A stretch of 64,000 nucleotides of DNA from assembly GCA_021812345.1 (NCBI GenBank), contig JAKANP010000002.1, positions 6,394 through 70,393 of the forward strand, given 5' to 3'. Origin of the DNA: a bacterium. GTDB lineage: Bacteria; Patescibacteriota; Minisyncoccia; UBA6257; JAGOQP01. Shown piece after piece: positions 1-64,000 of this stretch (positions are counted from its first letter, which is position 1; each line of letters opens with the position of its first letter). The position numbers and the translations under genes are program-made. The notes under the pieces were generated by a model. That model ran no database searches. It was given only the letters and a program-made list of their open reading frames with translations, and was not told the DNA's origin.

Positions 1-312
1 CTCCCGGCCAGTGATTTTTTGAATCGGTGGTCCTAATAAACTTGTCCCATGAAAGATTGAGTATTTTCTTAAGATTTTTAAACTCTTTGCTGTTGGTATC
101 AACAAGTTTCTTGGGAGTTATATTTTTTTGAAAAGCGGTTTTTTGAATCTTAGTGCCATGCTCGTCGGTGCCAGTCAAAAAAAATACTTTTTGACCTTTA
201 GCTCGAGCGTAACGCGCCAAAACATCGGCTTGTATTTTTTCCAAAGAATGACCGATGTGAGGAGAACCGTTAGCGTAATCAATAGCGGTAGTTATGTAAA
301 ATTTTTTATCCA
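1..312 (-). CDS. metG: Methionyl-tRNA synthetase, N-terminal fragment (gene continues beyond window start)
   Basis: Reverse-strand translation from the ATG at 310-312 gives MDKKFYITTAIDYANGSPHIGHSLEKIQADVLARYARAKGQKVFFLTGTDEHGTKI. This carries the class I aaRS HIGH motif in a MetRS-typical N-terminus. The reading frame runs off the window at position 1. Confidence 0.7.
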
Positions 313-324
313 TTATTTTTTAAA

Positions 325-1335
325 TTATTCCTGAGGTTTTCTTTTCCTTATTGACCATTCATCAACTAGTTCTTCAAAAATTATGCTTACCGGGACAGCC
401 AGCAAAACTCCGATAATTCCGGAAATTTCGGCACCCGCCAACATAGCAATGACAATTATCAGCGGATCGGTGCCTATTGCTTTGCTCATAACGAATGGGA
501 CCAGAAAATGTCCTTCAAGCTGTTGGATAATAAAGAAAATTAAAACTGCCAGCAATGCGGTTGAATATGATTGAGGAAGGGTGATTAAAAAAGTTATAGC
601 GCCAACAGCTATTGGACCGACATAAGGAATCAATTCAAAAACCGCCGCAATCATAGCCAATACCAAGGCGTAATCAACCCCTAAAATTATAAGCCCCAGG
701 AAAGTAAGTCCTCCGACAATGAAACTTAAAATCAATTGTCCCGACAGCCAACGTCCCAATTTCCTTCTGGTTCTAAGATAAAGATTTACGGCATATTCTT
801 CTTTATTAAGAGGCAACACGGAACGAATAAATCTCTCCACCCCGTCCCTGCTTAAAGTTAAATAAAATGCCAATATCAAAGAAACGGCTATAAAAAATAT
901 ATTATTCAAAACACTGGAAAAAACTCCGGCCAAATTGCCTCCTCCATAAAACAAAATATTTATAATATTCGAAATGCCCTGATCAACTTGAGAAACTACG
1001 CCTGAAGAACTAAAAAAATCAAGAACCGGTATTTTTAAATCGTTAAAATGAGACAAAAGATATTTGAATTGGATTAACGTCACTGGAACTATTGTATAGA
1101 GAAGCAGAACCACCACCCCAATACCAATTAAATAAATAGCCATCACACTCAAAACTCTCGGAATTTTCTTTTTTTCCAAATAAGTTACCGGGCTGTGAAG
1201 GGCCGAGGAAACGATAACCGCCACCAAAATCATCTCCAGAACACTTCTTGTGTAATACAAAAACAGGGCAAAAATTGCCATAATTAAAATCCTCCATAGG
1301 GAGGACCATTTTATACCGGAAAATTGGTTCTCCAT
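325..1335 (-). CDS. AI-2E family (PerM/YhhT-like) membrane transporter
   Basis: 336-aa polytopic membrane protein of typical AI-2E length and hydropathy layout, with a basic C-terminal tail. Confidence 0.55.
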   Translation of the reverse strand: MENQFSGIKWSSLWRILIMAIFALFLYYTRSVLEMILVAVIVSSALHSPVTYLEKKKIPRVLSVMAIYLIGIGVVVLLLYTIVPVTLIQFKYLLSHFNDLKIPVLDFFSSSGVVSQVDQGISNIINILFYGGGNLAGVFSSVLNNIFFIAVSLILAFYLTLSRDGVERFIRSVLPLNKEEYAVNLYLRTRRKLGRWLSGQLILSFIVGGLTFLGLIILGVDYALVLAMIAAVFELIPYVGPIAVGAITFLITLPQSYSTALLAVLIFFIIQQLEGHFLVPFVMSKAIGTDPLIIVIAMLAGAEISGIIGVLLAVPVSIIFEELVDEWSIRKRKPQE

Positions 1336-1361
1336 TTACATTTATTCTACTTCAAAACGAG

Positions 1362-2687
1362 TTATAAAGAAAGAATCCCCCTAAACTCCTTGTCGGACTT
1401 ATACGGACCGACAATGGCGAAATTTAAGTTTTTATTTTGAAGTATCTGTCTTGCTAAACGAGCCAAATCGGATTTTGTTACCGATTTTATCTTTTGGACA
1501 ACCTGATCCGGGGAAAGAATCTTTTCCGATAGGACTAATTGCTCTCCAAAATAAAAAGCCAGATCGCTTGAAGTCTCCAGAGAAAGCATAAAATTACCTA
1601 TATTATGCTCTTTAGCTCTTGAAATCTCGTCGTCCGTTACTCCGTCTAAAGCGACTTTTTTTAATTCTTGGATAATTGCTTTGGCCGCCTCTTGAAATTT
1701 TTTGTGATTTACTCCGGCAAAAATTTCCAGATATCCGTGAGTAGCATAAAGGCTTGAGGAAGCGCCTACGTAGTAAGCCGCCCCTAATTCTTCTCTGATT
1801 TTTTGAAATAATCGGGAACTCATTCCTCCGCCGATAATATCCGATAAAATCGCCAGAGAAAATCTCCTTTCATCAAAAATTGAAAAAGCCTTAAACGCCA
1901 GGGCAAAATGAGTCTGATCGAGTTCTTTGAATTTAAACGTCGTTGCCGGTTTATTTTGTTTGTTTGAAACGGGATGACTTTTTATTTTTGAACCGACGGT
2001 GATATTGGAAAAATATTTTACGGCCAATTTTTTCGCTTCCGGAACGGAAATATGGCCGGCAAACACCACAAACGTTTTTTGAGCAATATAATGTTTTTTT
2101 CTGTAATCAAAAAAATCGGCTTTGTCCATTTTTAGAATGTTTTCCTTGGGGCCCGCAACATCCCAACCTGCCGGCTGATCTCCATACATAACCTTTTCCA
2201 ATATTTGAGAAACTTTGGCTCTCGGTTGATCTTCATACATATTAATTTCCTCTATTATCACTCCTTTTTCTTTTTTTATTTCCTCCTCCTTGAATAAAGG
2301 ATTAAGATACATATCCGAAATCAAATCGGTTATTTGTTCGGCATGATCGAAAGAAACTTTTCCATAATAACCGGTTAAATCTCTTGAGGTAAAAGCATTA
2401 TACGAGGCTCCCAAATTTTCAAACTCGGAGGAAATCAAAAAAGGACTCGGTCTTTTAGGAGTACCTTTAAAACACATATGCTCCAAAAAATGAGAAATTC
2501 CGTTATTATTTTTTGATTCATAAGCGGAGCCGGCTTGAACCAAAACAGCCACGGTAACCGACGCGCTCTCTCTCATCGGGACAACTACTACAGAAAGTCC
2601 ATTTTTTAATTTAAATCTATTAGGATTCATAATTGATAATAATAAGCCAAAAAAATAAAAAATCAAAAAATTATTTGTTCTCTTCAA
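1362..2687 (-). CDS. M16 family (pitrilysin/insulinase-like) zinc peptidase
   Basis: Inverted zinc-binding motif HxxEH in HFLEHMCFKGT near the N-terminus, followed by the conserved downstream glutamate region. 441 aa is typical for M16B. Confidence 0.75.
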   Translation of the reverse strand: MKRTNNFLIFYFFGLLLSIMNPNRFKLKNGLSVVVVPMRESASVTVAVLVQAGSAYESKNNNGISHFLEHMCFKGTPKRPSPFLISSEFENLGASYNAFTSRDLTGYYGKVSFDHAEQITDLISDMYLNPLFKEEEIKKEKGVIIEEINMYEDQPRAKVSQILEKVMYGDQPAGWDVAGPKENILKMDKADFFDYRKKHYIAQKTFVVFAGHISVPEAKKLAVKYFSNITVGSKIKSHPVSNKQNKPATTFKFKELDQTHFALAFKAFSIFDERRFSLAILSDIIGGGMSSRLFQKIREELGAAYYVGASSSLYATHGYLEIFAGVNHKKFQEAAKAIIQELKKVALDGVTDDEISRAKEHNIGNFMLSLETSSDLAFYFGEQLVLSEKILSPDQVVQKIKSVTKSDLARLARQILQNKNLNFAIVGPYKSDKEFRGILSL

Positions 2688-3903
2688 ACGCTTCCAAAAT
2701 CGCTTTTCTGTCGGACCATTTTATTTTTTCTCCGTTTTTAATATGAATAAATTCTTCGGAGCCTTTGCCTGTGCAAATTATAGTATCACTTTTGTGAGCC
2801 AAAGAGATGGCTTTTTTTATGGCCTCTTTTCGGTCGATAATTTCAAAAAGATTTTTTTCTGAAAATTTTTTATTTAATATTCCGGATTTTATTTCATTTA
2901 TGATATCCGAGGGATTTTCTTCATACGGATCTTCATTGGTAAGTATTATCCTGTCGCAATATGAGGCCGCAACTTCTCCCATTTTCGGCCTCTTCCATTT
3001 ATCTCTTCCCCCTCCGGCAGAACCCAAAACACAAATTAATCTGCTCCCTTTGATTTTTTTTTCTTTCAGATGCCCATAAACCGCTTCGAGAGAATCGGGA
3101 GTATGAGCATAATCCACAATCGCTAAAAATGGATTTTTTATAACAGTTTCCATCCTGCCTTCAACGCCCTTGAAATCTTCGATTGCATTTTTTATATCTT
3201 TTGCCGAAATTCCAAAATTTTCGGCGACAACGGCAGCGGCAGAAATATTTGTTTTCATAAAATCAGCCGACAGCGCTTGAGGAAGTTTTATCTTAAAGAT
3301 ATCCATCGAATTTCTATTGAACCTGATAACAGGAAAATTTTTTGCGGCTCTGATAAATTCTTCCGAGTGTTTATCTTCGGTATTGATGAAAAATTTAGGA
3401 ACTTTTGAGTCAAACGCGGAAGATGCATATTCAAAAAAAGACAATTTTGCCTGTAAATATTTTTCAAAAGAGCCGTGCGATTCAATGTGTTCGGGATGAA
3501 TATCCAAAAAAACCGCTCCGTCCCAGAAAATAAATCTGTGCCGATGCTGGACAACTCCTTGAGAAGTAACTTCAACCAAGGCAACCTGACAACCTTTTAT
3601 TACAGAATCGGATAAAAATTTTTGGATAAAAAATCTTCCGGGCATGCTGTTTCCGGTGGTATTTTTGCTTATTTTATCGCCCATCTTTACGTCCACGGAA
3701 GAAATAAATGCCGTCTTCATTCCTGCTCTTTCAAAAATATCCGATAAAATCGCCAAAGTTGTAGACTTTCCCTTGGTCCCGGTAACACCGATAACTTTTA
3801 TTTTTCTTGAAGGAAATCCGTAAAACAATGCGCCAAAAAAACTCATTAACCAATGATAAACAGAAAACGAAAAAGCTTTAATTTTTTTAATGGCATCGAT
3901 CAT
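2671..3903 (-). CDS. Mur ligase family protein (MurE/MurF-like peptidoglycan precursor ligase)
   Basis: ATP-binding P-loop GVTGTKGKSTT and a Mur-ligase middle/C-terminal layout, with DRIILTNEDPYEENP resembling the MurE C-terminal motif. 410 aa is shorter than canonical MurE. Confidence 0.55.
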   Translation of the reverse strand: MIDAIKKIKAFSFSVYHWLMSFFGALFYGFPSRKIKVIGVTGTKGKSTTLAILSDIFERAGMKTAFISSVDVKMGDKISKNTTGNSMPGRFFIQKFLSDSVIKGCQVALVEVTSQGVVQHRHRFIFWDGAVFLDIHPEHIESHGSFEKYLQAKLSFFEYASSAFDSKVPKFFINTEDKHSEEFIRAAKNFPVIRFNRNSMDIFKIKLPQALSADFMKTNISAAAVVAENFGISAKDIKNAIEDFKGVEGRMETVIKNPFLAIVDYAHTPDSLEAVYGHLKEKKIKGSRLICVLGSAGGGRDKWKRPKMGEVAASYCDRIILTNEDPYEENPSDIINEIKSGILNKKFSEKNLFEIIDRKEAIKKAISLAHKSDTIICTGKGSEEFIHIKNGEKIKWSDRKAILEAFEENK

Positions 3904-4466
3904 CTTTTGGCAAAAATTTTTAACGCCGACTTTATTTTTTCTTCAGCGGTTTTAGCGGACGACGGAACCAAAGATAAGACATCATCAACTTGTTTTTTGG
4001 AGTATCCCAGGGAACGAAGCGCGTCTTTAGTTTCCGATAAAACCGATTCATTCTTAGTGTCATAAATTACCCCTTCTTTTTCCAATTTATCCTTCATCTC
4101 CAATATCATTTTTGAAGCCGTTTTAAAACTTATGCCGGCATCTTTTAATGTTTTGATATCTTCCCTCACAATTGCCGATTTTAAAGTTCTTAAATCCAAA
4201 GAATTCATTATTTTAAGAGCAATCTTGGGACCGATTCCGGAAACAGAATTAAGCATTTCAAACAAAACTTTTTGAGAATTTTTAGAGAATCCAAAAAGTT
4301 CAAATTGCTCGGGATATAAAACACAAAGAAGTTTCACCTTCTTTCCCAAAGAGAGTTCCGAAATTAAGTCGTTTAATACCAGAATTTTGAACCCGATACC
4401 GGCCGTTTCCAAGACGATAAAGTTCTGGCCCTTAACTTCAATTTTTCCGGTGATTGAATAAATCAT
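3900..4466 (-). CDS. ruvA: Holliday junction branch migration protein RuvA
   Basis: MIYSITGKI...FGF N-terminal OB-fold signature, helix-hairpin-helix GIGPKIALKI, and a C-terminal RuvB-interaction domain. 188 aa. Confidence 0.8.
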   Translation of the reverse strand: MIYSITGKIEVKGQNFIVLETAGIGFKILVLNDLISELSLGKKVKLLCVLYPEQFELFGFSKNSQKVLFEMLNSVSGIGPKIALKIMNSLDLRTLKSAIVREDIKTLKDAGISFKTASKMILEMKDKLEKEGVIYDTKNESVLSETKDALRSLGYSKKQVDDVLSLVPSSAKTAEEKIKSALKIFAKR

Positions 4467-4516
4467 TTATTATGAGATTATATCTTAATTAATCGGCATT
4501 AAAAAGGTCAAAGTCG

Positions 4517-4545
4517 TTGACTTGTTTAAAAATAGCTGTTAATAT
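4517..4545 (+). promoter_or_regulatory. Sigma70-like promoter upstream of rpsT
   Basis: -35 TTGACT (4517-4522), 17-bp spacer, -10 TAATAT (4540-4545), about 30 bp upstream of the rpsT ATG. Confidence 0.4.
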
Positions 4546-4574
4546 CTAAAAATAAAATTTTAAACAAAAAATCA

Positions 4575-4847
4575 ATGCCAAAAATAAAATCAGCAAAAAA
4601 AGCTTTAAGGCAAAATATCAGAAGAAGAGAAAAGAACAACGAAAGAAAAATGGCCTTAAAAAAAGCGGTAAAAAATTTCAAAAAACTCATTGAAGCCAAA
4701 AAAATTGACGAGGCTAAAGAAGCTTTAAAAAACGTCTATAAAATTGCCGATAAAGTCGCCTCAACAAAATTCATAAAAAAGAACAAAGCCTCAAGAATCA
4801 AATCAAGGATGACAAAAATGCTCGGTAAAAAATCATCCAACCAATAA
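4575..4847 (+). CDS. rpsT: 30S ribosomal protein S20
   Basis: MPKIKSAKKALRQNIRRREKNNERK is a canonical S20 N-terminus. The protein is highly basic and 90 aa. Confidence 0.85.
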   Translation: MPKIKSAKKALRQNIRRREKNNERKMALKKAVKNFKKLIEAKKIDEAKEALKNVYKIADKVASTKFIKKNKASRIKSRMTKMLGKKSSNQ

Positions 4848-5642
4848 AGATAATATCGCTTGTTCCGGCTCTAAAAATCCCGATTTAACGGCAACGTCCG
4901 CATCGGAGATTTTTTTTATTAGAGGCAAATTTCCGGCCGATTTTGAAAGATAGTTAAAAACGGTATAACTGTCGGTTCTTTGAAGCGCAAGCTTCTCCCA
5001 CAAAAACATCTTTTCTCCGATAGAATAGTTGGAGCAAACCGCCTTAGAAAAATCAAATATGCCGCTTTCCTGACGATATTCATCCATAGAAAAAATAAGT
5101 TTGCGAGTAATAGGAACATTTAAAAATGAAATTCTTTCTAGTTCGTTGACGCATGCATAAATATCATTATCAAAAAGTCTGATGAAATAATCCAAAACTC
5201 CCGGCTCAATGGACATATTTTTTGATTTTACTTCATGCATCAAATATTCCTTTGCTTTACTCTCCGATAATTTTTCAAAATAGAAATTCTTTAAACTGCC
5301 GTCTTTTATGAACAGTTTTAAAATATCTGGAATTTTTTCTTTTTCCCAATTTTCATTAAAAATTAGAACACTTTCCTTATCAACTCCAAGCAAAAGCACC
5401 ACTCTTTTGAAAACATCTTCCGATAATTGAGATAATGATTTTTTCAATATCGCCACTCTTTTGGCCGATTCAAACAAGCTACGCGGGACAATAAAATCAT
5501 AAAGATTGTCCAGTTCTCCTTCTTCGTCAAAAAAAAATTTTTTAAACGCCGTTTGCGGTTTTTTGTTTAAAATGGCGCCACAGAATGCTTCCAGTTTTTT
5601 ATTTCGGCCATATTCATCCGGACCGTAGAATAAATAAATCAT
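4833..5642 (-). CDS. holA: DNA polymerase III delta subunit (HolA-like)
   Basis: N-terminus MIYLFYGPDEY matches the HolA start. Delta-subunit-like helical protein of 269 aa. Confidence 0.55.
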   Translation of the reverse strand: MIYLFYGPDEYGRNKKLEAFCGAILNKKPQTAFKKFFFDEEGELDNLYDFIVPRSLFESAKRVAILKKSLSQLSEDVFKRVVLLLGVDKESVLIFNENWEKEKIPDILKLFIKDGSLKNFYFEKLSESKAKEYLMHEVKSKNMSIEPGVLDYFIRLFDNDIYACVNELERISFLNVPITRKLIFSMDEYRQESGIFDFSKAVCSNYSIGEKMFLWEKLALQRTDSYTVFNYLSKSAGNLPLIKKISDADVAVKSGFLEPEQAILSLLVG

Positions 5643-6556
5643 TTAAGTTTTTGACAATGAGAACAAAAATAAGAAGACCTTTGGCCTATTTTAACTCTTT
5701 TAATTTCGGTTTGACAAATACGGCAAGGAAGGCCTTCTCTGTCATAAACAAATCTGACCTTATCATAACCTCCTTTTTCTCCGTAAGTATCTCTGTAATC
5801 GCTTGAGGAAATCCCTCTTAATTTAAGAGATTTTTTTATCACTTTTCTTGCCGAATTTATAATTTTAGCGGTTTCTTTTTTTGATAAAATATTCGATTTA
5901 GTCAGCGGATTTATTCCGGCGATAAATAACGACTCATCTCCATAAATATTGCCTATGCCGGAAACCACTTGCTGTTCCAGTAATATCGGTTTAACCGCCT
6001 TTTTTCTTTTTTGAAAAATCGAATACAAATAATCCGAATCAATTTTTTTTGAAAAGACATCCGGACCCAAATCCTTTAAATCTTTAAGGTTATCCGCGTC
6101 TTTTTGAGGAATCAAAATCACTTTTGCAAATTTTCTCAAATCGGACAGCGCCATTTGCGTTCCGTTATCGAAATAAAAAATCATTCTGATATAACTGTTG
6201 TATTTATCGGAAGAAATCGGTCCTTTGGTCTTGGGAATAACGATTGTTTTTCTTCCAACTTTTTTTAAATCCCAATTGCCTATTAAAAAATGACCGGTCA
6301 TTTTCTGGTGCACCAGCATTATCATATTCGAGTCGGAAGACGATTTTTTTGTTTTTAATTTTAATGTAAAAACGATATTTTTACCGATTCTTTGAACGTC
6401 AACAATTAAAGAACCCGGCAATTTTTTACGGAATTCTTTTAAAGACGGCTTTTTAATAATTTTGGGGGTGTCGGTCCAAAAATCAACGATGGTTTTCCCT
6501 ACAACGCGTTTTTTTAAATCATCAACAATTGTTTGAACTTCCGGTAATTCAGGCAT
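5639..6556 (-). CDS. mutM: Formamidopyrimidine-DNA glycosylase (Fpg/MutM) family
   Basis: MPELPEVQTI catalytic N-terminus (Pro2, Glu3), H2TH region, and C-terminal zinc finger CRIC...CSHCQ. Confidence 0.8.
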   Translation of the reverse strand: MPELPEVQTIVDDLKKRVVGKTIVDFWTDTPKIIKKPSLKEFRKKLPGSLIVDVQRIGKNIVFTLKLKTKKSSSDSNMIMLVHQKMTGHFLIGNWDLKKVGRKTIVIPKTKGPISSDKYNSYIRMIFYFDNGTQMALSDLRKFAKVILIPQKDADNLKDLKDLGPDVFSKKIDSDYLYSIFQKRKKAVKPILLEQQVVSGIGNIYGDESLFIAGINPLTKSNILSKKETAKIINSARKVIKKSLKLRGISSSDYRDTYGEKGGYDKVRFVYDREGLPCRICQTEIKRVKIGQRSSYFCSHCQKLK

Positions 6557-6633
6557 GGCAAAAAATAATTAATTATTAAAATAATAACTAATATAATATA
6601 TTTTTATCGCCCGCGCCAGTTTCTAAAATAAAA

Positions 6634-7962
6634 TTATTCAAATTCAATCAGCTCTTTTTTAGGGATAACTTCACGGCTGGTGGGGATAGTAAAATAAAAA
6701 GTAGTGCCCCTGTTGACCTCCGACTCCACCCAAATTCTGCCTCCATGACGAGTGATGATATTTCTAGCTATATAAAGACCCATGCCAGTACCGTCGGGAG
6801 AAAACTTAACAACATTATCGGCTCTGAAAAATTTGGTAAAAAGCTTATCCATTTGATTTTGAGGCACTCCAATACCGGTATCTTTAACGGAAATTTTTAC
6901 AAACGGTTCATTATCTTCTTTTTCCGCAGAAACGGTGACTTCCCCATTTTCAACATTATATTTAATAGCATTATCCAAAAGATTAGACAGAACCATATTC
7001 AATTTCTGTTGATCCACAAAAACATCTATTGAAGGCTCCTGGGGTTTGGCAAAATAAAGTTTGATTCCATACTGCTTGGCAATAGTATTGGTTTGAGCCA
7101 AAAATTCTTCAAGATAAGAAACAATATTTATCTGTTCAAACTGATAACCAAATCTTCCTTCTTCTATTTTAGAAACATCCAAAAGATCGTTTACGGTTTT
7201 AAGCATTTTTTTTGCGGCCGCAAAACCGGTAGTCACAAGATCTTTTTGATCCGGGGCCAGTTGACTGCTATTTAAACTTTCTAAGGCCCAGTTTATTGCG
7301 GTGAGCGGAGTTCTTAATTGATGAGCCGCAACCGTTATAAATTCCGTTTTTGATTTTAAAAGCTCTATCTCTCTGGTTCGGTTGGTGATTAATTTAACAA
7401 AACCGATATTGTTTCCTTCTTTATCAAAAATTCTGTCGGTAACCACTCTCAAATCAAGTTCCGGCGCATCAAAAGAAACGTCGATTACTTGAGGATAAAC
7501 TCCGGGTTCAGAATGCGTTATCACCGCCGGAGCCAGTGAAGAAAAAACCACCTGCGCCAAAATTTTAAATTTTGGGTCATTGGCCATTGCAGCCGATAAT
7601 TTTATTCCTATAATATCTTCTTTTTTTATAGAAAATATTTCTTGCGCCGCCGGATTAAAAGTTATCACTTCAAAATCATTGCTATAAGCCAAAACTCCTA
7701 TATTAAGGTGCTCAATAATGCTTGATACTTGTCCGGTTTCCGCTTTGACTCGAACATTGGCTTTAGAAAGCCGAAAGCTTAAAAAAACCATCAAAAACAA
7801 AATAAACAAGAGACCGCCAACAACAATCAGCGCTATTCCCGAAGGCAGGTATATAAAACTTATAACAAGAATAATAATCAAAATCGGCGCCAAGTAAAAA
7901 ACAGGCCGAAATTCCGGCTGAGTTAAGTATTGAACAAATTTTGAAGAATTTTTATTTGCCAT
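6634..7962 (-). CDS. Sensor histidine kinase (two TM helices, PAS-like, HisKA and HATPase_c)
   Basis: H-box AAHQLRTPLTAI, N-box LLDNAIKY, G-boxes DTGIGV and GTGMGL. The N-terminus has two TM helices. Confidence 0.8.
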   Translation of the reverse strand: MANKNSSKFVQYLTQPEFRPVFYLAPILIIILVISFIYLPSGIALIVVGGLLFILFLMVFLSFRLSKANVRVKAETGQVSSIIEHLNIGVLAYSNDFEVITFNPAAQEIFSIKKEDIIGIKLSAAMANDPKFKILAQVVFSSLAPAVITHSEPGVYPQVIDVSFDAPELDLRVVTDRIFDKEGNNIGFVKLITNRTREIELLKSKTEFITVAAHQLRTPLTAINWALESLNSSQLAPDQKDLVTTGFAAAKKMLKTVNDLLDVSKIEEGRFGYQFEQINIVSYLEEFLAQTNTIAKQYGIKLYFAKPQEPSIDVFVDQQKLNMVLSNLLDNAIKYNVENGEVTVSAEKEDNEPFVKISVKDTGIGVPQNQMDKLFTKFFRADNVVKFSPDGTGMGLYIARNIITRHGGRIWVESEVNRGTTFYFTIPTSREVIPKKELIEFE

Positions 7963-7968
7963 CTTGCA

Positions 7969-9192
7969 TTAGTTTAGATTGAAAACATACAACTGACCAT
8001 CCAATCTGTTAACAAAATAAAGTTGTCCGCCCGATTCTTTAATATCGGAAATATCCAAATTTTCGTTTGGCGCATTAAATAGAGTAGAAACTTCGTAACT
8101 TTGCAAATCCACTTGATAAAGTCCGTCGTTAAAATAAGCTCCGTTCATTAAATAATCATCCGGTAAAACCAAATCGGATCCCTTACTATTTGAAAAAGAC
8201 AACGCGCAATAAGCAAATTTGGAATCGTATGAAAAAGAACATTTTTCCGGAATAGTACTCAAAACAATATCGGATAATTTAGTTCCTGATTTATTTGTGA
8301 GAGATACGGCGTAATTTTTTGAATCCGTTGAAATAAATTTCATCGCATAATCGAATGGATAGGAAAAAATCGCTCCAATCCCTTGTCCTTGATCAAATAG
8401 ATTGATTGTTTTTTTGTTTAAATCCAAATACCATATTTGTCCGGAATAATTAGAAGATTGCTTTGGCATCATAAAAATTTTGTTTGTATCCGGCCATAAA
8501 ATATTGGAGTCCAATATATTCAAAGATGACAGCAAAGTTATTTGATTTTTTGTAGCTAAGAGATTAAACGAATAGATATTAGCAATTCCTCCTGAATATT
8601 TTAGAATAGCTATTTTCTTACCATCCGGAGAAAAATCAAAAGAACTCACTCCCGAACTTAATTCTTTCCAAATTCCGGTGCTTGAATCAAACAACACCAA
8701 ACTTCCGGAATTAAATTGGATAGCCACATATCTCCCATCAATACTTTGAACCAATTTCAACGGAACTCCATAATTTGACGTGGAAATAATTTTTTCTTGA
8801 AGAGGTCCGGTTATTTCGGAAACTTCTCCTTTATTATTTATGTAAAAAACTCTTTCAGACACGGAAGCCGAAGAAGACGAGGTTGAAGTTGAATGATAAA
8901 TCCAATAATCAAATATATTGTCGTTATTAGTCAGCAAAGATAATTTCTGTTTTTGCTGGTCATAAATTGATTGAGTTGTCGTATCCGTTTGATTCGAAGC
9001 CGAAGACAGGTTGGATAAATTATTTGACGGATAATTTTGATTAGAACCGGAAGATGATACCGGAAGACTTCCTGATTGTTGATTTTGATTTGGAGTTATA
9101 ACCGATGATGATTTTTTATATCCAAAATAAACTCCCACTCCTATGGCAATTACTATAAAAATAATTATTAAAATTAAAATTGTTTTTTTCAT
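7969..9192 (-). CDS. Membrane-anchored PD40/TolB-like beta-propeller protein (hypothetical), distal gene of the T4SS-like locus
   Basis: Start chosen at internal MKKTILILIIIF (ATG at 9190-9192), which gives an N-terminal TM anchor and removes the overlap with the upstream gene. A low-complexity S/N/Q linker is followed by SPDGKKIAI-type PD40 repeats. Confidence 0.4.
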   Translation of the reverse strand: MKKTILILIIIFIVIAIGVGVYFGYKKSSSVITPNQNQQSGSLPVSSSGSNQNYPSNNLSNLSSASNQTDTTTQSIYDQQKQKLSLLTNNDNIFDYWIYHSTSTSSSSASVSERVFYINNKGEVSEITGPLQEKIISTSNYGVPLKLVQSIDGRYVAIQFNSGSLVLFDSSTGIWKELSSGVSSFDFSPDGKKIAILKYSGGIANIYSFNLLATKNQITLLSSLNILDSNILWPDTNKIFMMPKQSSNYSGQIWYLDLNKKTINLFDQGQGIGAIFSYPFDYAMKFISTDSKNYAVSLTNKSGTKLSDIVLSTIPEKCSFSYDSKFAYCALSFSNSKGSDLVLPDDYLMNGAYFNDGLYQVDLQSYEVSTLFNAPNENLDISDIKESGGQLYFVNRLDGQLYVFNLN

Positions 9193-9208
9193 CTGTTGTT
9201 TTTTATAA

Positions 9209-10222
9209 TTACCATTGAGCATGAATATGCGCTCCCGATTTTCTTTGATTGCCGTTAAAAACCGAACTGCAGTCATCATAAAATGTTCCGCTTATTTCAC
9301 ATTTTGCAAAAGAAGCCCCATTTTGAGTTAATGTCTTAACAAACGAATTCCAAACATTGGGATCATTGGAAGACGTAACAACAATGTCCATCGCTCTGCC
9401 TTGATAATGATATGAATTGGTAGCGTGTTTTCCTCCGGTTAAACTCGTAACCATAAATGGCGTGGGAGTGGGGCTTACACAGCCTGTAGATTGCGGAGCC
9501 AATCCAGTTCCAAGATCTACGGTCCCTTGAGAATAAGGACCGCAAACCAAGCTATCTAAAGTTTCCAGCATATTTATGCTCAAATTAACATTGCCGCTGG
9601 TTCCGCCCCTGGAACAGCTGCAGCTCGGGCTACAAACGAAAGGCATAACGCCATTACTAACATCATTAATAATTGACGAGGCATCGGTGCCGGCCGAACA
9701 ATCGGCGCTTTTTGAAAAAGCTACCTCTCCCGGACTTTTTGACAGAATACTTGAAGCTATTTGAGATAAGGTGCTTCTTTGTTCCTGGGTTCCCCCCGGT
9801 TCTCCCGCTCCGCCACTAGTTGGCATTGCGGGAACAGATTGAGATGTGAAGTTTAAACTCACCAGTTGAGGATTTATGGTATTTAAAACAAGATATGAAC
9901 CGGCTAGCAATAAAAGTCCCCAGATGGCATTGGTTACTCTATCTTTGGCGTCTCCTAAGGCAGATTCATTTCCTCCGCTGGCAAGATATTTTATACCGCC
10001 ATAAATAATCATAATAATCGCCAGAGTGCCGGAAATTCCTATGGCATAGTCGTAAAGTCCGGATATAAAAGATGGGATTGAAGAACTGGAATTTAAAAAT
10101 GCAGGATAATCAACATTCACGGCAGTATTAGCAGATTGTGCGGCAAATATCGGCAATGATGAAACAAATTTCAACCCGAAGACAATTCCAAATAAAATTA
10201 AACTGTTATATTTTTTTCTCAT
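9209..10222 (-). CDS. T4SS pilin-like (VirB2/TrbC-type) domain fused to a LAS-family (peptidase M15/VanY-like) cell-wall peptidase domain
   Basis: N-terminus has a signal peptide, a hydrophobic helix, IYGGIKYLASGGNESALGDAKDRVTNAIWGLLLLAGSYLV (the same motif as the six pilin paralogs at 34-36 kb), then a second helix. The C-terminus has SYHYQGRAMDIV (H-x6-D) and HIHAQW (H-x-H), the zinc ligands of LAS/M15 D,D-peptidases. A Cys-rich linker CSPSCSCS joins the two. Confidence 0.5.
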   Translation of the reverse strand: MRKKYNSLILFGIVFGLKFVSSLPIFAAQSANTAVNVDYPAFLNSSSSIPSFISGLYDYAIGISGTLAIIMIIYGGIKYLASGGNESALGDAKDRVTNAIWGLLLLAGSYLVLNTINPQLVSLNFTSQSVPAMPTSGGAGEPGGTQEQRSTLSQIASSILSKSPGEVAFSKSADCSAGTDASSIINDVSNGVMPFVCSPSCSCSRGGTSGNVNLSINMLETLDSLVCGPYSQGTVDLGTGLAPQSTGCVSPTPTPFMVTSLTGGKHATNSYHYQGRAMDIVVTSSNDPNVWNSFVKTLTQNGASFAKCEISGTFYDDCSSVFNGNQRKSGAHIHAQW

Positions 10223-10223
10223 A

Positions 10224-10949
10224 TTATTGAATAGTAAAACTTATAGAATTTTGAGCCGACTCTATCGGGTTTGTGGAATTTTGAGCGGTTAGTCCGACAT
10301 TTATAACTCCTGAATTAATATTTTTTCCGAAATTAATCGATAAGGAAAATGGATCGTTTGCAATCCCTCCGGATTTTTGACTCCCAACAGTCCATGTAGG
10401 AACTATATTATACAAAGAATCGGTATTGAAAAAGAATGGCGCCGACGATAAATCAACCGTTGAATTGGCGCTGACGATATTGCTAAAATTTTTATTAAAA
10501 ATAACTATCTCCGGCTTAACAATCGGTATCGTAATATAATTATCAACAAAAGACACGCTTCCATCAGACGGATTTTCAACCTCCGAAGAAACTCTGACAT
10601 TCAAACTATCCGACGCTGTCCACTTATTGATGGTGAAAGAAATTGATTTTAATCCTTCTCCTTGGGTGTAATATTGATTATTGACATACCACTTAACCAA
10701 GCGATTGGAAAGATCCAATACTTTTCCTAAGTTAGTTTTGTCCTGACCGATTAATTCAAAAGACATATTCACTCTAGACCCGCTACTTGGCAAAATTTTA
10801 CCTTGATACCAATAAGGAGCAAAGCTATTAGCGCTCCAAGAGGACATAAATTGAGGGTCGGCCGCAAAAACACTCGCAGGCGAAAAAATCCTGAAAAATG
10901 CCGACAAAAATATAAAAGCAATTAAGTATTTTGTTAAACGAATTGCCAT
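10224..10949 (-). CDS. Secreted hypothetical protein (signal peptide), T4SS-locus associated
   Basis: N-terminal signal peptide MAIRLTKYLIAFIFLSAFFRIFSPASVFA. Rich in beta-strand-type residues and abuts neighbours with 1-2 nt spacing. Confidence 0.4.
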   Translation of the reverse strand: MAIRLTKYLIAFIFLSAFFRIFSPASVFAADPQFMSSWSANSFAPYWYQGKILPSSGSRVNMSFELIGQDKTNLGKVLDLSNRLVKWYVNNQYYTQGEGLKSISFTINKWTASDSLNVRVSSEVENPSDGSVSFVDNYITIPIVKPEIVIFNKNFSNIVSANSTVDLSSAPFFFNTDSLYNIVPTWTVGSQKSGGIANDPFSLSINFGKNINSGVINVGLTAQNSTNPIESAQNSISFTIQ

Positions 10950-10998
10950 TTGTCCTATTATATCAAATAAAATTAAAAATATAAATGCTTGTAAAAAA

Positions 10999-11547
10999 TT
11001 ATTTTATTAATTTTTTTGAACTCATGGCTTTGCCTGCTATGCCAAATGTTTTATTGAAAGACTCGGGATTGTTCGTGCTCCAGATCGTCAAAATAGCGGC
11101 AACAGTAGTTATCGGCAACCAATCTATACCCGGTATAAGTTCTACCGCTTGAGCAATAATGTTTTTACCGACGCTATTAACTCCTTTTATAAAAAGCCAG
11201 GCGATGATAATCGGAGCAAAGACAAATCTCGTTACCCATATTCCATCAAGAATATCCGAAACGATAGAGATGCCCATGTAAAATATTATTTCAATCAGAT
11301 CAAATCTTGGGCCACTTGATGCAGATGAAGAAATTTGACTCTCTTCATTTTCATCCTCCTCTTCGTCCGACTCTTCTTCGTCATCCTCGTCTTCATCTTC
11401 TTCGTCTTCATCTAAGATTTCCCGATCATCATCCTGAGATTCTTGCTCTTCATCGTCCTCATCTTCATCATCTCGAGAATCGTCTTCTAATAAATCATCG
11501 GAAGAAGCATCTTCGTTATTATTTTTATTTTCTTTTTCTTCATCCAT
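10999..11547 (-). CDS. Membrane protein with extremely acidic (D/E-rich) N-terminal tail, hypothetical
   Basis: About 80 N-terminal residues are almost entirely D/E, followed by 3-4 predicted TM helices. It sits immediately downstream of the VirB4 gene. Confidence 0.4.
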   Translation of the reverse strand: MDEEKENKNNNEDASSDDLLEDDSRDDEDEDDEEQESQDDDREILDEDEEDEDEDDEEESDEEEDENEESQISSSASSGPRFDLIEIIFYMGISIVSDILDGIWVTRFVFAPIIIAWLFIKGVNSVGKNIIAQAVELIPGIDWLPITTVAAILTIWSTNNPESFNKTFGIAGKAMSSKKLIK

Positions 11548-11562
11548 TTTTATAAAGAATCA

Positions 11563-13320
11563 TTAAACCAGACTTTCTTCTTCTCCCAAAAGTTGCTGGG
11601 GTTTAGTAGTAACAATTTTATCTTCAAAATAAGAGGCAACAACTTGAATGGCAACGTGTTTTAACCCCGCGAAAAACAACCCCTGGCCGACACCGGCTTC
11701 AAGCAGTAAATTTTTCTCGGCTTCGGTCAAATTAAACGCTTTAGCAATATTATCTATACTGGTTGGAGATTGTTTTAATAAAAGCTGTAAAGACGAGTTG
11801 GTGACTATCGGTTTTCCATACGGCGAATTCAAAAAGTCATCCACTTCTTGAGTTATAGTTGTAATTCCTAAATAATATTTTCTTCCTCTTTTTGCCAAAG
11901 AAAACAAGAACGAAGCTCCTTCGGGATATTTCATAATCACCCACGCCTCATCAATGACCAAAATTCTTCTTTCCATTTGAGATTTAACGACATTCCAAAT
12001 GAAATTTAAAACAACATACATAGCCACAGGTCTTAATTCTTCCTCTAAATCTCTCATTGAAAAGACAACTAGGCGGTTATTGATATCTATATTGGTTTTT
12101 TGATTAATAAATCCGGCATAGGTCCCTTGAGTATATTTATAAAGACGCTCGGCCATACCTCTTCCTCCTTCCATATTTCTCAAAACTGTTTCAAGGTCGG
12201 ACAATGTCGGTGGCTCAAGATTCAAAAAATTAGGATTACTCGGAACAATATCTCTTGAAGCATAGGTCTCGGTTAGGGCTCTATCCAAAATACCTTCCTC
12301 TTCAACGGTCATATCTCCAAGCATTATTTTTAATAATCCGGTAAGCGTTAAAATGTTTGATTTAAAAACATCGGCCGGGTCTTCTCCTTTGGGAACAATG
12401 GGAATATCAAAAGGATTAACGTGCTGGTCGGAAGTGAGTGAAATTTTAAAATATGTTCCACCGACGGTATCACAAAGATTTTTATATTCATTTTCGGGGT
12501 CAATAACCATCACTTTTGTGCCCATCATCATGGATCTTAGAATTTCAAGCTTGGTGGCGTAAGATTTTCCGGAACCTGATTTTGCAAAAACCACTTGGTG
12601 AGCGTTTTCCAAAGAAAATCTGTCAAAAATTATCAAAGAATTGTTATGCAAATTAATACCGTATAAAATTCCATCCTCGGACGTAAGATCCATGGAAACA
12701 AACGGGAAAAAAGAAGAAATCGGTCCGGAATTCATCGGCGTTCGCACTGCTAATTTATCCTCCCCAATAGGTAGAACCGACTCAAATCCTTCAATTTGTT
12801 GGAAGATGGCCGGTTTTATATAAATAATTTTACTCTCAAAAAGATTGGTGATGACTTCTTCAAGCTCATTTAATTTTTCCAAAGTGTCTCCATAAATGGT
12901 TATATAAACAGCGGAATCAAACAGACGCTCTTGCGCTTGCTGAAGCTTGTCTCGCAAAGCTTCAATATCGGAAAAGGCGGTTTCCAGCATCGGGTCACGG
13001 ACAAAACCTTTCGATTCTTTTTCGGATATTTCGGCTTCGATTTGAGCCGCTTTTTTTCTTAAATTTCTTAGAGCCAAGGCGGTGTCTATCGGATGAGCAA
13101 AAATGGAAATATCAAAAAGTTTTGCCAGATTAATTATCGGAGAAAACCATCCGCTAGAAAGGAATCTTGGGTAAGAAAAAACAAACAACGTCTTGGCAAA
13201 TTTATCGCCTATTTTTATATAATTTTGGTCAACCTCCAAAGCCGCCGGAGAAATTAAATTTTTGACTTCGGATTCTTCCTGCCCCGTGTATGGTTTTATA
13301 ACTTTTATTTCTTCACTCAT
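11563..13320 (-). CDS. virB4: VirB4/TrbE/CagE-family type IV secretion ATPase
   Basis: Walker A FAKSGSGKSYATK and Walker B RILVIDEAWVIM, with conserved VirB4 C-terminal blocks. Start set at MSEEIKVIKP (ATG at 13318-13320), which avoids overlap with the upstream ORF. Confidence 0.8.
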   Translation of the reverse strand: MSEEIKVIKPYTGQEESEVKNLISPAALEVDQNYIKIGDKFAKTLFVFSYPRFLSSGWFSPIINLAKLFDISIFAHPIDTALALRNLRKKAAQIEAEISEKESKGFVRDPMLETAFSDIEALRDKLQQAQERLFDSAVYITIYGDTLEKLNELEEVITNLFESKIIYIKPAIFQQIEGFESVLPIGEDKLAVRTPMNSGPISSFFPFVSMDLTSEDGILYGINLHNNSLIIFDRFSLENAHQVVFAKSGSGKSYATKLEILRSMMMGTKVMVIDPENEYKNLCDTVGGTYFKISLTSDQHVNPFDIPIVPKGEDPADVFKSNILTLTGLLKIMLGDMTVEEEGILDRALTETYASRDIVPSNPNFLNLEPPTLSDLETVLRNMEGGRGMAERLYKYTQGTYAGFINQKTNIDINNRLVVFSMRDLEEELRPVAMYVVLNFIWNVVKSQMERRILVIDEAWVIMKYPEGASFLFSLAKRGRKYYLGITTITQEVDDFLNSPYGKPIVTNSSLQLLLKQSPTSIDNIAKAFNLTEAEKNLLLEAGVGQGLFFAGLKHVAIQVVASYFEDKIVTTKPQQLLGEEESLV

Positions 13321-13333
13321 ATATATATTAAAA

Positions 13334-14020
13334 TTAATTTGCCGGCTGACTTTCTGTCCCGGGCTCTTTGGCCAGCTGTTGTTTGATAGAAGAGGGATTG
13401 TATAAATTATAATAAAGTTCGGTAAGTTCCTGGTCATTTAAAACAACCGCTCTTAAACCGATTCTTTCTATTCCCGATGCGACCTGATCTATCCTCTGCC
13501 TTAATTGAATCAATTGCTGTTCGTATGATTCCTGCTTGTCTTTTTTGCTGTTTTTGGGTTTTCCAAATAATCCGGTAATACTGCTTGTTATTTTTTTGGC
13601 GCCGGCGCTTTCATAAGGAACGACAACAAAAAAAGTTTTGGTCATTATCTCGTTTTCCTTAACAAACCCTTTGATGTATTCAATGTATTCGTCTATTTGA
13701 TTTCTTAGCAACTCGCTCTCTTCCTGCTGTCTTCTTTGGGCCATTTTAGCAAGATAATTGTCTATATTTATTTTTCTGGAATGAATAACTATCTGCACCG
13801 AAAAATCAACGGAATTTAAAAATTCCTGATAATTGGCGGTAATAATGTTTTGCTCCTCTTCGGATTTCAATTCAAAATTTATCCCCGAAACCATAATCAC
13901 CGACCTTAGAGCTCCGCTTTTTAATTTAACAACGCCGTCTTTTATCTCTTCTATATCAACAAATTGCTGAGTTGAATTGGGAGCGATTTGAGTGGTTGTT
14001 TTTTGTTTTTCTTCGGCCAT
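13334..14020 (-). CDS. VirB4 N-terminal-domain-like protein encoded as a separate ORF (possible split VirB4)
   Basis: The sequence ...VKLKSGALRSVIMVSGINFELKSEEEQNIITANYQEFLNSVDFSVQIVIHSRK... resembles the N-terminal substrate/membrane-proximal region that precedes the ATPase domain in full-length VirB4/TraC-type proteins. It ends 13 nt before the ATPase gene, and the ATPase ORF at 586 aa is short for a VirB4. Confidence 0.45.
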   Translation of the reverse strand: MAEEKQKTTTQIAPNSTQQFVDIEEIKDGVVKLKSGALRSVIMVSGINFELKSEEEQNIITANYQEFLNSVDFSVQIVIHSRKINIDNYLAKMAQRRQQEESELLRNQIDEYIEYIKGFVKENEIMTKTFFVVVPYESAGAKKITSSITGLFGKPKNSKKDKQESYEQQLIQLRQRIDQVASGIERIGLRAVVLNDQELTELYYNLYNPSSIKQQLAKEPGTESQPAN

Positions 14021-14068
14021 ATTTTAAATTATACCAAAAATTAAAATTAAAAGATAAAATTCATCAAT

Positions 14069-14605
14069 CTAACGATAATCGATTCTTCGCGCCACTTCTT
14101 TTTCTCCACTCATTCTTCTAAATACCTGATACTGTTCCTTGATTTCCGAGATTGGCTTTTTGGGAACCACCTTTTCTCTTTTGGGAATCGGATTTTTTGT
14201 CGTTGTCATGTCTTGCCACAATTTTGAAATTTGAGAAATTCCGGAAGATGCCAAGTCCAAAGCGCTTCTTTTGGATTCCACCGTTTGTGATTTAACTTGA
14301 GGAATTTCAAAAGTTTCTTTTATTACCGGCCTTTTCCACAAGAACATTTTAGGTTGCCAAAAAAACTTGGCCGCTAAAAACGCAAGCATATAAAGAGGGC
14401 GCCCATTGATTTTGATGAAAGCAAAAGAAATACCGAAAGACATCAAAACTATAAAAATAAGCACCCAAATTGCCGTATTTAAAATAAAAAACAGAAAAAA
14501 AGAAACCAAAGCCGGGGCCGCGATAAAACCAAATTGCTTCAGCGTAAGCGGACCGACTATTTTCGATTCAATATCAATAAATTGCGGAACTTCAAATTGC
14601 GCCAT
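14069..14605 (-). CDS. PrgI/VirB3-like small membrane protein
   Basis: MAQFEVPQFIDIESKIVGPLTLKQFGFIAAPALV followed by two TM helices, the PrgI-family layout. It sits directly upstream of the VirB4 genes, as VirB3/PrgI does in T4SS operons. Confidence 0.5.
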   Translation of the reverse strand: MAQFEVPQFIDIESKIVGPLTLKQFGFIAAPALVSFFLFFILNTAIWVLIFIVLMSFGISFAFIKINGRPLYMLAFLAAKFFWQPKMFLWKRPVIKETFEIPQVKSQTVESKRSALDLASSGISQISKLWQDMTTTKNPIPKREKVVPKKPISEIKEQYQVFRRMSGEKEVARRIDYR

Positions 14606-14675
14606 ATTTTAAATTATACCAAAAAATAACGGGTAAAAGCCAATTTATGCCTTAAAATAACTGGATAAAATAATC

Positions 14676-15926
14676 TTATTTTTTGATGGTCAAATTACCC
14701 AAATCAATCATTCCGCCTCCATTGTTATTGATTTTATCTTCCGGCTTGTTTCCCAAAGGAAATTTGTTCGTCTGAGGATTTAAAGGCGCATTCGAAACTG
14801 GCGTTTTAGAATTTTCAAAAGCATTGTTTAAATTATTTGTTTTTATCTGATTATCTAAAGTCGTTTTGAAATTGCTGAAATGAACCGTTTTAACCGGCTC
14901 TTCCTCATATTTTTTTACCACAACCGGGACCTTTTGAACCGGTTGATTGGATATCGGTTTTATCTGCGATGGCATTTCTATTTTTGCCGATGAAACAAAA
15001 TTTTGAGGCTTTGCGGTCCCAAATGATTTCATATCGGAACCAAAGAATCCTCCAAAAGAAGACGGCGCAAAATTTTTAATTGTTTGCGACTGAGCAATGC
15101 TTTGAGATTCCTCTTTCTTGTGAAGAATCACCGGACCCTCGGGGAAAGATTGCTTAGGAGTTGCCTGAGGGGATTGATTGGGCGTCTGATTTAAGGAATT
15201 AGCCGGTTGATTGGTCATATTAATTGGCTGACTAGCGGGTTGCTGGTTGATTTTATTCTCCTGATTAATAATTGGTTTTGCAAAAGTTGGAGGCACATTC
15301 GGATTGAAGCCAACTTGTTTTTGGGTGACCGGATTGACGGAAGAATTTGGATTATTAACACTTGACGGCGACAAAAAGTTTTTTGACGCTTGAGCGCTTG
15401 AATTGATTTGAATATTTTCCAAAGAAACAGGCTCCGGTTCTTTGGGTTTGGATGGAGTTCCTTCAATTTTTAATTTAATCGGCTGAGACGATGAAGGTTG
15501 GTTTTTTAAATCAACTATTTCCGGATTTTTTTCTTTGAGCACTACTTGTGGAGAGACTTGACCCGGCTCTATAATTTCGGATTCTTTAACAGTCCCAAGT
15601 TTTGATTTTACATAATTTTCTTCTATGTCTTTTTTAAAAGGAGATAATATTTTGTTGTCAACTTCATGATATATTTCCAAAGCCAAACGCGGATCTACTT
15701 GAAGATCATCTCTTATTTCTTTGTATAAATCTTCGGTGTGAATAAGGCCGTAAAAAACTCCTCTAATTAATCTGCCTAAACTTGAAATTTTATTGTCGCT
15801 CAAATTATATTTTTTCTGTATAGAATCTATTTCGTTAAAAACTGTTTGAGAATGAGAAACATCCCGCAAAATATCGGGCATATTATTCCATCTATCCAGT
15901 ATTTGTTCTCTTGTTGGTGCGTACAT
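14676..15926 (-). CDS. Hypothetical protein, globular N-domain and P/Q/N/S-rich low-complexity C-terminal half
   Basis: About 140 aa structured N-terminus, then a long proline/glutamine/asparagine-rich segment. Lies between the VirB6-like and PrgI-like genes. Confidence 0.35.
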   Translation of the reverse strand: MYAPTREQILDRWNNMPDILRDVSHSQTVFNEIDSIQKKYNLSDNKISSLGRLIRGVFYGLIHTEDLYKEIRDDLQVDPRLALEIYHEVDNKILSPFKKDIEENYVKSKLGTVKESEIIEPGQVSPQVVLKEKNPEIVDLKNQPSSSQPIKLKIEGTPSKPKEPEPVSLENIQINSSAQASKNFLSPSSVNNPNSSVNPVTQKQVGFNPNVPPTFAKPIINQENKINQQPASQPINMTNQPANSLNQTPNQSPQATPKQSFPEGPVILHKKEESQSIAQSQTIKNFAPSSFGGFFGSDMKSFGTAKPQNFVSSAKIEMPSQIKPISNQPVQKVPVVVKKYEEEPVKTVHFSNFKTTLDNQIKTNNLNNAFENSKTPVSNAPLNPQTNKFPLGNKPEDKINNNGGGMIDLGNLTIKK

Positions 15927-15946
15927 AAAACAATCAAATTAATCTA

Positions 15947-18151
15947 TTATTTTTTTGAACCTCCGGCAGGTGGTGCTGATGGAGCACTACTAGATGAGCT
16001 TTCTCTATATGCATTTCCCGCAGCCATATCCCCCAAAACGCTTTTTTCCACTCTATTTCCTAAACGTTGTCCTACTAAACCAAATTCTCTGAGTTGATCC
16101 TGGAATCCTTTGAGTTCAGTAGAATTTAATTTATCCACCCCACTATCATACGCTTTCTTTAACGATCCGGTTAGTTCAGCCTCCTTTGTCACGGCTTTTA
16201 TTAAAGTCTTCATTAAATATGTTTGCTGATCCGGTTTTACCCCTCTAAGCGCCCCGTAAAATCCATTACCCGATGTTTCGTTGTTTATATAATTGGCGTG
16301 AGCAAGACGGTCATGTTTTTCTGATTCCGAAAGGCTTTTTTCATCAACACCGAACATATTTTGGCTGATAATTCTCTGATTGTCAGAACTATTATATTTA
16401 TTATCAAAGGCGGTCCTAGCATCACTCAACCCTTTTTCGGCACTACTAAAAGGCTCCAATTCCTTTTTATAGTCATCGTCAGAAATTTCTCCTTTCAAAG
16501 CCCTTAATTCCAATTCAGTCCTTTTTTTAATACCATCAGAAGTGTAAATAGAGTCATATTTTTTACGAGCTTCTAAAGTTGATCTATTGTCGCTAGCCGC
16601 AACATAAACTTGATCGGCAGCTTTTTTATTTCCTTCTCTTTCCAATTTTTCTCCGAAAGATACCAAGGACTCTCTCCCGTCTTTATCATTTCCATACCCC
16701 AAACTTTTTATAACACTCGGATCAATTCTGCCTTTTTCAGCAAGAGACTGCATCAATCCCTCTTTATCTTGACCACTGACTGATGACGCTAATTTCTTGA
16801 CATCTTCCGGATTTAGAGCGGCATACATTCTTCTGCGTTCTTCTCTGTACTCCGTCTCTTTTTTGCGAACAGATGTTTCACCTCGAGTTAGCCCCCTTGC
16901 AACTGCGCCAGCCCCAAGAAATCTTCCGACCCTAGTATTGGCGGCCCACTGAGCTCCTTTTTTTACCGGAGTTATCATTGGTCTGCCGACTCTTGCCGCA
17001 CCTCTTGTAGTTTTATTTTTAGCCCATCCTTGAGCCTTACTGGTAGCTTTGTTCGCTTGTTTTAATATAAAACTGCTTCCGGCCATTCCTAAACTTTGAG
17101 AAATTTTAAGACCTCCTATAAGTATCGCTCCGGACATTAAAGTAAGCATTATAGCATCAAATCCGTGGACCCCTCCCGTCTGATCAGGAGAGCCACTTAG
17201 GCCCGTAAAACCAAGGGACGATGAATTGCTCATCATTATCATTGATAATTTTACAAAAAGAAGCATTAGCGGAGCGAAAAATACCCATTTTAAAAAATGA
17301 GTCCACCAATCACGCCAAAATCTGTAAGCAGAAGGAAATATCCACAAAAGCCACGCGCCAGGAGCCAAAATAAGCAAAAACGATATATAAAAATATCTCA
17401 ATAAAAACATAATTGCCATAACCAACAAAACAAAAGAGACGAAAACCGCAACCAATATTTGAATAAAAAGATTTATTACATCTCCTATGTTTTGTATATC
17501 GCCCTGTAAATCTTTTGAAGCCACGTTCATCACGGTAGAATTTGACGTTAATACACTACTTACCTTACTGTTTTCAAGAATCATCATGCTGACCTTGTCG
17601 CTTACTTGCGCGGGGTCGTTTCTATTTGCTATGTTTTGGTTTAATGTGATATCTTGCAAAAAAGAATTTGAAAAAACGTCCGAAACTTTAATAATCGCTC
17701 CACCGATCATCAAACTAAAATTTACAATCAAAGCGGCGACCACCAATTTCCATAAGATTGATTGCGCTTGATAACTTTTTATTCTCAAAATAGTAGCGAT
17801 AGCAATAATGATTATCCCCAGAACAAATCCTAAATTAGCCAAATCCCTAAAAGTAGTCCAGCCTTTATATACAAAACTGTTTTGGTCAAAAATCTGGGTA
17901 GTAATTTTTTGAGTTAAAGTCAAAGAAGCGGCGGTTAAAGTGGCAGCGAGCTTCATTATCCCCGCCACTAGAATGTCTTTTATCGTAAGCATTACTTTCT
18001 GAAAAATATCGGAAATGGCGCTTCCAGCAACACTACCTAGACCAAAGATGGCAGCGTTGGCTTCTTTATAAGAAAAAGAAAACATCAAAAACAACATCAG
18101 GCAAAAAATGATGATCTTGTTGTATTTTTTGAATATTTTATTTCTTTCCAT
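15947..18151 (-). CDS. VirB6/TrbL-like polytopic inner-membrane protein with long hydrophilic C-terminal extension
   Basis: Signal peptide, then at least 6 TM helices over about 350 aa, then a roughly 370-aa charged cytoplasmic tail. This size and topology is typical of TrbL/VirB6 in T4SS loci. Confidence 0.5.
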   Translation of the reverse strand: MERNKIFKKYNKIIIFCLMLFLMFSFSYKEANAAIFGLGSVAGSAISDIFQKVMLTIKDILVAGIMKLAATLTAASLTLTQKITTQIFDQNSFVYKGWTTFRDLANLGFVLGIIIIAIATILRIKSYQAQSILWKLVVAALIVNFSLMIGGAIIKVSDVFSNSFLQDITLNQNIANRNDPAQVSDKVSMMILENSKVSSVLTSNSTVMNVASKDLQGDIQNIGDVINLFIQILVAVFVSFVLLVMAIMFLLRYFYISFLLILAPGAWLLWIFPSAYRFWRDWWTHFLKWVFFAPLMLLFVKLSMIMMSNSSSLGFTGLSGSPDQTGGVHGFDAIMLTLMSGAILIGGLKISQSLGMAGSSFILKQANKATSKAQGWAKNKTTRGAARVGRPMITPVKKGAQWAANTRVGRFLGAGAVARGLTRGETSVRKKETEYREERRRMYAALNPEDVKKLASSVSGQDKEGLMQSLAEKGRIDPSVIKSLGYGNDKDGRESLVSFGEKLEREGNKKAADQVYVAASDNRSTLEARKKYDSIYTSDGIKKRTELELRALKGEISDDDYKKELEPFSSAEKGLSDARTAFDNKYNSSDNQRIISQNMFGVDEKSLSESEKHDRLAHANYINNETSGNGFYGALRGVKPDQQTYLMKTLIKAVTKEAELTGSLKKAYDSGVDKLNSTELKGFQDQLREFGLVGQRLGNRVEKSVLGDMAAGNAYRESSSSSAPSAPPAGGSKK

Positions 18152-18161
18152 ATAATTTTAT

Positions 18162-19703
18162 TTATTGAGCGGGGCAAGAAAAAGACGATAAGGCGCTGTT
18201 AAAATTACTCAACATCGTTTCGGTTGTGCCTGTTTGTCCGGAGCCGGCCATTTGCGCATCACCAATTATCGTCTTGTTGGCATCATTGTTTATAAAATCA
18301 TTATATGTTGATTGAGCTTGTGCAACGGCGCTGTCATCCGAATAATCGAGATTATTAAGTGTGTCCAAATTAGCCGAAGCTTCGCTTGCCACAGAGGAAA
18401 ATCCTTGTTGAAAAGTATTTAACGCGTCTAAAGCCGATGAAATTGTCATTTGCACCATATTACCGCCTCCCTGGTCAACAGAAATTAAAGAAGAAGAACA
18501 GGTATTATTGAAGTTAGTTGCCAAAGCAATGTCGGCATTAACAGCCGGAAGCAAAACGCCATTTACATAATTACCCACATCAGTATAAGCTTTAACAGCA
18601 TCGGACAAAGATTGCTTGTTGGCGCTTATTTTGTCATTTTGAATATTTTGCGGAATGTCTGAATTATTAATTCCTTGATTTGTCCCGCTAACCGACCATT
18701 GGCTTCCGTTGCTACTTACATGATTTAATCCTTCTGTTAATATTCTAGACGCTAAAGCGTTCAAAATTGCCGCTAAAGCGCTCTGGACATTTGAAGAATA
18801 CTGAAAATTGGCTCCCACTGCCTGCATTATCGCCCCGGCCGCTACACTCCCGGGAGTTTTCATTTCCCAAGACGTACACTCACTCTGGACAGCATAATTA
18901 ACACAAGCATCGTGTTGCGGGTCTCCTTGACATGTACTTTCGGCATCAGCTAAAGCTTTTTGGTCAGTGCATACTTTGTTGTCGGTAAATCCTTGTGAAG
19001 CGACCGCTTGAGTTTGCGCGATAGTGCTTTGAAGCGCTATTTTTTTATTTACCGCATCTTCAAGATTGCTCCATGCCAATGCCGAATCAACCTGAGGAGA
19101 AATTAAAGCGTCAAAGGCCGACCACCCCATATCGGTAAAAATTGATACCGGTCCGTTAGGATTTTCTATATTTCTTTTTATGTCGTCAAAGGTGCATTGC
19201 GTGGGAACTCCGTAGTATTGGTCGCCACTGCCTCCATATCCATACTGCTGAGCCAGGATTCCCAATCTCGCCTGGAATTGGACACCCAAAGGAGCGCAGA
19301 GATTAACGGTCCCGTTTGATAAATTATTAACATATTGTATTGCCGTACCTACCCCGATGTCGGTAGCGGCTTGTCCCAAATATTGCCCCCAATCGTTTAT
19401 ATATCCTGAACCGCTACCGCTCCCTCCAGAACTGCCATTTATTTGAGCTACGATATCTCTTTGCATTTTTGAAATAACAATGGCCACAATTATATCCCTG
19501 TAATGTTGTTGAATTTCTGTCCAGGTGGTTGCTAGATATTTTTGCAAAGCCATTTGTAATATGGCCGGAATACTACCGATTTGAAATGTTGGCCAACCTG
19601 CCTGAGCCACCTTTGGGCCAGAATTAAAAACTCCAAAAAAGTTTACGGAAATCACGGAACAAACAACAAACAGAATAATTATTTTTTTTAAAAATGAATT
19701 CAT
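18162..19703 (-). CDS. Secreted hypothetical protein (signal peptide, Gly/Ser linker), T4SS-locus associated
   Basis: N-terminal signal/TM MNSFLKKIIILFVVCSVISVNFFG, a GSSGGSGSGSG linker, and a Cys-containing extracellular domain. It overlaps the upstream gene by 4 nt, suggesting operonic coupling. Confidence 0.4.
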   Translation of the reverse strand: MNSFLKKIIILFVVCSVISVNFFGVFNSGPKVAQAGWPTFQIGSIPAILQMALQKYLATTWTEIQQHYRDIIVAIVISKMQRDIVAQINGSSGGSGSGSGYINDWGQYLGQAATDIGVGTAIQYVNNLSNGTVNLCAPLGVQFQARLGILAQQYGYGGSGDQYYGVPTQCTFDDIKRNIENPNGPVSIFTDMGWSAFDALISPQVDSALAWSNLEDAVNKKIALQSTIAQTQAVASQGFTDNKVCTDQKALADAESTCQGDPQHDACVNYAVQSECTSWEMKTPGSVAAGAIMQAVGANFQYSSNVQSALAAILNALASRILTEGLNHVSSNGSQWSVSGTNQGINNSDIPQNIQNDKISANKQSLSDAVKAYTDVGNYVNGVLLPAVNADIALATNFNNTCSSSLISVDQGGGNMVQMTISSALDALNTFQQGFSSVASEASANLDTLNNLDYSDDSAVAQAQSTYNDFINNDANKTIIGDAQMAGSGQTGTTETMLSNFNSALSSFSCPAQ

Positions 19704-20548
19704 TTATTTAAATTGTATTGTTTTATTATTGAATCATACAAAACAACCAGCTCTTGAGATTCACTCGTTATCTCTGTCGCTCCGTCAGTTGATGCGATAT
19801 ATGCCTTAATCGGGTCATTGTCTCCATTCCTTATGGCCCCAAAAACGATGGCCGAATTTTTTAAAAATATCAAAGATTTTTCATGGAACATAACCAAACT
19901 TGACGGGACTCTTAACCCTATAAGTTTATCATATCCTGAATTAAAATCCGAGATTAATTGGTCCAGTTGTTGAGTATTTCCATTATTTACAGCATCGGTA
20001 ACAATCTTGCTTATTTGCTGGGGATCGGAAATAAATGTATTGGCGGCTTGAGTAAAAATAATTGAATATTGTTGGCCATAATTTTGTATTGATTGCAAAT
20101 CATCGTTGTTAGTTATCAAAATGCTCGATGTGGCGATAGATGAAATCATTCCCAAAGGGTTATTTTTAAATTGATCCATTAATTTATTAACATCCACCGA
20201 CGAGCTGGCGGAATTTATTTGGTCAACCAATGATTGAGAACTAGTGCTATTGGTAAGATTAATTTTTGAAAGAAATTGAGATGCTACGCTGTTTGATATC
20301 TGATCCGTTAAATTTGAAGGCGCAACAATGTTTGTGCTCGTTGAATTTTGTTGCGACTGAGATAAAGAAGATTGTATAGAATTTATATAAGGAGCCGAAG
20401 AACTGTCTTGAGCAGAATTATTTATCGTAATAGGAGATCCCCCTTCCGAACTCAAAGAGTTCCCCAGAAATCCGGACATCAGCCAATAAACGACAAAAAT
20501 AATCGTTATTAAAATAAAAACAGCAAAAATTTGATGCTCCTTGCTCAT
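19700..20548 (-). CDS. Membrane-anchored Ser/Asn-rich hypothetical protein, first gene of the T4SS-like locus
   Basis: N-terminal TM helix IFAVFILITIIFVVYWLM followed by an S/N/Q-rich extracellular region. Confidence 0.4.
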   Translation of the reverse strand: MSKEHQIFAVFILITIIFVVYWLMSGFLGNSLSSEGGSPITINNSAQDSSSAPYINSIQSSLSQSQQNSTSTNIVAPSNLTDQISNSVASQFLSKINLTNSTSSQSLVDQINSASSSVDVNKLMDQFKNNPLGMISSIATSSILITNNDDLQSIQNYGQQYSIIFTQAANTFISDPQQISKIVTDAVNNGNTQQLDQLISDFNSGYDKLIGLRVPSSLVMFHEKSLIFLKNSAIVFGAIRNGDNDPIKAYIASTDGATEITSESQELVVLYDSIIKQYNLNK

Positions 20549-20576
20549 TTAAATGAATTATAATATTTATTTTATA

Positions 20577-21362
20577 TCAAAACAATAGAGAAATTTGATA
20601 AGCATCTTGCTGAGTCATATCTTGAGGTCGAATATTTTTATTTAAAGAATGTTCTTTAAAAACCGATGCGATAGTGTCCTTATTATACCCTCCAAAAATC
20701 AGGTTATTGACCAATGTTTTTCTCGGTTGCTTGAATGCTTTTTTTATAAAAGAATAATATTTATCGGCATTATTCCAATTAACATCATCTTTTAAATCCA
20801 ATTCCAATACCGCCGATTCCACTTCCGGCGAAGGCGCGAAATTTCCCGATGCAACCGATATTATAATTTTTGGTTCCGCCCAAAATCCGACGCTCATTGA
20901 AAGCAGGCTCGAATCGGGAGCTTTGGCGCAAATTCTTTGCGCCACTTCTTTTTGGATGAGCAAAATTGTCTTTATGGGTTTGATTTTCAGCTCTCCGATA
21001 ATTCGCAAAAGATGGCCTGTTATGTAATAAGGAATGTTGCCGACGAGTTTGTATTTGGTATTTTGTATTTGGTATTTTGTATGCAAAATTGGAAGAATTT
21101 CTAAAACATCTCCATAGATAATTTCAATGTTTTTGTCTCCTGAAAATTTTTCTTTCAAGCCATCTATTAATCGCCCATCTTTTTCGATGACAATTATTTT
21201 GACGTCTTTCCCTTCTGCGAATTTAATTATCTCTTCAGTTAATTCTCCGTGGCCGGGCCCGATTTCAACAATAATTTCTCCGTTTTTTATTTCTACGGCT
21301 TGAGCTATTTTTGATAAAATCGTTTTATTTTTTAAAAAATGTTGTCCTAAATATCTTGGCAT
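20577..21362 (-). CDS. rsmA: 16S rRNA (adenine1518/1519-N6)-dimethyltransferase RsmA/KsgA
   Basis: MPRYLGQHFLKN start, SAM-binding EIGPGHGELTEEI, and a C-terminal KsgA fold. 261 aa. Confidence 0.85.
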   Translation of the reverse strand: MPRYLGQHFLKNKTILSKIAQAVEIKNGEIIVEIGPGHGELTEEIIKFAEGKDVKIIVIEKDGRLIDGLKEKFSGDKNIEIIYGDVLEILPILHTKYQIQNTKYKLVGNIPYYITGHLLRIIGELKIKPIKTILLIQKEVAQRICAKAPDSSLLSMSVGFWAEPKIIISVASGNFAPSPEVESAVLELDLKDDVNWNNADKYYSFIKKAFKQPRKTLVNNLIFGGYNKDTIASVFKEHSLNKNIRPQDMTQQDAYQISLLF

Positions 21363-21385
21363 TTTTTATTTTATTAAAAATTTAT

Positions 21386-23191
21386 TTAATCATACTCTAT
21401 ATATCTTTCTTCGTCATCAAAAGCGCGCTTACCGGCAAACTCAAGATTATTTGAAGGAAGCTCGCTTAAAAATCTTGATGGCAAATTATAAAAACTCAAA
21501 TAAAGCTCCTCTCTGGCTCTGGTCATTGCCACATACATCAATCTTCTTTCCTCTTCCACGTCTTGAGATGAAAAAAATGATCTCTGGTGTGGCAAAAGTC
21601 CTTCATTGACTCCCACCACAAAAACAACATCAAACTCAAGCCCCTTGGCAAGGTGGATAGTCATCATATTAATTCCGCTTAAATATTTTTTATCTCTTTT
21701 TTTTCTGACGCTTTCATCAAGGGGAGAGGCCAGAGAAATTTTTTCCAGAAAATTAGGTAATTTTGAAAATTGTTGGGAAAAATAAATCAATTCCTGTATG
21801 TTTTCCAGACGTTCCGAAAAATTCGGGTAAGTTTTTTCAAGCATAGCGATATAATCGGTCGCTTTGATGAAATAATCTATGATTTTATCCGGTTTTAAAG
21901 ATGACTTTAACGGCAATTCTTCTTTTATTTTTAAATATGTTTTTTTATAAAAATTTTTTTCAAGACGCGAGAGGCTAATTTCATCGGACGGATTAGCACA
22001 ATATTTTAGAGCCGCCACTAAATCTTTGATTTCTTTGCGTTCATAAAAAGTGATTGCCCCGAATAAATTGTATTCAACTCCATATTCCAAAAGCATCTGC
22101 TCCAAAGCTCGCGATTGAGCGTTGGTTCTAAATAAAATACCCACATTTTTATTCTGCCTTAAATAACCTGACGCTGTTTGAATGACAAAATCCGCTTCTT
22201 CAAACTCGTCGTCATGTTCCGCAATTTTAACCAATGAACCGTCTTGGTTTTGAGTCCAAAGTTTTTTTGGTTTTTGCAAAACATTATTGGAAATCAATCC
22301 GGAAGAAGAATTTATAATATTTTTAGTCGAGCGGTAATTCTGTTCCAAAAAAATAATTTTTGCTTCCGGCCAGTCTTTTTCAAAATTCAAAAAATTCCTG
22401 AAATCGGAAAATCTGAACCCATAAATCGCCTGCTGATCGTCTCCGACAACATTTATGTTTTTGTGCGCCTCGGAGAGCATTTTAACCAACCGATATTGAA
22501 CAGAGTTGGTATCCTGATATTCATCCACCAAAACATAATCGTATTGGGACTGATATCTTTTTAGGACCTCTTTATTTTTAGAAAAAAGCTGAAAAACTTT
22601 TTCAAGCAGATCATCAAAATCAAACGCATTATTTCTTTCTAAAAAACTTTCATATTCCTTAAAAAGAAAGTAGATTTTTTTAGATTTTTCACTTTCCTGA
22701 AAATCCTCTTCGTCTAACAATTCACTTTTTATTTTAGAAAATTCTTTAATTAAAACTGTTGGTGAAAAATCGGAAACCGATATGTTAAAATTTTTTAATA
22801 TTTTTTTTATGGCGGAGATTGAATCGTCTCTGTCAAAAATCGAAAACGAATAATTTCTACCGAAGAATTTACCTTCTTTTCTTAAAATTCCCGCCCCAAA
22901 AGAGTGAAAAGTTCCGACAAACGGTTCATTTGAAATTTTTATTTTTGAAGAGAAAAGGGATTTTTTTACTCTTTCTTTCATTTCATCGGCGGCTTTATTG
23001 GTGAAAGTTATAGCTAAAATTCTTTCGGGTTTTACGCCTTTTTGAGAAATCAAATAAGCCAACCTGGATGTAAGCGTTTTTGTTTTTCCCGATCCGGCTC
23101 CGGCCACAATCAACATCGGCCCCTCCCCGTATTCAACGGCCTCTTTTTGTTTAGGATTAAGTTCATCGTTCATTGTGTATTGAGAATACAC
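21386..23191 (-). CDS. UvrD/PcrA/Rep-family ATP-dependent DNA helicase
   Basis: LNPKQKEAVEYGEGPMLIVAGAGSGKTKTLTSRLAYLI (motifs Q and I), DEYQDTN (motif II), and conserved later SF1 motifs. 601 aa. Confidence 0.8.
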   Translation of the reverse strand: MYSQYTMNDELNPKQKEAVEYGEGPMLIVAGAGSGKTKTLTSRLAYLISQKGVKPERILAITFTNKAADEMKERVKKSLFSSKIKISNEPFVGTFHSFGAGILRKEGKFFGRNYSFSIFDRDDSISAIKKILKNFNISVSDFSPTVLIKEFSKIKSELLDEEDFQESEKSKKIYFLFKEYESFLERNNAFDFDDLLEKVFQLFSKNKEVLKRYQSQYDYVLVDEYQDTNSVQYRLVKMLSEAHKNINVVGDDQQAIYGFRFSDFRNFLNFEKDWPEAKIIFLEQNYRSTKNIINSSSGLISNNVLQKPKKLWTQNQDGSLVKIAEHDDEFEEADFVIQTASGYLRQNKNVGILFRTNAQSRALEQMLLEYGVEYNLFGAITFYERKEIKDLVAALKYCANPSDEISLSRLEKNFYKKTYLKIKEELPLKSSLKPDKIIDYFIKATDYIAMLEKTYPNFSERLENIQELIYFSQQFSKLPNFLEKISLASPLDESVRKKRDKKYLSGINMMTIHLAKGLEFDVVFVVGVNEGLLPHQRSFFSSQDVEEERRLMYVAMTRAREELYLSFYNLPSRFLSELPSNNLEFAGKRAFDDEERYIEYD

Positions 23192-23217
23192 AAGATTTTA
23201 TGAATTTTCAAAAAAAT

Positions 23218-24840
23218 CTAAAAAATAACCGCTATTACAACAAGAAAGAGATAACAAAGATAAGCAAGAAATATGGATTTTTCGGAATAATTTTTTTTTG
23301 ATGCCAGCCAATAAAAAATCAATCCGAAAATTATTGCCGGAAAATACAGCGCCGATATTTTTAAAAACATCGGGAAAATTATTGCCGACACAAAAAGCAG
23401 GGCGCCTATTATTTTTTTCCCTTTTTCCAATCCAAACAATGATGGAATCGTGGCAATAGATTGCTCTTTGTCTCCTTTGAAATCTTTTACATCTTTAAAA
23501 TTTCCCGCCAAAAAAACCGCCAAAACAGTGAGAACGGCAATATTTATAGGAAAATCATTGACTGTCGCCGTAGGAAGAGCGACAAAAAATCCACCCATAA
23601 CAAAAAACAAATATGCCAAAGCTATCAAAAAAGTATTGAGTAAAAAAATTTTTTTTAATCTTAGCGGCGGGGACGAATACAAAAAAGCCAAACCCAATGA
23701 TGCCAAAACTAAAATAAAAAAATAAAAATTTAAAATCAAAGCCCCTATTAAAGACAACAAAGAAAACACAACTGCAAAAAACTTAAACTGATCAAAATTC
23801 ATCGCGCCCGAAGGAAGCGGCCTGTTTTGATTGGAAACGGCGTCTATTTTGTAATCATAAATATCATTGTGAAAAATCGTTGCCAGATGGAATAAAAAAG
23901 CCGACAGAACCAAGTCAATCAAGCAAAATATATTAACAAAATTAAGTTGAATCAAAGCGCCTTGATATTTCCACGCCACCGCTATTCCGATAAAAGACAT
24001 TATCACATAAGCCGCTCCTCTTTCCCATCTGAAATTTTTAAATACCGTTTTTAATAAATTTTTATTATATAGAAAAAATGAAAAAAGAAGACCTAAAATA
24101 AAAATCGGGAAAATAACAGACGAGGCAAGCAAATCAAACCAGACGTTGTAAGATTGGGAAGAAAGCGACTGAAAATAATTGTGTCCCGCAAAAAGATAAT
24201 TAAAATTATTATAAAAAAGATTTAAAAAAGAAGCAGTCGGATGCAAAAATAACGGATTTTGAAAGATGACAATAAAGCTCGGCAATGAACCAAAAAACAT
24301 TATGATTAGATAACAGAAAATTGCGGCCAACAGACTTTTAAATAAATTTTTTGTTTTCGCAAAAACATATATTGCCGATAACAATAAAAACAAAAATATT
24401 TCAATTCTAATAGAGATACTAAAATAAAAAACAGTATGAAAATTAAAGAAAAAACCTAAAATACTCTCAAATAATTGCTTCCAATTTTGAGCAAAAATGT
24501 AAGAAGAAGATCCAAAAACCGGTTCATTTATCAAAAATGGCAAGACAACTGAAACAAAAATTACCGGAAAAAACATTAAAACCGATTTAGAAACATTTTC
24601 TATCTTCTCCTTAGATATCAAGCTCAAAACAATAGTTATAAAAATAATTACCGACGCATACCATACGAAAAAATGCAAAAAAGAGGCGGCGGTTAAAAAT
24701 TGGCCAAGATATCCCAATCCAGAAAAACTTTCCAATAAGAATCTAAACAAAACAATGACGAAAAAAAACGCCAACCAGCTAAAAAATGGCGCATCATTCT
24801 TTTCTATTTTATCTATTATTTTATTTATCCAATTAAACAT
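23218..24840 (-). CDS. UbiA-family prenyltransferase domain fused to a large N-terminal polytopic membrane domain
   Basis: C-terminal half carries the UbiA signatures NDIYDYKID (NDxxDxxxD), NRPLPSG and YSSPPLRLK. It is preceded by an extra multi-TM domain of about 300 aa with unknown function. Confidence 0.55.
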   Translation of the reverse strand: MFNWINKIIDKIEKNDAPFFSWLAFFFVIVLFRFLLESFSGLGYLGQFLTAASFLHFFVWYASVIIFITIVLSLISKEKIENVSKSVLMFFPVIFVSVVLPFLINEPVFGSSSYIFAQNWKQLFESILGFFFNFHTVFYFSISIRIEIFLFLLLSAIYVFAKTKNLFKSLLAAIFCYLIIMFFGSLPSFIVIFQNPLFLHPTASFLNLFYNNFNYLFAGHNYFQSLSSQSYNVWFDLLASSVIFPIFILGLLFSFFLYNKNLLKTVFKNFRWERGAAYVIMSFIGIAVAWKYQGALIQLNFVNIFCLIDLVLSAFLFHLATIFHNDIYDYKIDAVSNQNRPLPSGAMNFDQFKFFAVVFSLLSLIGALILNFYFFILVLASLGLAFLYSSPPLRLKKIFLLNTFLIALAYLFFVMGGFFVALPTATVNDFPINIAVLTVLAVFLAGNFKDVKDFKGDKEQSIATIPSLFGLEKGKKIIGALLFVSAIIFPMFLKISALYFPAIIFGLIFYWLASKKNYSEKSIFLAYLCYLFLVVIAVIF

Positions 24841-24906
24841 TAAGATAATAGATTCTACAATATATTTTTAGATAATAAAAACGGAAATTTTTCGTGTTGA
24901 TCGATT

Positions 24907-26439
24907 TTAAACTCTCGTTCTGTAGGAGAATGCTTCGCTTAAAGACGGCTCGTCAACGATTTCTTTGCCGTCCATATCGGCGATTGTTTGAGCGACTTTC
25001 AAAATCTTAAAATACCCCCTGGCGGAAATATATGCTTTATCAAGCGCCTTGTTTAAAAAATTTTTTGATTTTAAATCCAGTTTGACGATTTCGTCGGTCA
25101 TCTTTGAAGAAAGTTCGGAATTGGAATGAATGTTTAAATTCATTTTTTTAAATCTGAGTTTTTGGATTTCTCTTGCCGATTCAATTGTTTCTTTCAGTTT
25201 TAAGGAGTAATTTTCATCCGACTTTTTTTGAAAATCGTCGGATTTCAAACGATTAACCCAAATATGAATATCAATTCTGTCCAAAAGAGGACCGGATAAT
25301 TTTTTTTGATATTTTAATATCTCGTAGGCACTACAGCGGCATTCTTTTTCTTCGTCCTGATAATATCCGCACGGACAAGGATTTGACGCCGCTACCAACA
25401 TAAATTTTGCCGGAAAAACAACGCTCCCTTTCGAGCGAGTTATTGTTATGTTCCCGCTCTCAAGAGGCTGACGCAGTGATTCCAAAACATCTCTGTGAAA
25501 TTCAGGCAATTCATCCAAAAACAAAACTCCTCTGTGCGCTAAACTTATTTCTCCGGGTTTTGGGTTTTGTCCACCACCGACAATGGAAACTAAAGACGCC
25601 GAATGGTGCGGAGACCTAAACGGACGCGATGCCAAAAATGGCTTTCCAAAAAGCATTCCGGCAGCGCTATAAATTTGAGTCGTTTCTAAAGCTTCATCAA
25701 AATCAATATCGGGCAAAATAGAAACTAATGCTTGGGCCAACATCGTTTTACCGGCGCCCGGGGGACCGGACATAAAAATATTATGTCCGCCGGCGGCGGC
25801 AATGGAGAGCGCCCGCTTTGCCGATTCTTGACCTTTGATTTCTGAAATATCAACTCCATGTGACACTTTTTGCGGAACAAATTCTTCAGGATACAAAGAC
25901 AAAATTTTCTCTCTTTCCTCAAGATGATCTATCAACTGTTTCAGCGAATCTACCGGATAAATTTCTATTCCGGAGATGTTGGCGGCTTCGGCAGAATTTT
26001 TTTTTGGAATATAAACTTCTTTAAATCCTCTTTCTCTTGCCATAAAACAAATATTCAAAGCTCCGGCAACCGGACGAATTGAGCCGTCTAACGCCAATTC
26101 TCCAACAAAAATTTTATCTTTGGAATTAAAATTTTTTATTTGTTCGGACGCGATCAGATAACCCAAAGCAATAGAAACGTCATATTGAGAACCGAACTTT
26201 TTCAAATCCGCCGGAGCAAGATTAACGGTTACTTTGCGATTTTCTCTGGTGGGTGGTTTAACGCCGACATTTTTTAAAGCCGAAGAAACTCTTTCTTTGG
26301 CTTCGGAAACGGCTTTATCGGCAAGACCCACCAAGGTAAAAGATGATAAACCCACATTAATATCAACTTCTACTTCTATAATCCTTGATGAAATTCCTTC
26401 GATGTCTGCGGTGTAAATTTTTGCTATTTTTCCTGACAT
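24907..26439 (-). CDS. comM: YifB/ComM family Mg-chelatase-like AAA+ ATPase
   Basis: N-terminal Lon-like domain MSGKIAKIYTADIEGI...VEVD, Walker A GPPGAGKT, Walker B FLDELPEF, and a C-terminal ComM domain. 510 aa. Confidence 0.85.
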   Translation of the reverse strand: MSGKIAKIYTADIEGISSRIIEVEVDINVGLSSFTLVGLADKAVSEAKERVSSALKNVGVKPPTRENRKVTVNLAPADLKKFGSQYDVSIALGYLIASEQIKNFNSKDKIFVGELALDGSIRPVAGALNICFMARERGFKEVYIPKKNSAEAANISGIEIYPVDSLKQLIDHLEEREKILSLYPEEFVPQKVSHGVDISEIKGQESAKRALSIAAAGGHNIFMSGPPGAGKTMLAQALVSILPDIDFDEALETTQIYSAAGMLFGKPFLASRPFRSPHHSASLVSIVGGGQNPKPGEISLAHRGVLFLDELPEFHRDVLESLRQPLESGNITITRSKGSVVFPAKFMLVAASNPCPCGYYQDEEKECRCSAYEILKYQKKLSGPLLDRIDIHIWVNRLKSDDFQKKSDENYSLKLKETIESAREIQKLRFKKMNLNIHSNSELSSKMTDEIVKLDLKSKNFLNKALDKAYISARGYFKILKVAQTIADMDGKEIVDEPSLSEAFSYRTRV

Positions 26440-26495
26440 TTTAAGATAAATAAAAAACCCTCATCCTTTTTGGCTGGGGGTTTTTAATGATTAAA

Positions 26496-26840
26496 CTATT
26501 TTTTATTTATATTTTTTTTATTGCACTCGCGACAGAATTTAGATTCGGGCGAGATATCCAAAATTTCTTCTTCTATTTCTTGCCCGCAACTTTCACATTT
26601 TCCATAATTTCCTTTTTGGATTTTTATCAATGCCGACTCCACTTCATCAAGTTCATCTCTCAAAGAAGAAGCAGAAGATCGCTGATTGAACGCCTGTTCG
26701 GACTCGTCGGTATTTTCGTCTTCTCCGGGAAAATCTCCCATATCCACAGGAGTTTCAAGATGAGCTATTTCATCTTCTAAAGATTCCTTCATTCCTTCCA
26801 GTGTATTTTTATACTTTTCTATTTTTTCTTTGGATAACAT
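26496..26840 (-). CDS. DksA/TraR-family C4 zinc-finger protein
   Basis: Coiled-coil N-terminus and C-terminal CESCGQEI-x17-CRECN zinc finger typical of DksA/TraR. Confidence 0.6.
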   Translation of the reverse strand: MLSKEKIEKYKNTLEGMKESLEDEIAHLETPVDMGDFPGEDENTDESEQAFNQRSSASSLRDELDEVESALIKIQKGNYGKCESCGQEIEEEILDISPESKFCRECNKKNINKK

Positions 26841-26848
26841 TTTTATTT

Positions 26849-28171
26849 TTAAGGATTAATCGTAGTTGTTCCCGTGGTGGTCGTCGTAGGCGAAGTTACC
26901 GGTGGCACCGGTGGCGGAACTATCGGAGTAGTCGTTGAAGTAATCGTTGAGGTGGTTGTAGTAATTCCAGTTGATTGATTTTGTGCCGGCAACGCTTTTA
27001 ATCTTTTAATAATATCAGCCATCTGATTGTAGGATGTCGCCATAACCAAATAATTATTCCCGCCAGCAGTCATCCACGCATATTCAAAAACTTTAGCCGT
27101 CTTAAGATCATAAACTAGATATCTCACGGAAACTCCGCTGATTATTCCCCCTTTAAATTCAATTTTAGAAGGAACTGTTGTAGTGGAAACAAAAAGATTT
27201 TTAACATCCGAGTAACCATTTTCCAAAATTGAGCCGAGTGATGAAGATGCCTGATCTAAACTAACGGAACTTTTTAATTTCAGAACAACTCCAAACTTTG
27301 CTCCTCCGGTTTTGTCATAGTAAAGCCAAGAAGTAAAATCACGATCAAAAACTTGACTCAACATTTGAGATTCTACGGGAAAATAAGATTTTAAAAATTG
27401 AGTTGATTCAATCGGAGTTGAACTGGCATCAACAAAAGCCAAATCCTTTACACTCGCGACAAGCATCTTTTCTTTTGAAGAAGATGCGACTACGGACTGA
27501 AAATCCGGTAAGTCCACAGGATTGATAACTAAAGTTTGAGCTTTTGTCGGATTTAGAATTAATGATTGATGGACTAACGGCGGAATAACCGGAACATTTG
27601 AAACCGGAGTAGAGGTTGGAGTTGAAGTTTGAGTAACAGGAGGAGGCAATAATGGCAACGTGCTTGTTGTATTATTGGATGCCGTCGGTATGGAAATTTG
27701 AGGCGAAGACGACATTCCTGAAACCAAATAATATGCGCCATACCCGATTCCTCCGGCAACAACCAATCCTAAAACTATAAATAAGATTGTTTTCAAATTA
27801 AGACCGGGTTTTGAGTTCAAAGCTGGCTGACCGTCTGATGGCTGATAAGAGGCCTGAGAAAATGACGGCATCGGCTCTGAAGAAACCGGCGGAGTTTGCT
27901 GAGCCGGCGTTTCCGGCGTCGCATAATTTTGAGATTGAAAATTGGTCTGAGGATTTTGCGCCACAGGCTGTTGCTGTCCCATGTCAGGCAACTCGGGAGC
28001 ATTAATTATTTGCGACTGAGGAGCTTCCCCTCCGCTTTGTTTAACCGATTCTAAATCGGATTGCATGCTTCTCACTCCCACCTGAGAGTCCATTGACGGA
28101 GGCGGAGGCGGAACATTTGACGACTGATTTTGAGAATCGGGGAAATTGTACGGGTTTGGATTGTTGTCCAT
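26849..28171 (-). CDS. Hypothetical single-pass membrane protein, Pro-rich N-terminus and Thr-rich C-terminus
   Basis: One central TM helix (ILFIVLGLVVAGGIGYGAYYLV) with low-complexity P/Q and T/P-rich flanks. Confidence 0.35.
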   Translation of the reverse strand: MDNNPNPYNFPDSQNQSSNVPPPPPSMDSQVGVRSMQSDLESVKQSGGEAPQSQIINAPELPDMGQQQPVAQNPQTNFQSQNYATPETPAQQTPPVSSEPMPSFSQASYQPSDGQPALNSKPGLNLKTILFIVLGLVVAGGIGYGAYYLVSGMSSSPQISIPTASNNTTSTLPLLPPPVTQTSTPTSTPVSNVPVIPPLVHQSLILNPTKAQTLVINPVDLPDFQSVVASSSKEKMLVASVKDLAFVDASSTPIESTQFLKSYFPVESQMLSQVFDRDFTSWLYYDKTGGAKFGVVLKLKSSVSLDQASSSLGSILENGYSDVKNLFVSTTTVPSKIEFKGGIISGVSVRYLVYDLKTAKVFEYAWMTAGGNNYLVMATSYNQMADIIKRLKALPAQNQSTGITTTTSTITSTTTPIVPPPVPPVTSPTTTTTGTTTINP

Positions 28172-28344
28172 AAAAAATAAATTTTAAATATAAATAAAAG
28201 TGGCCTTTGAAAGATTATACCACAAAACAAACAAAAAATGATTGTGGATAACTTTTTGGTGCTAATTTCAAATTATGATACCAATTATTATTTTTAAAAA
28301 ATGACCTGATTGAAAATTTGTTCCATTTTTAATTTGTTTTTGTC

Positions 28345-28680
28345 ATTCCGGATTTACATGCCCTCTGAAGCTCTGACAAAGTATGGGCATGCCCTCCGTA
28401 GCTTTAGCGAGGGATGGAGCCTGCCCTCCGTAACTTTAGCGAAGGATGGAGCCTGCCCTCCGTAGCTTTAGCGAAGGATGGGAAAGGAGGTGGCGAGTTT
28501 GCAAGACGGAGGATTTGTAAAAAATGTATTTTGTATTTAGTATTTAGTATTTTGCTTGTCCTGAGCGGAGTTGAAGGACGGAGGATTTATAAAATCCCTC
28601 CCGCCCTACGGCGTACTCCCTTTAAAAAAGGGAGAATTATTTTTCGCCTGCCTGCCGGTAGGCAGGTATTTCGTAGCCAA
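28345..28680. repeat. Modular GC-rich intergenic repeat locus A (tandem 31-32-bp units plus shared hairpin modules)
   Basis: A 3.5x tandem array of GCCCTCCGTAGCTTTAGCGAAGGATGGAGCCT (28360-28482) is followed by modules shared with loci B and C: AAAGGAGGTGGCGAG, GGAGGATTTGTAAAATCCCTCC, TCCCTTTAAAAAAGGGAGA, GCCTGCCTGCCGGTAGGCAGG, and the 38-mer GTAAAAAATGTATTTTGTATTTAGTATTTAGTATTTTG. Confidence 0.8.
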
Positions 28681-28886
28681 ATATTTATTTGTATGTAAAA
28701 GACTGTGAAAATGGTCGCCACGCAAAACTCTTGACTTTTGGGCTGATGCGAGTATAATTGTGTTAAATCGTGCAAAAGGCGCGGTTTTTTGTTGCCTTAT
28801 TCAAAAGGCTAAAAGCACTCAAAAAATAAATAAATGGCTTGAAATCTAACTTTTTTATCAAGTCATAATATAATTAACTAAAAAAT

Positions 28887-29411
28887 ATGGGTAAACGTTT
28901 AAATTTAATTATAGTTTTTATTGCCACTGCCACGGTTTTAGCCACAAACTTAACCACCAGCAGAATAGCCGCTTCCGGATTTTTGGGGGCGCTATACGGA
29001 GTAAAAACCAGCGCTCAAGAAGTTAATCCCGATAGAAGCTTGGCTTCCGATTCAAACACTAAAAACGACTCGGTTGTCGAAAAAAATACGGTTTCGGGGA
29101 AAAATCCAAATCAAAACAAGCAAATGAAAATAACGGTCACGGCCTACACCAACGACCCGGCCGAAACCAAAGATTACGCCATTGGAATAACCGCAATGGG
29201 AACTCACACCAGAGACGGCGTTGCCGCCGCCAACTTTCTCCCTTTTGGGACAAAGTTCCAACTTCCTGAAATATACGGAGATAAAATATTCACCGTGGAA
29301 GACAGGATGAACGCCAAATACAATAATCAAAAGAGAGTTGATATTTGGATGTTGGAAAAATATCAGGCATTTGATTTTGGAAAAAGGACAACGACAATGC
29401 AACTTCTTTAA
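28887..29411 (+). CDS. Secreted 3D-domain protein (MltA/YuiC-like cell-wall-associated)
   Basis: Signal peptide, then the C-terminal block KITVTAYTNDP...GTKFQLPEIYGDKIFTVEDRMNAKYNNQKRVDIWM, which matches the 3D (three conserved Asp) domain pattern. Confidence 0.55.
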   Translation: MGKRLNLIIVFIATATVLATNLTTSRIAASGFLGALYGVKTSAQEVNPDRSLASDSNTKNDSVVEKNTVSGKNPNQNKQMKITVTAYTNDPAETKDYAIGITAMGTHTRDGVAAANFLPFGTKFQLPEIYGDKIFTVEDRMNAKYNNQKRVDIWMLEKYQAFDFGKRTTTMQLL

Positions 29412-29415
29412 ACTA

Positions 29416-29447
29416 AAAATCCGCTTCAAAAGGCGGATTTTTAGTAT
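29416..29447. terminator. Bidirectional intrinsic terminator between convergent genes
   Basis: AAAAATCCGCttcaaaagGCGGATTTTT is a perfect hairpin flanked by an A-tract and a T-tract, between the 3D-domain gene (+) and pnp (-). Confidence 0.6.
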
Positions 29448-29477
29448 CAAAAATTTATTTCTTACACCAAAATGAAT

Positions 29478-31649
29478 TTAAAAATTTGTTTTTGTGTCGG
29501 TGGCCTGGTCTTTTGTTGTCGATAAAGCCTTGATTGAAAGTCCGATTTTGCCGTTTTCGTCAACTTTAATAACTTTTGCTTTTACCACCTGCCCCTGTTT
29601 TAAGACATCGGTGATTTTATTGACAAATCCGTTTTTAACTTCGGAAATGTGGATCATACCGTCTCTATCTCCACCCAAATCGACGATTGCTCCAAATTCC
29701 AAAAGTTTTATAATCGGTCCCTCAACAACTTCTCCGACTTCATATTCTTTCGTCATTCCATTTATCAAGTCTATGGCTTTTTTGGCGCTTTCCGGATTAC
29801 TGGAAGCGACAAAAACTTTCCCATCATCATCAATATCAATTGAAATCAATCCATATTTTTCTATAATTCCATTAATCATTTTTCCTCCGGGACCGATAAC
29901 CATTCCGATTTGATAAGGTTTTATTTGAGCCAACATAATAATAGGCGCGTAAGGAGAAAGCTGTTTTTTAGGTTCCGGCAGAACTTTCAACATTACATCT
30001 AAAATTTCAAGGCGGGCTTTTTGCGCCTGGTCAAGGGCCTTAGAAAAAATATCCAAAGTGATGCCTTCAATTTTAACATCCATTTGTAAAGCATTGACTC
30101 CATCTTTGGTGCCGGCGACTTTCAAATCCATATCGCCGTAATGATCTTCCGGGCCTTGAATATCGGTCAACACTTTAAAATCGGAATCGTTCTTTCCCGA
30201 TTCATAACCTTCATAAGTCATAAGTCCCATAGCAATTCCGGCAACCGGTTTTTTAATTGGCACACCGGCATCCATCAAAGACAAACATCCGGCACAAGTG
30301 GTCGCCATTGAAGACGAGCCGTTTGAAGATAAAACTTCCGAAACAACTCTTATGGTATAAGGAAATTCCTCTTGGTTTGGTATTACCGCTTCAAGCGCTT
30401 TTTTAGCCAAAGCTCCATGTCCTATTTCTCTCCTTCCGGGCATTCCAACTTTACCGGTTTCTCCAGTTGAATAGGGCGGAAAATTGTAATGAAGCATAAA
30501 TCTTCTCTTGAAAGAATTTTCCATCGTTTCCACGACTTGTTCGGAACCGGGAGCCGCCAAAGTGGTGACAGCAAGAGCTTGAGTTTCTCCGCGAGAGAAC
30601 AAGGCCGATCCGTGCAATCTTTTAAAAAGTCCGACTTCGGCATAAAGCTCTCTTATTTCATCAGATTTTCTTCCATCGGGTCTTTTTCCAGATTCTAAAA
30701 TATTTTTATGGACAATATCGTTTATCGCATCTTCCCAAATCGGCAAGACGTCGGCTAAATTTTCAACTTTAAGTTCTTTCAAATGAGCGTAAAGTTCTTC
30801 TTCCAACTGAGAAAGAGAATTATTTCTTTTTGTTTTTTCTTTTTCACCATAAAGCGCTTCTTCCAATCTGGGGATAACAAAATTTCTTACCGTTTCTTTT
30901 AATGCCGGGTCTGTTTCTTTAAGAGCAACCTGGGTTTTTGGTTTTCCTATTTGGGAAACAATTTCTTTTTGAAAAGCTATCAGTTTTTTTATTTCGGAAT
31001 GGCTGTCGGAGAAAACTTTTTGTAAATTTTCTTTAGCAACGCTTTTTCCTCCAAGTTCTATCATATTTATTCTGTTTTGAGTTCCTGAAAAGAAGGAATC
31101 AAAAGAACCTTCTTCCTTTAACATTTCTTCGGCTTGAGAATTAGTCGGATTGAAGACAAAACCTTTTGAGGACGAATAAGCGACTCGAGCGCCTCCAATC
31201 GGACCGTTCCACGGAATATCGGAAATGGATAAGACTAAAGAAGCTGTCACTTGCGCCAAAAAATCAGGATCGTTTTCTTCATCATAAGACAGGACAGTCA
31301 CAACCAATTGGACTTCTCTCCTTAGTCGGCTGTCAAAAAGCGGACGGACTGAGCGGTCAATTAACCGTCCGGAAAGAACGGCCAAGTCAGAAGGTCGCCC
31401 CTCTCTTCGAACAAAACGACTGCCAATAATTTTACCGGCGGCATAAAATCTCTCTTCGTAATCAACGGTAAGCGGAAAATAATCAGTGGCTTTGTCCTGC
31501 TTTCCCATGACGGCAGTCACCAAAACCGAAGTGTCTCCGTACTGACCGATAACGGCGGCGTTTGCCTGGCCGGCAACATCGGAAACTATAAATTTTAATT
31601 CCCTATCATGAAACGGAAGAGTAAACTCTTTTTTATTTTTAAGCTGCAT
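29478..31649 (-). CDS. pnp: Polyribonucleotide nucleotidyltransferase (PNPase)
   Basis: Two RNase PH domains, KH motif IGMVIGPGGKMINGI, and a C-terminal S1 domain VGEVVEGPIIKLLEFGAIVDLGG. Start set at the internal MQLKNKKEFTLPF (ATG at 31647-31649) because PNPase has no N-terminal extension. Confidence 0.9.
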   Translation of the reverse strand: MQLKNKKEFTLPFHDRELKFIVSDVAGQANAAVIGQYGDTSVLVTAVMGKQDKATDYFPLTVDYEERFYAAGKIIGSRFVRREGRPSDLAVLSGRLIDRSVRPLFDSRLRREVQLVVTVLSYDEENDPDFLAQVTASLVLSISDIPWNGPIGGARVAYSSSKGFVFNPTNSQAEEMLKEEGSFDSFFSGTQNRINMIELGGKSVAKENLQKVFSDSHSEIKKLIAFQKEIVSQIGKPKTQVALKETDPALKETVRNFVIPRLEEALYGEKEKTKRNNSLSQLEEELYAHLKELKVENLADVLPIWEDAINDIVHKNILESGKRPDGRKSDEIRELYAEVGLFKRLHGSALFSRGETQALAVTTLAAPGSEQVVETMENSFKRRFMLHYNFPPYSTGETGKVGMPGRREIGHGALAKKALEAVIPNQEEFPYTIRVVSEVLSSNGSSSMATTCAGCLSLMDAGVPIKKPVAGIAMGLMTYEGYESGKNDSDFKVLTDIQGPEDHYGDMDLKVAGTKDGVNALQMDVKIEGITLDIFSKALDQAQKARLEILDVMLKVLPEPKKQLSPYAPIIMLAQIKPYQIGMVIGPGGKMINGIIEKYGLISIDIDDDGKVFVASSNPESAKKAIDLINGMTKEYEVGEVVEGPIIKLLEFGAIVDLGGDRDGMIHISEVKNGFVNKITDVLKQGQVVKAKVIKVDENGKIGLSIKALSTTKDQATDTKTNF

Positions 31650-31791
31650 ATATTTTTTACCCGAAACCCATACCTCTCCGCCAAAAGCGGATCCGCTATG
31701 TAAGCGGAAAATCTCAGAGCTGGCACCCAAACAATTGAGTGACAATTCTGAGTTTTGACGAATGAGTCTCTCGGGTTAATTAATTATAATT

Positions 31792-32331
31792 TTATCGACG
31801 ACTTAATTTTGTTTTAAATAATACTTTTGAATTTTCATCCAAATCAACAAAAGTGTCAACTACTTCTCTCAATTTTGAGGATGAGCTTCTGCCAAAAGAC
31901 GCGCATTCAACTTGCTTCCCTTCGCCCCATTTTAGATACTCAACCAATGGAATGAAGTCTCCGTCTCCGGTTACAAGCACAACAACATCCAAAGATTTTG
32001 CCATTCTGATGGCATCAACCGCCATCCCCACATCCCAATCGGCTTTTTTGGCGCCTCCGGCAAAAACTTGAAGATCTTTCATTCTTAATTCTATTCCGCT
32101 CTTTTCCAAAGCTTCAAAAAAAGCGCTTTCTCCGGTGGAAATATCGCTTTTAACCACATATCCGATAGCCCGGATAAGTTGTCTCGGTCCAATAATCAAT
32201 TTTAAAAGCTCGGAAAAATTAACTCTCGAGCCATAAAGGTGTTTTGCCGAATGATACAAGTTTTGAACATCCACAAAAATTCCAACTCGCTGGTCTTTGT
32301 AACGCATAAAAATATTTTTTAAATGATGCAA
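31792..32331 (-). CDS. NYN-domain (LabA-like/PIN-like) protein
   Basis: VGIFVDVQNLYHSAKH, DVGMAVDAIRMA and VVLVTGDGDFIPLVEYLK are the conserved acidic blocks of NYN/LabA nucleases. It lies between rpsO and pnp. Confidence 0.7.
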   Translation of the reverse strand: MHHLKNIFMRYKDQRVGIFVDVQNLYHSAKHLYGSRVNFSELLKLIIGPRQLIRAIGYVVKSDISTGESAFFEALEKSGIELRMKDLQVFAGGAKKADWDVGMAVDAIRMAKSLDVVVLVTGDGDFIPLVEYLKWGEGKQVECASFGRSSSSKLREVVDTFVDLDENSKVLFKTKLSRR

Positions 32332-32344
32332 AAAAACGACAGGT

Positions 32345-32611
32345 TTATTTCTTTAATCCAAGTTTTTTGATGAGCTTGGCATAAGCTTTCTCATCTTCTT
32401 TGGAAAGAAATTCCAAAAGCTTTCTTCTTTTTGAAACCATTTTCAAAAGCCCTCTTCGTGAAGATTGGTCTTTAGGATTGGTTTTAAGATGTTTGGTAAG
32501 CTCTTCAATTTGTCTTGAAATGAGCGCTATTTGAACCTGCGCCGAACCGGTGTCGGTTTCGTGAGATTGAACATCATTTATAATTTTTGTTTTCACTCTT
32601 TTTGTAAGCAT
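32345..32611 (-). CDS. rpsO: 30S ribosomal protein S15
   Basis: From the internal Met, MLTKRVKTKIINDVQSHETDTGSAQVQIALISRQIEELTKHLKTNPKDQSSRRGLLKMVSKRRKLLEFL is a canonical S15 of 89 aa. It sits in the classic rpsO-upstream-of-pnp arrangement. Confidence 0.85.
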   Translation of the reverse strand: MLTKRVKTKIINDVQSHETDTGSAQVQIALISRQIEELTKHLKTNPKDQSSRRGLLKMVSKRRKLLEFLSKEDEKAYAKLIKKLGLKK

Positions 32612-32730
32612 TAAAAAAAGTATATAAAAAATAAACGATAAAGTCAACATGCGGATTATTTTAATATAAATAAATTAGTTGTTTTTAATGTGTCGCAAAA
32701 TAAAAAATGTGCTAAAATACAAAGATAAAA

Positions 32731-33645
32731 ATGAATGAAGTTGAAAAATATATAAAAGAATATCTTGATTATCTGGAGGTGGAAAAGAATCGCTCGCCTA
32801 AGACGATCGAGAATTATCGACGCTATTTAAATTTTTTTGTTAAAATCTCCGGCGCTAAAAATCTCAAAGATGTCAATTTTGAAAATATTCGCAGATTTCG
32901 CCTCGATTTGGCAAGAAGAGCCGGAGAAGAGAGCGAATTTCTTAAAAAAAATACACAAAGTTATTACGTGATAGCCATAAGAAATTTTTTGAAATATCTG
33001 ATAAAAAATTCCATAAAAACTTCCGTTTCCCCGGAACAAATAGAACTTCCTAAAGTTTCTCAAAGACAGATTGAAATTATGGAATATTCCGACCTGGAAA
33101 GATTTCTAAACAGTCCGTCGGGAGATTCTTTAAGGAGTTTAAGAGATAAAGCGATTTTAGAAACCCTCTTTTCCACCGGGCTTCGTATTTCGGAACTTTG
33201 TTCTTTATCAAGGTATCAGGATTTTGACAGAGGCGAGGTAACCGTTCGAGGCAAGGGAGGAAAATTGAGAGTGGTGTTTTTTTCCGATGATGCAAAAAAG
33301 GCGATAAAAAAATATCTTGATAAAAGAAGCGATGCGGAAGAGGCGCTTTTTGTGAGTTTGAATAAATCAAAAAATCCAAAAGTTATAGGGAAAATAATTC
33401 CTCGCGCCATTCAACGGCTGGTAAGGTATTATGCCAAAAAATCAGGCACATTGGACAAAGTCACGCCTCATCAATTAAGACACCAATTTGCCACCGATCT
33501 TTTGATGAATGGAGCCGATATTCGTTCGGTTCAAGCTCTGCTTGGGCACGCGAACATTGCCACCACTCAAATATACACGCACGTTACCAATAAAGAACTC
33601 AAAGAAATTCATAAAACTTTCCACGGGAAAAGAAGAAGCGATTGA
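32731..33645 (+). CDS. Tyrosine site-specific recombinase (XerC/XerD-like)
   Basis: N-terminal SAM-like core-binding domain (YLDYLEVEKNRSPKTIENYRRYLNFF). The C-terminal catalytic block HQLRHQFATDLLMNGADIRSVQALLGHANIATTQIYTHV has the R..HxxR..Y signature. Confidence 0.8.
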   Translation: MNEVEKYIKEYLDYLEVEKNRSPKTIENYRRYLNFFVKISGAKNLKDVNFENIRRFRLDLARRAGEESEFLKKNTQSYYVIAIRNFLKYLIKNSIKTSVSPEQIELPKVSQRQIEIMEYSDLERFLNSPSGDSLRSLRDKAILETLFSTGLRISELCSLSRYQDFDRGEVTVRGKGGKLRVVFFSDDAKKAIKKYLDKRSDAEEALFVSLNKSKNPKVIGKIIPRAIQRLVRYYAKKSGTLDKVTPHQLRHQFATDLLMNGADIRSVQALLGHANIATTQIYTHVTNKELKEIHKTFHGKRRSD

Positions 33646-33684
33646 TTTTTATTGTTCTAAAAAGTATTATTCATCAGTAATAAA

Positions 33685-33769
33685 GCCGAGGTGGCGAAAT
33701 TGGCTATACGCACTAGCTTTAGGAGCTAGCGCTCGAAAGAGCATGCGGGTTCGACTCCCGCCCTCGGCA
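33685..33769 (+). tRNA. tRNA-Leu (anticodon TAG), type II with long variable arm
   Basis: Acceptor GCCGAGG/CCTCGGC pairs perfectly, a D-arm is present, the anticodon stem-loop CTAGC-TTTAGGA-GCTAG gives anticodon TAG, a long variable arm precedes the T-arm GGGTTCGACTCCCGC, and the discriminator is A. No encoded CCA. Confidence 0.85.
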
Positions 33770-33945
33770 CTGAAATGTTTTGATGAATATTTTGACGAGA
33801 GCAAGCAAATTTATTTGCTTGCGTGGCGGAGTCGAAAGTACGAAGCGATATTCCGACAGCAGTCGGAATCGCGAGGAGCGGCCCGCGAGCCGGCCGAATG
33901 ACTGATGAGGCCGGACTTGTGGGAGACTCCCGCCCTCGGCACAAT

Positions 33946-33976
33946 TAAAAACCCCGCCTTAAAAAGCGGGGTTTTT
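33946..33976. terminator. Bidirectional intrinsic terminator
   Basis: AAAAACCCCGCcttaaaaaGCGGGGTTTTT lies between the tRNA-Leu region (+) and the end of the pilin array (-). Confidence 0.6.
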
Positions 33977-33996
33977 AATAAACAAAATTTATTTTT

Positions 33997-34362
33997 TTAC
34001 TGAGTAAGTCCGGAAGACAATGAGTTTTGAACCAAAGTAACCACTCCATAAGAAAGCAGAGCAACTACTATACCGACGATGGCATAGATTAGTTCTTGTT
34101 TGGCTTTTTTGGTTGTTTCACTATCTCCCTTGCTGGTGATAAAGTGAAAAGCTGCCAAAAGAATAAAAAGAACCGCGACAATAAAGATTATGTAATAGAA
34201 CCATTTAACAACAGTAACTAATATCCCAACCCAACCAGATATAGTTCCCGGACCTGTTACTGGACCCAATACCGGCGGAGTTGTAGGTTGAGCAAAAACA
34301 GATACTCCCACAACAAAGAGCAAAATTACCAATCCAATTGACGCAAATATTTTTTTAACCAT
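33997..34362 (-). CDS. T4SS pilin-like protein (VirB2/TrbC-type), paralog 6 of 6
   Basis: From the internal Met (ATG at 34360-34362) there is a signal peptide MVKKIFASIGLVILLFVVGVSVFA, then a hydrophobic helix, AAFHFITSKGDSETTKKAKQELIYAIVGIVVAL, and a second helix. It shares this pattern with the five upstream paralogs. Confidence 0.6.
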   Translation of the reverse strand: MVKKIFASIGLVILLFVVGVSVFAQPTTPPVLGPVTGPGTISGWVGILVTVVKWFYYIIFIVAVLFILLAAFHFITSKGDSETTKKAKQELIYAIVGIVVALLSYGVVTLVQNSLSSGLTQ

Positions 34363-34433
34363 GATTTTTTTATCGTTTACGACCTTTACTTTTGATATAT
34401 TTAATAATAACACAAGTCCAAAATAACTTCAAA

Positions 34434-34829
34434 TTAATTAGCTCCCCTGCTTTGCAAAAACTGGGTTATTAATAACGAGACACCGGTAGAAATAAGAGCA
34501 ACAACTATGGCAATAACAGCATATTTAAGTTGAGCTTTAGCTTCCGCGGCTTTTTTTTCATTGGCTCCGCCTTGAAGAAAGTTATATGCCGCCAAAAGAA
34601 TAAACAAAACAGCAACTACAAAAAATATAATGTAAATCCATCTAACTATGCTGAGTAAGATATACCAAATCTGTGTCACGCCGGTCACAGGAGAAGCAAT
34701 TTGGCTATTTCCAAAAGGATTAACATATCCTTCGTTCACTACGGCAAAAACTTCAAAAATTCCGGTGGTTAAAAATATGGTTATAAATAAAAAAGGTAAA
34801 ATTTTTAATAATGTTTTTTGTTTAAACAT
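34434..34829 (-). CDS. T4SS pilin-like protein (VirB2/TrbC-type), paralog 5
   Basis: Signal peptide, helix, AAYNFLQGGANEKKAAEAKAQLKYAVIAIVVALIS, then a second helix. Confidence 0.65.
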   Translation of the reverse strand: MFKQKTLLKILPFLFITIFLTTGIFEVFAVVNEGYVNPFGNSQIASPVTGVTQIWYILLSIVRWIYIIFFVVAVLFILLAAYNFLQGGANEKKAAEAKAQLKYAVIAIVVALISTGVSLLITQFLQSRGAN

Positions 34830-34845
34830 AAATTTAAATTATTTT

Positions 34846-35214
34846 TTAATAAACTCCTCCACTGCCGATGAATTGGGAAATAATAGCCGATAAACCGGTA
34901 GCAATTAAGGCGACAACTATGGAAATTCCGGCATATTTAAGTTGGTTTTTGGCAACTTCTATTTTCTTTTCATTGGTTCCTCCTTGGATAAAATTATAAG
35001 CCGCCATCAAAATGAATATTACCGCCACCACAAAAAACGCGCGATAAATCCAAATAACAATACTTTTAACGATGGTAAATATATCGTCTGCGCTATTTAC
35101 CGGGGACGCCGTATCGCCGGTATTAAATGGAGCTATATTAACGCTTGCTCCGTAAGCAAACATCGGAGCCAAGGAATAGATAGCCGCCAAAATTAAAAAA
35201 AACTTCTTTCTCAT
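34846..35214 (-). CDS. T4SS pilin-like protein (VirB2/TrbC-type), paralog 4
   Basis: Signal peptide, helix, AAYNFIQGGTNEKKIEVAKNQLKYAGISIVVALIA, then a second helix. Confidence 0.65.
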   Translation of the reverse strand: MRKKFFLILAAIYSLAPMFAYGASVNIAPFNTGDTASPVNSADDIFTIVKSIVIWIYRAFFVVAVIFILMAAYNFIQGGTNEKKIEVAKNQLKYAGISIVVALIATGLSAIISQFIGSGGVY

Positions 35215-35228
35215 ATTTTTAATATTAA

Positions 35229-35546
35229 TTATTTATTTCCCAAAAACGTATTTATTATCGTGGCAACCCCTGAAGCGGTCAAGGCAATAACCAGAGCGAT
35301 AACTGCATATTTAAGCTGAGCTTTGGCGGTTTCTATTTTTTTAGGATTATCTCCTCCTTGAAGATAGTTAAACGCCGCTAAAAGAATGAATCCGACGACG
35401 ACAATATAGAAAGCTTCATACATATAAGTAACGGCTTTTTGCATAAGAGCGATAATATCATCGGCTGTTTGAATCGCGGCAAACGCCACCAATGGAAACC
35501 CGGAAATAATTGCCGCCGCTATAATTGCTTTTGTTTTGTTTTTCAT
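35229..35546 (-). CDS. T4SS pilin-like protein (VirB2/TrbC-type), paralog 3
   Basis: Start at the internal MKNKTKAIIAAAI, which removes the overlap with the upstream gene. Signal peptide, helix, AAFNYLQGGDNPKKIETAKAQLKYAVIALVIAL. Confidence 0.6.
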   Translation of the reverse strand: MKNKTKAIIAAAIISGFPLVAFAAIQTADDIIALMQKAVTYMYEAFYIVVVGFILLAAFNYLQGGDNPKKIETAKAQLKYAVIALVIALTASGVATIINTFLGNK

Positions 35547-35562
35547 ATTTAAATATTTTAAT

Positions 35563-35907
35563 TTATGCCCCAATAAAATTTTTGACTACCGCCGCTATGC
35601 CCTTTGCCGCAAGAACTACCGCCATTCCAATGATTGTGTAAGTAATTGTTTTTTTGCCTTGGGCAAATTTATTTTCATTTCCGGCGGCGCCAAGCATTTG
35701 AAAAGCTCCGATCAACAGCATTATAACAAAAACAGGCGCGGCAAGCTCAACAATAAAAGTGGCGATTTTATCAATCAAATCCGGTATGGTGTTAACTCCG
35801 GATTGAGCTAACGGATTTTGTAAAGCAACTCCTCCGGTATCAGCGGCGCTCACAACCGTTGGCACCCCTAAAATAACGGCAATCGATGAATAAAGAAATT
35901 TTTTCAT
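35563..35907 (-). CDS. T4SS pilin-like protein (VirB2/TrbC-type), divergent paralog 2
   Basis: Signal peptide MKKFLYSSIAVILGVPTVVSA, a helix, GAFQMLGAAGNENKFAQGKKTITYTIIGMAVVLAA, and a second helix. Same architecture as the others with a more diverged motif. Confidence 0.55.
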   Translation of the reverse strand: MKKFLYSSIAVILGVPTVVSAADTGGVALQNPLAQSGVNTIPDLIDKIATFIVELAAPVFVIMLLIGAFQMLGAAGNENKFAQGKKTITYTIIGMAVVLAAKGIAAVVKNFIGA

Positions 35908-35931
35908 ATTATATTTATTATAAACATTATA

Positions 35932-36312
35932 CTATTGTGTCGGCAAATTTAAAAACTTCAAAATAGTGTTAACTAAAAGCCAAGCGCCGAAAGTCAAAAC
36001 TATGCCGATTGCCGCCGCAGTTATTTTTTTCTTTCCGCTTTTAAATTTTCCCTCATCACCGGCGGAAATTGCCATTTCAATTCCTCCCCAGATAATAACA
36101 ATTACCGCCACCGGCGTGACAACATCAGTTAAAGCAAAGGTAACTAAACCTTGAACCATTTTTACAAAATCGGAATAATTGCAAGGATTTTGTCCGTTTC
36201 CTCCGCAATTTACCAAAGCGGCAAAAGATGATGCGGCGTTTATAAAAAACGCCATCAAAAAGAATAAAATTCCATAACCGTATTTCTCGTATTTTCCTGT
36301 TTTATTCAACAT
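35932..36312 (-). CDS. T4SS pilin-like protein (VirB2/TrbC-type), divergent paralog 1 (first in array)
   Basis: Signal/TM region, a Cys-containing segment NCGGNGQNPCNY, a helix, IWGGIEMAISAGDEGKFKSGKKKITAAAIGIVLTFGAWLLV. Same two-helix pilin layout. Confidence 0.5.
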   Translation of the reverse strand: MLNKTGKYEKYGYGILFFLMAFFINAASSFAALVNCGGNGQNPCNYSDFVKMVQGLVTFALTDVVTPVAVIVIIWGGIEMAISAGDEGKFKSGKKKITAAAIGIVLTFGAWLLVNTILKFLNLPTQ

Positions 36313-36383
36313 TTAATTAATTATATAAAAATTCAAATATCGTTTCAATCCAAAGCCAATCAAACAGACTTGATAACTAAAAT

Positions 36384-37709
36384 TTATTGCCCCAAATTTG
36401 TCGACGGTTGATACAAATTATTTATTGCCGCTTGAGCCGCTTGAACCGATGCCTGAACATTCAATTTGCCGGATAAAATATCGCTTACCATTCCGATAAA
36501 AATAGAATCGATAGACGATGGATTTATTTGAAACCAATCCTTGGCAGTTAAGAATTCTTTTAAGAATACGCCGTTGTCCCCGCCAAGTCCCTGTTGAATC
36601 AGCGAAAGCAAAGCCGGAAGTTTATTCGTCGCCGAAAGATAAGAAGAACTGATCGACGGCGTCATTGTAAGATATCTTATAAAACTCCAAGCAACATAAG
36701 GATTTTGAGTTTGTTTGGAAACTGCCAATCCCCAATAATTTGGCCAATTGGATATTTGCGAAGCATTGGCATTTGATAACTGAGGCAAAGGAGCAACGCC
36801 AAGATTGATATAAGCATTTCTGTTTTTTATATCTTTGATTGCGCTGTAATAATCAAAAATCATCGCGGTCTGACCGGCGGCAAAAGAAGAAACAGAATTA
36901 TCAAAACTTTCATTCCAGGTGTAATAAGGACTTACCGGATCGGAAAATTGAGTATAAAATTGGACCGCTTTATTAAATGGATCGTCTAAAATAACTCCGT
37001 CGTTTGATGGGTTATTAATAGTAGACCCGGACTGCATCGCCAAGACACTCAAAATATCCGGAACATTATTTATATTATGAGCCGAACCCAAAGCGGCGGC
37101 AGAAAGAGATATCTTTTTATTCTGGTCTATTTCCGTTATCTTGGAGACATCGGCAATAAAATCGTCCCAAGTTGCCGGCGGGAAAACAATTCCTTTGGAA
37201 TTAAAAACGTCTTTGTTATAAATAAGAGCCAGCGCGTCCATCGAAAGAGGCGAGGCAAAAATATTTCCGGACAAAACAAAATCTTTTGAAACAACTGCGG
37301 GAAAAGATTGGCTAAAAACTTGAGGTGTGAGCAACAAAGACGGAGCGGGATAAAGTTTGTTCCAATTGCTGTAAACCCAGAGATTATTAACCATAAAAAT
37401 ATCGGGGCCCTGATTTGCGGCAAGCGCGTCGATTAACTTTTGCTGGTAAGCAACCGGGTCGGTAAATTTTGTGTAATTTATTTTTACGTTTTTATAAACG
37501 CCTTGATACGATTTTATGATATCGTTGTAAACGGAATAATCATCGCCCACTCCCCACATTTGTAAAGTAACGCTCCCGGTCGGGAAGTTTGGATCAGAAA
37601 CAGTAGTCTTTTTTATTCCGGGAATTATTCCCATCAAGCCCAAAATAAAAACAATGGCGACTATTGCGATAATCCCAATAACCATCAATTGAGTTTTGTT
37701 GAAGTTCAT
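36384..37709 (-). CDS. ABC transporter extracellular solute-binding protein (family 1, sugar-type), membrane anchored
   Basis: N-terminal TM/signal anchor, then a roughly 400-aa periplasmic-binding-protein-like domain (KINYTKFTDPVAYQQKLIDALAANQGPDIFMVNN...) typical of SBP_bac_1. No permease or ATPase gene is adjacent in the window. Confidence 0.55.
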   Translation of the reverse strand: MNFNKTQLMVIGIIAIVAIVFILGLMGIIPGIKKTTVSDPNFPTGSVTLQMWGVGDDYSVYNDIIKSYQGVYKNVKINYTKFTDPVAYQQKLIDALAANQGPDIFMVNNLWVYSNWNKLYPAPSLLLTPQVFSQSFPAVVSKDFVLSGNIFASPLSMDALALIYNKDVFNSKGIVFPPATWDDFIADVSKITEIDQNKKISLSAAALGSAHNINNVPDILSVLAMQSGSTINNPSNDGVILDDPFNKAVQFYTQFSDPVSPYYTWNESFDNSVSSFAAGQTAMIFDYYSAIKDIKNRNAYINLGVAPLPQLSNANASQISNWPNYWGLAVSKQTQNPYVAWSFIRYLTMTPSISSSYLSATNKLPALLSLIQQGLGGDNGVFLKEFLTAKDWFQINPSSIDSIFIGMVSDILSGKLNVQASVQAAQAAINNLYQPSTNLGQ

Positions 37710-37765
37710 TACTCTAATTATCTGATATTAAAAAAATAAATGCAATGTTTTTAAAAAAATAAACG

Positions 37766-38060
37766 AGTCGTCATTCTGAGCGAAGTCGAAGGAGCTTGTC
37801 CTGAGCGAAGTCGAAGGAGCTTGTCCTGAGCGAAGTCGAAGGAGCTTGTCCTGAGCGAAGTCGAAGGACGGAGGATTTGTAAAATCCCTCCCGCCTTACG
37901 GCGTACTCCCTTTATGAAAGGGAGAATTATTTGTTTTGTTCCTCCTTTTCTAAAGGAGGTGGCGAGCTAGCGAGACAGAGGATTTGTATTCGTAAATCCC
38001 TCGCCCTGACGGGCACTCCCTTTAACAAAGGGAGAATGAACACAACAAAAGAGCCCCGAA
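37766..38060. repeat. Modular GC-rich intergenic repeat locus B (4x tandem 25-bp units plus two hairpin-module copies)
   Basis: CTTGTCCTGAGCGAAGTCGAAGGAG occurs 4x in tandem (37768-37868). It is followed by two variant copies of the GGAGGATTTGTAAAATCCCTCC...TCCCTTTATGAAAGGGAGA module and the AAAGGAGGTGGCGAG module, all shared with loci A and C. Confidence 0.8.
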
Positions 38061-38086
38061 GGGCTCTTTTGCTGTCCGATTATACG
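38060..38086. terminator. Intrinsic terminator downstream of the 1085-aa surface protein gene
   Basis: AAAAGAGCCCcgaaGGGCTCTTTTG is a perfect GC-rich hairpin with A- and T-tracts, about 35 bp after the stop codon at 38119 on the minus strand. Confidence 0.6.
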
Positions 38087-38118
38087 ACATCGGAAAACGA
38101 AATCAACAATCTTACGAC

Positions 38119-41100
38119 TTAGTTAGCTAAGTTTGTAAGAACAGGTCCGGCAACCGGAAGAGTAACGTTGGTCGGCAAGAATGTAAGATCTGATGTCGAT
38201 CCGTCGCTCCAAGTTATTCCCTGAACCGAAATCTGATAAGTGCCATTGTTGTTTGAGGCAGTTAAAGTATTTGCGGCAGAGGTAACTTTAAATTGCAAGA
38301 CTCTATTTGTTGAACCGGAAGGAATGTCCCAACCACTGGTAAATCCAGAAGTTGTAGCTGTTGTAGTAGCTGTTGTACCAGTAAGCGTAATCGTGAAGAT
38401 AGCGGAATTAGGATTGGTTGAATCATACAACGACAAAGCAACAGTTGTTGATGATTGGACCACTGAACCGCTCTGGGAAAGATTAAGTTTAGTGATATAA
38501 ACATCGTTTCCGGTATTCATTGCTCCGGCAGTAAATGACGAAACAATATTTCCAACTCCGGCTCCGATAGAAGTTATCGGGGTTACTGTTCCTCCAGAAA
38601 ATCCTGAGAGCAAAGCTCGGTACAAAGTTATGTTATTTCCTTGAGCTGATACATTGGTTGAAGTCGTGTTAGGACCAGTTGTCAGGTTATAAACATAGCT
38701 TGATGCCTGGAAGGAATGGGTTGAATTTTCAGCGTTATTGAAGCTGTTGTAATTAACCGGGCTACCAACCAAGCTCAAAGTCGCATATTGATTCTGAGCA
38801 ATAGTGATAGGAGCGTTAAAGACAAATGTCGCTGTTCCGCTGGCAGTTAACGACGGCTGAGTATTCAACGTAGTTCCGTTGTAAACCAAGCTAAAGTTGT
38901 TAAATGATTGCGGATATTGAGTGGCAGTGCTTGTAGTAGATGAAGCCGCATCAAGAATCGTCAACTGACTGACAGTGACAGGACCGCTTGATGAACCATT
39001 CAATCTGTAGATAGCCAATGTGTTGTTGGAAGTTCCAAGTCCCATAACAGTTGCCGCTGGGCTGGTGTTGTCAAGAGTAATGCTAGATAAAGCATTTCCT
39101 TGAGAGACATAAACTCCCTGTCCTGAAGCAGTTACGCTGGAAACGGAGTTTCCTCCGGCAGTGGCGTTAACTCCTGCAAGATTTGCCAAGTCAACTGGAG
39201 TTGAAGTTGAAGCCGAGTTTGAAAGAGCGGCAAAAACATCAACAGTTACCGATTGAGTAGCCGGGATAATAACTTGAGAAGAACCACTGAAAGTGTAATT
39301 TCCTCCCGAAGTTATATTTCCTTGAGCAACTCCAAAGGCAGAGCCATTAACATTGACATACAAACTTGAAAGCCATCCTGACGGAACACCTGAAGGAACT
39401 CCGATAGTTACTCCGCTAACAATAGCAGAGTTAACTTGTCCGGCCTGCAAGATGAATGACGCAACTTTAGAAGTTGAACCAGCCATCAAAACCGGCGATC
39501 CAAAAGATCCGTTCTGATAAGCGGTCAAATTAGTCGTATTTGCCAAAACTTGCAAAGTCGGTGAGTCAAAATGATTGCTCAAGCTTCCGACAGATGTGTA
39601 GTTTGATTGAGATTGACCAACCATAGCAACATCAGTTCCGACGTTTGTTCCAGAAGAAACAGTGCCTTGAATGGTTAATGTTTGAGTGGTGTTAGCCGGA
39701 ATTATGTAGTTCAAATTTTGGAATTTAACTACATTAGCCGGTCCACTCGACATGCTCGATTGGGTTGTTCCCAATTGAGTGCCATTAATCAAAACTTGGA
39801 CGTTTGTAGTGCTAGCTGATCCGTTCAGATAGAAATCTAATTCTTGCAATCTGATGTTGTCTCCTGAAGCTAAGACTGTATAACTACCCAAAACTGAATT
39901 TGAGTTGTTTTGAACGATATACAAAGCGGTGGATGAAGCATTGTTAACTACCAATCCTCCCGGCTGAACTGTTACAGAATACATATTCTCTGGGAATGTT
40001 TGTGATCCATAAGCAGTGGAGCCAATTCCGACATTGTACATATTGTCAATCGCTTGGACATCAGATGACTGCTGAACGGTAAATTGGAAATTATATCCAA
40101 CACCGCCAGTAACATCAGCGTAAAGCGACAAAGTAGCCGCCTGACCCGAAGTTAACATCAAAGGAGCGTTTGAAAGGTCAAACAAAGCAATGTTGCCGTT
40201 CAAAGTGGAAAGAGTGGCACCAACCTGAGTTGAGCCATTCATTAATTTGATGTTAGCGATGTCTTGTGTCGGCTCGCTTCCAGTCATAGTAAAGCGCAAG
40301 CTGGTTACTTTAACTGGGTTATTGCCTGCAGTTAATGTAAACTGTCCGACGAGATTATTCGTCTGGCCGGCGTTAACACTGGTGTTGGCAGTAACATTAT
40401 TAAAGGTTAAGGTTGCCAAATTGGTTACATTAACCAATGACAACTGATTTCCGGAAACTGGGAAGTTTCCTCCAACAGTTACATTGCTTGCAGTTACAAC
40501 ATTGGTAGCCGCCGGCAATGAGAAGGTAAGAATATGGCTTGCATTTGAACCATTGTTGTAGATATCAGCTTTAACTGTTATTTCGGTTGTTTGACCGGCG
40601 CTAACAGTAAACAATCCCGTTCCGCTTGAAAATACTATATTTCCATTAGAGATGCTCATGTTGGTAGCAACACGGTTTGCTCCTTGGTAAAGATAGACAT
40701 TTTGTAAGTCGGCATCTTGGGATAATCCAGACCTAACAATAGTCAAAGAATTAACAGTGACTGCTTGCGATCCGGCTGTGAAATTCAAAGCCATAACCGG
40801 GACGGCAACAGCGCCAATAGCGACATTACCTGAAGCCGGGTTGTCCGAAGCCAATGCGACAGAAAGTCCGCTGGTTGTCGGGACAACTGTTCCAGTTCCA
40901 GTTCCTGTTCCGGTTCCTGTTCCAGTTCCGGTTCCAGTTCCTGTTCCGGTTGTTTGCGATGCTATGAATGCTCTGGTTTTAGGTCCAAAGTATCCAGCGG
41001 CGGGCGAAATTGAATTCGCTGCCTGATATTTTGCCAACGCGGCTTTGGTCATCGCGCCAAAGTATCCGGTCGGGGCGGAGATTTTAAGAAATCCGCCATC

Positions 41101-41376
41101 AATCAAAATTTGTTGGAGAGCAGAAACATCAGCTCCTTTGCTGCCGAGGGTGAGGTCCTTGGTGAAGCTGTAGGAAGATGAAGCGCCTCCTTGTGAAGCA
41201 GCCATTTGCGATTTCAAAGCTGTTATTTGAGCGAGCAAGGTCGCGATTTGCGATTGCAAGTCAGTGGTTGTTTGGGCATTAGAGAAGCTAACAGCTCCAA
41301 AAACCATAACAACTGATAACACAACGACTGCTAATTTTTTTGCAGTACTCATTTTAGATTTTACAGAAAAATACAT
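38119..41376 (-). CDS. Large secreted/surface protein with N-terminal peptidoglycan-binding (PG_binding_1-like) domain, (Gly-Thr)12 linker and long S/T/N-rich beta-rich repeats
   Basis: Signal peptide, a coiled segment, then TLGSKGADVSALQQILIDGGFL...GYFGAMTKAALAKYQAANSISPAAGYFGPKTRAFI, which matches the PG-binding domain pattern. This is followed by TGTGTGTGTGTGTGTGTGTGT and about 900 aa of low-complexity T/S/N/G/V-rich sequence. Confidence 0.55.
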   Translation of the reverse strand: MYFSVKSKMSTAKKLAVVVLSVVMVFGAVSFSNAQTTTDLQSQIATLLAQITALKSQMAASQGGASSSYSFTKDLTLGSKGADVSALQQILIDGGFLKISAPTGYFGAMTKAALAKYQAANSISPAAGYFGPKTRAFIASQTTGTGTGTGTGTGTGTGTGTGTVVPTTSGLSVALASDNPASGNVAIGAVAVPVMALNFTAGSQAVTVNSLTIVRSGLSQDADLQNVYLYQGANRVATNMSISNGNIVFSSGTGLFTVSAGQTTEITVKADIYNNGSNASHILTFSLPAATNVVTASNVTVGGNFPVSGNQLSLVNVTNLATLTFNNVTANTSVNAGQTNNLVGQFTLTAGNNPVKVTSLRFTMTGSEPTQDIANIKLMNGSTQVGATLSTLNGNIALFDLSNAPLMLTSGQAATLSLYADVTGGVGYNFQFTVQQSSDVQAIDNMYNVGIGSTAYGSQTFPENMYSVTVQPGGLVVNNASSTALYIVQNNSNSVLGSYTVLASGDNIRLQELDFYLNGSASTTNVQVLINGTQLGTTQSSMSSGPANVVKFQNLNYIIPANTTQTLTIQGTVSSGTNVGTDVAMVGQSQSNYTSVGSLSNHFDSPTLQVLANTTNLTAYQNGSFGSPVLMAGSTSKVASFILQAGQVNSAIVSGVTIGVPSGVPSGWLSSLYVNVNGSAFGVAQGNITSGGNYTFSGSSQVIIPATQSVTVDVFAALSNSASTSTPVDLANLAGVNATAGGNSVSSVTASGQGVYVSQGNALSSITLDNTSPAATVMGLGTSNNTLAIYRLNGSSSGPVTVSQLTILDAASSTTSTATQYPQSFNNFSLVYNGTTLNTQPSLTASGTATFVFNAPITIAQNQYATLSLVGSPVNYNSFNNAENSTHSFQASSYVYNLTTGPNTTSTNVSAQGNNITLYRALLSGFSGGTVTPITSIGAGVGNIVSSFTAGAMNTGNDVYITKLNLSQSGSVVQSSTTVALSLYDSTNPNSAIFTITLTGTTATTTATTSGFTSGWDIPSGSTNRVLQFKVTSAANTLTASNNNGTYQISVQGITWSDGSTSDLTFLPTNVTLPVAGPVLTNLAN

Positions 41377-42086
41377 TATTTTTATTTTTGACTAAATTTA
41401 ATTCAGAATTAAATTGGATTTCGGAAGGTTACTCTCTATTATTATCGACCCACTGCTTCATCGGTGAGGACGCATCAGCAAGTTAATAATCAAAATAACC
41501 CCTATAATAAATTAAGTTTTGTTCTTATTTTGTTTATAAAATAAGAACGGATATTTTTTACAAAAATTAACAAAAACGAACGTGAGGCAAATTAATTTAT
41601 TTTCTCTTCCAAACATCAATGTCTGACCGCCAGAAACATCTTTCATCCATCAATTCATCGATTACCGTATTCACTTTCTTTTTGGGCTTTTTCGGCCCGT
41701 GTCAAATTCCAAATTTTCTGGACTCTGACACGGAACGATAAACTTATTATTATAAAAAATCCTCACTTCCGTGAGGCAATAAATTAGCAATAAATGTCCA
41801 GTGATAAAACCGACAATTATTCTTGCTTTTGTTCCGCCTCACTCCCGATTTTTTCGGGAACAGAACTATTAACTTATAACATTTTCAGTATAAACGAATC
41901 CGATTTAAAATGTCAAATAATCCGCGCAAATAAACCGATAACGCTTACTCTGAAAACAAATCACCGACTCCGTTGGTTACAAACAATAAAAACGAAGAAC
42001 ACGCAAAGGCGTTACAGGTTAAATTTGAGATTTTAACCTCGCCCCAAATTCAATATTATAGTGGCGTCAAAAAATATCCTAAAATA

Positions 42087-43007
42087 TCACTTTTTTATCC
42101 TAAAAAATGAGTTGGGACCACCGGTGCCGACTCTTTCTATAACTCCCTTATCAACGAGACGTTGAACATCATATCTGACAGTTCTTTCGCTGATATTTGG
42201 CAAAGAATCAATTAAATCCTTAATATGGCAGAGAGATCTCTTGTTTAAAAGCTCCATAATAATTGAGTTTCTTTCCTTAAACCCGATAACGGCGTCAAAT
42301 CTATCTTTTTTGCTTGCCGGACTTTTTATTTCTGATTTGCCGGACTCTTTGGTTAATTCTTGTCTTGCCGGACTATTTAATGTGTCACTTTTTGTGATTT
42401 CCGGACTTTTTTCCAATAATTGACCCTCAAATATCGCCTTGCCAGACTCTTTTTGTTTATATTCAATTTCTTCTTGTTTTTCCTTTATAAAATCAATTTC
42501 TTCCCTTGCCGGACTTTTTATAGCTGGACCATTATTGACAGCTTCATCGGACTTGACCCCTAAATTAATTTTTTCAATTGATTCCGTTTTTTCTGTTTGT
42601 CTTTCTTTGATTTCAAAACCACTTTTTTTCATAATTTCAATCAAGTCCGAAACTCTCATCGGCGGTCGTGAAAAAACTTCTTCAATTTTTGGAGCATTTT
42701 CGGGAGTATTTGCCGGAGCAAGTTGTTTTTTCTGAATATCTTGTATATCCAGCATCGCCGCCCGCAAATTTCCCGTTTCTCTTAAAAGAACGCTGGTGTT
42801 TATTTGATTGATTTCTTTTATTTGTCCGGAAAGACGAATAATTTCTTCAAGTTCATCCAAGGTCTTTAAATCTTTAGCCAATAAATAATCCGTGGCCTTG
42901 TCTTCAAGACCTTGTTTTATTTTTTGTCTGGTAGTGTGTTCGGCAACTCTAAAAACCGCCCAAACCACTTCAAACGACCTCTGTGTAAAAAATTCTTTGC
43001 TATACAT
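42087..43007 (-). CDS. Putative transcriptional regulator with C-terminal DeoR-type winged-helix HTH and internal charged repeats
   Basis: The C-terminus NKRSLCHIKDLIDSLPNISERTVRYDVQRLVDKGVIERVGTGGPNSFF fits a DeoR/HTH_11-type wHTH. The middle region has repeated K/E-rich SPARQE and KSPASK units, encoded by recurring AGTCCGGCAAG. Confidence 0.45.
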   Translation of the reverse strand: MYSKEFFTQRSFEVVWAVFRVAEHTTRQKIKQGLEDKATDYLLAKDLKTLDELEEIIRLSGQIKEINQINTSVLLRETGNLRAAMLDIQDIQKKQLAPANTPENAPKIEEVFSRPPMRVSDLIEIMKKSGFEIKERQTEKTESIEKINLGVKSDEAVNNGPAIKSPAREEIDFIKEKQEEIEYKQKESGKAIFEGQLLEKSPEITKSDTLNSPARQELTKESGKSEIKSPASKKDRFDAVIGFKERNSIIMELLNKRSLCHIKDLIDSLPNISERTVRYDVQRLVDKGVIERVGTGGPNSFFRIKK

Positions 43008-43271
43008 TTAATCAAAACATAAAACCAAAATATGTTTATGTCAATGCTTTGATAAAACTCCGATAAATTCTGTCGGCAAAAAAGTTATCCACAAATTTTC
43101 AATTATCGGCAAAAATAAATGATATAATATAAAAAATGAGAGAAAACTTTTTATTTATCTCTTGGACAAGTTGTAAAAAAGGGCGTTGTTTTTATTAGCC
43201 GGACTCACTGTTTTTATATCCATCGTTGCGGTGGATTTTTTTCGCCTAAAATTAAAACTATTTAAAATAAA

Positions 43272-43865
43272 ATGGACAATAAGAAAAACAATTTTATCTC
43301 GGAAGAACATTTTCAAGACGGATTTGTGTCTTCCGATTTCAAAAAGAAACCAAAAAGAAAACACTTTTTTATATTTACTTCGATTTTTCTGGGTATTTTG
43401 ATTTTAATCGCCGGAGGATATTATTCTTGGGAAAATTATCTGAGTCCGTCGGCGCGGTATGCTCGCCAGTCGGAGGCAAATTATCAAAAATATCTTGACC
43501 TTCAACAAAAATATGAAGCGGCAATGAAAGCCGACACTTACGGAGGCGCCACTCCGCAAGATACTTTGAATTTATTTATTGAAGCAATCAAAAACGGAAA
43601 TGTTGATTTAGCGTCAAATTATTTTTTGTTAGACGATGATGGGACGAGAAATGCTCTAATCAAACAAAATATACAAAAAATTATCAATGAGAATCAAACA
43701 AATAAATTGCTGAGTATAATCAACAATCTTCAACCATCATCAAGAGACACGGGGTCGCCAGATATTAAAGAATTCGTAACTTTAGACCAAAAAGGCTTTG
43801 TGGATTATTCAATAACTTTAAAACTTAATAAATATTCAAATATATGGAAAATAGAAAATATGTAA
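43272..43865 (+). CDS. Hypothetical membrane-anchored protein, likely co-transcribed with the giant nuclease gene
   Basis: N-terminal TM helix HFFIFTSIFLGILILIAGGYY followed by a globular domain. It overlaps the downstream 1937-aa ORF by 22 nt. Confidence 0.4.
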   Translation: MDNKKNNFISEEHFQDGFVSSDFKKKPKRKHFFIFTSIFLGILILIAGGYYSWENYLSPSARYARQSEANYQKYLDLQQKYEAAMKADTYGGATPQDTLNLFIEAIKNGNVDLASNYFLLDDDGTRNALIKQNIQKIINENQTNKLLSIINNLQPSSRDTGSPDIKEFVTLDQKGFVDYSITLKLNKYSNIWKIENM

Positions 43866-54075: not shown

Positions 54076-55361
54076 TAAAATACCACGTTTTCTTTTTTCC
54101 AAATTTCAAGCATTCTGCTGTATTTTGCCATTCTTTCGGGTTTCCCTGGAGCCCCTGATTTTAGACCCCAAGCTCCGGAACCAGCTGCTAAATCCGCGAT
54201 AAAAGAATCCATCGTCTCTCCGCTTCTGTGGCTTACCACTTGTTGCCAATTATTTTCACGAGCCATTTTTATAACATCAATGGTCTCGGATAAAGTTCCA
54301 ATTTGATTGAGTTTTATCAAAATCGCATTTCCTGATTTTTTCTCTATCGCCTCTTTTAATCTTTGAGGATTGGTGGTCGTTAAATCGTCGGTGATAATAA
54401 GTTTTTTTGATTGATTGCTTGTTTTCTGAATCAATAATTCATCGCTGAGACGATGGAAGTCGTCAAAAGATTCTTCGTCAAACGGATCTTCCAAAGAAAT
54501 CAGTTCGTAGCGGTCAAATAAATCGGAATAAAAAACAGAAATCTCTTCCGGAGTCATTTGAGATTTTTCTATGGTATATAAATCGTTTTCCTTAGAATAA
54601 AATTGTGAAGCGGCCGCATCGAGTCCGATTTTTAACGGATAAAGATGACGATTAATCAGTTCTTGCATAATTTCAAGCGCTTCTTCGTTTGTTTTGAACG
54701 GACACACATATCCGGCTTCATCACCCAATAAAACATTTTCTTTGTCATAAATTTTAGAAAGTTCTTTCCCGAGTTTTTTATAAAACTCCTGGCCGACGCT
54801 CAGTCCTATTCCAAAATCTTTTACGGTCGGAATTACCTGAAATTCCTGCAAATCCAAACCTTTTTTGATTCCGAATTTTTTGTCCCAACTTTGAGGAATT
54901 TCCACGTGAGCTCCGCCGTTAACGACATTAAACAATGGACGTGGGAAATCTTCAAAAAGTTTTTTCTGATTGTCCGATAGGTCTTTTAAATAACGATAAA
55001 GTTCAATTCCTCTGGATTTTGACCACGCTCTGGCAAACGCCAAAGACAAAGACAAAATCAGATTTGCTCCAAGATTGCTTTTGTTTTGCGTTCCATCAAG
55101 AGCAATAAGAAGCGAATCAAATTCTCTTTGGTCTCTGAAATTAATTTTTAAAAAATTATTTTTTATTTCCGAAAATTTATCAAAAGCTTTTTTAGGGTCC
55201 AAAACAAACGCCTCATGGGCGCCGGTGCTTTTGCCGGCAGGAACGGAAGCCAAGGCAACCACATTTTTGCCGTCTCCTTCTTTTGCCAGAAGGTGAGCCT
55301 CCAGAGTATTATTGCCGCGAGAATCTTTTATTATCTTTATCTGGCCGTCTATTATTTGCAT
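54075..55361 (-). CDS. eno: Enolase (phosphopyruvate hydratase)
   Basis: Enolase signature SHRSGETMDSFIADLAAG plus N-terminal and barrel-domain blocks. 428 aa. Confidence 0.9.
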   Translation of the reverse strand: MQIIDGQIKIIKDSRGNNTLEAHLLAKEGDGKNVVALASVPAGKSTGAHEAFVLDPKKAFDKFSEIKNNFLKINFRDQREFDSLLIALDGTQNKSNLGANLILSLSLAFARAWSKSRGIELYRYLKDLSDNQKKLFEDFPRPLFNVVNGGAHVEIPQSWDKKFGIKKGLDLQEFQVIPTVKDFGIGLSVGQEFYKKLGKELSKIYDKENVLLGDEAGYVCPFKTNEEALEIMQELINRHLYPLKIGLDAAASQFYSKENDLYTIEKSQMTPEEISVFYSDLFDRYELISLEDPFDEESFDDFHRLSDELLIQKTSNQSKKLIITDDLTTTNPQRLKEAIEKKSGNAILIKLNQIGTLSETIDVIKMARENNWQQVVSHRSGETMDSFIADLAAGSGAWGLKSGAPGKPERMAKYSRMLEIWKKENVVF

Positions 55362-55386
55362 ATTGGATTCTCAAGAAAAAACAAAA

Positions 55387-57849
55387 TTATTTATTTTTTG
55401 CCAAATACACTATCGTTTTTACAACCGAATCCGGATTCAAAGAGATTGCCTGAATTCCTTCTTTAACCAAAAACTTGGCGAATTCCGGATAATCGCTGGG
55501 CGCTTGTCCGCAAATACCGACATATTTTTTTCTGGCATTGCACTTTTTAATTGCTTGAGAAATAAGATTTTTTACCGATTCGTCGTTTTCATTTCCAACG
55601 CCTTTCAATCTCTCTATGCCGTCTCTGTCCAATCCCAAAGTCATTTGGGTCAAATCGTTTGAACCGATACTCATTCCGTCAAAGATATCCAAAAACTTAT
55701 CGGCTAAAATAACATTGGATGGAATTTCACACATCACATAAACCTTAAAGTTCTCGTCTTTTTTGAGCCCGTATTTTGCCATCAGCGATAAAACTTTTTT
55801 GCCTTCGTCAACCGTTCGACAGACCGGGATCATTGTTTGAACATTGGTCAATCCCATTTCCTCGCGAACTTTTTTAATAGCTTTCACCTCAAGAGCAAAT
55901 GCCGGAGCAAAAGCCGGATGATAATAACGCGAAGCGCCTCGCCAGCCGATCATCGGATTTTCCTCATGCGGTTCATAAATTTCTCCGCCAATAAGCTGTC
56001 TGTATTCGTTGGTCTTAAAATCGCTGAAGCGAACGATGATGTCTTTGGGATAAAAAGCGGCGGCAATTTTACCCACTCCATAAGCCAAGTTATCCACATA
56101 ATATTTTTTCTTATCTTTTGCTCCTCCGGTTTTCTTTTCTATCTGAGAAACAATTTTCTTTATTTTTGAATCTCTTTGTGATTTCTTGAGCAACTGGTCA
56201 AATTCAATCAAGGCCATCGGATGAATTCCGATATCGGAAGCGATAATAAATTCTTCCCGAGCCAGTCCCACTCCGCTGTTTGGCAAGAAAGATTTTTCAA
56301 AAGCGGTATCGGGAGTGGCGATATTCATTGAAATTTTTGTTTTTATTTTGGGGAGTTTTTTTATGTCGTGTTCAACCACTTTAAATTTAAGACTGCCGTC
56401 AAAAACATAACCTTCGCTTCCGGTGGTATCTATGGTTATCATCTGTCCGGTTTTTATTTTTTTAGTGGCAACTTCGGTTCCGACAATACACGGAATACCC
56501 AATTCTCTTGAAACGATGGCCGCATGAGAAGTTCTCCCGCCTTTGTCGGTAACAATTGCCGAGGCAATTTTCATTATCGGTTCCCAATCCGGGTCGGTCA
56601 TATCGGTCACCAAAACTTCACCGGATTTAAAATTACCGATTCCTTTAACATCCATAATGATATTTGCTTTGCCTGAAGCAATTTTATTTCCAACCGAAAT
56701 TCCTTTGCATACTTCTTTTCCGCTTCCCGACAATTCGTATTCTTTAATTATTGAAAAATCTTTTTGCGCTTGAACAGTTTCCGGTCTGGCCTGAACAATA
56801 TAAAGCTCCTGAGTTTTTCCGTCTTTGGCCCATTCAATATCCATCGGTGTCCAAACTTTTCTCACTCGGGAATAATGATCTTCTATCATTTTGCCCCACA
56901 TCGAAAGAGTTAAAATTTCTTTATCGTTCAAGACATAAGCGCGTCTTTCATTGTCCGAAGTGGATACAATTTTTGTCGGTTTGGCGCCTTGAAAATTGTA
57001 AATCATTTTTCTGTCTTTTGAACCGTGTTTTTTGCTGACTATCGGCATCAACGAGGATTTTCCGTCTTTGGATTTTATGGCATCGTCAATAAACGGCTTA
57101 AAAACTATATATTCATCGGGAACAATCTCTCCTTGGACAATCATTTCTCCCAATCCCCAGGTGGCATTTACGACAACTATATCTTTGAAACCCGATTCGG
57201 TATCAACCGTAAACATAACTCCCGAAGCCGCTTTGTCGGAACGAACCATTTTCTGAACTCCGACCGAAAGCGCTATTTTTAGATGATCAAAACCTTTATC
57301 CTGCCTGTAAGAAATAGCTCTGTCCGTAAAAAGAGAGGCAATACATTTTCTGACGGCAATAATCAAATTTTCTTCACCAACAATATTCAAATACGTTTCC
57401 TGCTGGCCGGCAAAAGACGCTCCCGGCAAATCTTCGGCAGTAGCCGATGAACGAACCGCAACATCAACATTCGGAAAATATTGTTTCTCCATTTTTCTGT
57501 AATAAGAAACTATCTGTTTTTTCAAATCTGTCGGGAGTTCGGCGGAAACAATCGCTTCCCTGACTGTTTCTCCTTTTTGATAAAGCTCTTTTATATTCTT
57601 GGTGTTTAAATTTTTTAACGTCTCTTTTATAAAATTTTTCAATGTCGTTTTTTTGCCGTCTGCTCCTTTGACAACCCCTTCACTTATAAAATGACGGTAA
57701 GCGGAAGCGGTAATAACAAACCCATCGGGAATGTTGACTCCTTTGGGTTTTAAAAATTTAAGCATTTCTCCCAAGGAAGCGTTTTTTCCTCCGGCTTCGG
57801 GAACATCTTTAATAGTCAACGAAGACATTTCACGAATAAATGGTTTCAT
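55387..57849 (-). CDS. ppsA: Phosphoenolpyruvate synthase (PEP-utilising enzyme family; PPDK not excluded)
   Basis: N-terminal ATP-grasp block VPEAGGKNASLGEM, phospho-histidine swivel domain GGRTSHAAIVSRELGIPCIVG, and a C-terminal PEP/pyruvate TIM-barrel domain. 820 aa fits PpsA better than PPDK. Confidence 0.75.
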   Translation of the reverse strand: MKPFIREMSSLTIKDVPEAGGKNASLGEMLKFLKPKGVNIPDGFVITASAYRHFISEGVVKGADGKKTTLKNFIKETLKNLNTKNIKELYQKGETVREAIVSAELPTDLKKQIVSYYRKMEKQYFPNVDVAVRSSATAEDLPGASFAGQQETYLNIVGEENLIIAVRKCIASLFTDRAISYRQDKGFDHLKIALSVGVQKMVRSDKAASGVMFTVDTESGFKDIVVVNATWGLGEMIVQGEIVPDEYIVFKPFIDDAIKSKDGKSSLMPIVSKKHGSKDRKMIYNFQGAKPTKIVSTSDNERRAYVLNDKEILTLSMWGKMIEDHYSRVRKVWTPMDIEWAKDGKTQELYIVQARPETVQAQKDFSIIKEYELSGSGKEVCKGISVGNKIASGKANIIMDVKGIGNFKSGEVLVTDMTDPDWEPIMKIASAIVTDKGGRTSHAAIVSRELGIPCIVGTEVATKKIKTGQMITIDTTGSEGYVFDGSLKFKVVEHDIKKLPKIKTKISMNIATPDTAFEKSFLPNSGVGLAREEFIIASDIGIHPMALIEFDQLLKKSQRDSKIKKIVSQIEKKTGGAKDKKKYYVDNLAYGVGKIAAAFYPKDIIVRFSDFKTNEYRQLIGGEIYEPHEENPMIGWRGASRYYHPAFAPAFALEVKAIKKVREEMGLTNVQTMIPVCRTVDEGKKVLSLMAKYGLKKDENFKVYVMCEIPSNVILADKFLDIFDGMSIGSNDLTQMTLGLDRDGIERLKGVGNENDESVKNLISQAIKKCNARKKYVGICGQAPSDYPEFAKFLVKEGIQAISLNPDSVVKTIVYLAKNK

Positions 57850-58003
57850 AATAAATTTATTTAGTTAATTATTATTTTGTTGATTATATCACATAATGTT
57901 ATTTTTTTGCATTTTTTTAAAATGATTTCTCTAAAATAACAGCAATAAAAAACAGGCGATTATCATCTAAGATAACCGCCCATAAATCGATACTAAATCA
58001 ATT

Positions 58004-60040
58004 TTAAATAAACAATAAGGCCAGCGCCAAAGTCAAAGTTGATAAAAGTTTGATTAACACATGAAGCGACGGACCGGCAGTGTCTTTAAACGGATCGCCG
58101 ACAGTGTCTCCGGTAACGGCAGCCGCGTGAGTAGCGCTTTTTTTACCTCCCAAATGTCCTTCTTCTATATATTTCTTGGCATTATCCCAAGCGCCTCCTC
58201 CGTTATTCATCATCGTCGCCATCAATATTCCGGTAATAGTGCCGACCATCAAAAATCCGGCTTCAGCTTCGGCGCGTAAAAATATTCCAACCAAAATAGG
58301 AACAGTAACGGCTAGAATTCCGGGCAGAATCATTTCTTTTAAAGCTCCTCTGGTTGTTATATCAACTGCTCTGGCATAATCCGGTTTTTCGGAACCACTC
58401 ATAATTCCCGGTTTTTCTTTAAACTGAGCTCTCACGTCATTAATAATATAGTAGGCGGCTTTTCCAACGGCGCGAATTGCCAGAGACGAAAACAAGAAAA
58501 CAAGCATCGCTCCAATAAGCGCTCCGACAAAAACTTTTACTTTTGCCAAATCAACAATCGAAATATGAACTTCTTCCAAATAAGCCGAGAACAAAAGAAA
58601 TGCCGCCAGCGCCGCTGAACCTATGGCATAACCTTTAGTTAATGCTTTAGTGGTGTTTCCAACGGCATCCAATTTATCGGTGGTCTTTCTTATTTTTTCC
58701 GGAGCGTTGCTCATTTCGGCGATTCCTCCGGCGTTGTCGGTAATCGGTCCAAAAACATCCATCGCCAAAACATAAGCGGCAGTTGCCAACATTCCCATCG
58801 TCGCTACCGCAGTTCCATAAAGACCCCCTGTCGGAACTCCGCTTTGCGAGCCAAACCAATAGGAGAGCAAAAGCGAGGCGCTGATTCCGACAACCGTCAA
58901 TCCGGTCGATTCAAGACCGACGGCAAATCCCGAAATAATATTTGTTGCGTGTCCTGTTTGAGAGGCGGTGGCAATTTCTCTAACCGGCCTGAAACGAGAT
59001 TCGGTATAATATTGAGTGATATAAACAAAAGCGATTGAATTGACTATTCCCACAATCCCCGCCCAAAAGAACCAAAGATTCCCAAGCATGATATCGGTAA
59101 CAAAATAAAAAGCGATAGCGGCCAAAATGCTCGTTACCCAATATCCTTTGTTTAAACTTTTCATCGGATTATCTCCTTCTTTGCTTTTAGCGCTGTAGAT
59201 TCCAATAATGGTAGCAATTAAACCGAATGCTCTTAAAACCAATGGGAACATAATTCCCTTAATTCCAAAAACCGGATAAAGGGCCACGCCCAAAATCATC
59301 GCTCCGATATTTTCAGCGGCGGTGGATTCAAAAATATCAGCTCCTCTTCCGGCGCAATCTCCGACATTGTCTCCAACCAAATCGGCAATAACTGCCGGAT
59401 TTCTTGGGTCATCTTCCGGAATACCGGCTTCTATTTTTCCGACCAAATCCGCTCCAACGTCGGCGGCTTTGGTAAAAATACCTCCGCCTAATTGAGCAAA
59501 CAAAGCAACCAGAGAAGCTCCAAATCCGTATCCGACAATCAACGACGGAATTTTTATAAAATCATATCCCAACAAAGAATAAAACAAAAATAAAAGAGAA
59601 ATTCCAAGCAAACTCATTGAAACAATAATTATTCCCGAAACCGCTCCTCCTCTTAGCGCAACTTTCAAAGCGCCGGGCAATCCGTCTTCGGCGGCGGCAG
59701 CCGCTCTGACATTGGAACGAACCGACATTGACATTGCCACTATTCCGGCAATTGCCGAAGATGCCGCTCCAAAGACAAAAGCTAATGCAGTCTGCCATCC
59801 TTGATCCCATTTACCCGAAAATCCATAAACAAAAAACAACAAAAGAGCCAAAATCATTCCGATGAAACCTATCGTTCTGTACTGACGCTTCAAAAAAGCG
59901 CTTGCTCCTTGTTTAATAATATTTGAAACTTCCTGCAGAGAACTTGACCCTTGCGGCTGGCGCAAAACCCATTTTGCCAGAAACGCGGCAAAAACCAGCG
60001 CCAACAAAGAAATACCTAACGCCAATAAATTGTAATCCAT
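58004..60040 (-). CDS. hppA: Membrane-bound proton/sodium-translocating pyrophosphatase (H+-PPase)
   Basis: GDNVGDCAGRGADIFES and GDTVGDPFKDTAGPSL are H+-PPase signature motifs. About 16 TM helices, 678 aa. Confidence 0.9.
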   Translation of the reverse strand: MDYNLLALGISLLALVFAAFLAKWVLRQPQGSSSLQEVSNIIKQGASAFLKRQYRTIGFIGMILALLLFFVYGFSGKWDQGWQTALAFVFGAASSAIAGIVAMSMSVRSNVRAAAAAEDGLPGALKVALRGGAVSGIIIVSMSLLGISLLFLFYSLLGYDFIKIPSLIVGYGFGASLVALFAQLGGGIFTKAADVGADLVGKIEAGIPEDDPRNPAVIADLVGDNVGDCAGRGADIFESTAAENIGAMILGVALYPVFGIKGIMFPLVLRAFGLIATIIGIYSAKSKEGDNPMKSLNKGYWVTSILAAIAFYFVTDIMLGNLWFFWAGIVGIVNSIAFVYITQYYTESRFRPVREIATASQTGHATNIISGFAVGLESTGLTVVGISASLLLSYWFGSQSGVPTGGLYGTAVATMGMLATAAYVLAMDVFGPITDNAGGIAEMSNAPEKIRKTTDKLDAVGNTTKALTKGYAIGSAALAAFLLFSAYLEEVHISIVDLAKVKVFVGALIGAMLVFLFSSLAIRAVGKAAYYIINDVRAQFKEKPGIMSGSEKPDYARAVDITTRGALKEMILPGILAVTVPILVGIFLRAEAEAGFLMVGTITGILMATMMNNGGGAWDNAKKYIEEGHLGGKKSATHAAAVTGDTVGDPFKDTAGPSLHVLIKLLSTLTLALALLFI

Positions 60041-60223
60041 CTTAAAATAAAAAATTAATTATAATATTTTTCTTTAATCGGCAGTTAAAAAATCAAATGC
60101 CTTTTTTAAACTTAAAACAGCATTTGATTTATAAAAACCAATTTAAGAATTTTTAAGGTTGATAAAAATTTAACAAAAAATTTTTTTCAAGTCAATTTAC
60201 CAAAATAATAAGAAGATTTGTAA

Positions 60224-60592
60224 AAAATGTATTTTGTATTTAGTATTTAGTATTTTGCGCGCCCTCCGTAGCTTTAGCGAAGAAGGAATTTGCCTGCCTG
60301 CCGGTAGGCGGGGAATCCAGTCCACATTGTCATCCTGAATTTATTTCAGGATCCACGTTTCCTGGATTCCAGCCTACGCTGGAATGACGAGAGGGTTTGT
60401 CATCCTGAATTTAGCAGGATCCATGCTTCCTGGATTCCAGCATACGCTGGAATGACAAATGTACCTCAGCTTTTTCAGTTTTTTGGTTAAAAAAATTCCT
60501 CCTTTTCTAAAGGAGGTGGCCTGAGATTTGTCGAAGGAGCTTGTCCTGAGCGAAGTCGAAGGAGCTTGTCCTGAGCGAAGTCGAAGGGTGGA
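60224..60592. repeat. Modular GC-rich intergenic repeat locus C (shared 38-mer, 2x tandem 60-bp hairpin unit, 3x tandem 25-bp unit)
   Basis: Shares the 38-mer GTAAAAAATGTATTTTGTATTTAGTATTTAGTATTTTG, GCCCTCCGTAGCTTTAGCGAAG and GCCTGCCTGCCGGTAGGCGG with locus A. It has a 2x tandem unit TGTCATCCTGAATTTATTTCAGGATCCACGTTTCCTGGATTCCAGCCTACGCTGGAATGAC (60328-60457) with nested inverted repeats. It then has AAAGGAGGTGGC and CTTGTCCTGAGCGAAGTCGAAGGAG x3, shared with locus B. Confidence 0.8.
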
Positions 60593-60600
60593 GAAACAAA

Positions 60601-61017
60601 TCAAAATCCGGTGAGTGATTGCTTTAGAGTATTTAAATAAGTCATTGATTCCCCGTAAATGAGCCAGATGGTAATAATAGAGGAGAGAAAAGTTAAGACG
60701 ATGGCAATGATGCCGATTTTTTTTGCCTGAGGATTTGGTTTCATGAAATATTTTACGCCCGGCCAAAATCCAAGAGGCGGCAGAAAAACGCTTATGAAAT
60801 AAATTCCGATTTGAGTCCAAACGGAAATTCCTCCAAACACTTCTTTTAAATTTTCTCCGCAATTGGGACAGAAATAATATTCCGGTTTTACCGGTTGGTG
60901 GCAAACAGGACAAAAAAGTTGGCTCTGATTATTTTGATTATTCAATGCGCCTGATCCCGCATTGGAATTGGGAACATTATTTGGATTTGAAATCGGCTGA
61001 GAAGAATTATTTTCCAT
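60601..61017 (-). CDS. Zinc-ribbon-domain membrane protein (hypothetical)
   Basis: N/Q/S-rich N-terminus, zinc ribbon CPVCHQPVKPEYYFCPNCGENL, then two TM helices. Confidence 0.45.
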   Translation of the reverse strand: MENNSSQPISNPNNVPNSNAGSGALNNQNNQSQLFCPVCHQPVKPEYYFCPNCGENLKEVFGGISVWTQIGIYFISVFLPPLGFWPGVKYFMKPNPQAKKIGIIAIVLTFLSSIITIWLIYGESMTYLNTLKQSLTGF

Positions 61018-61117
61018 ATCTTTAATATAGTATCAAAAAACGGATACTTTTGAAATATTGCGCCGTCAATTTTTATTTTTATTTGTTAGCCATTAATTCT
61101 TGTGATAAGGTTAAAAT

Positions 61118-61738
61118 GTGATTGCTCAAATAACATTATTCATTCAAAACTATCAATCAATTGTTTATTTGATAGTTTTTTTGGCGATTGTCGCCGAAGG
61201 AGACATTTCTCTCCTTTTATTCGGCGCTTTGAGCAAGATTGGCATTCTTAACTTTCCAAGAACTCTGGGAGTGGTCATCTTAGCGGCGATGACTCATGAT
61301 GTTATTTTTTGGAAAATAGGAGAAAAGTTATCAATGATGAAAAACAAAAAATATCTTTTTTTGGATTTTGAAAAGATGGGACATTTTTTGGACAGAATAA
61401 AGCCATCAATAGGGATTTATGTTATCCTTTCCAAATTTGCCTGGAACTTTAACAGAATAGTAATTGTTTCAAGCGGATATATAAAAACACCAATAAAAAA
61501 ATTCATAAAGTATTCTTTTTTGTCGTCATTTTTGTGGTCTATTAGTTATATGTCGCTGGGATATGTTTTTGCCGATCAAACCGATATTTTCAAACAAAAA
61601 TTGGAAGTTGCCGGAATCCTGGTGGTTGGAATAATTTTAGTTATGGCGTTGTTTGAGATTTATATTAAAAAAGCCGTTAAAAAATACTTTTTCCAAAATA
61701 ACGGTTCCGAAATAAAAAGCGAAAATAATGGAAATTAA
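61118..61738 (+). CDS. DedA/SNARE-associated family membrane protein (tentative)
   Basis: 206-aa polytopic protein with a VYLIVFLAIVAEGDISLLLFGA N-terminal segment resembling the DedA core. Assigned on topology and size only. Confidence 0.4.
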   Translation: MIAQITLFIQNYQSIVYLIVFLAIVAEGDISLLLFGALSKIGILNFPRTLGVVILAAMTHDVIFWKIGEKLSMMKNKKYLFLDFEKMGHFLDRIKPSIGIYVILSKFAWNFNRIVIVSSGYIKTPIKKFIKYSFLSSFLWSISYMSLGYVFADQTDIFKQKLEVAGILVVGIILVMALFEIYIKKAVKKYFFQNNGSEIKSENNGN

Positions 61739-61779
61739 CTTTAAAACAAGATAATATATTTGCAATCAAAAACTCTAAA

Positions 61780-61853
61780 GGACGATTAGCTCAGTTGGTT
61801 AGAGCGTCTCGTTTACACCGAGAAGGTCGCAGGTTCGAATCCTGCATCGTCCA
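61780..61853 (+). tRNA. tRNA-Val (anticodon TAC)
   Basis: Acceptor GGACGAT/ATCGTCC, D-arm TAGCTCAGTTGGTTAGAGCG, anticodon stem-loop TCTCG-TTTACAC-CGAGA giving anticodon TAC, T-arm GCAGGTTCGAATCCTGC, discriminator A. No encoded CCA. Confidence 0.85.
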
Positions 61854-61885
61854 CTATAATTAATATAACAATTTGACGATTTTTA

Positions 61886-62422
61886 ATGAGTTTATTTTCA
61901 ATTGTTTTTTTAATAATAATATTTATTTTAACCTTCGCTTTTTTATCTCTGGCAATCGCGGGAATATCTTTTGCTCCGTGGGTGCCGACAAGCAAAAAAG
62001 ACATCAAGAGAATTATAGAAATAGCCCAAATAAAAGATGGGCAGGTTGTTTATGATTTGGGTTGCGGAATCGGAACGGTTATTTTTGCAATAACAAAACA
62101 ATTACCCGTTCAGGCTGTCGGAATTGAAAGAGCGTGGCCGTTATTTTTAATTTGTTCCGCAAGAAAAAACTTTTACTCTTTAAAAGGAGCTGCCCGTTTT
62201 GAATTCGGAAACTTGTTTAAAAAAGACTTATCGGGCGCCGATGTTATCTATATATTCGGAATGCCCGGAAAAGTTATGCAAAAATTAAAACCCAAAATGG
62301 AGAAAGAGTTAAAAAAAGGAACTAAGATTATTTCGTATGTTTTTCCGGTTGAAGGCTGGAAAGAATCAGGAGTTGATAAAATCAACGGACGACCGTCAAT
62401 CTATCTTTATATAAAAGAGTAG
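61886..62422 (+). CDS. Class I SAM-dependent methyltransferase with N-terminal TM helix
   Basis: SAM-binding motif I VVYDLGCGIGTVIFAI followed by acidic motif II/III blocks. The N-terminal hydrophobic helix suggests a membrane anchor. Confidence 0.55.
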   Translation: MSLFSIVFLIIIFILTFAFLSLAIAGISFAPWVPTSKKDIKRIIEIAQIKDGQVVYDLGCGIGTVIFAITKQLPVQAVGIERAWPLFLICSARKNFYSLKGAARFEFGNLFKKDLSGADVIYIFGMPGKVMQKLKPKMEKELKKGTKIISYVFPVEGWKESGVDKINGRPSIYLYIKE

Positions 62423-62423
62423 A

Positions 62424-62792
62424 TTATTTCTTTCCCCTTCTGATTAAAATATCTTCCTGGACTTTTGAATTGTTTCTTTTAATAACCGACTGTCCGGTGC
62501 CTTTAAGCGCCTTAGCGACCATGCGAGAAATTATCAAAAAAACTTCTTTTGAATTTTTTTCACGGGTAGGATGTTTTTTATAAGTTGCCGCCAAAACTCC
62601 GTTGCGAGCAATGTGATCCTTTAAAAAACGCGCGATGGCGTTTTTTTGGGACAAGGAAAGAATTTTTGATTCGGCAAAATTCCACCATCCCCTTACTTCA
62701 ACGTCTTTTTCTTCCTGATCCGATTGTTTTTCTTTTGTTGGCTCAAATTGAATTTCACTTTTAACAATTTCAAAAATTTTATCTTTGGTCAT
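62424..62792 (-). CDS. GGQ-less paralog of the adjacent RF-1-domain (ArfB-like) protein
   Basis: The N-terminal block (IFEIVKSEIQFEPTKEKQSDQEEKDVEVRGWWNFAESKILSLSQKNAIARFLKD) aligns with the upstream gene (FFEIIKREIRFESSKSSGPGGQNVNKKNTKITGLWNFSVSKLISDEDKKRIQEKL), but SSGPGGQNVN is replaced by KQSDQEEKDV. The basic C-terminal tail is retained. Confidence 0.5.
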   Translation of the reverse strand: MTKDKIFEIVKSEIQFEPTKEKQSDQEEKDVEVRGWWNFAESKILSLSQKNAIARFLKDHIARNGVLAATYKKHPTREKNSKEVFLIISRMVAKALKGTGQSVIKRNNSKVQEDILIRRGKK

Positions 62793-62829
62793 AAATAATT
62801 TAAATTAAATGTTTTCCACCGACCGTCTG

Positions 62830-63252
62830 TTATTCATTAATACGAGCGCGGAGTTTTTTTGTTGCAGAATTCTTTTTTTTAGAAAAAATTCTGATTTCTT
62901 TCTGGGCGGGGGTTGGACCGGTAGGAATTCTTATTTTTTTAACCTTAACCGCTTTCTCTATTAATTTGGACATCAAACTTATAACATCTTTTTTATTGTC
63001 GGATTGAGAACGATTTTTTTGGCTGGATATAGCAATAGCCCTGCCAAAAATAATTTTATTTTTTAATTTTTCTTGTATTCTTTTTTTATCTTCATCACTA
63101 ATTAATTTGGAAACGGAAAAATTCCACAAACCGGTGATTTTTGTATTTTTTTTATTAACATTTTGCCCTCCGGGGCCGGACGATTTTGAGCTTTCAAATC
63201 TTATTTCTCTTTTGATAATCTCAAAAAAGTTTTTCGGCTTTTTGTTAATCAT
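62830..63252 (-). CDS. arfB: Peptidyl-tRNA hydrolase ArfB/YaeJ-like (class I release factor RF-1 domain with GGQ motif)
   Basis: FESSKSSGPGGQNVNKKNTKI is the GGQ catalytic motif in its typical RF-1-domain context. The short 140-aa protein with a lysine/arginine-rich C-terminal tail fits ribosome-rescue factors. Confidence 0.65.
   Translation of the reverse strand: MINKKPKNFFEIIKREIRFESSKSSGPGGQNVNKKNTKITGLWNFSVSKLISDEDKKRIQEKLKNKIIFGRAIAISSQKNRSQSDNKKDVISLMSKLIEKAVKVKKIRIPTGPTPAQKEIRIFSKKKNSATKKLRARINE

Positions 63253-64000: not shown

Follow-up and report, generated by a model that had tools for sequence, protein, structure and literature searches.

What is a T4SS for when neither a relaxase nor a coupling protein stands beside it? 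The question is raised by eleven genes (A–K) in a 64,000-nucleotide stretch of bacterial DNA (GCA_021812345.1 JAKANP010000002.1:6394-70393), called the window below. All eleven ORFs are intact and lie on the minus strand:

Gene A, 19700..20548, minus strand: bitopic membrane protein, the cluster's first gene
Gene B, 18162..19703, minus strand: secreted 513-aa protein with a signal-like N-terminus, directly upstream of VirB6
Gene C, 15947..18151, minus strand: probable VirB6/TrbL-like polytopic membrane protein, extended at the C-terminus by a helical cytoplasmic domain of ~330 aa
Gene D, 14676..15926, minus strand: soluble protein with a P/Q/N-rich disordered tail
Gene E, 14069..14605, minus strand: PrgI/VirB3-like membrane protein (Pfam PrgI, PF12666)
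Gene F, 13334..14020, minus strand: TrsD-like protein, the VirB4 N-terminal domain as its own ORF (NF041427)
Gene G, 11563..13320, minus strand: VirB4 ATPase of the CD1110/PrgJ family (NF045971, P-loop_TraG)
Gene H, 10999..11547, minus strand: small membrane protein
Gene I, 10224..10949, minus strand: secreted or anchored 241-aa protein with an N-terminal hydrophobic segment
Gene J, 9209..10222, minus strand: VirB2-like pilin module joined to an extracytoplasmic M15/LAS zinc peptidase
Gene K, 7969..9222, minus strand: predicted membrane-anchored TolB-like (PD40-type) beta-propeller, TM segment 9-37

The genes are tightly spaced, with intergenic distances from A to K of -4, 10, 20, 70, 48, 13, 15, 49, 1 and -14 nt. 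The last overlap follows from setting the start of K at 9222 in an ORF that extends 7969-9279. A reading made from the sequence alone (the sequence-only reading) had singled out the co-directional block of eleven; the genes do share a strand, but so does every ORF of at least 100 aa between 325 and 28171, and the feature is not peculiar to the cluster. Scanning 6000-24000 for promoters and terminators gave counts equal to those of shuffled sequence and no operon boundaries.

The motor of the apparatus is a VirB4 encoded in two ORFs. Gene G matches NF045971 at 3e-110 and 369.7 bits over profile positions 182-733, above the cut-off of 325, a profile match of the kind on which the sequence-only reading had staked its T4SS interpretation; Pfam P-loop_TraG is matched at 1.8e-30, and the translation reads intact Walker A (AKSGSGKS) and Walker B (ILVIDE) motifs. 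Gene F, earlier called a VirB4-N-like ORF, matches TrsD (NF041427) at 1.5e-9 and aligns to positions 2-131 of the CD1110 VirB4 profile, its N-terminus. A 13-nt gap separates F from G, which is in another reading frame. We rejected a frameshift error as the source of this split, which is kept in 17 of 19 loci and replaced by a fusion in L002 and L013.

Two membrane proteins complete the recognizable core around the motor. Gene C itself has no direct Pfam match and reaches no TrbL threshold. Its AF2 model (pLDDT 75.7) has R388 TrwI/VirB6 as best Foldseek match in the PDB (8rt9_F; probability 1.00, a weak E of 0.039, TM(target) 0.46), PF04610 TrbL is matched by 14 of 59 homologues (best 4.5e-6), and homologues carry precomputed PF19590/PF04610 annotations. 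Modelled fold and homologues indirectly identify C as probably VirB6/TrbL-like, in agreement with the earlier call for this polytopic ORF. Gene E scores 31.5 bits against PF12666 (gathering cut-off 27), which upholds its PrgI/VirB3-like label, and has orthologues in 18 loci at 32-93% identity.

Gene J joins a pilin to a wall hydrolase. Its pilin domain (aa ~46-120) exceeds the PF18895 cut-off and is followed by a linker and a peptidase (aa ~146-337) that has the LAS fold with its SxHxxGxAxD and HxH motifs, here SYHYQGRAMD (270-279) and HIH (332-334), all metal ligands intact. Both halves of the proposed pilin-peptidase fusion are thereby identified. Calling it VirB1-like was right as to function, the domain being a wall hydrolase and functional analogue, but not as to descent: it is an M15 peptidase, in which we found no SLT/lysozyme-like fold and no VirB1/SLT homology. 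With VirB4, VirB3, VirB6, VirB2 and this hydrolase, profile and structure tests confirm each named component of the minimal Gram-positive-type core suggested before.

The C-terminal modules of gene J are exchanged among relatives: M15 here, and a second LAS-like type, SLT, VanY or Cys-rich modules elsewhere, with relative P0110 carrying an SLT domain on a pilin. One could imagine J as an undescribed "cargo pilin" that displays exchangeable modules at the base or tip of a pilus, its peptidase cutting the host's wall and the T4SS acting as a feeding tube rather than an exporter. We regard this as rather unlikely; if true, the peptidase would open a conduit through which an ultra-small cell draws host macromolecules.

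A predicted propeller ends the cluster, and a sensor kinase follows. Gene K has no direct Pfam PD40 match, and a faint beta-propeller Pfam match is on record. Its orthologue profile (A4) reaches TolB beta-propeller PDB structures at 2.5e-6. The earlier PD40 propeller call survives as a predicted TolB similarity, with PD40 itself unmatched. Next to K lies one further gene:

Sensor histidine kinase, 6634..7962, minus strand: PAS-HisKA-HATPase_c (Pfam), 6 nt downstream of K

This kinase, earlier called an orphan, travels with the cluster in closer relatives (L001, L002, L004-L007); the window yielded no response regulator. The kinase is possibly a regulator of the T4SS locus.

Most of the pilins are encoded away from the cluster, in an array that is absent from the sequence-only reading and sits 13.5 kb upstream:

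Pilin array, 33997..36312, minus strand: six tandem divergent VirB2-like pilin genes (PF18895)

The array pilins are 114-138 aa long and align at 16-52% pairwise identity. Each of them clears the PF18895 cut-off, at 33.5-49.9 bits, which brings the pilin domains above it to seven with that of gene J, and one also exceeds the cut-off for TrbC/VirB2 (PF04956). Pilin arrays of this kind are described in PMC12102498, and the array likely supplies this machine with its structural pilins.

Five conserved proteins of the eleven (A, B, D, H and I) fall in no assignable family or role. Gene A, whose orthologues occupy the equivalent place in 12 loci, has an N-terminal TM helix (hydrophobic 1-32), an S/N-rich linker and a ~150-aa C-terminal domain. 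It has no Pfam, NCBIfam or PDB relatives; a match to 5nc6 falls in the TM/linker region and was discounted. Gene B has a helical C-terminal third and nearly invariant cysteines (C136, C170, C245, C276, C402, C510). An exhaustive profile search found its relatives in 208 representative clusters at E<=1e-3, none annotated, where a word-indexed profile search recovered only 6 proteins. Gene B has no Pfam or PDB relatives, and scattered Pfam matches in its family (DUF4141 and others, in 1 of 11 or 1 of 81 members) were treated as noise; that it is a VirB5-like tip or adhesin is conjecture only. Gene D, at the same position in 9 loci, pairs a conserved ~100-aa N-terminal helical domain with a long tail bearing short conserved motifs in the alignment; it has no TM segment and no Pfam or PDB relatives. 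Gene H (orthologues in 8 loci) carries a ~80-aa D/E-rich N-terminal tail and hydrophobic segments at 82-155, and matches no Pfam or NCBIfam family. Gene I (orthologues in 14 loci) has no Pfam or PDB relatives; a 12-bit match to PrgD, a VirB8-like candidate, was rejected at an hhalign probability of 1.6%. Family profiles of A, B, D and I returned nothing credible from PDB sequences.

The cluster is syntenic across related genomes, and its motor is conserved beyond its neighbors. The order UvrD-RsmA-A-B-C-D-E-F-G-H-I-J-K(-HK-Fpg) is kept in L001-L015, with VirB4 identities of 64-99%, and gene order including the flanking UvrD-RsmA is common to at least 13 Paceibacteria-type MAGs. All 21 VirB4 relatives retrieved from the genome collection (55-99% identity) come from Patescibacteria (Paceibacteria/Parcubacteria) MAGs, a result from identity, not a phylogenetic test, that is consistent with this clade and with the Patescibacteria-type genome proposed earlier. 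Compared with L002, L004 and L006, VirB4 is 84%, 82% and 74% identical and RsmA 51%, 42% and 36%; UvrD is 51% identical to that of L004 and 50% to that of L006, and Fpg 60% to that of L002. Surface proteins A, B, I, J and K drop to 21-49%. Conservation of VirB4 above its housekeeping neighbors points to strong purifying selection.

Such conservation weighs against a cluster that is merely the decaying, functionless remnant of an ancient conjugative element, as the absence of conjugation-specific genes and the division of VirB4 between two ORFs might suggest. A remnant would hardly keep VirB4 64-99% identical across species, in excess of housekeeping neighbors, nor eleven intact ORFs with intact Walker motifs and peptidase metal ligands; the split is kept in 17 of 19 loci, and TrsD plus VirB4 is a known arrangement (PMC12102498). 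We consider decay exceedingly improbable.

Genes for conjugation are missing around the cluster. No VirD4, relaxase or VirB11 family member was found among window ORFs of at least 250 aa, in keeping with the absence claimed earlier for 64 kb, or among Pfam-annotated genes in the 10 kb past each window end (~84 kb in total). The coupling protein is thus missing locally, within ~84 kb; most Patescibacteria have a VirD4-like gene, usually distant from virB4 (PMC12102498). Genes of this sort located elsewhere would also be expected if the cluster were the mating-pair-formation module of an ICE or conjugative system whose relaxase and coupling protein are encoded at another site. Its VirB4 shares an NCBIfam family with pCF10 PrgJ, VirB6-VirB3-VirB4-hydrolase parallels prgH-I-J-K, and ~6-10 kb outside the window start there is a large serine recombinase accompanied by HTH genes. 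Against an ICE, housekeeping genes (aminoacyl-tRNA synthetase, Mur ligase, RuvA and Fpg) part that recombinase from the cluster, ~84 kb hold no relaxase or T4CP, and relaxases occur in 103 of 3,035 Patescibacteria genomes (PMC12102498). Housekeeping genes flank the cluster, and GC content is uniform with no compositional break; besides the serine recombinase, the closest recombinase gene is XerC/D-like and 12 kb from the cluster, and dnaA/dnaN lie ~8 kb outside the window. The same flanks recur in at least 13 genomes, with no integration module at a variable insertion site. Because these housekeeping neighbors are shared across many genomes, we read a fixed chromosomal locus, as the earlier non-conjugative interpretation held, and judge the ICE alternative very improbable.

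Absence of a relaxase and T4CP is also a feature of ComB, and the cluster could be a machine for DNA or nucleic-acid uptake like Helicobacter ComB or archaeal Ced, working with ComM (24907-26439) and a giant secreted nuclease, an SNase+LTD protein (43844-49657), that share the window. Gene G has a weak CedB match, comF, recG and radA co-localise with T4SS loci in class ABY1 (PMC12102498), and a cultivated relative has been suggested to feed on host RNA (bioRxiv 10.64898/2026.06.21.733656). However, the CedB score (NF041017) is 54.9 bits where the cut-off is 700, and gene G does not qualify as a CedB-type ATPase of the archaeal Ced kind. UbiA, UvrD and RsmA stand between ComM and the cluster, the nuclease is 23 kb off on the opposite strand, and neither ComEC nor ComEA was found among window ORFs of at least 250 aa. 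In S. epibionticum, competence is ComEC-dependent and dispensable, whereas the T4SS is essential (PMC12857230, PMC10633639). The DNA-acquisition role once drawn from comM and the nuclease found no specific support and runs counter to the genetics of Saccharibacteria, in which T4SS essentiality can be separated from competence (PMC12857230, citing Wang 2023). An uptake machine is improbable.

The locus is probably, to judge from its sequence, a vertically inherited chromosomal T4SS of the Patescibacteria clade, MPF_FATA-derived and with a Paceibacteria-type operon, that serves host contact and not conjugation. VirB4/TrsD would dock on VirB3 and VirB6 in a single membrane and may drive the extraction of pilins and their assembly into a VirB2-type pilus. 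The hairpin of the gene J pilin would put the peptidase outside the membrane, where it could open peptidoglycan for the apparatus, the cell's own or possibly the host's. Proteins A, B, I and K, which are secreted or anchored and evolve fast, would make up the parts that span the envelope and face the host. The machine would provide contact with a required host cell and macromolecule transfer to or from it, rather than conjugative DNA export; pilus, substrate and transfer direction are all what we infer for this locus.

Patescibacteria make up a large part of bacterial diversity and are host-dependent, and their T4SS is among the few machineries proven essential for that lifestyle. This locus offers a clean, complete parts list of the Paceibacteria type: eleven syntenic genes, a very conserved VirB4, fast-evolving surface parts, a pilin-anchored wall peptidase with a lineage-swapped module, and a linked sensor kinase.

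Among known systems, R388 Trw and Agrobacterium VirB (MPF_T) share with the locus the VirB6 fold (TrwI) and VirB2/TrbC-type pilins (PF04956), but they are diderm machines, whose VirB7/9/10 outer-membrane core, VirB11, VirD4 and SLT-type VirB1 are all missing from this locus. The staphylococcal pGO1/pSK41 Trs system likewise has a separate TrsD, homologous to the VirB4 N-terminus, adjoining a VirB4 ATPase (PMC12102498); unlike this locus it is plasmid-borne and conjugative, has a relaxase and T4CP, and lacks VirB2-like pilins. Prg/Pcf of pCF10 (Enterococcus faecalis, the MPF_FATA prototype) resembles the locus in PrgI, a monoderm envelope and the collinearity of VirB6, VirB3, VirB4 and hydrolase. 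PrgJ scores 205.6 bits against the VirB4 orthologue profile and bears the same NCBIfam CD1110 label. Among eleven family HMMs run against PrgC-PcfD, only the VirB4-PrgJ pair emerged, with nothing credible for A, B, D, H, I or K; a match between gene E and PrgM most likely reflects TM-composition bias. pCF10 differs in its PcfC coupling protein, PcfG relaxase, PrgB adhesins, one-polypeptide VirB4, other hydrolase type (PrgK) and lack of a pilin.

Closest are the T4SSs of Patescibacteria themselves, a kind of system already known (2023-2025) of which this locus is a typical example with a few new details. The phylum-wide survey of Quinonero-Coronel 2025 describes VirB4, TrsD, PrgI, VirB6 and PF18895 pilins with arrays, without relaxase, the T4CP rarely adjoining the cluster and KsgA and dnaA often nearby (PMC12102498). 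The locus shares VirB4 with adjoining TrsD, PrgI/VirB3, VirB6, PF18895 pilins including a divergent array, and a hydrolase near virB4. It is likewise chromosomal, beside ksgA/rsmA with dnaA not far, and lacks a relaxase and an adjoining T4CP. The Saccharibacterium S. epibionticum cannot grow epibiotically without its T4SS and pilin genes (Wang 2023, PMC10633639), and tubular structures, maybe T4SS pili, have been reported between a cultivated relative and its host (bioRxiv 10.64898/2026.06.21.733656). The description of such systems as functionally uncharacterised is accordingly only partly true now, given essentiality in one Saccharibacterium (PMC10633639) and the survey (PMC12102498). In S. 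epibionticum (SEML1_0006-0019) the pilin array lies inside the core; here it is 13.5 kb from it. That distant array, the M15-fused in-operon pilin, and the linked TolB-like propeller and histidine kinase do not appear in the main text of PMC12102498. What this locus adds to the known system is its six-pilin array (33997-36312), an in-operon pilin with exchangeable C-terminal modules, and five conserved unassigned proteins.

Profile and structure matches to its components give good support to the identity of the minus-strand cluster as a type IV secretion system (T4SS), the reading first made from sequence alone. All eleven ORFs of that sequence-only reading were recovered at the same positions, running from A to K, and six further pilin genes lie elsewhere in the window.

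Features of the T4SS cluster and the pilin array (coordinates, strand, assignment)
19700-20548, minus: A, bitopic membrane protein
following A, minus: B, secreted, with conserved cysteines and a helical C-terminus
15947-18151, minus: C, extended VirB6/TrbL-like polytopic protein, called from homologue Pfam matches and an AlphaFold model
following C, minus: D, helical N-domain and disordered tail with short conserved motifs
14069-14605, minus: E, PrgI/VirB3, direct profile match (31.5 bits against a cut-off of 27)
13334-14020, minus: F, TrsD/TraD family (1.5e-9)
11563-13320, minus: G, VirB4 ATPase, CD1110 family (3e-110; 369.7 bits against a cut-off of 325)
following G, minus: H, acidic tail and TM helices
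following H, minus: I, secreted protein
9209-10222, minus: J, T4SS_pilin domain protein (33.8 bits against a cut-off of 26.6)
7969-9222, minus: K, propeller protein
33997-36312, minus: six tandem, divergent VirB2-like pilin genes (PF18895 T4SS_pilin, all above cut-off, 33.5-49.9 bits)

The cluster is tightly packed, with gaps from A to K of -4, 10, 20, 70, 48, 13, 15, 49, 1 and -14 nt. Its shared minus strand was confirmed but is not specific to the cluster, as every ORF of at least 100 aa in 325-28171 lies on that strand. GC skew is negative across most of the window. A scan for consensus promoters and terminators gave the same counts as shuffled sequence and has no bearing on operon limits.

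The VirB4 motor is encoded in two pieces. The profile search placed 11563-13320 above cut-off, upholding its VirB4 identity, and the ORF spans positions 182-733 of the 752-position CD1110 profile. The TrsD ORF aligns to positions 2-131 of VirB4 profiles, which is the N-terminus absent from its neighbour; the pieces lie in separate frames, 13 nt apart. An assembly error was ruled out, because the split is kept in 17 of 19 related loci. The other two carry a single fused ORF (L002, 842 aa, ~9230-11755; L013, 787 aa, ~9374-11701), so TrsD plus VirB4 is a natural arrangement. These fusions show directly that TrsD is a VirB4 N-terminal domain that has become detached.

Three indirect lines back the VirB6/TrbL-like call for C, a protein that itself gave no direct match in Pfam or NCBIfam. 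Precomputed annotations assign TrbL-like Pfam domains to many of its homologues, and 14 of 59 scanned homologues match PF04610 (TrbL/VirB6). The top PDB matches of its AlphaFold model (pLDDT 75.7) are TrwI/VirB6 chains of the R388 T4SS (probability 1.00, E 0.039, TM 0.46 by target). The model also has a confidently helical C-terminal domain of ~330 residues, with which the predicted protein fits the "extended VirB6" type (PMC12857230).

The remaining families are more divergent. K has no PD40 Pfam match even at E<=1; the propeller call is supported by its orthologue profile, which matches TolB beta-propellers (2.5e-6). A, B, D, H and I have no relatives in Pfam, NCBIfam or PDB sequences, and the B family comprises at least 208 representative clusters. 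When the profiles of the eleven families were run against the Prg/Pcf proteins of pCF10, the sole match to stand was that of VirB4 with PrgJ (205.6 bits); a borderline one between I and the VirB8-like PrgD was rejected by hhalign (probability 1.6%).

J joins a pilin to a cell-wall enzyme. The pilin-domain match and the peptidase motifs bear out the earlier call of a pilin-peptidase fusion. Its C-terminal half contains GGKH, SYHYQGRAMD (270-279) and HIH (332-334), which are kept in full-length orthologues and weakly match the Hedgehog zinc site in sequence. As an M15/LAS peptidase, the enzyme is analogous to VirB1 in function but not homologous to it. VirB2-type topology puts the C-terminus outside the membrane, where peptidoglycan lies. 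Exactly one pilin-domain ORF occurs per related locus (L002, L004-L015), in the same operon position, and always with a C-terminal extension (175-614 aa) that differs by lineage: the M15 type in L001, L004, L005 (in duplicate) and L006, another LAS-like type in L002 and L007, and Cys-rich modules in L008-L015. More distant pilin homologues carry an SLT (P0110) or a VanY domain (P0111). That J is a "cargo pilin", by which a feeding pilus would present exchangeable wall-degrading or binding modules, is a speculative and rather unlikely idea.

The six-gene array, absent from the sequence-only reading, lies 13.5 kb from the T4SS core. Its pilins share 16-52% identity among themselves and 17-27% with the pilin module of J, and one also exceeds the TrbC/VirB2 cut-off. 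It is a divergent "VirB2 array" of the kind that characterises such systems. It adjoins tRNA-Leu (33685-33770) and a XerC/D-like recombinase (32731-33645). Directly upstream are genes for a solute-binding protein (36384-37709, minus) and a 1,085-aa protein whose sole recognised domain is PG_binding_1 (38119-41376, minus); a link of either to the T4SS is possible.

The locus occupies a constant chromosomal site. A scan with one genome per species found 21 related loci, all in Patescibacteria/Parcubacteria-type MAGs (Paceibacterota, Wolfebacteria, Brennerbacteria, Yanofskybacteria). L001-L015 keep the order UvrD-RsmA-A-B-VirB6-D-PrgI-TrsD-VirB4-H-I-pilin-propeller, which in closer relatives runs on into the histidine kinase and Fpg. 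The fixed site, the same housekeeping neighbours and the absence of a GC break in the window argue against a recently integrated element. In most related loci the UvrD/PcrA-type helicase (21386-23191, minus) keeps its position two genes upstream of the T4SS, probably as ordinary synteny; PcrA-type helicases aid DNA unwinding in some Gram-positive ICEs.

Among the proteins of the region, conservation is highest for VirB4, with 84%, 82% and 74% identity to L002, L004 and L006. RsmA reaches 51%, 42% and 36% against the same loci, UvrD 51% and 50% against L004 and L006, and Fpg 60% against L002. Across L002-L007, VirB4 ranges from 74 to 85%, UvrD, RsmA and Fpg range from 36 to 66% in matches of full or nearly full length, and identity drops to 21-49% for the secreted or anchored surface proteins (A, B, I, J, K). 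Such a pattern would be expected if the motor is essential and the parts that face the host evolve fast. The very high conservation of VirB4, together with intact catalytic motifs, makes the reading as a decayed remnant scarcely credible.

The neighbourhood is largely housekeeping. The downstream flank encodes the histidine kinase, Fpg, RuvA, a Mur ligase, an M16 peptidase and an AI-2E transporter; the upstream flank RsmA, UvrD, UbiA, ComM, DksA, PNPase, the XerC/D-like recombinase, enolase, PPDK and an H+-PPase. Further along, a small lipoprotein-like ORF (43272-43865) precedes a gene (43844-49657, plus) whose 1,937-aa product combines a staphylococcal nuclease domain with three Lamin-tail domains. 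Two minus-strand ORFs match no credible Pfam family: 26849-28171 (440 aa) even at E<=1, and 4833-5642 (269 aa) with a sub-threshold UPF0158 match alone at E<=0.01. The 10 kb to the right of the window hold dnaA, dnaN, a PBP gene and ruvC. With dnaA and dnaN ~6-9 kb beyond position 64000 (L023 1982-4650), the T4SS core lies ~50-60 kb from the likely replication origin, consistent with the minus-strand genes and the negative GC skew. In the 10 kb to the left, two aminoacyl-tRNA synthetase genes are followed by a gene for a large serine recombinase and by HTH genes (L022 17315-21011, ~6-10 kb past position 1; 524 aa, Resolvase+Recombinase+Zn_ribbon_recom, then several HTH_3/HTH_36 genes). These probably mark the border of a separate element, a prophage or another integrated one, with housekeeping genes between it and the T4SS.

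A conjugative system is a weak reading of this locus. We scanned every window ORF of at least 250 aa and the Pfam-annotated genes in the 10 kb past each end. VirD4/TraG, relaxase and VirB11 families were missing among these, a local result for ~84 kb that agrees with the absence of these genes noted from sequence alone. The lack of relaxase and coupling protein there and the fixed synteny favour the earlier non-conjugative reading. The accompanying hint of DNA acquisition fared worse: a DNA-uptake machine draws on the loose proximity of ComM and the nuclease and nothing else, conflicts with Saccharibacteria, where ComEC-dependent competence is separable from T4SS essentiality, and is improbable.

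For the non-conjugative T4SS, we infer function and direction of transport as follows. TrsD/VirB4, acting on VirB3/VirB6, would power assembly of a VirB2-type pilus; the pilin-anchored peptidase would clear peptidoglycan for the apparatus; and the variable surface proteins may mediate contact with a host. The machine would then move macromolecules between epibiont and host, not conjugative DNA.

Published systems match this description. Wang et al. (2023, PMC10633639) described an unusual T4SS in Southlakia epibionticum that has essential pilins, lacks a recognisable coupling protein or relaxase, and is needed for growth on its host. In the survey by Quinonero-Coronel et al. (2025, PMC12102498), 2,417 of 3,035 Patescibacteria genomes had VirB4, nearly all in one clade nested in MPF_FATA, accompanied by TrsD, PrgI/VirB3, VirB6 and PF18895 pilins, some of them in arrays of 2-11 genes. 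Relaxases occurred in just 103 genomes, coupling proteins were seldom adjacent, and KsgA and dnaA/dnaN were frequent neighbours. A 2025 review describes these as the first T4SSs on which the bearing cell itself depends and which may be piliated in a monoderm (PMC12857230). In a cultivated relative, a 2026 preprint reports tubular structures where cell and host meet, which may be T4SS pili (bioRxiv 10.64898/2026.06.21.733656). Assigned from gene content, our locus has every defining feature of the published Patescibacteria T4SS that we tested. The pilin-M15 fusion, TolB-like propeller and kinase linkage are absent from the main text of PMC12102498. The locus is an already published system, and these three features are details of it.

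Follow-up and report, generated by a model that had tools for sequence, protein, structure and literature searches.

A VirB2-type pilin module fused to a predicted LAS-type zinc peptidase domain in a Patescibacteria type IV secretion cluster

VirB2 and TraA pilins of type IV secretion systems (T4SS) adopt a helical hairpin whose two termini both lie outside the membrane, and the pilin TrbC is processed by TraF. To our knowledge, T4SS pilins are ~70 to 130 residues long when mature and carry no enzyme domain. Opening the cell wall is the task of VirB1 lytic transglycosylases in diderm T4SS; in Gram-positive systems it falls to PrgK/TraG-type hydrolases, and PrgK includes a LAS-type (LytM/M23) domain. 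A large part of bacterial diversity belongs to the Patescibacteria (CPR), many of which grow attached to other microbes. Hedgehog ligands are the closest solved relatives of the domain described here, and they act chiefly as binding proteins despite keeping the equivalent residues. The LAS zinc motif is defined as H-x(3-6)-D plus H-x-H, Glu177 of Sonic hedgehog (Shh) has the role of general base, and ShhN directs proteolysis at itself (PMC6027127). Most Patescibacteria with VirB2 pilins have no recognizable VirB1 (PMC12102498). In Southlakia epibionticum ML1, the only species of this group studied genetically so far, the T4SS and its pilins are essential for epibiotic growth, as is SEML1_0007, a gene directly downstream of virB4 whose product has a C-terminal ECOD 'Hedgehog/DD-peptidase' domain (Wang et al. 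2023, Table S2, PMC10633639). A separate gene in this organism encodes a PrgK-like lysozyme plus cysteine protease (PMC10633639). The presence of a peptidase domain near virB4 is already known from this supplementary table (PMC10633639). The literature searched, in a search that was not exhaustive, described no T4SS pilin with an enzyme domain (pilin-peptidase fusion), and a structure of a Patescibacteria T4SS pilus was not found in it.

The 64,000-nucleotide stretch of Patescibacteria DNA analyzed here, called the window, contains a gene for a protein in which a pilin module precedes a LAS-type domain (Table 1). A 337-residue protein of identical sequence is among the predicted proteins of the public assembly GCA_027346585.1. 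Translation located the open reading frame and all of the motifs quoted in a preliminary description of this DNA. A fused gene call or frameshift artefact was rejected because the same architecture recurs in 136 independent proteins. As in SEML1_0007, a Hedgehog/DD-peptidase-type C-terminal domain is encoded in a Patescibacteria T4SS cluster, and the proteins differ in length (1113 residues for SEML1_0007, 337 here) and in that the SEML1_0007 table entry lists no pilin domain. By analogy with proteins of comparable architecture, among them P0097 (1156 residues; pilin 882–959, LAS 984–1154), SEML1_0007 may have a pilin module just before its peptidase domain.

Table 1. Positions of the fusion gene, its parts and neighboring genes in the window
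Feature	Position	Strand	Details and basis
Pilin-LAS fusion gene (P0001)	9209..10222	-	337 aa; ATG start; stop 9209-9211
Sec-type signal peptide MRKKYNSLILFGIVFGLKFVSSLPIFAA	10139..10222	-	residues 1-28; hydropathy peak 7-28, translation
VirB2-type pilin module	9860..10087	-	residues 46-121; PF18895, AlphaFold helices, paralogue matches
Flexible Ser/Pro/Gly-rich inter-domain linker	9797..9859	-	residues 122-142; low pLDDT, gappy alignment A1
Folded C-terminal domain	9212..9796	-	residues 143-337; AlphaFold2, Shh profile match, Foldseek
CSPSCSC cysteine hairpin in fold	9614..9634	-	residues 197-203; conservation, strands 195-197 and 203-205
Disordered insertion	9461..9538	-	residues 229-254; alignment A1, pLDDT
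HATNSYHYQGRAMD with H-x6-D	9386..9427	-	residues 266-279; HMM alignment to Shh
E309, predicted general base	9296..9298	-	aligned with Shh E177
HIH (H-x-H motif)	9221..9229	-	residues 332-334; conservation, last strand 332-336
p417, membrane-anchored, faint beta-propeller matches	7969..9222	-	ATG overlaps last 14 nt of fusion gene
p241, secreted beta-rich protein	10224..10949	-	stop codon 1 nt before fusion ATG
Remaining T4SS cluster	10999..20548	-	Pfam, orthologue annotations TrbL_3/PrgI/TraC-like, synteny
p182	10999-11547	-	
VirB4 P-loop half	11563-13320	-	
VirB4 N-terminal (TraC-like) half	13334-14020	-	
PrgI (VirB3-like)	14069-14605	-	
p416	14676-15926	-	
VirB6-like	15947-18151	-	
p513	18162-19703	-	
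p282	19700-20548	-	
Six short divergent VirB2-like pilin paralogues (array)	33997..36312	-	presumed bulk pilus subunits
Solute-binding-protein gene upstream of the array	36384-37709		

The Pfam model PF18895 (T4SS_pilin) matched residues 46–107 of the fusion protein at 33.8 bits, above its cut-off of 26.6 bits, and TrbC/VirB2 (PF04956) gave a sub-threshold score of 16.9 bits against 27.9. Hydropathy analysis identified hydrophobic segments at residues 7–28, 52–79, and 97–121, and AlphaFold predicted the two helices of the pilin module at residues 49–81 and 86–116. The loop that joins the pilin helices (residues 83–96) is GGNESALGDAKDRV. The module runs from helix 1 through the charged loop GGNESALGDAKDR and helix 2 to a conserved LNTINPQL end, and we infer the position of the signal-peptide cleavage site. 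Two of the six array pilins match the N-terminal half of the fusion protein (E = 7e-11 and 2e-7). The pilin architecture that had been claimed for this half is thus borne out by a PF18895 score above threshold, a signal peptide, two helices, and a charged loop, and these tests support its assignment as a VirB2-type T4SS pilin module. VirB2/TrbC/TraA pilins and short Patescibacteria PF18895 pilins share its signal peptide, its pair of hydrophobic helices, and the short charged loop between them, and like all of these pilins the fusion protein is encoded alongside VirB4, VirB3, and VirB6 homologues. Unlike the known T4SS pilins, it has a 195-residue catalytic-type C-terminal domain.

The segment between the two modules is flexible in the model. 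Residues 119–142 have pLDDT values <50 in the AlphaFold prediction, and in alignment A1 this stretch varies between sequences and has many gaps. The preliminary description placed a Cys-rich linker between the domains, and this placement was not sustained: the linker is the segment 122–142, and the CSPSCSC segment sits inside the well-modeled fold with pLDDT ~96 in the domain-only model. Its cysteines are among six near-invariant ones (Cys175, Cys197, Cys201, Cys203, Cys308, and Cys318), with Cys197 and Cys203 present in 125/125 representatives and Cys201 in 124/125. Disulfides and a second metal site are candidate explanations for the six conserved cysteines. The insertion at residues 229–254 is restricted in alignment A1 to the fusion protein and the 81%-identical P0002; it contributes two extra cysteines, and its residues 229–247 have pLDDT <50.

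The C-terminal domain consists of a helical Cys-containing half (143–228), a lineage-specific loop, and a LAS/Hedgehog-DD-peptidase core (~255–337). The Hedgehog N-domains were the sole matches when the PDB was searched with the single sequence, and the match to the Shh N-domain had E = 7.6e-5 with a 9-sequence profile and E = 8.3e-7 with a 41-sequence profile. M15C peptidoglycan peptidases appeared in the 41-sequence profile search at E = 0.2–1 only. Foldseek with the full-length model returned helical-bundle noise only, driven by the pilin helices, and after this search had given no usable match the C-terminal domain was re-predicted alone with a deeper alignment. The resulting AlphaFold2 model has a pLDDT of 89.8 and a pTM of 0.86. 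The first 13 Foldseek ranks in the PDB are all Hedgehog N-domains (probability 0.82–1.00), most superposing at ~3 Å over 83 columns; the best match has 24% identity, and the Foldseek E-values are only ~1e-2. They are followed by LysECD7, RB49 L-Ala-D-Glu peptidase, Ply500, LdcB, and VanXYc. Only the ~83-residue core superposes, and the N-terminal half of the domain had no structural match in the PDB by Foldseek. Profile searches had been named beforehand as the place where the LAS assignment might fail; LAS-family similarity was found in them, and the assignment therefore stands on that count. Together, the Shh profile match and the Hedgehog/LAS Foldseek matches uphold the proposed LAS-superfamily membership and support homology of the C-terminal domain to the LAS/Hedgehog-DD-peptidase zinc hydrolases (MEROPS clan MD).

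The C-terminal domain is covered by neither Pfam nor NCBIfam. Sub-threshold Pfam matches among the 41 members scanned were to Peptidase_M15_4 (14 members), HH_signal (13), M15_3 (6), and M15_2 (2), with each remaining family matched below threshold by a single member. HH_signal scored 14–15 bits against a threshold of 22.1 and M15_2 scored 11–12 bits against 27. The curated M15/Hedgehog thresholds were reached by 0/41 relatives (best E-value 2e-4), VanY (PF02557) did not match the fusion protein, no NCBIfam model matched the fusion protein, and the NCBIfam scan of seven of its neighbors gave nothing usable. The more specific M15/VanY label of the preliminary description is imprecise, as the domain stays below the cut-offs of VanY, all Pfam M15 families, and HH_signal. 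Judged from its sequences, the family lies in the LAS clan and outside the curated models.

Conservation in the active site region was counted in 125 representatives of 50%-identity clusters. His272, Gly275, and Asp279 are invariant (125/125), His266 and His332 are each conserved in 124/125 and His334 in 120/125, and position 309 is Glu in 100/125 and Asp in 23/125 (E/D in 123/125). The HMM alignment to Shh places the GGKH..HY.G.A.D and CE segments on the positions of Shh His135, His141, Asp148, and Glu177. His272, Asp279, and His334 correspond to the Shh zinc ligands His141, Asp148, and His183; the auxiliary histidines His266 and His332 align with Shh His135 and His181; and the 'CE' of the fusion protein aligns with 'YE' in Shh, which pairs Glu309 with Glu177. 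The order of secondary structure in the model, with Asp279 in a strand at residues 277–282 and HIH in the last strand at residues 332–336, is consistent with a single metal site, and only AQW follows HIH before the stop codon. The zinc signature that had been read from the sequence is present as His272-x6-Asp279 and His332-x-His334. His272, Asp279, and His334 are the predicted zinc ligands and Glu309 the predicted general base. The domain resembles the Hedgehog N-domain and bacterial Hh/DD-peptidases (M15A-like) in the combination of H-x6-D and H-x-H and in the SxHYxGRAxDI and HIH motifs, and it resembles Hedgehog in having equivalents of Shh His135, Glu177, and His181 and the same order of core strands and helices. 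It differs from Hedgehog in a ~20-residue hairpin inserted between the Glu and HIH and in its cysteine-rich N-terminal half, which lies outside the aligned core. It differs from Hedgehog proper in having no C-terminal Hint autoprocessing domain and in being fused to a pilin.

The C-terminal domain family comprises 647 clusters at E ≤1e-3. PF18895 matched 96/125 representatives and a family-specific pilin HMM matched 136/155; the 19 without a match are mostly short sequences, probably fragments. The fusion of pilin and LAS-type domain is essentially always found across the family, and some members have tandem LAS domains.

The fusion gene had been placed in a T4SS-like operon, and this view is confirmed by the split VirB4, PrgI, and VirB6-like genes, which share one strand and span less than 8 kb in a cluster of tightly packed or overlapping genes. 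The order VirB6, p416, PrgI, VirB4N, VirB4C, (p182), p241, long pilin, p417 is found in ~30 Patescibacteria loci; the related loci were retrieved with full-length alignment A1, mostly via the pilin motif. In the synteny map p241 is always directly upstream of the long pilin and p417 is conserved downstream of it. PDB sequence searches with p241 and p417 returned nothing usable. Some family members are instead the first gene of a pilin array at a distance from VirB4, as is the pilin-LAS gene of locus L006. Pfam and NCBIfam scans detected no other hydrolase domain in the window's T4SS cluster. Assignment of the cluster to a mobile or conjugative element was rejected on the basis of its housekeeping flanks (RuvA, Fpg, KsgA, UvrD, and a Mur ligase) and chromosomal synteny in relatives.

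We propose, with moderate confidence and from sequence and model comparisons, that the fusion protein is a pilin-targeted peptidoglycan peptidase that would open the cell's own wall locally for passage of the T4SS pilus. The protein would be a membrane-inserted VirB2-type pilin with a LAS zinc hydrolase on a ~21-residue flexible tether. Sec export and signal-peptide cleavage would yield a hairpin with its N and C termini both on the outer side of the membrane, as in VirB2/TraA pilins, which would position the enzyme in the wall zone. Since the VirB4/VirB6 machine recognizes pilins, the pilin module would recruit the enzyme to the site of pilus assembly. At this site the enzyme would cut the peptide stems or cross-links of peptidoglycan, and the local opening would let the pilus through. 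As an extension, copies polymerized into the filament would carry the enzyme to the host wall. Like VirB1, PrgK (pCF10), and TraG (pIP501), the protein has a predicted wall-degrading domain encoded within a T4SS gene cluster, and like the Gram-positive PrgK/TraG proteins it is expected to be membrane anchored. It differs from all three in the bond predicted to be cut, which is peptide rather than glycosidic, and from PrgK/TraG in its anchor, which is a complete VirB2-type pilin and not a plain transmembrane helix. The VirB1-analog label suggested earlier applies in a restricted sense. The protein has the sole recognizable wall-hydrolase domain in the cluster, but SLT (GH23), lysozyme-like, and CHAP domains had no Pfam match in it even at E ≤10, and it is at most a functional analogue of VirB1 because it has none of these domains. 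The essential Hedgehog/DD-peptidase gene beside virB4 in Southlakia gives indirect support to a role in T4SS function, and the scarcity of recognizable VirB1 in Patescibacteria with VirB2 pilins also speaks for the proposal.

Fusions of this pilin module to M23, VanY, or SLT domains in other Patescibacteria favor the wall-cutting interpretation. Long pilins in the slot between p241 and p417 have as their tails the LAS-type domain, a divergent relative of it, M23, or a non-enzymatic segment. The tail is Peptidase_M23 at one locus (L042) and a divergent relative of the C-terminal domain (hhalign probability 94%, E = 1e-7) at four others (L014, L019, L024, and L033); L037 and L046 also have the divergent-relative tail, in genes downstream of VirB4. 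In some lineages the slot pilin is tailless or ends in a coiled-coil or Cys-rich tail, and an enzyme is therefore not universally needed there; this, like the family members far from VirB4, counts against the proposal. The VanY (P0025) and SLT (P0024) fusions are pilin-domain proteins known here from protein sequences alone. A second tail type with the pattern ITxGTExGH..HG..VD..HWHV occurs in P0009, P0011-13, P0021, L013, L015, and L025. A PDB search with phmmer found no match for it, and it was not accepted as LAS: its hhalign comparison with the C-terminal domain alignment A5 gave a probability of 0.3% with 5 sequences and 40% (E = 3e-4) with 8 sequences, a resemblance to the LAS domain that is suggestive.

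The data fit a pilus-displayed enzyme aimed at the host as well as they fit the VirB1-like role at the cell's own wall. The fusion protein would co-polymerize with the array pilins or cap the filament and cut the host wall, opening of the producer's wall would be secondary, and the protein would work like phage tail-associated lysins by analogy. We regard this alternative as a serious one, but less likely than the proposal above. The pilin module has retained all pilin features, more than mere anchoring would require, and its fusion to the enzyme is obligate. The L006 gene at the head of a pilin array points in the same direction, and lineage swaps of the C-terminal module together with tandem LAS domains are a pattern typical of partner-facing proteins. 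There are weak structural matches to phage Gp5, tape-measure proteins, and M15A virion lysins. The phage M15 peptidases (T5/RB49, Ply500, and LysECD7) share the LAS core and the concept of a wall cutter on a penetrating filament or tail, but they resemble the protein only very weakly (E from 0.2 to >1) and differ from it in domains and carrier. The Southlakia T4SS, pilins, and Hedgehog/DD-peptidase gene are essential for epibiotic growth, and the separate lysozyme and cysteine-protease gene of that organism could cover the VirB1 role. Against display on the pilus, a VirB2-type helical filament would have to admit a pilin with a C-terminal domain of this size, and no second enzyme in the window's cluster is a candidate for opening the cell's own wall. 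Some hosts of Paceibacteria-type organisms may also be archaea without murein. A combined version, in which pilin-peptidase subunits in or on a VirB2-type pilus make an armed filament that cuts first the producer's wall and then the host's, is doubtful.

It is improbable that the domain is a non-catalytic adhesin or ligand, borne on the pilus, whose zinc site binds, for example, a glycan or peptide on the host surface. In favor of this reading, Hedgehog ligands and not enzymes give the best matches, and T4SS pili, conjugative and effector alike, often bear adhesins. However, an acidic residue at position 309 and both auxiliary histidines are retained along with the three ligands, and equivalent fusions bear the known enzyme domains M23, VanY, and SLT. 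The corresponding residues have decayed in Drosophila Hedgehog, where catalysis is thought to be lost (PMC6027127), which also argues against an adhesin.

We consider it very improbable that the protein is a housekeeping wall carboxypeptidase or endopeptidase whose pilin-like hairpin is a mere anchor with no specific link to the T4SS. LAS/M15 enzymes often serve wall maturation, the cluster is flanked by housekeeping genes, and the neighborhood alone is weak evidence because Patescibacteria genomes are compact and co-directional. The position of the gene is nevertheless constrained: the slot next to VirB4 between p241 and p417 is kept down to ~32–40% identity of the fusion protein and is conserved in several lineages of Patescibacteria whose flanking genes differ. 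The C-terminal domain virtually never occurs without the pilin module and other family members are located in pilin arrays, which also argues against a general wall enzyme. Least probable of all is a peptidase that trims or releases pilin C-termini, its own tether at LNTINPxL included, since this reading has in its favor the conserved NTINP motif at the pilin/tail junction of long pilins, the self-directed proteolysis of ShhN, and the analogy of TraF and TrbC, but LAS enzymes are not known to us to act in pilin maturation, the window's short array pilins do not have the NTINP motif, and the fusions to SLT, a glycosidase, and to further wall hydrolases suggest that the common substrate is peptidoglycan.

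The preferred reading, a pilin-targeted peptidase for the cell's own wall, concerns a family of at least 647 clusters beyond all curated models in which a wall-peptidase-type domain is almost always fused to a T4SS pilin. The family supplies a candidate for the missing wall-opening enzyme and may explain an already known essential gene. If the armed pilus is real, the epibiotic lifestyle would depend on the T4SS because of this wall cutting, and the lineage-specific exchange of the C-terminal module (LAS-type and M23, with VanY or SLT on further pilin-domain proteins) would follow the wall chemistry of the host. With a function that we infer, the fusion family offers a testable lead on how Patescibacteria pass a pilus machine through the wall.

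Translation of the fusion gene located every motif quoted in the preliminary description: GGNESALGDAKDRV occupies residues 83-96 of the protein, CSPSCSC residues 197-203, HATNSYHYQGRAMD residues 266-279, and HIH residues 332-334, with the stop codon three residues later. The stop codon of p241 is separated by 1 nt from the ATG of the fusion gene, whose last 14 nt are overlapped by the ATG of the downstream p417, so the gene is tightly coupled to both neighbors (unnamed cluster proteins are numbered by length in amino acids). The window is AT-rich (GC 0.32-0.44) with a housekeeping gene set typical for a reduced genome, and a 100% identical protein is encoded in assembly GCA_027346585.1 (contig DAIERY010000001.1).

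Coordinates of the fusion gene and other features of the window
Feature	Position	Strand	Description
Histidine kinase	6634-7962	(-)	PAS/HisKA/HATPase; directly after p417
p417	7969-9222	(-)	N-terminal anchor, faint beta-propeller matches
Fusion gene (pilin-LAS)	9209-10222	(-)	337 aa
LNTINPxL motif	9860-9880	(-)	fusion protein residues 115-121, end of pilin helix 2
p241	10224-10949	(-)	secreted, beta-rich, function unassigned
p182	10999-11547	(-)	~90-residue N-terminal stretch nearly all Asp/Glu, then hydrophobic helices
Split VirB4	11563-14020	(-)	TraC-like N-terminal gene and P-loop gene
Pilin array	33997-36312	(-)	six short divergent pilin paralogues in tandem
Solute-binding-protein gene	36384-37709	(-)	upstream of pilin array
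PG_binding_1 protein	38119-41376	(-)	1085 aa; upstream of pilin array
Nuclease/lamin-tail protein	43844-49657	(+)	1937 aa; one staphylococcal-nuclease and three lamin-tail domains

As had been proposed, the N-terminal half is a T4SS pilin module. Pfam PF18895 (T4SS_pilin) matches residues 46-107 with 33.8 bits (cut-off 26.6), and the TrbC/VirB2 Pfam model is sub-threshold on the fusion protein. Hydropathy analysis shows a signal-peptide-like stretch (residues 7-28) and two hydrophobic helices (52-79 and 97-121) with a charged loop between them, and AlphaFold2 places the helices at 49-81 and 86-116. Two of the six array pilins match this half (E = 7e-11 and 2e-7). The LNTINPxL motif, which may be a hinge or processing site, is kept in the cluster pilins of related loci L008-L050, tailed or tailless, and is not present in the six array pilins. 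Both termini of VirB2/TraA pilins face outward, whether the pilin is in the membrane or in the filament, and by analogy with this topology the C-terminal domain of the fusion protein should be extracytoplasmic.

The C-terminal domain (residues 143-337) had been called LAS-type, after the zinc hydrolase clan that includes Hedgehog N-domains, VanY and M15 peptidases. The single sequence matches Pfam only weakly (HH_signal, E = 0.044; Peptidase_M15_2, E = 0.3), and an NCBIfam scan of the fusion protein returned zero matches. A PDB search with the single protein finds Hedgehog N-domains exclusively (E ~0.04), and this match improves to E = 7.6e-5 with a 9-sequence domain profile and to E = 8.3e-7 with a 41-sequence profile. 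The HMM alignment sets GGKH..HY.G.A.D on GHHSEESLHYEGRAVD of Sonic hedgehog (Shh) and 'CE' on the Shh 'YE' (E177); the Hh/DD-peptidase group is defined by the H-x6-D and H-x-H motif pair with E177 (PMC6027127). Sub-threshold Pfam matches among 41 family members are to Peptidase_M15_4 (14 members), HH_signal (13), M15_3 (6) and M15_2 (2), every other Pfam family being matched by just one of the 41.

The full-length AlphaFold2 model is mediocre (pLDDT 72), with residues 119-142 and 229-247 disordered. The domain modeled alone with 41 sequences has a pLDDT of 89.8 and a pTM of 0.86. Structural comparison, a check named in the preliminary description, was carried out on this model with Foldseek, and the 13 best PDB matches are all Hedgehog N-domains (probability 0.82-1.00, E from ~1e-2), mostly over 83 columns with an rmsd of ~3 Å and a best identity of 24%. 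The next PDB matches are peptidoglycan LAS peptidases (LysECD7, RB49 L-Ala-D-Glu peptidase, Ply500, LdcB and VanXYc), and viral models give weak matches to M15A peptidases, a Shh-like microvirus protein and tail-associated lysins. Residues 143-228, three helices and a Cys hairpin that are well modeled, are without a structural match in the PDB. The profile and Foldseek matches bear out the LAS-type call. The narrower VanY/M15 assignment is imprecise, the domain lying outside VanY and all curated M15 families. The sub-threshold LAS-family matches together with the Hedgehog profile and fold matches thus show that the domain belongs to the LAS clan and to none of its curated families.

An exhaustive HMM search over 1.84 billion cluster representatives sized the domain family at 647 clusters (E<=1e-3), or 201 at E<=1e-10. 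H272, G275 and D279 are present in 125/125 representatives, H266 and H332 in 124/125, and H334 in 120/125 (Asp in 4); position 309 is Glu in 100 and Asp in 23 of the 125. These near-invariant ligand and catalytic positions argue for a working metal site. Cysteines 175, 197, 201, 203, 308 and 318 are each kept in 120-125 of 125 representatives; disulfides and a second metal site are both possible roles. Their conservation and a pLDDT of ~96 in the domain-only model identify CSPSCSC, previously taken for an inter-domain linker, as a conserved hairpin inside the fold; the true linker is residues 122-142.

Fusion to the pilin is obligate and widespread in the domain family. A family-specific pilin HMM finds the module directly upstream of the domain in 136 of 155 domain-bearing proteins, and PF18895 is detected in 96/125 representatives. 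Most of the 19 proteins without the module are 92-271 aa long with the domain beginning near the N terminus, and therefore are probably fragments. The order is kept even in long relatives such as P0097 (1156 aa; pilin module 882-959, domain 984-1154). Relatives of ~550-640 aa (P0028, P0030, P0031, P0046, P0048, P0060, P0071, P0099, P0100 and P0111) have two tandem LAS-type domains after one pilin module.

The window's cluster lies entirely on the (-) strand and consists, from upstream to downstream, of p282, p513, a VirB6-like gene, p416, PrgI (VirB3-like) and the VirB4 N-terminal half, followed by the VirB4 P-loop half, p182, p241, pilin-LAS, p417 and the histidine kinase; orthologues are annotated TrbL_3, PrgI and TraC-like. 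Zero recognizable hydrolase domains were found in the other genes of the cluster. One genome per species was scanned, which yielded 43 related loci, all from Patescibacteria MAGs but for one bin labeled Binatia. With the window's proteins mapped onto these loci, the gene order recurs in ~30 of them, and a 200-900-aa long pilin, a pilin-module protein with a variable tail, always occupies the place after p241. The tail is this LAS-type domain in L001-L011, L016, L017, L041, L044 and L045, and a divergent relative (TEAWP..H...CH..G.C.DI...NEY...NIHVQW; hhalign probability 94%, E = 1e-7 against the family) in L014, L019, L024 and L033 and also, downstream of VirB4, in L037 and L046. The L042 tail is a Peptidase_M23, L013, L015 and L025 have a further H..D..HWH-bearing type suggestively linked to the LAS family (hhalign probability 40%), and tails in other loci are coiled-coil, Cys-rich or very short. 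At the level of protein sequence, pilin-domain proteins with VanY (P0025) and SLT (P0024) tails also occur; wall-hydrolase tails recur on pilin modules. In L006, a pilin array that follows a solute-binding-protein gene, as the window's own array does, has the pilin-LAS gene at its head (L006 5358-9527).

p241 and p417 flank the long pilin in ~30 loci irrespective of tail type, are without Pfam, NCBIfam or PDB sequence matches, and appear to form a conserved three-gene module with the long pilin. p182 is kept beside VirB4 in close relatives. VirB4 is also split in almost all related loci, several with small unrelated genes (PDDEXK_3, 23S_rRNA_IVP) between the halves; its split or fusion was noted for L004, L005, L007, L011 and L026, and the halves are joined in L026 alone (787 aa). 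The histidine kinase, which may regulate the T4SS cluster, has the same position in the closer relatives L004-L011 and L025 and is located elsewhere in more distant loci. The nuclease/lamin-tail protein has a 1654-aa counterpart near the T4SS cluster of L007 and is presumably an extracellular DNA-scavenging enzyme.

The Patescibacteria T4SS is related to monoderm conjugation systems and has PF18895-type pilins near virB4 plus pilin arrays; most VirB2-bearing genomes are without VirB1, for which other enzymes may substitute, and pilin fusions go unmentioned (Quinonero-Coronel et al. 2025, PMC12102498). In Southlakia epibionticum, both the T4SS and the T4SS pilins have been shown to be essential (Wang et al. 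2023, PMC10633639). In Table S2 of that study, the essential SEML1_0007 (1113 aa), encoded directly downstream of VirB4, has an ECOD 'Hedgehog/DD-peptidase' domain at its C terminus (residues 951-1105), and the next gene, SEML1_0006, is assigned lysozyme-like and cysteine-proteinase domains, so a peptidase domain beside virB4 has been seen before. Neither a pilin fusion of such a virB4-adjacent domain nor a description of the family was found in the literature searched. The build of P0097-like proteins suggests that SEML1_0007 may share the pilin-plus-peptidase architecture.

The fusion protein is not a VirB1-family member. The role first proposed for it, a VirB1-analog wall peptidase, is a reasonable prediction, and we somewhat favor a zinc peptidase, targeted by its pilin module, that cleaves the peptide stems or cross-links of peptidoglycan where the T4SS pilus is assembled. 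The pilin module would bring the enzyme to this site, membrane topology would put it outside the cytoplasm, and it would cut stems or cross-links in the producer's own wall. It would thereby fill the place of VirB1, PrgK or TraG, from which it would differ in both chemistry and anchor. The main rival is an enzyme that rides on the pilus and attacks the wall of the host, which fits the lineage-specific tail swapping and the array-linked members but needs a pilin bearing a 195-residue appendage to enter the filament, and we consider it rather unlikely. A non-catalytic adhesin is improbable because the catalytic residues are kept, and a housekeeping wall enzyme is more doubtful still because of the synteny and obligate fusion. 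A pilin-processing peptidase is the least credible reading because pilins are also fused to other wall hydrolases. Study of the Patescibacteria T4SS that hosts the pilin-enzyme fusion is only beginning, and the fusion protein represents a new, large LAS-clan family in a new architecture.

Follow-up and report, generated by a model that had tools for sequence, protein, structure and literature searches.

Locus A, a patchwork of short repeat modules at 28341-28666 between two divergent genes, is probably a BIME/NIME-like mosaic of REP-type single-stranded DNA (ssDNA) hairpin repeats and one of at least four such clusters in the genome of this ultra-small bacterium (Patescibacteria). As judged by sequence comparison, its units are members, or close look-alikes, of repeat families known across bacteria, and locus A is a new example of a known repeat kind, not a new kind of element; the best reading of the mosaic is that it is selfish or domesticated. 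If this interpretation is true, REP-type, Ssn-related repeats and NIME/BIME-like mosaics occur in streamlined Patescibacteria genomes; at least one hairpin class (M1), not covered by the published Ssn-related-motif (SRM/NTS) pattern, goes closely together with small GIY-YIG genes of a distinct clade; and M1 together with GIY-YIG constitutes a candidate new site-specific ssDNA nuclease/target pair. For the window (the whole 64,000-nt stretch of DNA analysed), it would mean that the locus is neither a new regulatory RNA nor a new element class.

Module composition of the repeat clusters

About eight short modules are common to locus A, locus B (37769-38040) and locus C (60212-60588), in an order that differs from locus to locus, and the modules quoted in the preliminary description were found at or near the positions it gave. 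The modules and the genes that flank locus A are as follows:

26849-28171, - strand: flanking gene of locus A
28341-28355, + strand: truncated CGTC-type head TGTCATTCCGGATTT at the left edge of locus A, tag and left stem only, read from sequence
28356-28481, + strand: M2 array of the 32-nt unit (GCCT)GCCCTCCGTAGCTTTAGCGAAGGATGGA, three good copies and one degenerate copy
28483-28497, + strand: right half of M3, AAAGGAGGTGGCGAG
28505-28554, + strand: left half of M4, GACGGAGGATTTGTA, then M8, an AT-rich 36-mer
28555-28578, + strand: single degenerate M1 unit CTTGTCCTGAGCGGAGTTGAAGGA, two substitutions from the consensus
28577-28642, + strand: M4 hairpin GACGGAGGATTTATAAAATCCCTCCCGCC and M5 hairpin ACTCCCTTTAAAAAAGGGAGAAT, forming with M1 an 89-nt composite
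28646-28666, + strand: M6 hairpin GCCTGCCTGCCGGTAGGCAGG
28887-29411, + strand: flanking gene of locus A
37769-37868, + strand: M1 array of locus B, CGTCATTCTGAGCGAAGTCGAAGGAGCT then three TGTCCTGAGCGAAGTCGAAGGA(GCT) units, period 25 nt
37867-38040, + strand: remainder of locus B, with M4, M5, M3, an M4 variant (longer loop) and a second M5
60212-60312, + strand: left part of locus C, with GAAGATTTGTA and M8, a single M2 unit (60262-60287) and M6 (60292-60312)
60328-60355, + strand: M7a, TGTC, ATCCTGAA, TTTAT, TTCAGGAT, CCA, a CGTC-type REP
60361-60389, - strand: M7b, CGTC, ATTCCAGC, GTAG, GCTGGAAT, CCAGG, a match to the SRM pattern
60398-60423, + strand: second copy of M7a, with a 2-nt deletion
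60429-60457, - strand: second M7b unit TGTCATTCCAGCGTATGCTGGAATCCAGG, a match to the SRM pattern
60498-60588, + strand: right part of locus C, with the M3 hairpin then an M1 array (one degenerate and two further units)

M1 is a 25-nt unit, GTCCTGAGCGAAGTCGAAGGA, and all module copies have the + orientation, the sole exceptions being the two M7b units. Locus D, a fourth cluster 1.7 kb outside the window on the side of its start, has its modules in another order and the same orientation, and shares with locus A the junction of M4 left half and M8. The roughly 82 kb of genome read hold four clusters with about 35 units, and within the 64 kb no module copy was found outside loci A to C when up to about 14% substitutions were allowed. 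A partial M8-like match at 21044-21082, considered as a fifth locus, was judged by eye from its translation to be ordinary coding sequence of an RsmA/KsgA-type gene.

The GC-richness noted in the preliminary description is borne out, with 45-50% at the three loci against about 31% in other intergenic DNA: GC content is 48.2% at locus A, 49.6% at locus B and 45.1% at locus C, compared with 37.4% for the whole window and 30.9% for the remaining intergenic DNA. Several of its details have to be adjusted. The tandem 32-mer reported as 3.5 copies is present, and Tandem Repeats Finder gives 3.2 copies at 28379-28481 (90% matches), preceded by a degenerate fourth copy from 28356. The sequence quoted as GGAGGATTTGTAAAATCCCTCC exists, but is the locus B copy; locus A reads ...TTTATAAAA... 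at this place. The AAAGGAGGTGGCGAG "box" turns out to be one half of the M3 hairpin, its right arm; the left arm is missing in locus A, and the complete hairpin, CCTCCTTTTCTAAAGGAGGTGGC, is found at 37941-37963 and 60498-60520. The identity of a 38-mer to locus C was real but underestimated, as 28512-28555 is identical to 60215-60258 over 44 nt.

Tandem Repeats Finder also detected a 25-nt repeat at 37776-37868 (3.7 copies, 100% matches) and at 60530-60587 (2.3 copies), and a 68-nt repeat at 60327-60456 in locus C (1.9 copies); M8 shows a 7-nt TGTATTT periodicity. Larger blocks are likewise shared: the 89-nt block at 28554-28642 in locus A is 93% identical to 37844-37932 in locus B, and 60530-60587 in locus C is 100% identical to 37785-37842 in locus B over 58 nt. 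Identical blocks of 58 and 44 nt at loci 22-32 kb apart point to recent copying or gene conversion.

Folded as ssDNA, M3, M5, M6, M7a and M7b form strong hairpins (z -3.5 to -5.2; M7b, z -4.9) and M4 a moderate one (z -2.4), while M1 (z +0.8), M2 (z 0.0) and the AT-rich M8 fold no better than their shuffles with nearest-neighbour DNA energies. The assignment of M1 and M2 as hairpins rests on covariation of 2-4 outer pairs and on assumed G.A pairing, as opposed to folding energies. M3, M4 and M5 are best explained as lineage-restricted hairpins and M8 as AT-rich filler; M4 and M8, which had no matches in viral contigs, may be lineage-specific.

That the clusters are an artefact or a misreading (an assembly chimera, a degenerate CRISPR array or a purely local duplication) is highly improbable. 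Short-read contigs do end within these repeats, and there is a weak match to CRISPR-DR54 (E=0.46); but two ENA assemblies and one NCBI MAG all give the same sequence, a second MAG carries locus C unchanged except for one indel, and the 25-nt and 32-nt tandem units abut without the unique spacers of a CRISPR layout. Against local duplication stand the fourth cluster outside the window and the occurrence of module cores in many genomes and viral contigs, the carriers including cultured isolates (Sphingomonas, Flavobacterium, Niastella and Ulvibacter); the dispersed character that had been proposed for the family is thus upheld.

Relation to known repeat families

The preliminary description likened the modular, hairpin-rich and shuffled organization to BOX/REP/ERIC-type elements, of which REP is also our comparison, but held the sequences to be unrelated and the family to be novel. 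Locus C contradicts the latter claim. CGTC-tagged REPs are defined by an unpaired CGTC tag (variants TGTC and CCTC), an 8-9 bp stem with A and T as its first residues, a loop of 4-5 nt and an unpaired 3' tail that is mostly CCA; the superfamily, with tens to thousands of dispersed copies per genome, includes Neisseria dRS3 and Rickettsia RPE-4 and RPE-6 (Di Nocera, De Gregorio & Rocco 2013, PMC3733652). M7a (ATCCTGAA, loop of 5) and M7b (ATTCCAGC, loop of 4) conform to this definition, each with an 8-bp stem, an AT start and a CCA tail, and with the tags TGTC in M7a and CGTC and TGTC in M7b. The SRM pattern of Chenal et al. 2025, HGTCWYN(0-2)YYVSBRHN(0-5)WNVSBRGN(0-2)RNCYNB (PMC11893778), matches twice in the 64 kb, at the two M7b units (60362-60389 and 60430-60457, - strand), against 0.16 matches expected from 100 shuffles. 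M7a and M7b are best explained as canonical CGTC-tagged REPs, alias Ssn-related motifs.

The remaining modules depart from the definition to differing degrees. The truncated head of locus A starts with its tag (TGTC) followed by AT, like the M7a units and the first M1 unit of locus B; the latter is tagged CGTC and the other M1 units TGTC. The 7-8 "pairs" of M1 require two G.A mismatches, and its tandem copies lack the A-T start and, ending in GCT, the CCA tail. M2, which ends in AGCC, has TGCC here and a larger conserved loop, and M3 to M6 have neither the tag nor the stem layout. Loci A and B gave no SRM match, and neither M1 nor M2 nor M7a fits the pattern. The units share with CGTC REPs an unpaired (C/T)GTC tag, a short GC-rich hairpin, an intergenic position and an occurrence in many phyla with little divergence between taxa. 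They differ in arrangement, since clusters are rare and head-to-head dimers dominant among CGTC REPs (PMC3733652), whereas the arrays here are mostly head-to-tail and set in multi-class mosaics; they also differ in host, as the five phyla of that study exclude Patescibacteria. We found no paper mentioning REPs in Patescibacteria, and full-text literature searches with the module strings, or with their typical "junk peptide" translations, returned no relevant paper. A generic detector for (C/T)GTC followed by a perfect hairpin was abandoned, as it fired equally often in reversed control sequence.

In organization the loci come closest to the NIMEs of Neisseria and the BIMEs of E. coli, in which intergenic REP-type hairpins alternate with other short modules in variable combinations, at many loci and with varying copy number. 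Module sequences and organism differ: in BIMEs, GTAG REPs take turns in inverted orientation and IHF, gyrase and Pol I are bound, and NIMEs are RS units bracketed by dRS3, whereas the present mosaics mix at least five hairpin classes with direct 25-nt and 32-nt tandem arrays. BOX, ERIC and RUP are also modular or palindromic intergenic repeats of bacteria; however, they are 100-150 bp or longer, are genus-restricted and have a fixed module order or MITE-like terminal repeats, whereas the present units are hairpins of 20-35 nt that cross phyla.

Distribution of the hairpin cores and link to GIY-YIG genes

Species-representative genomes carry the exact 21-mer of M1 in at least 120 stretches, which span about 15 phyla, a further result against "unrelated sequence"; it is also present in 14 viral contigs of 31-72% GC. 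Among 130 M1 contexts, 88% have T or C directly 5' of GTC, with G-C-Y preceding. Outside CTGAGC...CGAAG, two further base pairs form in 94% and 98% of 270 instances, compared with 69% and 77% in shuffled sequence, the pair types being CG, GC, AT and TA. The conserved arms CTGAG/CGAAG can pair via tandem G.A; in the window's own copies the closing G faces G. M1 is best explained as a variant of the CGTC-REP design: a (C/T)GTC tag, a short covarying stem and a loop of 4-6 nt. The idea that M1 regularly caps long variable stems was dropped, because pairing of the eight bases on each side of the 21-mer in fixed register was not above the control, a free-register duplex of the flanks was only mildly above it (-9.3 vs. 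-7.8 kcal/mol), and only the 2-3 pairs adjacent to the core covary.

M2 and M6 behave similarly. The M2 core CCGTAGCTTTAGCGAAGG was found in 32 viral stretches with covarying flanking stems, four flanking positions being paired in 27-29 of the 32 contexts by several pair types; the stem needs G.A, T:A and A.G pairs, and the tag, TGCC in the window, is GCTTGTC in most viral copies. For M6, all 21 nt are matched in the relative L187, where the adjoining protein is only 51% identical, and a 19-mer from it occurs in 13 viral stretches of 33-70% GC; over the M2 and M6 cores together the viral contigs span 30-71% GC. M2 and M6 are best explained as hairpins that recur across taxa, their loop being conserved and their stem variable. 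A short M2-like regular expression proved non-specific and was discarded. The M7a pattern was found in 11 viral stretches, and a composite with the architecture of 37867-38040 in locus B in a viral contig of 54% GC (L285/L286). Module classes otherwise seldom co-occur in other genomes, and the multi-class mosaic is therefore a peculiarity that our best explanation does not predict.

These distributions bear on the proposal that the clusters are integration or excision scars or hypervariable junk, a neutral by-product with no dedicated enzyme and with taxa sharing them through transfer of flanking DNA. At the tRNA at 33685-33769 and its L187 ortholog, the tRNA 3' end is duplicated, the copies enclose a GC-rich hairpin cluster, and a tyrosine recombinase gene adjoins them, and the arrays lie in non-conserved spacers. 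However, loci A to D have no att-like direct repeats, and exact cores of 19-21 nt, their loops conserved and their stems covarying, recur in unrelated flanks over about 15 phyla, which requires a sequence-specific selection or copying mechanism; we consider the scar or junk proposal unlikely.

Among the genes near M1, one enzyme family stood out. In 5 of 120 M1 loci examined (at least 120 exist) a small GIY-YIG gene lies within 5-480 nt, and all-against-all clustering of ORFs at 177 motif-bearing loci gave GIY-YIG as the only lead. In the reverse test, 80 metagenome loci encoding the M1-linked GIY-YIG clade were scanned for M1-type motifs: 26 carry one, and the density is 1.48 per kb from -300 to 0 and 0.78 per kb from 0 to +300, against a background of 0.01-0.03 per kb beyond 1 kb. 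M1-type motifs are thus enriched 50-100 times within 300 nt of this clade of small GIY-YIG genes. The encoded proteins belong to the Pfam family GIY-YIG and resemble solved UPF0213 structures. For M2, none of the 80 loci carried the motif, and no neighbour gene recurred.

Ssn GIY-YIG nucleases bind and cut such hairpins as ssDNA only, and their genes are typically hairpin-flanked (PMC11893778). Our observations parallel this NTS/SsnA system in three respects: two locus C units fit the SRM pattern; M1-type hairpins are strongly enriched around small single-domain GIY-YIG genes, frequently flanking them on either side as in NTS-ssnA-NTS; and the motif is directional with a conserved upstream tag. 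They differ in that M1, M2 and M6 fall outside the SRM pattern. No SRM match was found within 300 nt of the M1-linked genes at the 80 loci, so M1 and GIY-YIG, should they form a motif-enzyme pair, form a different one. They differ also in that no ssn-like gene was found here: tblastn and a purpose-built HMM gave no gene of the M1-linked clade across the window and 17.5 kb of contig next to it (window, L189 and L191; about 82 kb in total), nor was a transposase found there. We infer that an Ssn-type nuclease may be present and acting in this organism.

The other candidate enzymes are transposases. Under this alternative the units would be GTAG REPs or REPINs moved by a RAYT (IS200/IS605-like Y1), or IS110 targets, with no tie to GIY-YIG. 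REP/BIME mosaics and REP-flanked RAYT genes are well documented (PMC3733652, PMC2817692); GTAG occurs within M2 and M7b; and in sphingomonads M1-type units form inverted, REPIN-like doublets. GTAG REPs are short extragenic palindromes for which mobilization of ssDNA hairpins by a small dedicated nuclease with a hairpin-flanked gene has been proposed. In our units, however, GTAG lies inside the loop or stem of M2 and in the loop of M7b, not as the unpaired GTAG (or GGAG) that such REPs have at the 5' foot of the palindrome, and the conserved unpaired tag is (C/T)GTC; the partner family elsewhere is GIY-YIG, not HUH/Y1; Pfam scans of 40 window proteins detected no Y1 or IS110 family, and the gene tables of overlapping loci list no Y1; no such family or other transposase recurs beside M1, M2 and M7a across 177 loci; and for CGTC REPs no transposase link emerged in the study of Di Nocera et al. 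(PMC3733652). Movement by a RAYT or targeting by IS110 is accordingly improbable.

Flanking genes, RNA structure and a possible mode of action

The location of locus A between divergent gene starts, as originally noted, is correct, and an influence on promoter activity had been suggested from it. The suggestion has been weakened, as the mosaic covers neither of the two conserved upstream regions, one being 28731-28796, with promoter and leader for the + strand gene, and the other the stretch upstream of the - strand gene that reaches to about 28266. In a relative with 87% identity (L184), both flanks and promoters of locus A are kept and the mosaic is absent, so a conserved regulator it is not. 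This comparison leaves the exact insertion boundaries undefined, since divergence has affected all of the spacer from one conserved promoter region to the other.

The same comparison weighs on the proposal that the arrays are cis- or trans-acting structured RNA, be it an sRNA, an mRNA stabilizer, a terminator or attenuator, or a promoter modulator of the flanking genes. The arrays are hairpin-rich, on the + strand M5 and the T-run behind it resemble a terminator by score, the genes on the two sides of loci B and C are co-directional, and intergenic M1 units across genomes are more often in sense orientation downstream of a gene (34 vs. 16), the pattern from which Di Nocera et al. proposed RNA roles. 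Nevertheless, Rfam at gathering thresholds identified only two tRNAs in the window, and in E-value mode loci A to C gave no family below E=0.06, far below gathering scores; the spacer of the 87% relative keeps the adjoining promoter and leader without the mosaic; loci B and C carry the tag on the strand antisense to their neighbouring genes, locus B follows a separate intrinsic terminator, and locus A sits between divergent genes; the module order varies over the four loci, which speaks against one folded RNA; and SsnA, the only characterized partner of this repeat kind, acts on ssDNA and does not bind RNA (PMC11893778). The structured-RNA proposal, which the preliminary description had also raised, is in our view unlikely.

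Under our preferred interpretation of a REP-type ssDNA hairpin mosaic, the units would act as DNA, not as RNA or protein. The tagged strand would fold when DNA becomes single-stranded, in replication, repair or uptake by natural transformation; a small single-domain Ssn-type GIY-YIG nuclease would bind the folded strand and nick just upstream; and units would spread or be copied beside existing units. Arrays would grow by tandem duplication, gene conversion would homogenize copies between loci, and clusters would persist only where spacer DNA is dispensable.

A more far-reaching version, to which we assign a rather low probability, is that M1 (GCYYGTC as tag, then CTGAGC-N4-5-CGAAG) and, it may be, also M2 and M6 are recognition hairpins for as yet uncharacterized specificity classes among Ssn-like GIY-YIG ssDNA nucleases; that in Patescibacteria these nucleases are encoded in hairpin-flanked cassettes inserted just 3' of tRNA-Gln genes; and that orphan mosaics serve as ssDNA-restriction "punctuation", limiting recombination of incoming DNA around particular genes in a naturally DNA-scavenging episymbiont. 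If true, this version would give the NTS/SsnA mechanism of Neisseria a counterpart in the Candidate Phyla Radiation, as an extension of it, and offer new programmable ssDNA-cutter specificities.

The mosaics also have practical consequences for annotation. A spurious 94-aa ORF across locus A had no match among 5.8 billion proteins, so the array is not a recurrent "protein" and has yielded no relatives in this way; arrays of this kind break short-read assemblies, and gene callers can take them for ORFs.

Composition and setting of the mosaics

Every item in the module inventory of the preliminary description was recovered at loci A (28341-28666), B (37769-38040) and C (60212-60588), the GC-rich intergenic mosaics built from short modules (M1-M8), and a fourth mosaic, locus D, lies outside the window.

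Repeats of the mosaics (tandem repeats from Tandem Repeats Finder) and genes beside locus A
28379-28481: 32-nt tandem repeat of locus A, 3.2 copies, 90% matches
37776-37868 and 60530-60587: 25-nt tandem repeat
60327-60456: 68-nt tandem repeat of locus C
1.7 kb beyond the left edge of the window: locus D, with M3, M4-half, M8, four M2 units and M6 in this order, oriented as in A-C
26849-28171, - strand: left neighbour of locus A, without Pfam domain
28887-29411, + strand: right neighbour of locus A; homologues called 3D-domain proteins in some sources, nothing in Pfam for this copy

BLAST between the loci showed that A and B share 89 nt at 93% identity, A and C 44 identical nt, and B and C 58 identical nt; the stretches shared without mismatch by loci lying 22-32 kb apart point to recent copying or gene conversion. 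Inside the 64-kb window, a substitution-tolerant search found the modules confined to loci A, B and C, on the + strand throughout except for two M7b units. GC content is 45-50% at the loci, 37.4% in the window and 30.9% in the remaining intergenic DNA. The same sequence is present in three assemblies with no differences; a second MAG carries a locus C identical but for a single indel; and the window is contained in contig DAIERY010000001.1 of MAG GCA_027346585.1.

The genes flanking locus A are divergent, and loci B and C each lie between co-directional genes of the - strand. The homologues of the gene beside locus A all come from Patescibacteria/Parcubacteria-group bins. dnaA and dnaN are situated 6-8 kb past the right end of the window and, because almost all window genes are on the - strand, we infer that replication crosses it from right to left. 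Some 6-8 kb to the left of the window, a large serine recombinase with Resolvase, Recombinase and Zn_ribbon_recom domains (17315-18889 of the adjoining stretch L191) is encoded together with several HTH regulators; it probably belongs to an integrated element adjoining the window.

In a relative with an 87% identical orthologous protein (L184), the sequence 5' of the - strand gene is kept up to ~28266, and the promoter (TTGACT-16-TATAAT) and terminator-like leader of the + strand gene are kept from ~28727; between both kept regions lies unrelated AT-rich DNA with zero modules. Because more distant relatives likewise keep the leader and lack the mosaic, because an Rfam check of the mosaic, earlier suggested to be a possible structured-RNA family, returned no matching family, and because the spurious ORF across locus A has no homologue, the array is, on these comparisons, without conservation at its site; it occupies a dispensable spacer between two promoter regions. 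The leader region itself (28731-28796) comprises the near-consensus promoter and then the hairpin AAATCGTGCAAAAGGCGCGGTTTTTTGTTGCC, both ahead of the 3D-domain gene; it is kept in L184, L185 and L187 (proteins 87% and ~51% identical), where the surrounding spacer is not, has no Rfam match, and may be an attenuator or small riboswitch-like leader.

Likeness to known repeat families

CGTC-tagged REPs, as defined by Di Nocera et al. 2013 (PMC3733652), carry an unpaired CGTC, TGTC or CCTC tag, a stem of 8-9 bp starting A and T, a loop of 4-5 nt and a CCA tail. Five phyla carry such elements, with little divergence between taxa; Neisseria dRS3 and Rickettsia RPE-4 and RPE-6 belong to them, and the study found no transposase dedicated to them. 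M7a (TGTC-ATCCTGAA-TTTAT-TTCAGGAT-CCA) and M7b (CGTC-ATTCCAGC-GTAG-GCTGGAAT-CCA) agree with this definition point by point. NTS, the Neisseria version, and related Ssn-related motifs (SRMs) are bound and cut by SsnA-type nucleases, which are 94-aa, single-domain GIY-YIG proteins that act solely on ssDNA and solely on the tagged strand, whose genes typically have the motif on their flanks, and which restrain natural transformation (Chenal et al. 2025, PMC11893778). The degenerate SRM pattern of that study has exactly two matches in the window, both M7b units (0.16 expected from dinucleotide shuffles), and none in M1, M2 or M7a.

These matches argue against the "novel family" of the preliminary description and bear out its REP/BIME-like characterization: the mosaic adds a further variant, or a further occurrence, of a repeat kind already known. 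A full-text literature search found no paper mentioning REPs in this phylum.

Compared with shuffles, M3, M5, M6, M7a and M7b fold far better as ssDNA and M4 moderately better, and M1, M2 and M8 do not. Both M1 and M2 are poor hairpins under the energy model, which gives no credit to the pairing that the conserved M1 arms CTGAG and CGAAG could form (C:G, T:A, G.A, A.G, G:C). In CTGAGC-N3-7-CGAAG (n=270), two positions outside the core are paired in 94% and 98% of cases, versus 69% and 77% with shuffled partners; the outer pairs include CG, GC, AT and TA types, and the loop is 4-5 nt of variable sequence. T or C precedes GTC in 88% of 130 distinct M1 contexts, with G-C-Y further 5'. For M2, the four positions flanking CC...GG pair, through more than one type of base pair, in 27-29 of 32 contexts, and GCTTG usually comes before the unit.

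Dispersal of the modules and the GIY-YIG genes beside M1

The M1 21-mer GTCCTGAGCGAAGTCGAAGGA has exact matches in at least 120 stretches of GTDB species representatives and in 14 IMG/VR contigs. Hosts among the matches listed, cultured isolates included, are Alpha- and Gammaproteobacteria, Acidobacteriota, Chloroflexota, Bacteroidota, Planctomycetota, Verrucomicrobiota, Desulfobacterota, Omnitrophota, Eremiobacterota, Gemmatimonadota, Elusimicrobia, Zixibacteria and several Patescibacteria lineages; the stretches range from 31 to 72% GC, with flanks unrelated to one another. Viral stretches contain the M2 core (32), M6 (13), the M7a pattern (11) and M3 (2), and the scan of viral contigs gave no match to M4 or M8. 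M6 is kept at 21/21 nt in a relative whose adjoining protein is only 51% identical. The modules are thus not restricted to the three loci, and their presence in other genomes favours the dispersed repeat family first proposed. Several stretches with the M2 core CCGTAGCTTTAGCGAAGG have 30-37% GC (L145, L148, L155, L157, L166, L170), and four of them come from IMG/VR contigs named giant-virus bins (GVMAG); the two sides of the stem are AT-rich there and complement each other (ttatatt/aatataa). Either a real repeat family in giant viruses or a binning error could account for this.

Clustering of ORFs around 177 motif-bearing loci revealed no recurrent transposase; it did bring out a small GIY-YIG gene 5-480 nt from M1 at five loci, which belong to Flavobacterium, Ferruginibacter, Chitinophagales, Terriglobales and one Patescibacteria bin. 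In the Terriglobales locus, inverted TGTCATTCCGAGCGCAGCGAGGAATCTG units lie on both sides of the gene. The proteins belong to Pfam GIY-YIG, with UPF0213 proteins as nearest solved structures. Conversely, among 80 metagenome loci encoding this clade, 26 have the M1-type motif, at densities of 1.48/kb in the 300 nt before the gene, 0.78/kb in the 300 nt after it, and 0.01-0.03/kb more than 1 kb away. Because M1 is enriched beside these genes and the SRM pattern is absent within 300 nt of them in the 80 loci, M1 seems to be the hairpin cognate to a GIY-YIG clade different from the one characterised so far. M2 showed no link to the clade in the same loci.

Of the 48 metagenome loci scanned, at least 13 carry a tRNA-Gln gene 9-330 nt upstream of the M1-associated GIY-YIG gene and on its strand.

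Loci with tRNA-Gln upstream of the GIY-YIG gene
L192, L200, L201, L203, L204, L207, L208, L210, L211, L213, L214, L216, L240 (also L135)

Where the upstream region was read (e.g. L135, L192), M1-type hairpins lie in the interval between both genes, starting from the tRNA 3' end; the arrangement marks either an insertion target or a position where the cassette is conserved. Both the pairing of M1 with GIY-YIG genes and, in Patescibacteria, the linkage of this pairing to tRNA-Gln are worth following. In two Chitinophagales genomes (L106, L123), the GIY-YIG ORF continues without a stop codon into a downstream gene, taken for purK by its N-terminal sequence. M1-type hairpins precede the ORF, and L123 has another at the junction; fusion of the two genes, or insertion at the start of the putative purK, could explain the arrangement.

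Proposed assembly and other repeats in the window

The best-supported reading of the mosaic is a BIME/NIME-like assembly of REP-type ssDNA hairpins, in which some units are canonical (CGTC/SRM) and the rest are their relatives or hairpins specific to the lineage. If the NTS/SsnA system and the association of M1 with GIY-YIG genes are a guide, the tagged strand would form its hairpins once single-stranded, and a small GIY-YIG nuclease would nick it just upstream of them. In the head-to-tail arrays only 3 nt separate a hairpin from the next tag, which, speculatively, would fit copying beside an existing unit or slippage. The reading is weakened because no unit of locus A matches the SRM pattern, M1 and M2 fold poorly under the energy model, no partner was found for M2, and different module classes are seldom together in other genomes; that neither a GIY-YIG gene nor a transposase was found in the ~82 kb of genome examined also counts against it.

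Three further arrangements were observed in the window. A tRNA (33685-33769) situated just downstream of a gene for a tyrosine recombinase (32731-33645) has, behind it, a ~150-nt GC-rich hairpin cluster and then a directly repeated copy of its own 3' end, GACTCCCGCCCTCGGCAC (region 33685-33940); the orthologous tRNA in L187 (14722-15015) has a different GC-rich insert, including M6, with the same kind of 3'-end duplication, and the arrangement in the window resembles an att footprint, as of a very small integrated element. At 50104-50234, a 46-nt unit unrelated to the modules of loci A-C occurs three times in tandem, each copy with a hairpin (GGGTTATTTT...AAAATAACC), just downstream of a small gene (~50240-50512, - strand) that is HU-like by eye. 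At 63609-63835, an 18-bp perfect palindrome, ATGTTTCACGTGAAACAT, occurs three times in 160 nt with one half-site nearby. A UPF0102-family gene lies downstream, and dnaA and dnaN are 6-8 kb away; the palindromes probably form an operator array for a regulator.

Follow-up and report, generated by a model that had tools for sequence, protein, structure and literature searches.

The DNA analysed here is a 64-kb stretch of a Patescibacteriota genome, referred to below as the window. Near its middle lies a tRNA-Leu gene with the anticodon TAG (33685–33770, forward strand; ARAGORN; Rfam tRNA RF00005, 56.2 bits), in which the CCA end is not encoded. The last 18 nt of this gene, GACTCCCGCCCTCGGCAC (33753–33770), recur on the same strand at 33925–33942, and these are the two exact copies in the 64 kb; the 18-mer has no match in 100 shuffles with three mismatches permitted. 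The first copy comprises tRNA positions 57–73 and the next C, spanning the 3′ part of the T-loop, the 3′ strand of the T-stem, the 3′ strand of the acceptor stem, and the discriminator. [quoted passage not shown] It lacks the TTC of the T-loop, and upstream of the exact 18-mer the likeness of the two copies can be extended only by means of an indel (GCGGGTTC/GACT in the tRNA, GTGGGA/GACT at the second copy).

A motif scan places a sigma-70-like promoter, TTGATT-17-TATTAT (33642–33670, forward strand), ahead of the tRNA gene, where it overlaps the xer stop codon and would, judging by its sequence, serve the tRNA-Leu unit. The stretch TTGATTTTT at the xer stop is kept in the related loci L001, L092, L093, L095, L098 and L101. 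Downstream of the second repeat copy lies a bidirectional intrinsic terminator (33944–33979) made of an A-run, 17-nt arms (33944–33960 and 33963–33979) and a T-run, which probably closes both the tRNA/insert unit and a convergent pilin gene (ending at 33997). This terminator is orthologous to the one located directly 3′ of the tRNA in L001, a relative that has no insert. The hairpin is absent from the list of a simple terminator scan, in our reading because its T-run was counted as part of the stem. No terminator was found between tRNA-Leu and the second repeat copy in the window.

The gene upstream (32731–33645, forward strand) encodes a Xer-type tyrosine recombinase of 304 amino acids with the Pfam Phage_integrase and SAM-like N domains (231.6 bits against NCBIfam XerA_Arch, for which the cut-off is 220). 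Its open reading frame ends 39 nt 5′ of tRNA-Leu and lies outside the repeats. The gene order is S15–PNPase–NYN–xer, followed by an array of T4SS-pilin genes, an arrangement that marks the genome as Patescibacteria (Paceibacteria/Wolfebacteria-like). Orthologues of this Xer with 50–100% identity occupy the same synteny in dozens of relatives, with the insert present or absent, and tRNA-Leu(TAG) adjoins xer in about half of the relatives, in either orientation and mostly without an insert. Because the same S15–PNPase–NYN–xer–tRNA-Leu synteny exists in insert-free relatives, the recombinase is, as judged by sequence and gene context, a conserved chromosomal Xer of this Patescibacteria clade, a housekeeping enzyme and not the integrase of an element. 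No other integrase and no transposase, RT, TnpB or Cas gene was identified by Pfam in the 64 kb (ORFs of at least 150 amino acids and neighbours of the locus).

An element that exploits the Xer/dif system (IMEX) was considered as well. Over most of the window, the GC skew stays below zero, and there is no switch at 33.7 kb, so that a dif-type site is not supported, and no dif-like site was identified at the locus; the idea of an IMEX was rejected. As a separate observation, the tRNA-Leu genes of the xer–tRNA-Leu locus fall into two allele families and occur in either orientation, and in one case a tRNA-Leu is split by another. From these sequence arrangements, the locus turns out to be an apparent hotspot of tRNA gene replacement.

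Composition and predicted fold of the insert

The two repeat copies are separated by 154 nt of unique sequence without a gene, which makes an insert of 172 nt when the second copy is included (33771–33942). The GC content of the insert is 0.55, as compared to 0.37 for the window. The 172 nt fold with an energy of −78 kcal/mol (z = −7.3 versus shuffles), and the fold of the whole unit has a z of −11.1. These measurements uphold what the original prediction had described at this locus, namely a perfect recurrence of the last 18 nt of tRNA-Leu (18/18 identity), a XerC/D-like recombinase gene ending about 40 bp before the tRNA, an unusually GC-rich insert with strong hairpin potential, and a strong terminator that closes the unit. 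The prediction had also noted the hammerhead core heptamer CUGAUGA in a non-canonical arrangement, and this is how we find it: the heptamer (33902–33908) is located in a hairpin loop, and the insert has no Rfam hammerhead match.

All elements of the insert are described here on the forward strand. It begins with an AT-rich leader (33771–33800) that contains a 12-nt tandem, AATGTTTTGATG/AATATTTTGACG, seen in both the repeat analysis and the fold. The leader ends in CGAG (33796–33799), which is complementary to the CUCG of the repeat, and a single A (33800). It is followed by a hairpin (33801–33822) with 10-nt arms, GCAAGCAAAT and ATTTGCTTGC, that are 100% complementary and have 2 nt between them; the predicted fold renders this element as a 9-bp stem with the loop UUUA. 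Next comes GGCGGAGTCGAA (33825–33836), an inverted copy (9 nt, 100%) of the T-loop and of the 3′ strand of the T-stem of the tRNA, where its counterpart is TTCGACTCC-GCC. The inverted-copy score of the window is 19 and that of tRNAs without inserts ranges from 10 to 20, with one non-insert tRNA at 20, so the significance of the inverted copy is weak when it is taken alone. A further hairpin, GCGATATTCCGAC-AGCA-GTCGGAATCGC (33845–33872), emerges from the fold and from inverted-repeat analysis. The element GCGAGG-A-GCGG (33871–33881) can pair with CCGC-CCUCGGC of the repeat copy, and helix P5, CCCGCGAG/CUUGUGGG (33882–33923), which was derived from the fold and from comparison with the related insert L017, contains two G·U pairs and encloses the hairpin CCGGCC-GAAUGACUGAUGA-GGCCGG together with a bulged A.

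The second repeat copy thus has two alternative sets of partners. In the minimum-energy fold, it pairs with the distal CGAG and GGCGGAGUC, and GGCGGAGTCGAA is its distal partner. In the alternative pairing, its partner is the proximal GCGAGG-A-GCGG, and the last 72 nt of the insert then form a rod, the base of which is like the acceptor/T stack of tRNA-Leu with the discriminator unpaired. This modelled stem, formed by GCGAGG-A-GCGG and CCGC-CCUCGGC, is plausible and would look like the acceptor and T stems of a tRNA when these are stacked on each other. This 3′ domain (33871–33942, 72 nt) folds by itself with −43.3 kcal/mol and a z of −6.0. The proximal duplex of the window is, by itself, not better than shuffles, and a test of the closing helix, in which the pairing of the 3′ copy with the 5′ part was compared to shuffles, was significant only in the related inserts L007 and L010 and not in the window.

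Related inserts behind other tRNA genes

Orthologous loci were obtained by a recombinase search of genome_contigs and metagenome_contigs. Each of the six assemblies that belong to the species of the window carries the identical insert (6/6, with Xer 100% identical). A comparison of the orthologous tRNA-Leu locus in relatives, as suggested in the original prediction, revealed that the insert is absent from L001, L095 and L101, the Xer proteins of which are 90%, 82% and 80% identical to that of the window, respectively. At these empty sites, the tRNA is followed directly by the orthologous terminator, and the 18-mer is the same or differs by one base (in L101, it is exactly the same). The insert is therefore a discrete unit that was either gained in the lineage of the window or precisely lost elsewhere. 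As an 18-bp repeat with copies 172 bp apart makes precise loss easy, the direction of this change is unsettled.

We then screened the tRNAs of 98 CPR-related loci for a second occurrence of the 3′ end of the respective tRNA in the 420 nt that follow it. The scores form two clean groups (at least 26 versus a background of at most 19), and eight distinct inserts of about 130–210 bp, or ten loci with near-duplicate contigs, are located behind a tRNA gene on the same strand. We sorted them into types A, B and C, which are labels coined in this analysis. Type A consists of the window (172 bp) and L017 (146 bp, with a degenerate second copy), both behind tRNA-Leu(TAG). Type B includes L007 (191 bp), L043–45 (156 bp) and L098 (211 bp, with 6 nt splitting the second copy), all behind tRNA-Leu(TAG), as well as L010 (132 bp), which follows tRNA-Ile(TAT). 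Type C is represented by L006 (179 bp) and L011/L064 (180 bp), again behind tRNA-Leu(TAG).

In each of the six distinct inserts with perfect repeats, the repeat copies the local tRNA, even though the tRNA sequences differ. In all of them, the repeat starts at tRNA position 57, the base next to T54-T55-C56, and its final base is either the discriminator or the base that follows it. An inverted copy of the T-loop region is found inside several inserts (14 nt in L007, 9 nt in the window, and also in L043 and L098), whereas L006 and L011 have at most a weak one. A terminator-like hairpin stands between the tRNA and the structured part in L006, L011, L043 and L098, which disfavours simple co-transcription at these four loci.

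A module related to type B is also present in L022/L072, where it is situated between tRNA-Val(GAC) and tRNA-Met without a duplicated end and runs directly into the complete tRNA-Met. In L014, the same tRNA-Val/tRNA-Met pair is separated by an 11-nt spacer. The module thus exists independently of att-type duplication. A search with nhmmer linked the L010 insert to the L022/L072 module and revealed no homology of the window insert (type A) with types B or C.

Compensatory changes and strand bias

Compensatory pairs were counted by hand. RNAalifold, when applied to the four type B sequences, returned a model of 5 base pairs only because the hairpins were misaligned by MAFFT, and this model was not used. 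In the first type B hairpin (H1), a 9-bp helix closed by CGG/CCG, all nine pairs are kept in four species, and six of the nine change on both sides. The second hairpin (H2), which carries GNRA loops, has compensatory changes in three of its eight pairs and one mismatch. The motif UGUAGRAAA is conserved between the two hairpins. For type A, which has two members only, one of them (L017) degenerate, a single comparison is available, a sample too small for statistics: the window and L017 share the helix CGCGAG/CUUGUG with the same two G·U pairs, the bulged A and the enclosed hairpin, and two of the eight outer and two of the five inner pairs of P5 change on both sides, none being disrupted. Over H1, H2 and P5, these counts include one mismatch in all.

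Many loops of the inserts conform to GNRA (GAGA, GGAA, GGGA, GAAA, GCAA). In five of the eight inserts, the predicted fold of the tRNA strand is more stable than that of the complement by about 10 kcal/mol and contains more G·U pairs; in the window, there are six G·U pairs on the tRNA strand versus one on the complement. The strand-biased folding and the excess of G·U pairs point to an RNA that is read in the same direction as the tRNA. Taken at the level of sequence, the compensatory changes, the GNRA loops and the strand bias argue for RNA and against a decaying scar.

Searches for known families and for a mobile parent

A cmscan of the window with all 4227 Rfam families at E values up to 10 detected only the tRNA and low-scoring noise that overlaps the terminator. 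Specifically, hammerhead, twister, pistol, hatchet, HDV, tmRNA and Y-RNA-like families had no match in the window at this threshold, and no hammerhead, other ribozyme, tmRNA or Y-RNA-like match was obtained for the inserts of seven relatives at E values up to 0.5. The sole Rfam tmRNA match (10.5 bits) falls on the T-arm of tRNA-Leu itself, and ARAGORN found no second tRNA or tmRNA. Neither omega-RNA nor IS605 families of Rfam matched above noise. A hammerhead was rejected since there is no Rfam match and CUGAUGA sits in a hairpin loop without GAAA and the three-helix context; furthermore, the heptamer is absent from the L017 insert.

Exact-motif scans of viral_contigs returned nothing or chance matches in coding regions (L099), and in a scan that gave 67 loci, none had the helix or a tRNA. 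The insert had no blastn match among phages and plasmids, and no autonomous ICE, IME or prophage parent was found in the viral_contigs, phage and plasmid collections. We therefore set aside a viral, phage or plasmid origin, as no relative was found in these collections. Neither Rfam 15 nor the literature searched yielded a description of gene-less inserts of comparable length that follow tRNA genes and have a conserved structure. The repeat signature as such is classical; the set of structured gene-less inserts in Paceibacteria-like CPR bacteria, patchily distributed as it is, appears to be undescribed.

Discussion

Combining these observations, we tentatively favour a model in which the insert is a small-RNA cassette that is co-transcribed with tRNA-Leu, carries a mimic of the tRNA 3′ end at its own end, and is prone to gain and loss. 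Transcription would start from the promoter at 33642–33670 and proceed through the tRNA and the 172-nt cassette to the terminator at 33944–33979. The 3′ processing of the tRNA would then free the cassette RNA, the last 18 nt of which correspond to tRNA positions 57–74. These nucleotides would pair with 33871–33881 or with 33796–33836 to create a stem like the acceptor/T stack of a tRNA, which could act as a tRNA-like tag at the 3′ end, by which the RNA is processed, protected or recognised by tRNA enzymes. The 18-bp repeat would allow the cassette to be lost precisely by slippage or gained by recombination, and this would explain the empty sites in close relatives. Besides the conservation of the fold, the predicted promoter before the tRNA and the terminator after the second copy count in favour of an RNA cassette.

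The sharp pattern of presence and absence, the fixed boundary in the T-loop and the fact that type B follows tRNA-Leu as well as tRNA-Ile accord with site-specific insertion no less than with a plain RNA gene, or even better. The main competing account, which we consider somewhat unlikely, is that of a miniature gene-less integrative element, similar to a CIME, that resides at the T-loop/3′ end of tRNA-Leu and is moved by a tyrosine recombinase acting in trans. In this case, attL and attR would correspond to the two 18-mers, and the arms of attP to the structured interior. A variant of this account supposes a folded single-strand substrate that imitates the target duplex by means of its inverted and direct copies of the tRNA end, in the manner of CTX-phage attP or integron attC. 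After excision or circularisation, the junction would read GGGA-GACTCCCGCCCTCGGCAC-TGAAATG, i.e. CTTGTGGGA-GACTCCCGCCCTCGGCAC-TGAAATG. Integration into tRNA genes classically shows itself as a direct repeat that spans the stretch between the T-loop and the 3′ end (PMC4383910), and the same core at the empty sites of relatives, the local repeat made by type B at each of its two kinds of tRNA, the start of every perfect repeat at position 57, the inverted T-loop copies in L007, the window, L098 and L043, and a locus that is prone to recombination, with its two allele families, both orientations and split tRNA-Leu, are all in line with it. The original prediction had read the locus in this way, as an att signature beside an integrase. 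Of this, the duplicated tRNA 3′ end holds, in that it bounds a discrete insert for which empty sites exist; the integrase does not, as the insert contains none and the adjacent recombinase is a conserved housekeeping Xer, which is encoded beyond the repeats and is also found where the site is empty. The distal att site of a larger island, which a further copy of the 18-mer would have marked, did not materialise within the 64 kb even with three mismatches allowed, and no autonomous parent or homologue turned up in the viral, phage and plasmid collections. Furthermore, the second copy has no TTC, so attL and attR share no symmetric core comprising the full T-loop, the GNRA loops, G·U pairs and strand-biased folding suit RNA and not duplex DNA, the L022 module has no repeats, and a circle of 172 bp would be a poor substrate for recombination. 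The RNA-cassette and integrative-element accounts are not exclusive, and the insert could be a mobile RNA gene.

The remaining explanations carry less weight. That the insert is a neutral scar without present function, left by a larger prophage or island that has decayed or by a partial tandem duplication of the tRNA, is improbable. Fragments of tRNA 3′ ends are common debris of integration (PMC4383910), the second copies of L017 and L098 are degenerate, and the closest relatives have no insert; against this, the repeat of the window is perfect (18/18), its interior folds with a z of −7.3, the insert is fixed in 6/6 assemblies of the species, and inserts of similar size and layout exist in several species, with compensatory changes among them. 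The decayed remnant proposed originally thus becomes unlikely, because analogous inserts elsewhere keep their architecture and exhibit compensatory base changes. A guide-type RNA, in which a scaffold is followed by an 18-nt 3′ guide (tRNA positions 57–74) that would, like TnpB omega-RNA, CAST homing crRNA or IS110 bridge RNA, lead the system to the tRNA gene, with the T-loop TTC in the role of a PAM/TAM-like motif, would account for the order of scaffold and target-identical 3′ end, for the start of all perfect repeats right after TTC, and for the location of the insert at the PAM-distal end of the target. We regard it as very improbable, given the lack of TnpB, Cas12, IS110-type and Tn7-type genes in the 64 kb (ORFs of at least 150 amino acids and locus neighbours), the lack of Rfam omega-RNA or IS605 matches above noise, the L022 module that has no such guide, and a target that stays intact after insertion, which would imply self-targeting. 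We give the least credence to a self-cleaving ribozyme, hammerhead or other, or a second tRNA- or tmRNA-like gene. The heptamer at 33902–33908, the tRNA-like 3′ end and the strong structure are suggestive of one; Rfam, which had been proposed as a source of a family assignment for the insert, yielded no ribozyme or tmRNA match at E values up to 10 and nothing beyond the tRNA and terminator noise, ARAGORN found tRNA-Leu only, and the heptamer has neither the helical context of a hammerhead nor a counterpart in L017.

Returning to the RNA cassette, a more far-reaching form of this proposal, which we offer as a rather unlikely speculation, is that such cassettes are mobile, that they copy the 3′ end of any tRNA gene behind which they have landed, and that the copy provides a top-half tag by which they are handled like tRNAs. 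If true, this would involve a T-loop-specific insertion mechanism new to bacteria (target-primed, RNA-guided or through a folded single strand) and the addition of CCA to the cassette RNA, perhaps even its charging.

Duplications of tRNA 3′ ends are routinely read as footprints of viruses or islands, and here they bound a conserved, gene-less, structured unit of 130–210 bp that is found repeatedly behind tRNA genes of several CPR lineages. If this unit is an RNA gene, it would represent a class of tRNA-tagged small RNAs in the minimal genomes of CPR bacteria, the ncRNA repertoire of which is almost unknown. Should it be a mobile element instead, it would rank with the smallest known insertions of the site-specific kind and would point to an as yet unrecognised tRNA-targeting recombination activity in CPR bacteria. 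In either case, the locus cautions that adjacency alone is insufficient to infer an integrase plus att site.

Comparison with known systems

Folded single-strand recombination sites comprise integron attC and the CTX-phage attP(+) that is used by XerCD. As in these sites, the inverted and direct copies of the target in the insert could fold into a target-like stem, and a gene of the Xer family is adjacent. The differences are that the locus has no GC-skew switch, no integron integrase signature and no cassette array, and that some inserts have only a faint inverted copy or none.

Genomic islands and prophages are placed in tRNA genes by tyrosine integrases; such tDNA islands measure kilobases and encode their integrase beside the tRNA (PMC4383910). 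In common with Islander-type tDNA islands, the insert has a tRNA 3′ end on one side and an identical, displaced fragment of it on the other, the block of identity reaches from the T-loop to the end of the tRNA, and relatives have empty sites. Unlike these islands, the interior in the window measures 154 bp, contains no genes and has a conserved structure, and the sole recombinase is a Xer encoded outside the repeats. CIMEs are cis-mobilizable elements that derive from ICEs or IMEs by decay, having kept attL and attR and lost the genes for integration and transfer; they are kilobase-sized, and their parent ICE or IME is recognisable (PMC5704250). The insert resembles them in being gene-less, flanked by att-like repeats and located at the 3′ end of a tRNA gene, but no parent was found in the viral, phage and plasmid collections, and its size and structure have been kept in different species, which decay would not bring about.

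Tags and top-half mimics that imitate the 3′ part of a tRNA are known from the tRNA-like domain of tmRNA, from viral tRNA-like structures and from YrlA, a bacterial Y RNA-like molecule (PMC4201824). The predicted cassette RNA likewise ends in a stem like the acceptor/T-arm with the cognate discriminator. It differs from these in that it neither forms a cloverleaf nor encodes CCA, has no T-loop for lack of TTC, and matches neither the tmRNA nor the YrlA models, and its mimic is an exact copy of the neighbouring tRNA instead of an independent conserved domain.

The spacers and trailers of tRNA operons also release small RNAs, examples of which are the 3′ external transcribed spacers of E. coli and the t-elements of plant mitochondria. 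These RNAs are short and poorly structured and have no duplicated tRNA end, features in which the cassette differs from them. Akin to them, it lies in a tRNA transcription unit with ends that are probably set by tRNA or tRNA-like processing signals, and the L022 module, for its part, occupies the space between two tRNAs.

Transcription architecture and sequence repeats of the inserts

The insert in the window carries close to its start a 12-nt tandem repeat, AATGTTTTGATG / AATATTTTGACG (33774-33797), which contains the element TGATGAATA. This element is an exact inverted repeat of TATTCATCA (33668-33676), a sequence that overlaps the −10 box of the predicted promoter of tRNA-Leu.

At four of the loci from related CPR bacteria (L006, L011, L043 and L098), a strong terminator-like hairpin is found directly 3′ of the tRNA, before the structured part, whereas the inserts of the window and of locus L010 have none in that position. 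The insert types may therefore differ in their transcription architecture.

Distribution of inserts and modules among tRNA genes

In a small, tRNA-Leu-biased sample of loci, structured inserts or modules were observed only behind tRNA-Leu, tRNA-Ile and tRNA-Val, the tRNAs of the branched-chain amino acids, and none was found behind the approximately 25 Arg, Met, Gly, Pro, Ser, Ala or Lys tRNAs surveyed in that same sample. The tRNA-Val case is a module of about 70 nt with two GNRA-capped hairpins (4124-4192, minus strand, in both L022 and L072), which forms the spacer separating tRNA-Val(GAC) from tRNA-Met; nhmmer relates this module to the type B inserts at E = 2e-4. The same tRNA pair is present at L014, where the spacer is only 11 nt long.

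Gene content around the insert

The insert locus of the window is directly followed by a tandem array of small T4SS_pilin/TrbC-like genes, six paralogues in all (33997-36312, minus strand). A T4SS-like cluster is located at 9–20 kb, and its members include a 337-aa pilin-domain protein (9209-10222), a TraG/VirB4-like ATPase (11563-13437) and a PrgI-like protein (14069-14605). The plus-strand gene at 43844-49657 encodes a protein of 1937 aa in which a staphylococcal-nuclease domain is combined with lamin-tail domains; this protein is probably a secreted or surface nuclease.

Unusual tRNA loci and tRNA gene replacement

Downstream of tRNA-Ile(TAT) at L033 (about 1600-1810, minus strand) is a tRNA-like sequence with the anticodon loop CTTATAT, a normal T-arm and a CCA end, which carries an extra segment of ~65 nt in its D-arm region and is not called by ARAGORN. 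At L020 (860-1256), an ORF for a GIY-YIG nuclease (Pfam E = 4.5e-13) is flanked by a variant partial tRNA-Met and a complete tRNA-Met, after which comes a further variant copy. Its position among tRNA-Met copies suggests homing-endonuclease activity at the tRNA genes of these bacteria.

At L047 (3487-3712), a complete tRNA-Leu(TAG), distinct from the resident tRNA-Leu, interrupts the resident gene in its anticodon-arm region, and the same arrangement is present at L093 and L094. After the 5′ fragment of the old gene comes an inverted copy of that fragment (GATGCG TCC CGCATC), and the 3′ fragment is placed after the new tRNA-Leu(TAG). The split gene resembles the tRNA-Leu of L042/L092, and the Xer recombinases of this group are 82–83% identical to that of the window. 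The arrangement is a tRNA gene replaced via insertion into itself. Across the loci compared (L001-L102), the xer-adjacent tRNA-Leu(TAG) belongs to two quite different sequence families and occurs in either orientation among genomes whose Xer proteins are 80–90% identical. The xer–tRNA-Leu locus looks like a hotspot for tRNA gene replacement and inversion.
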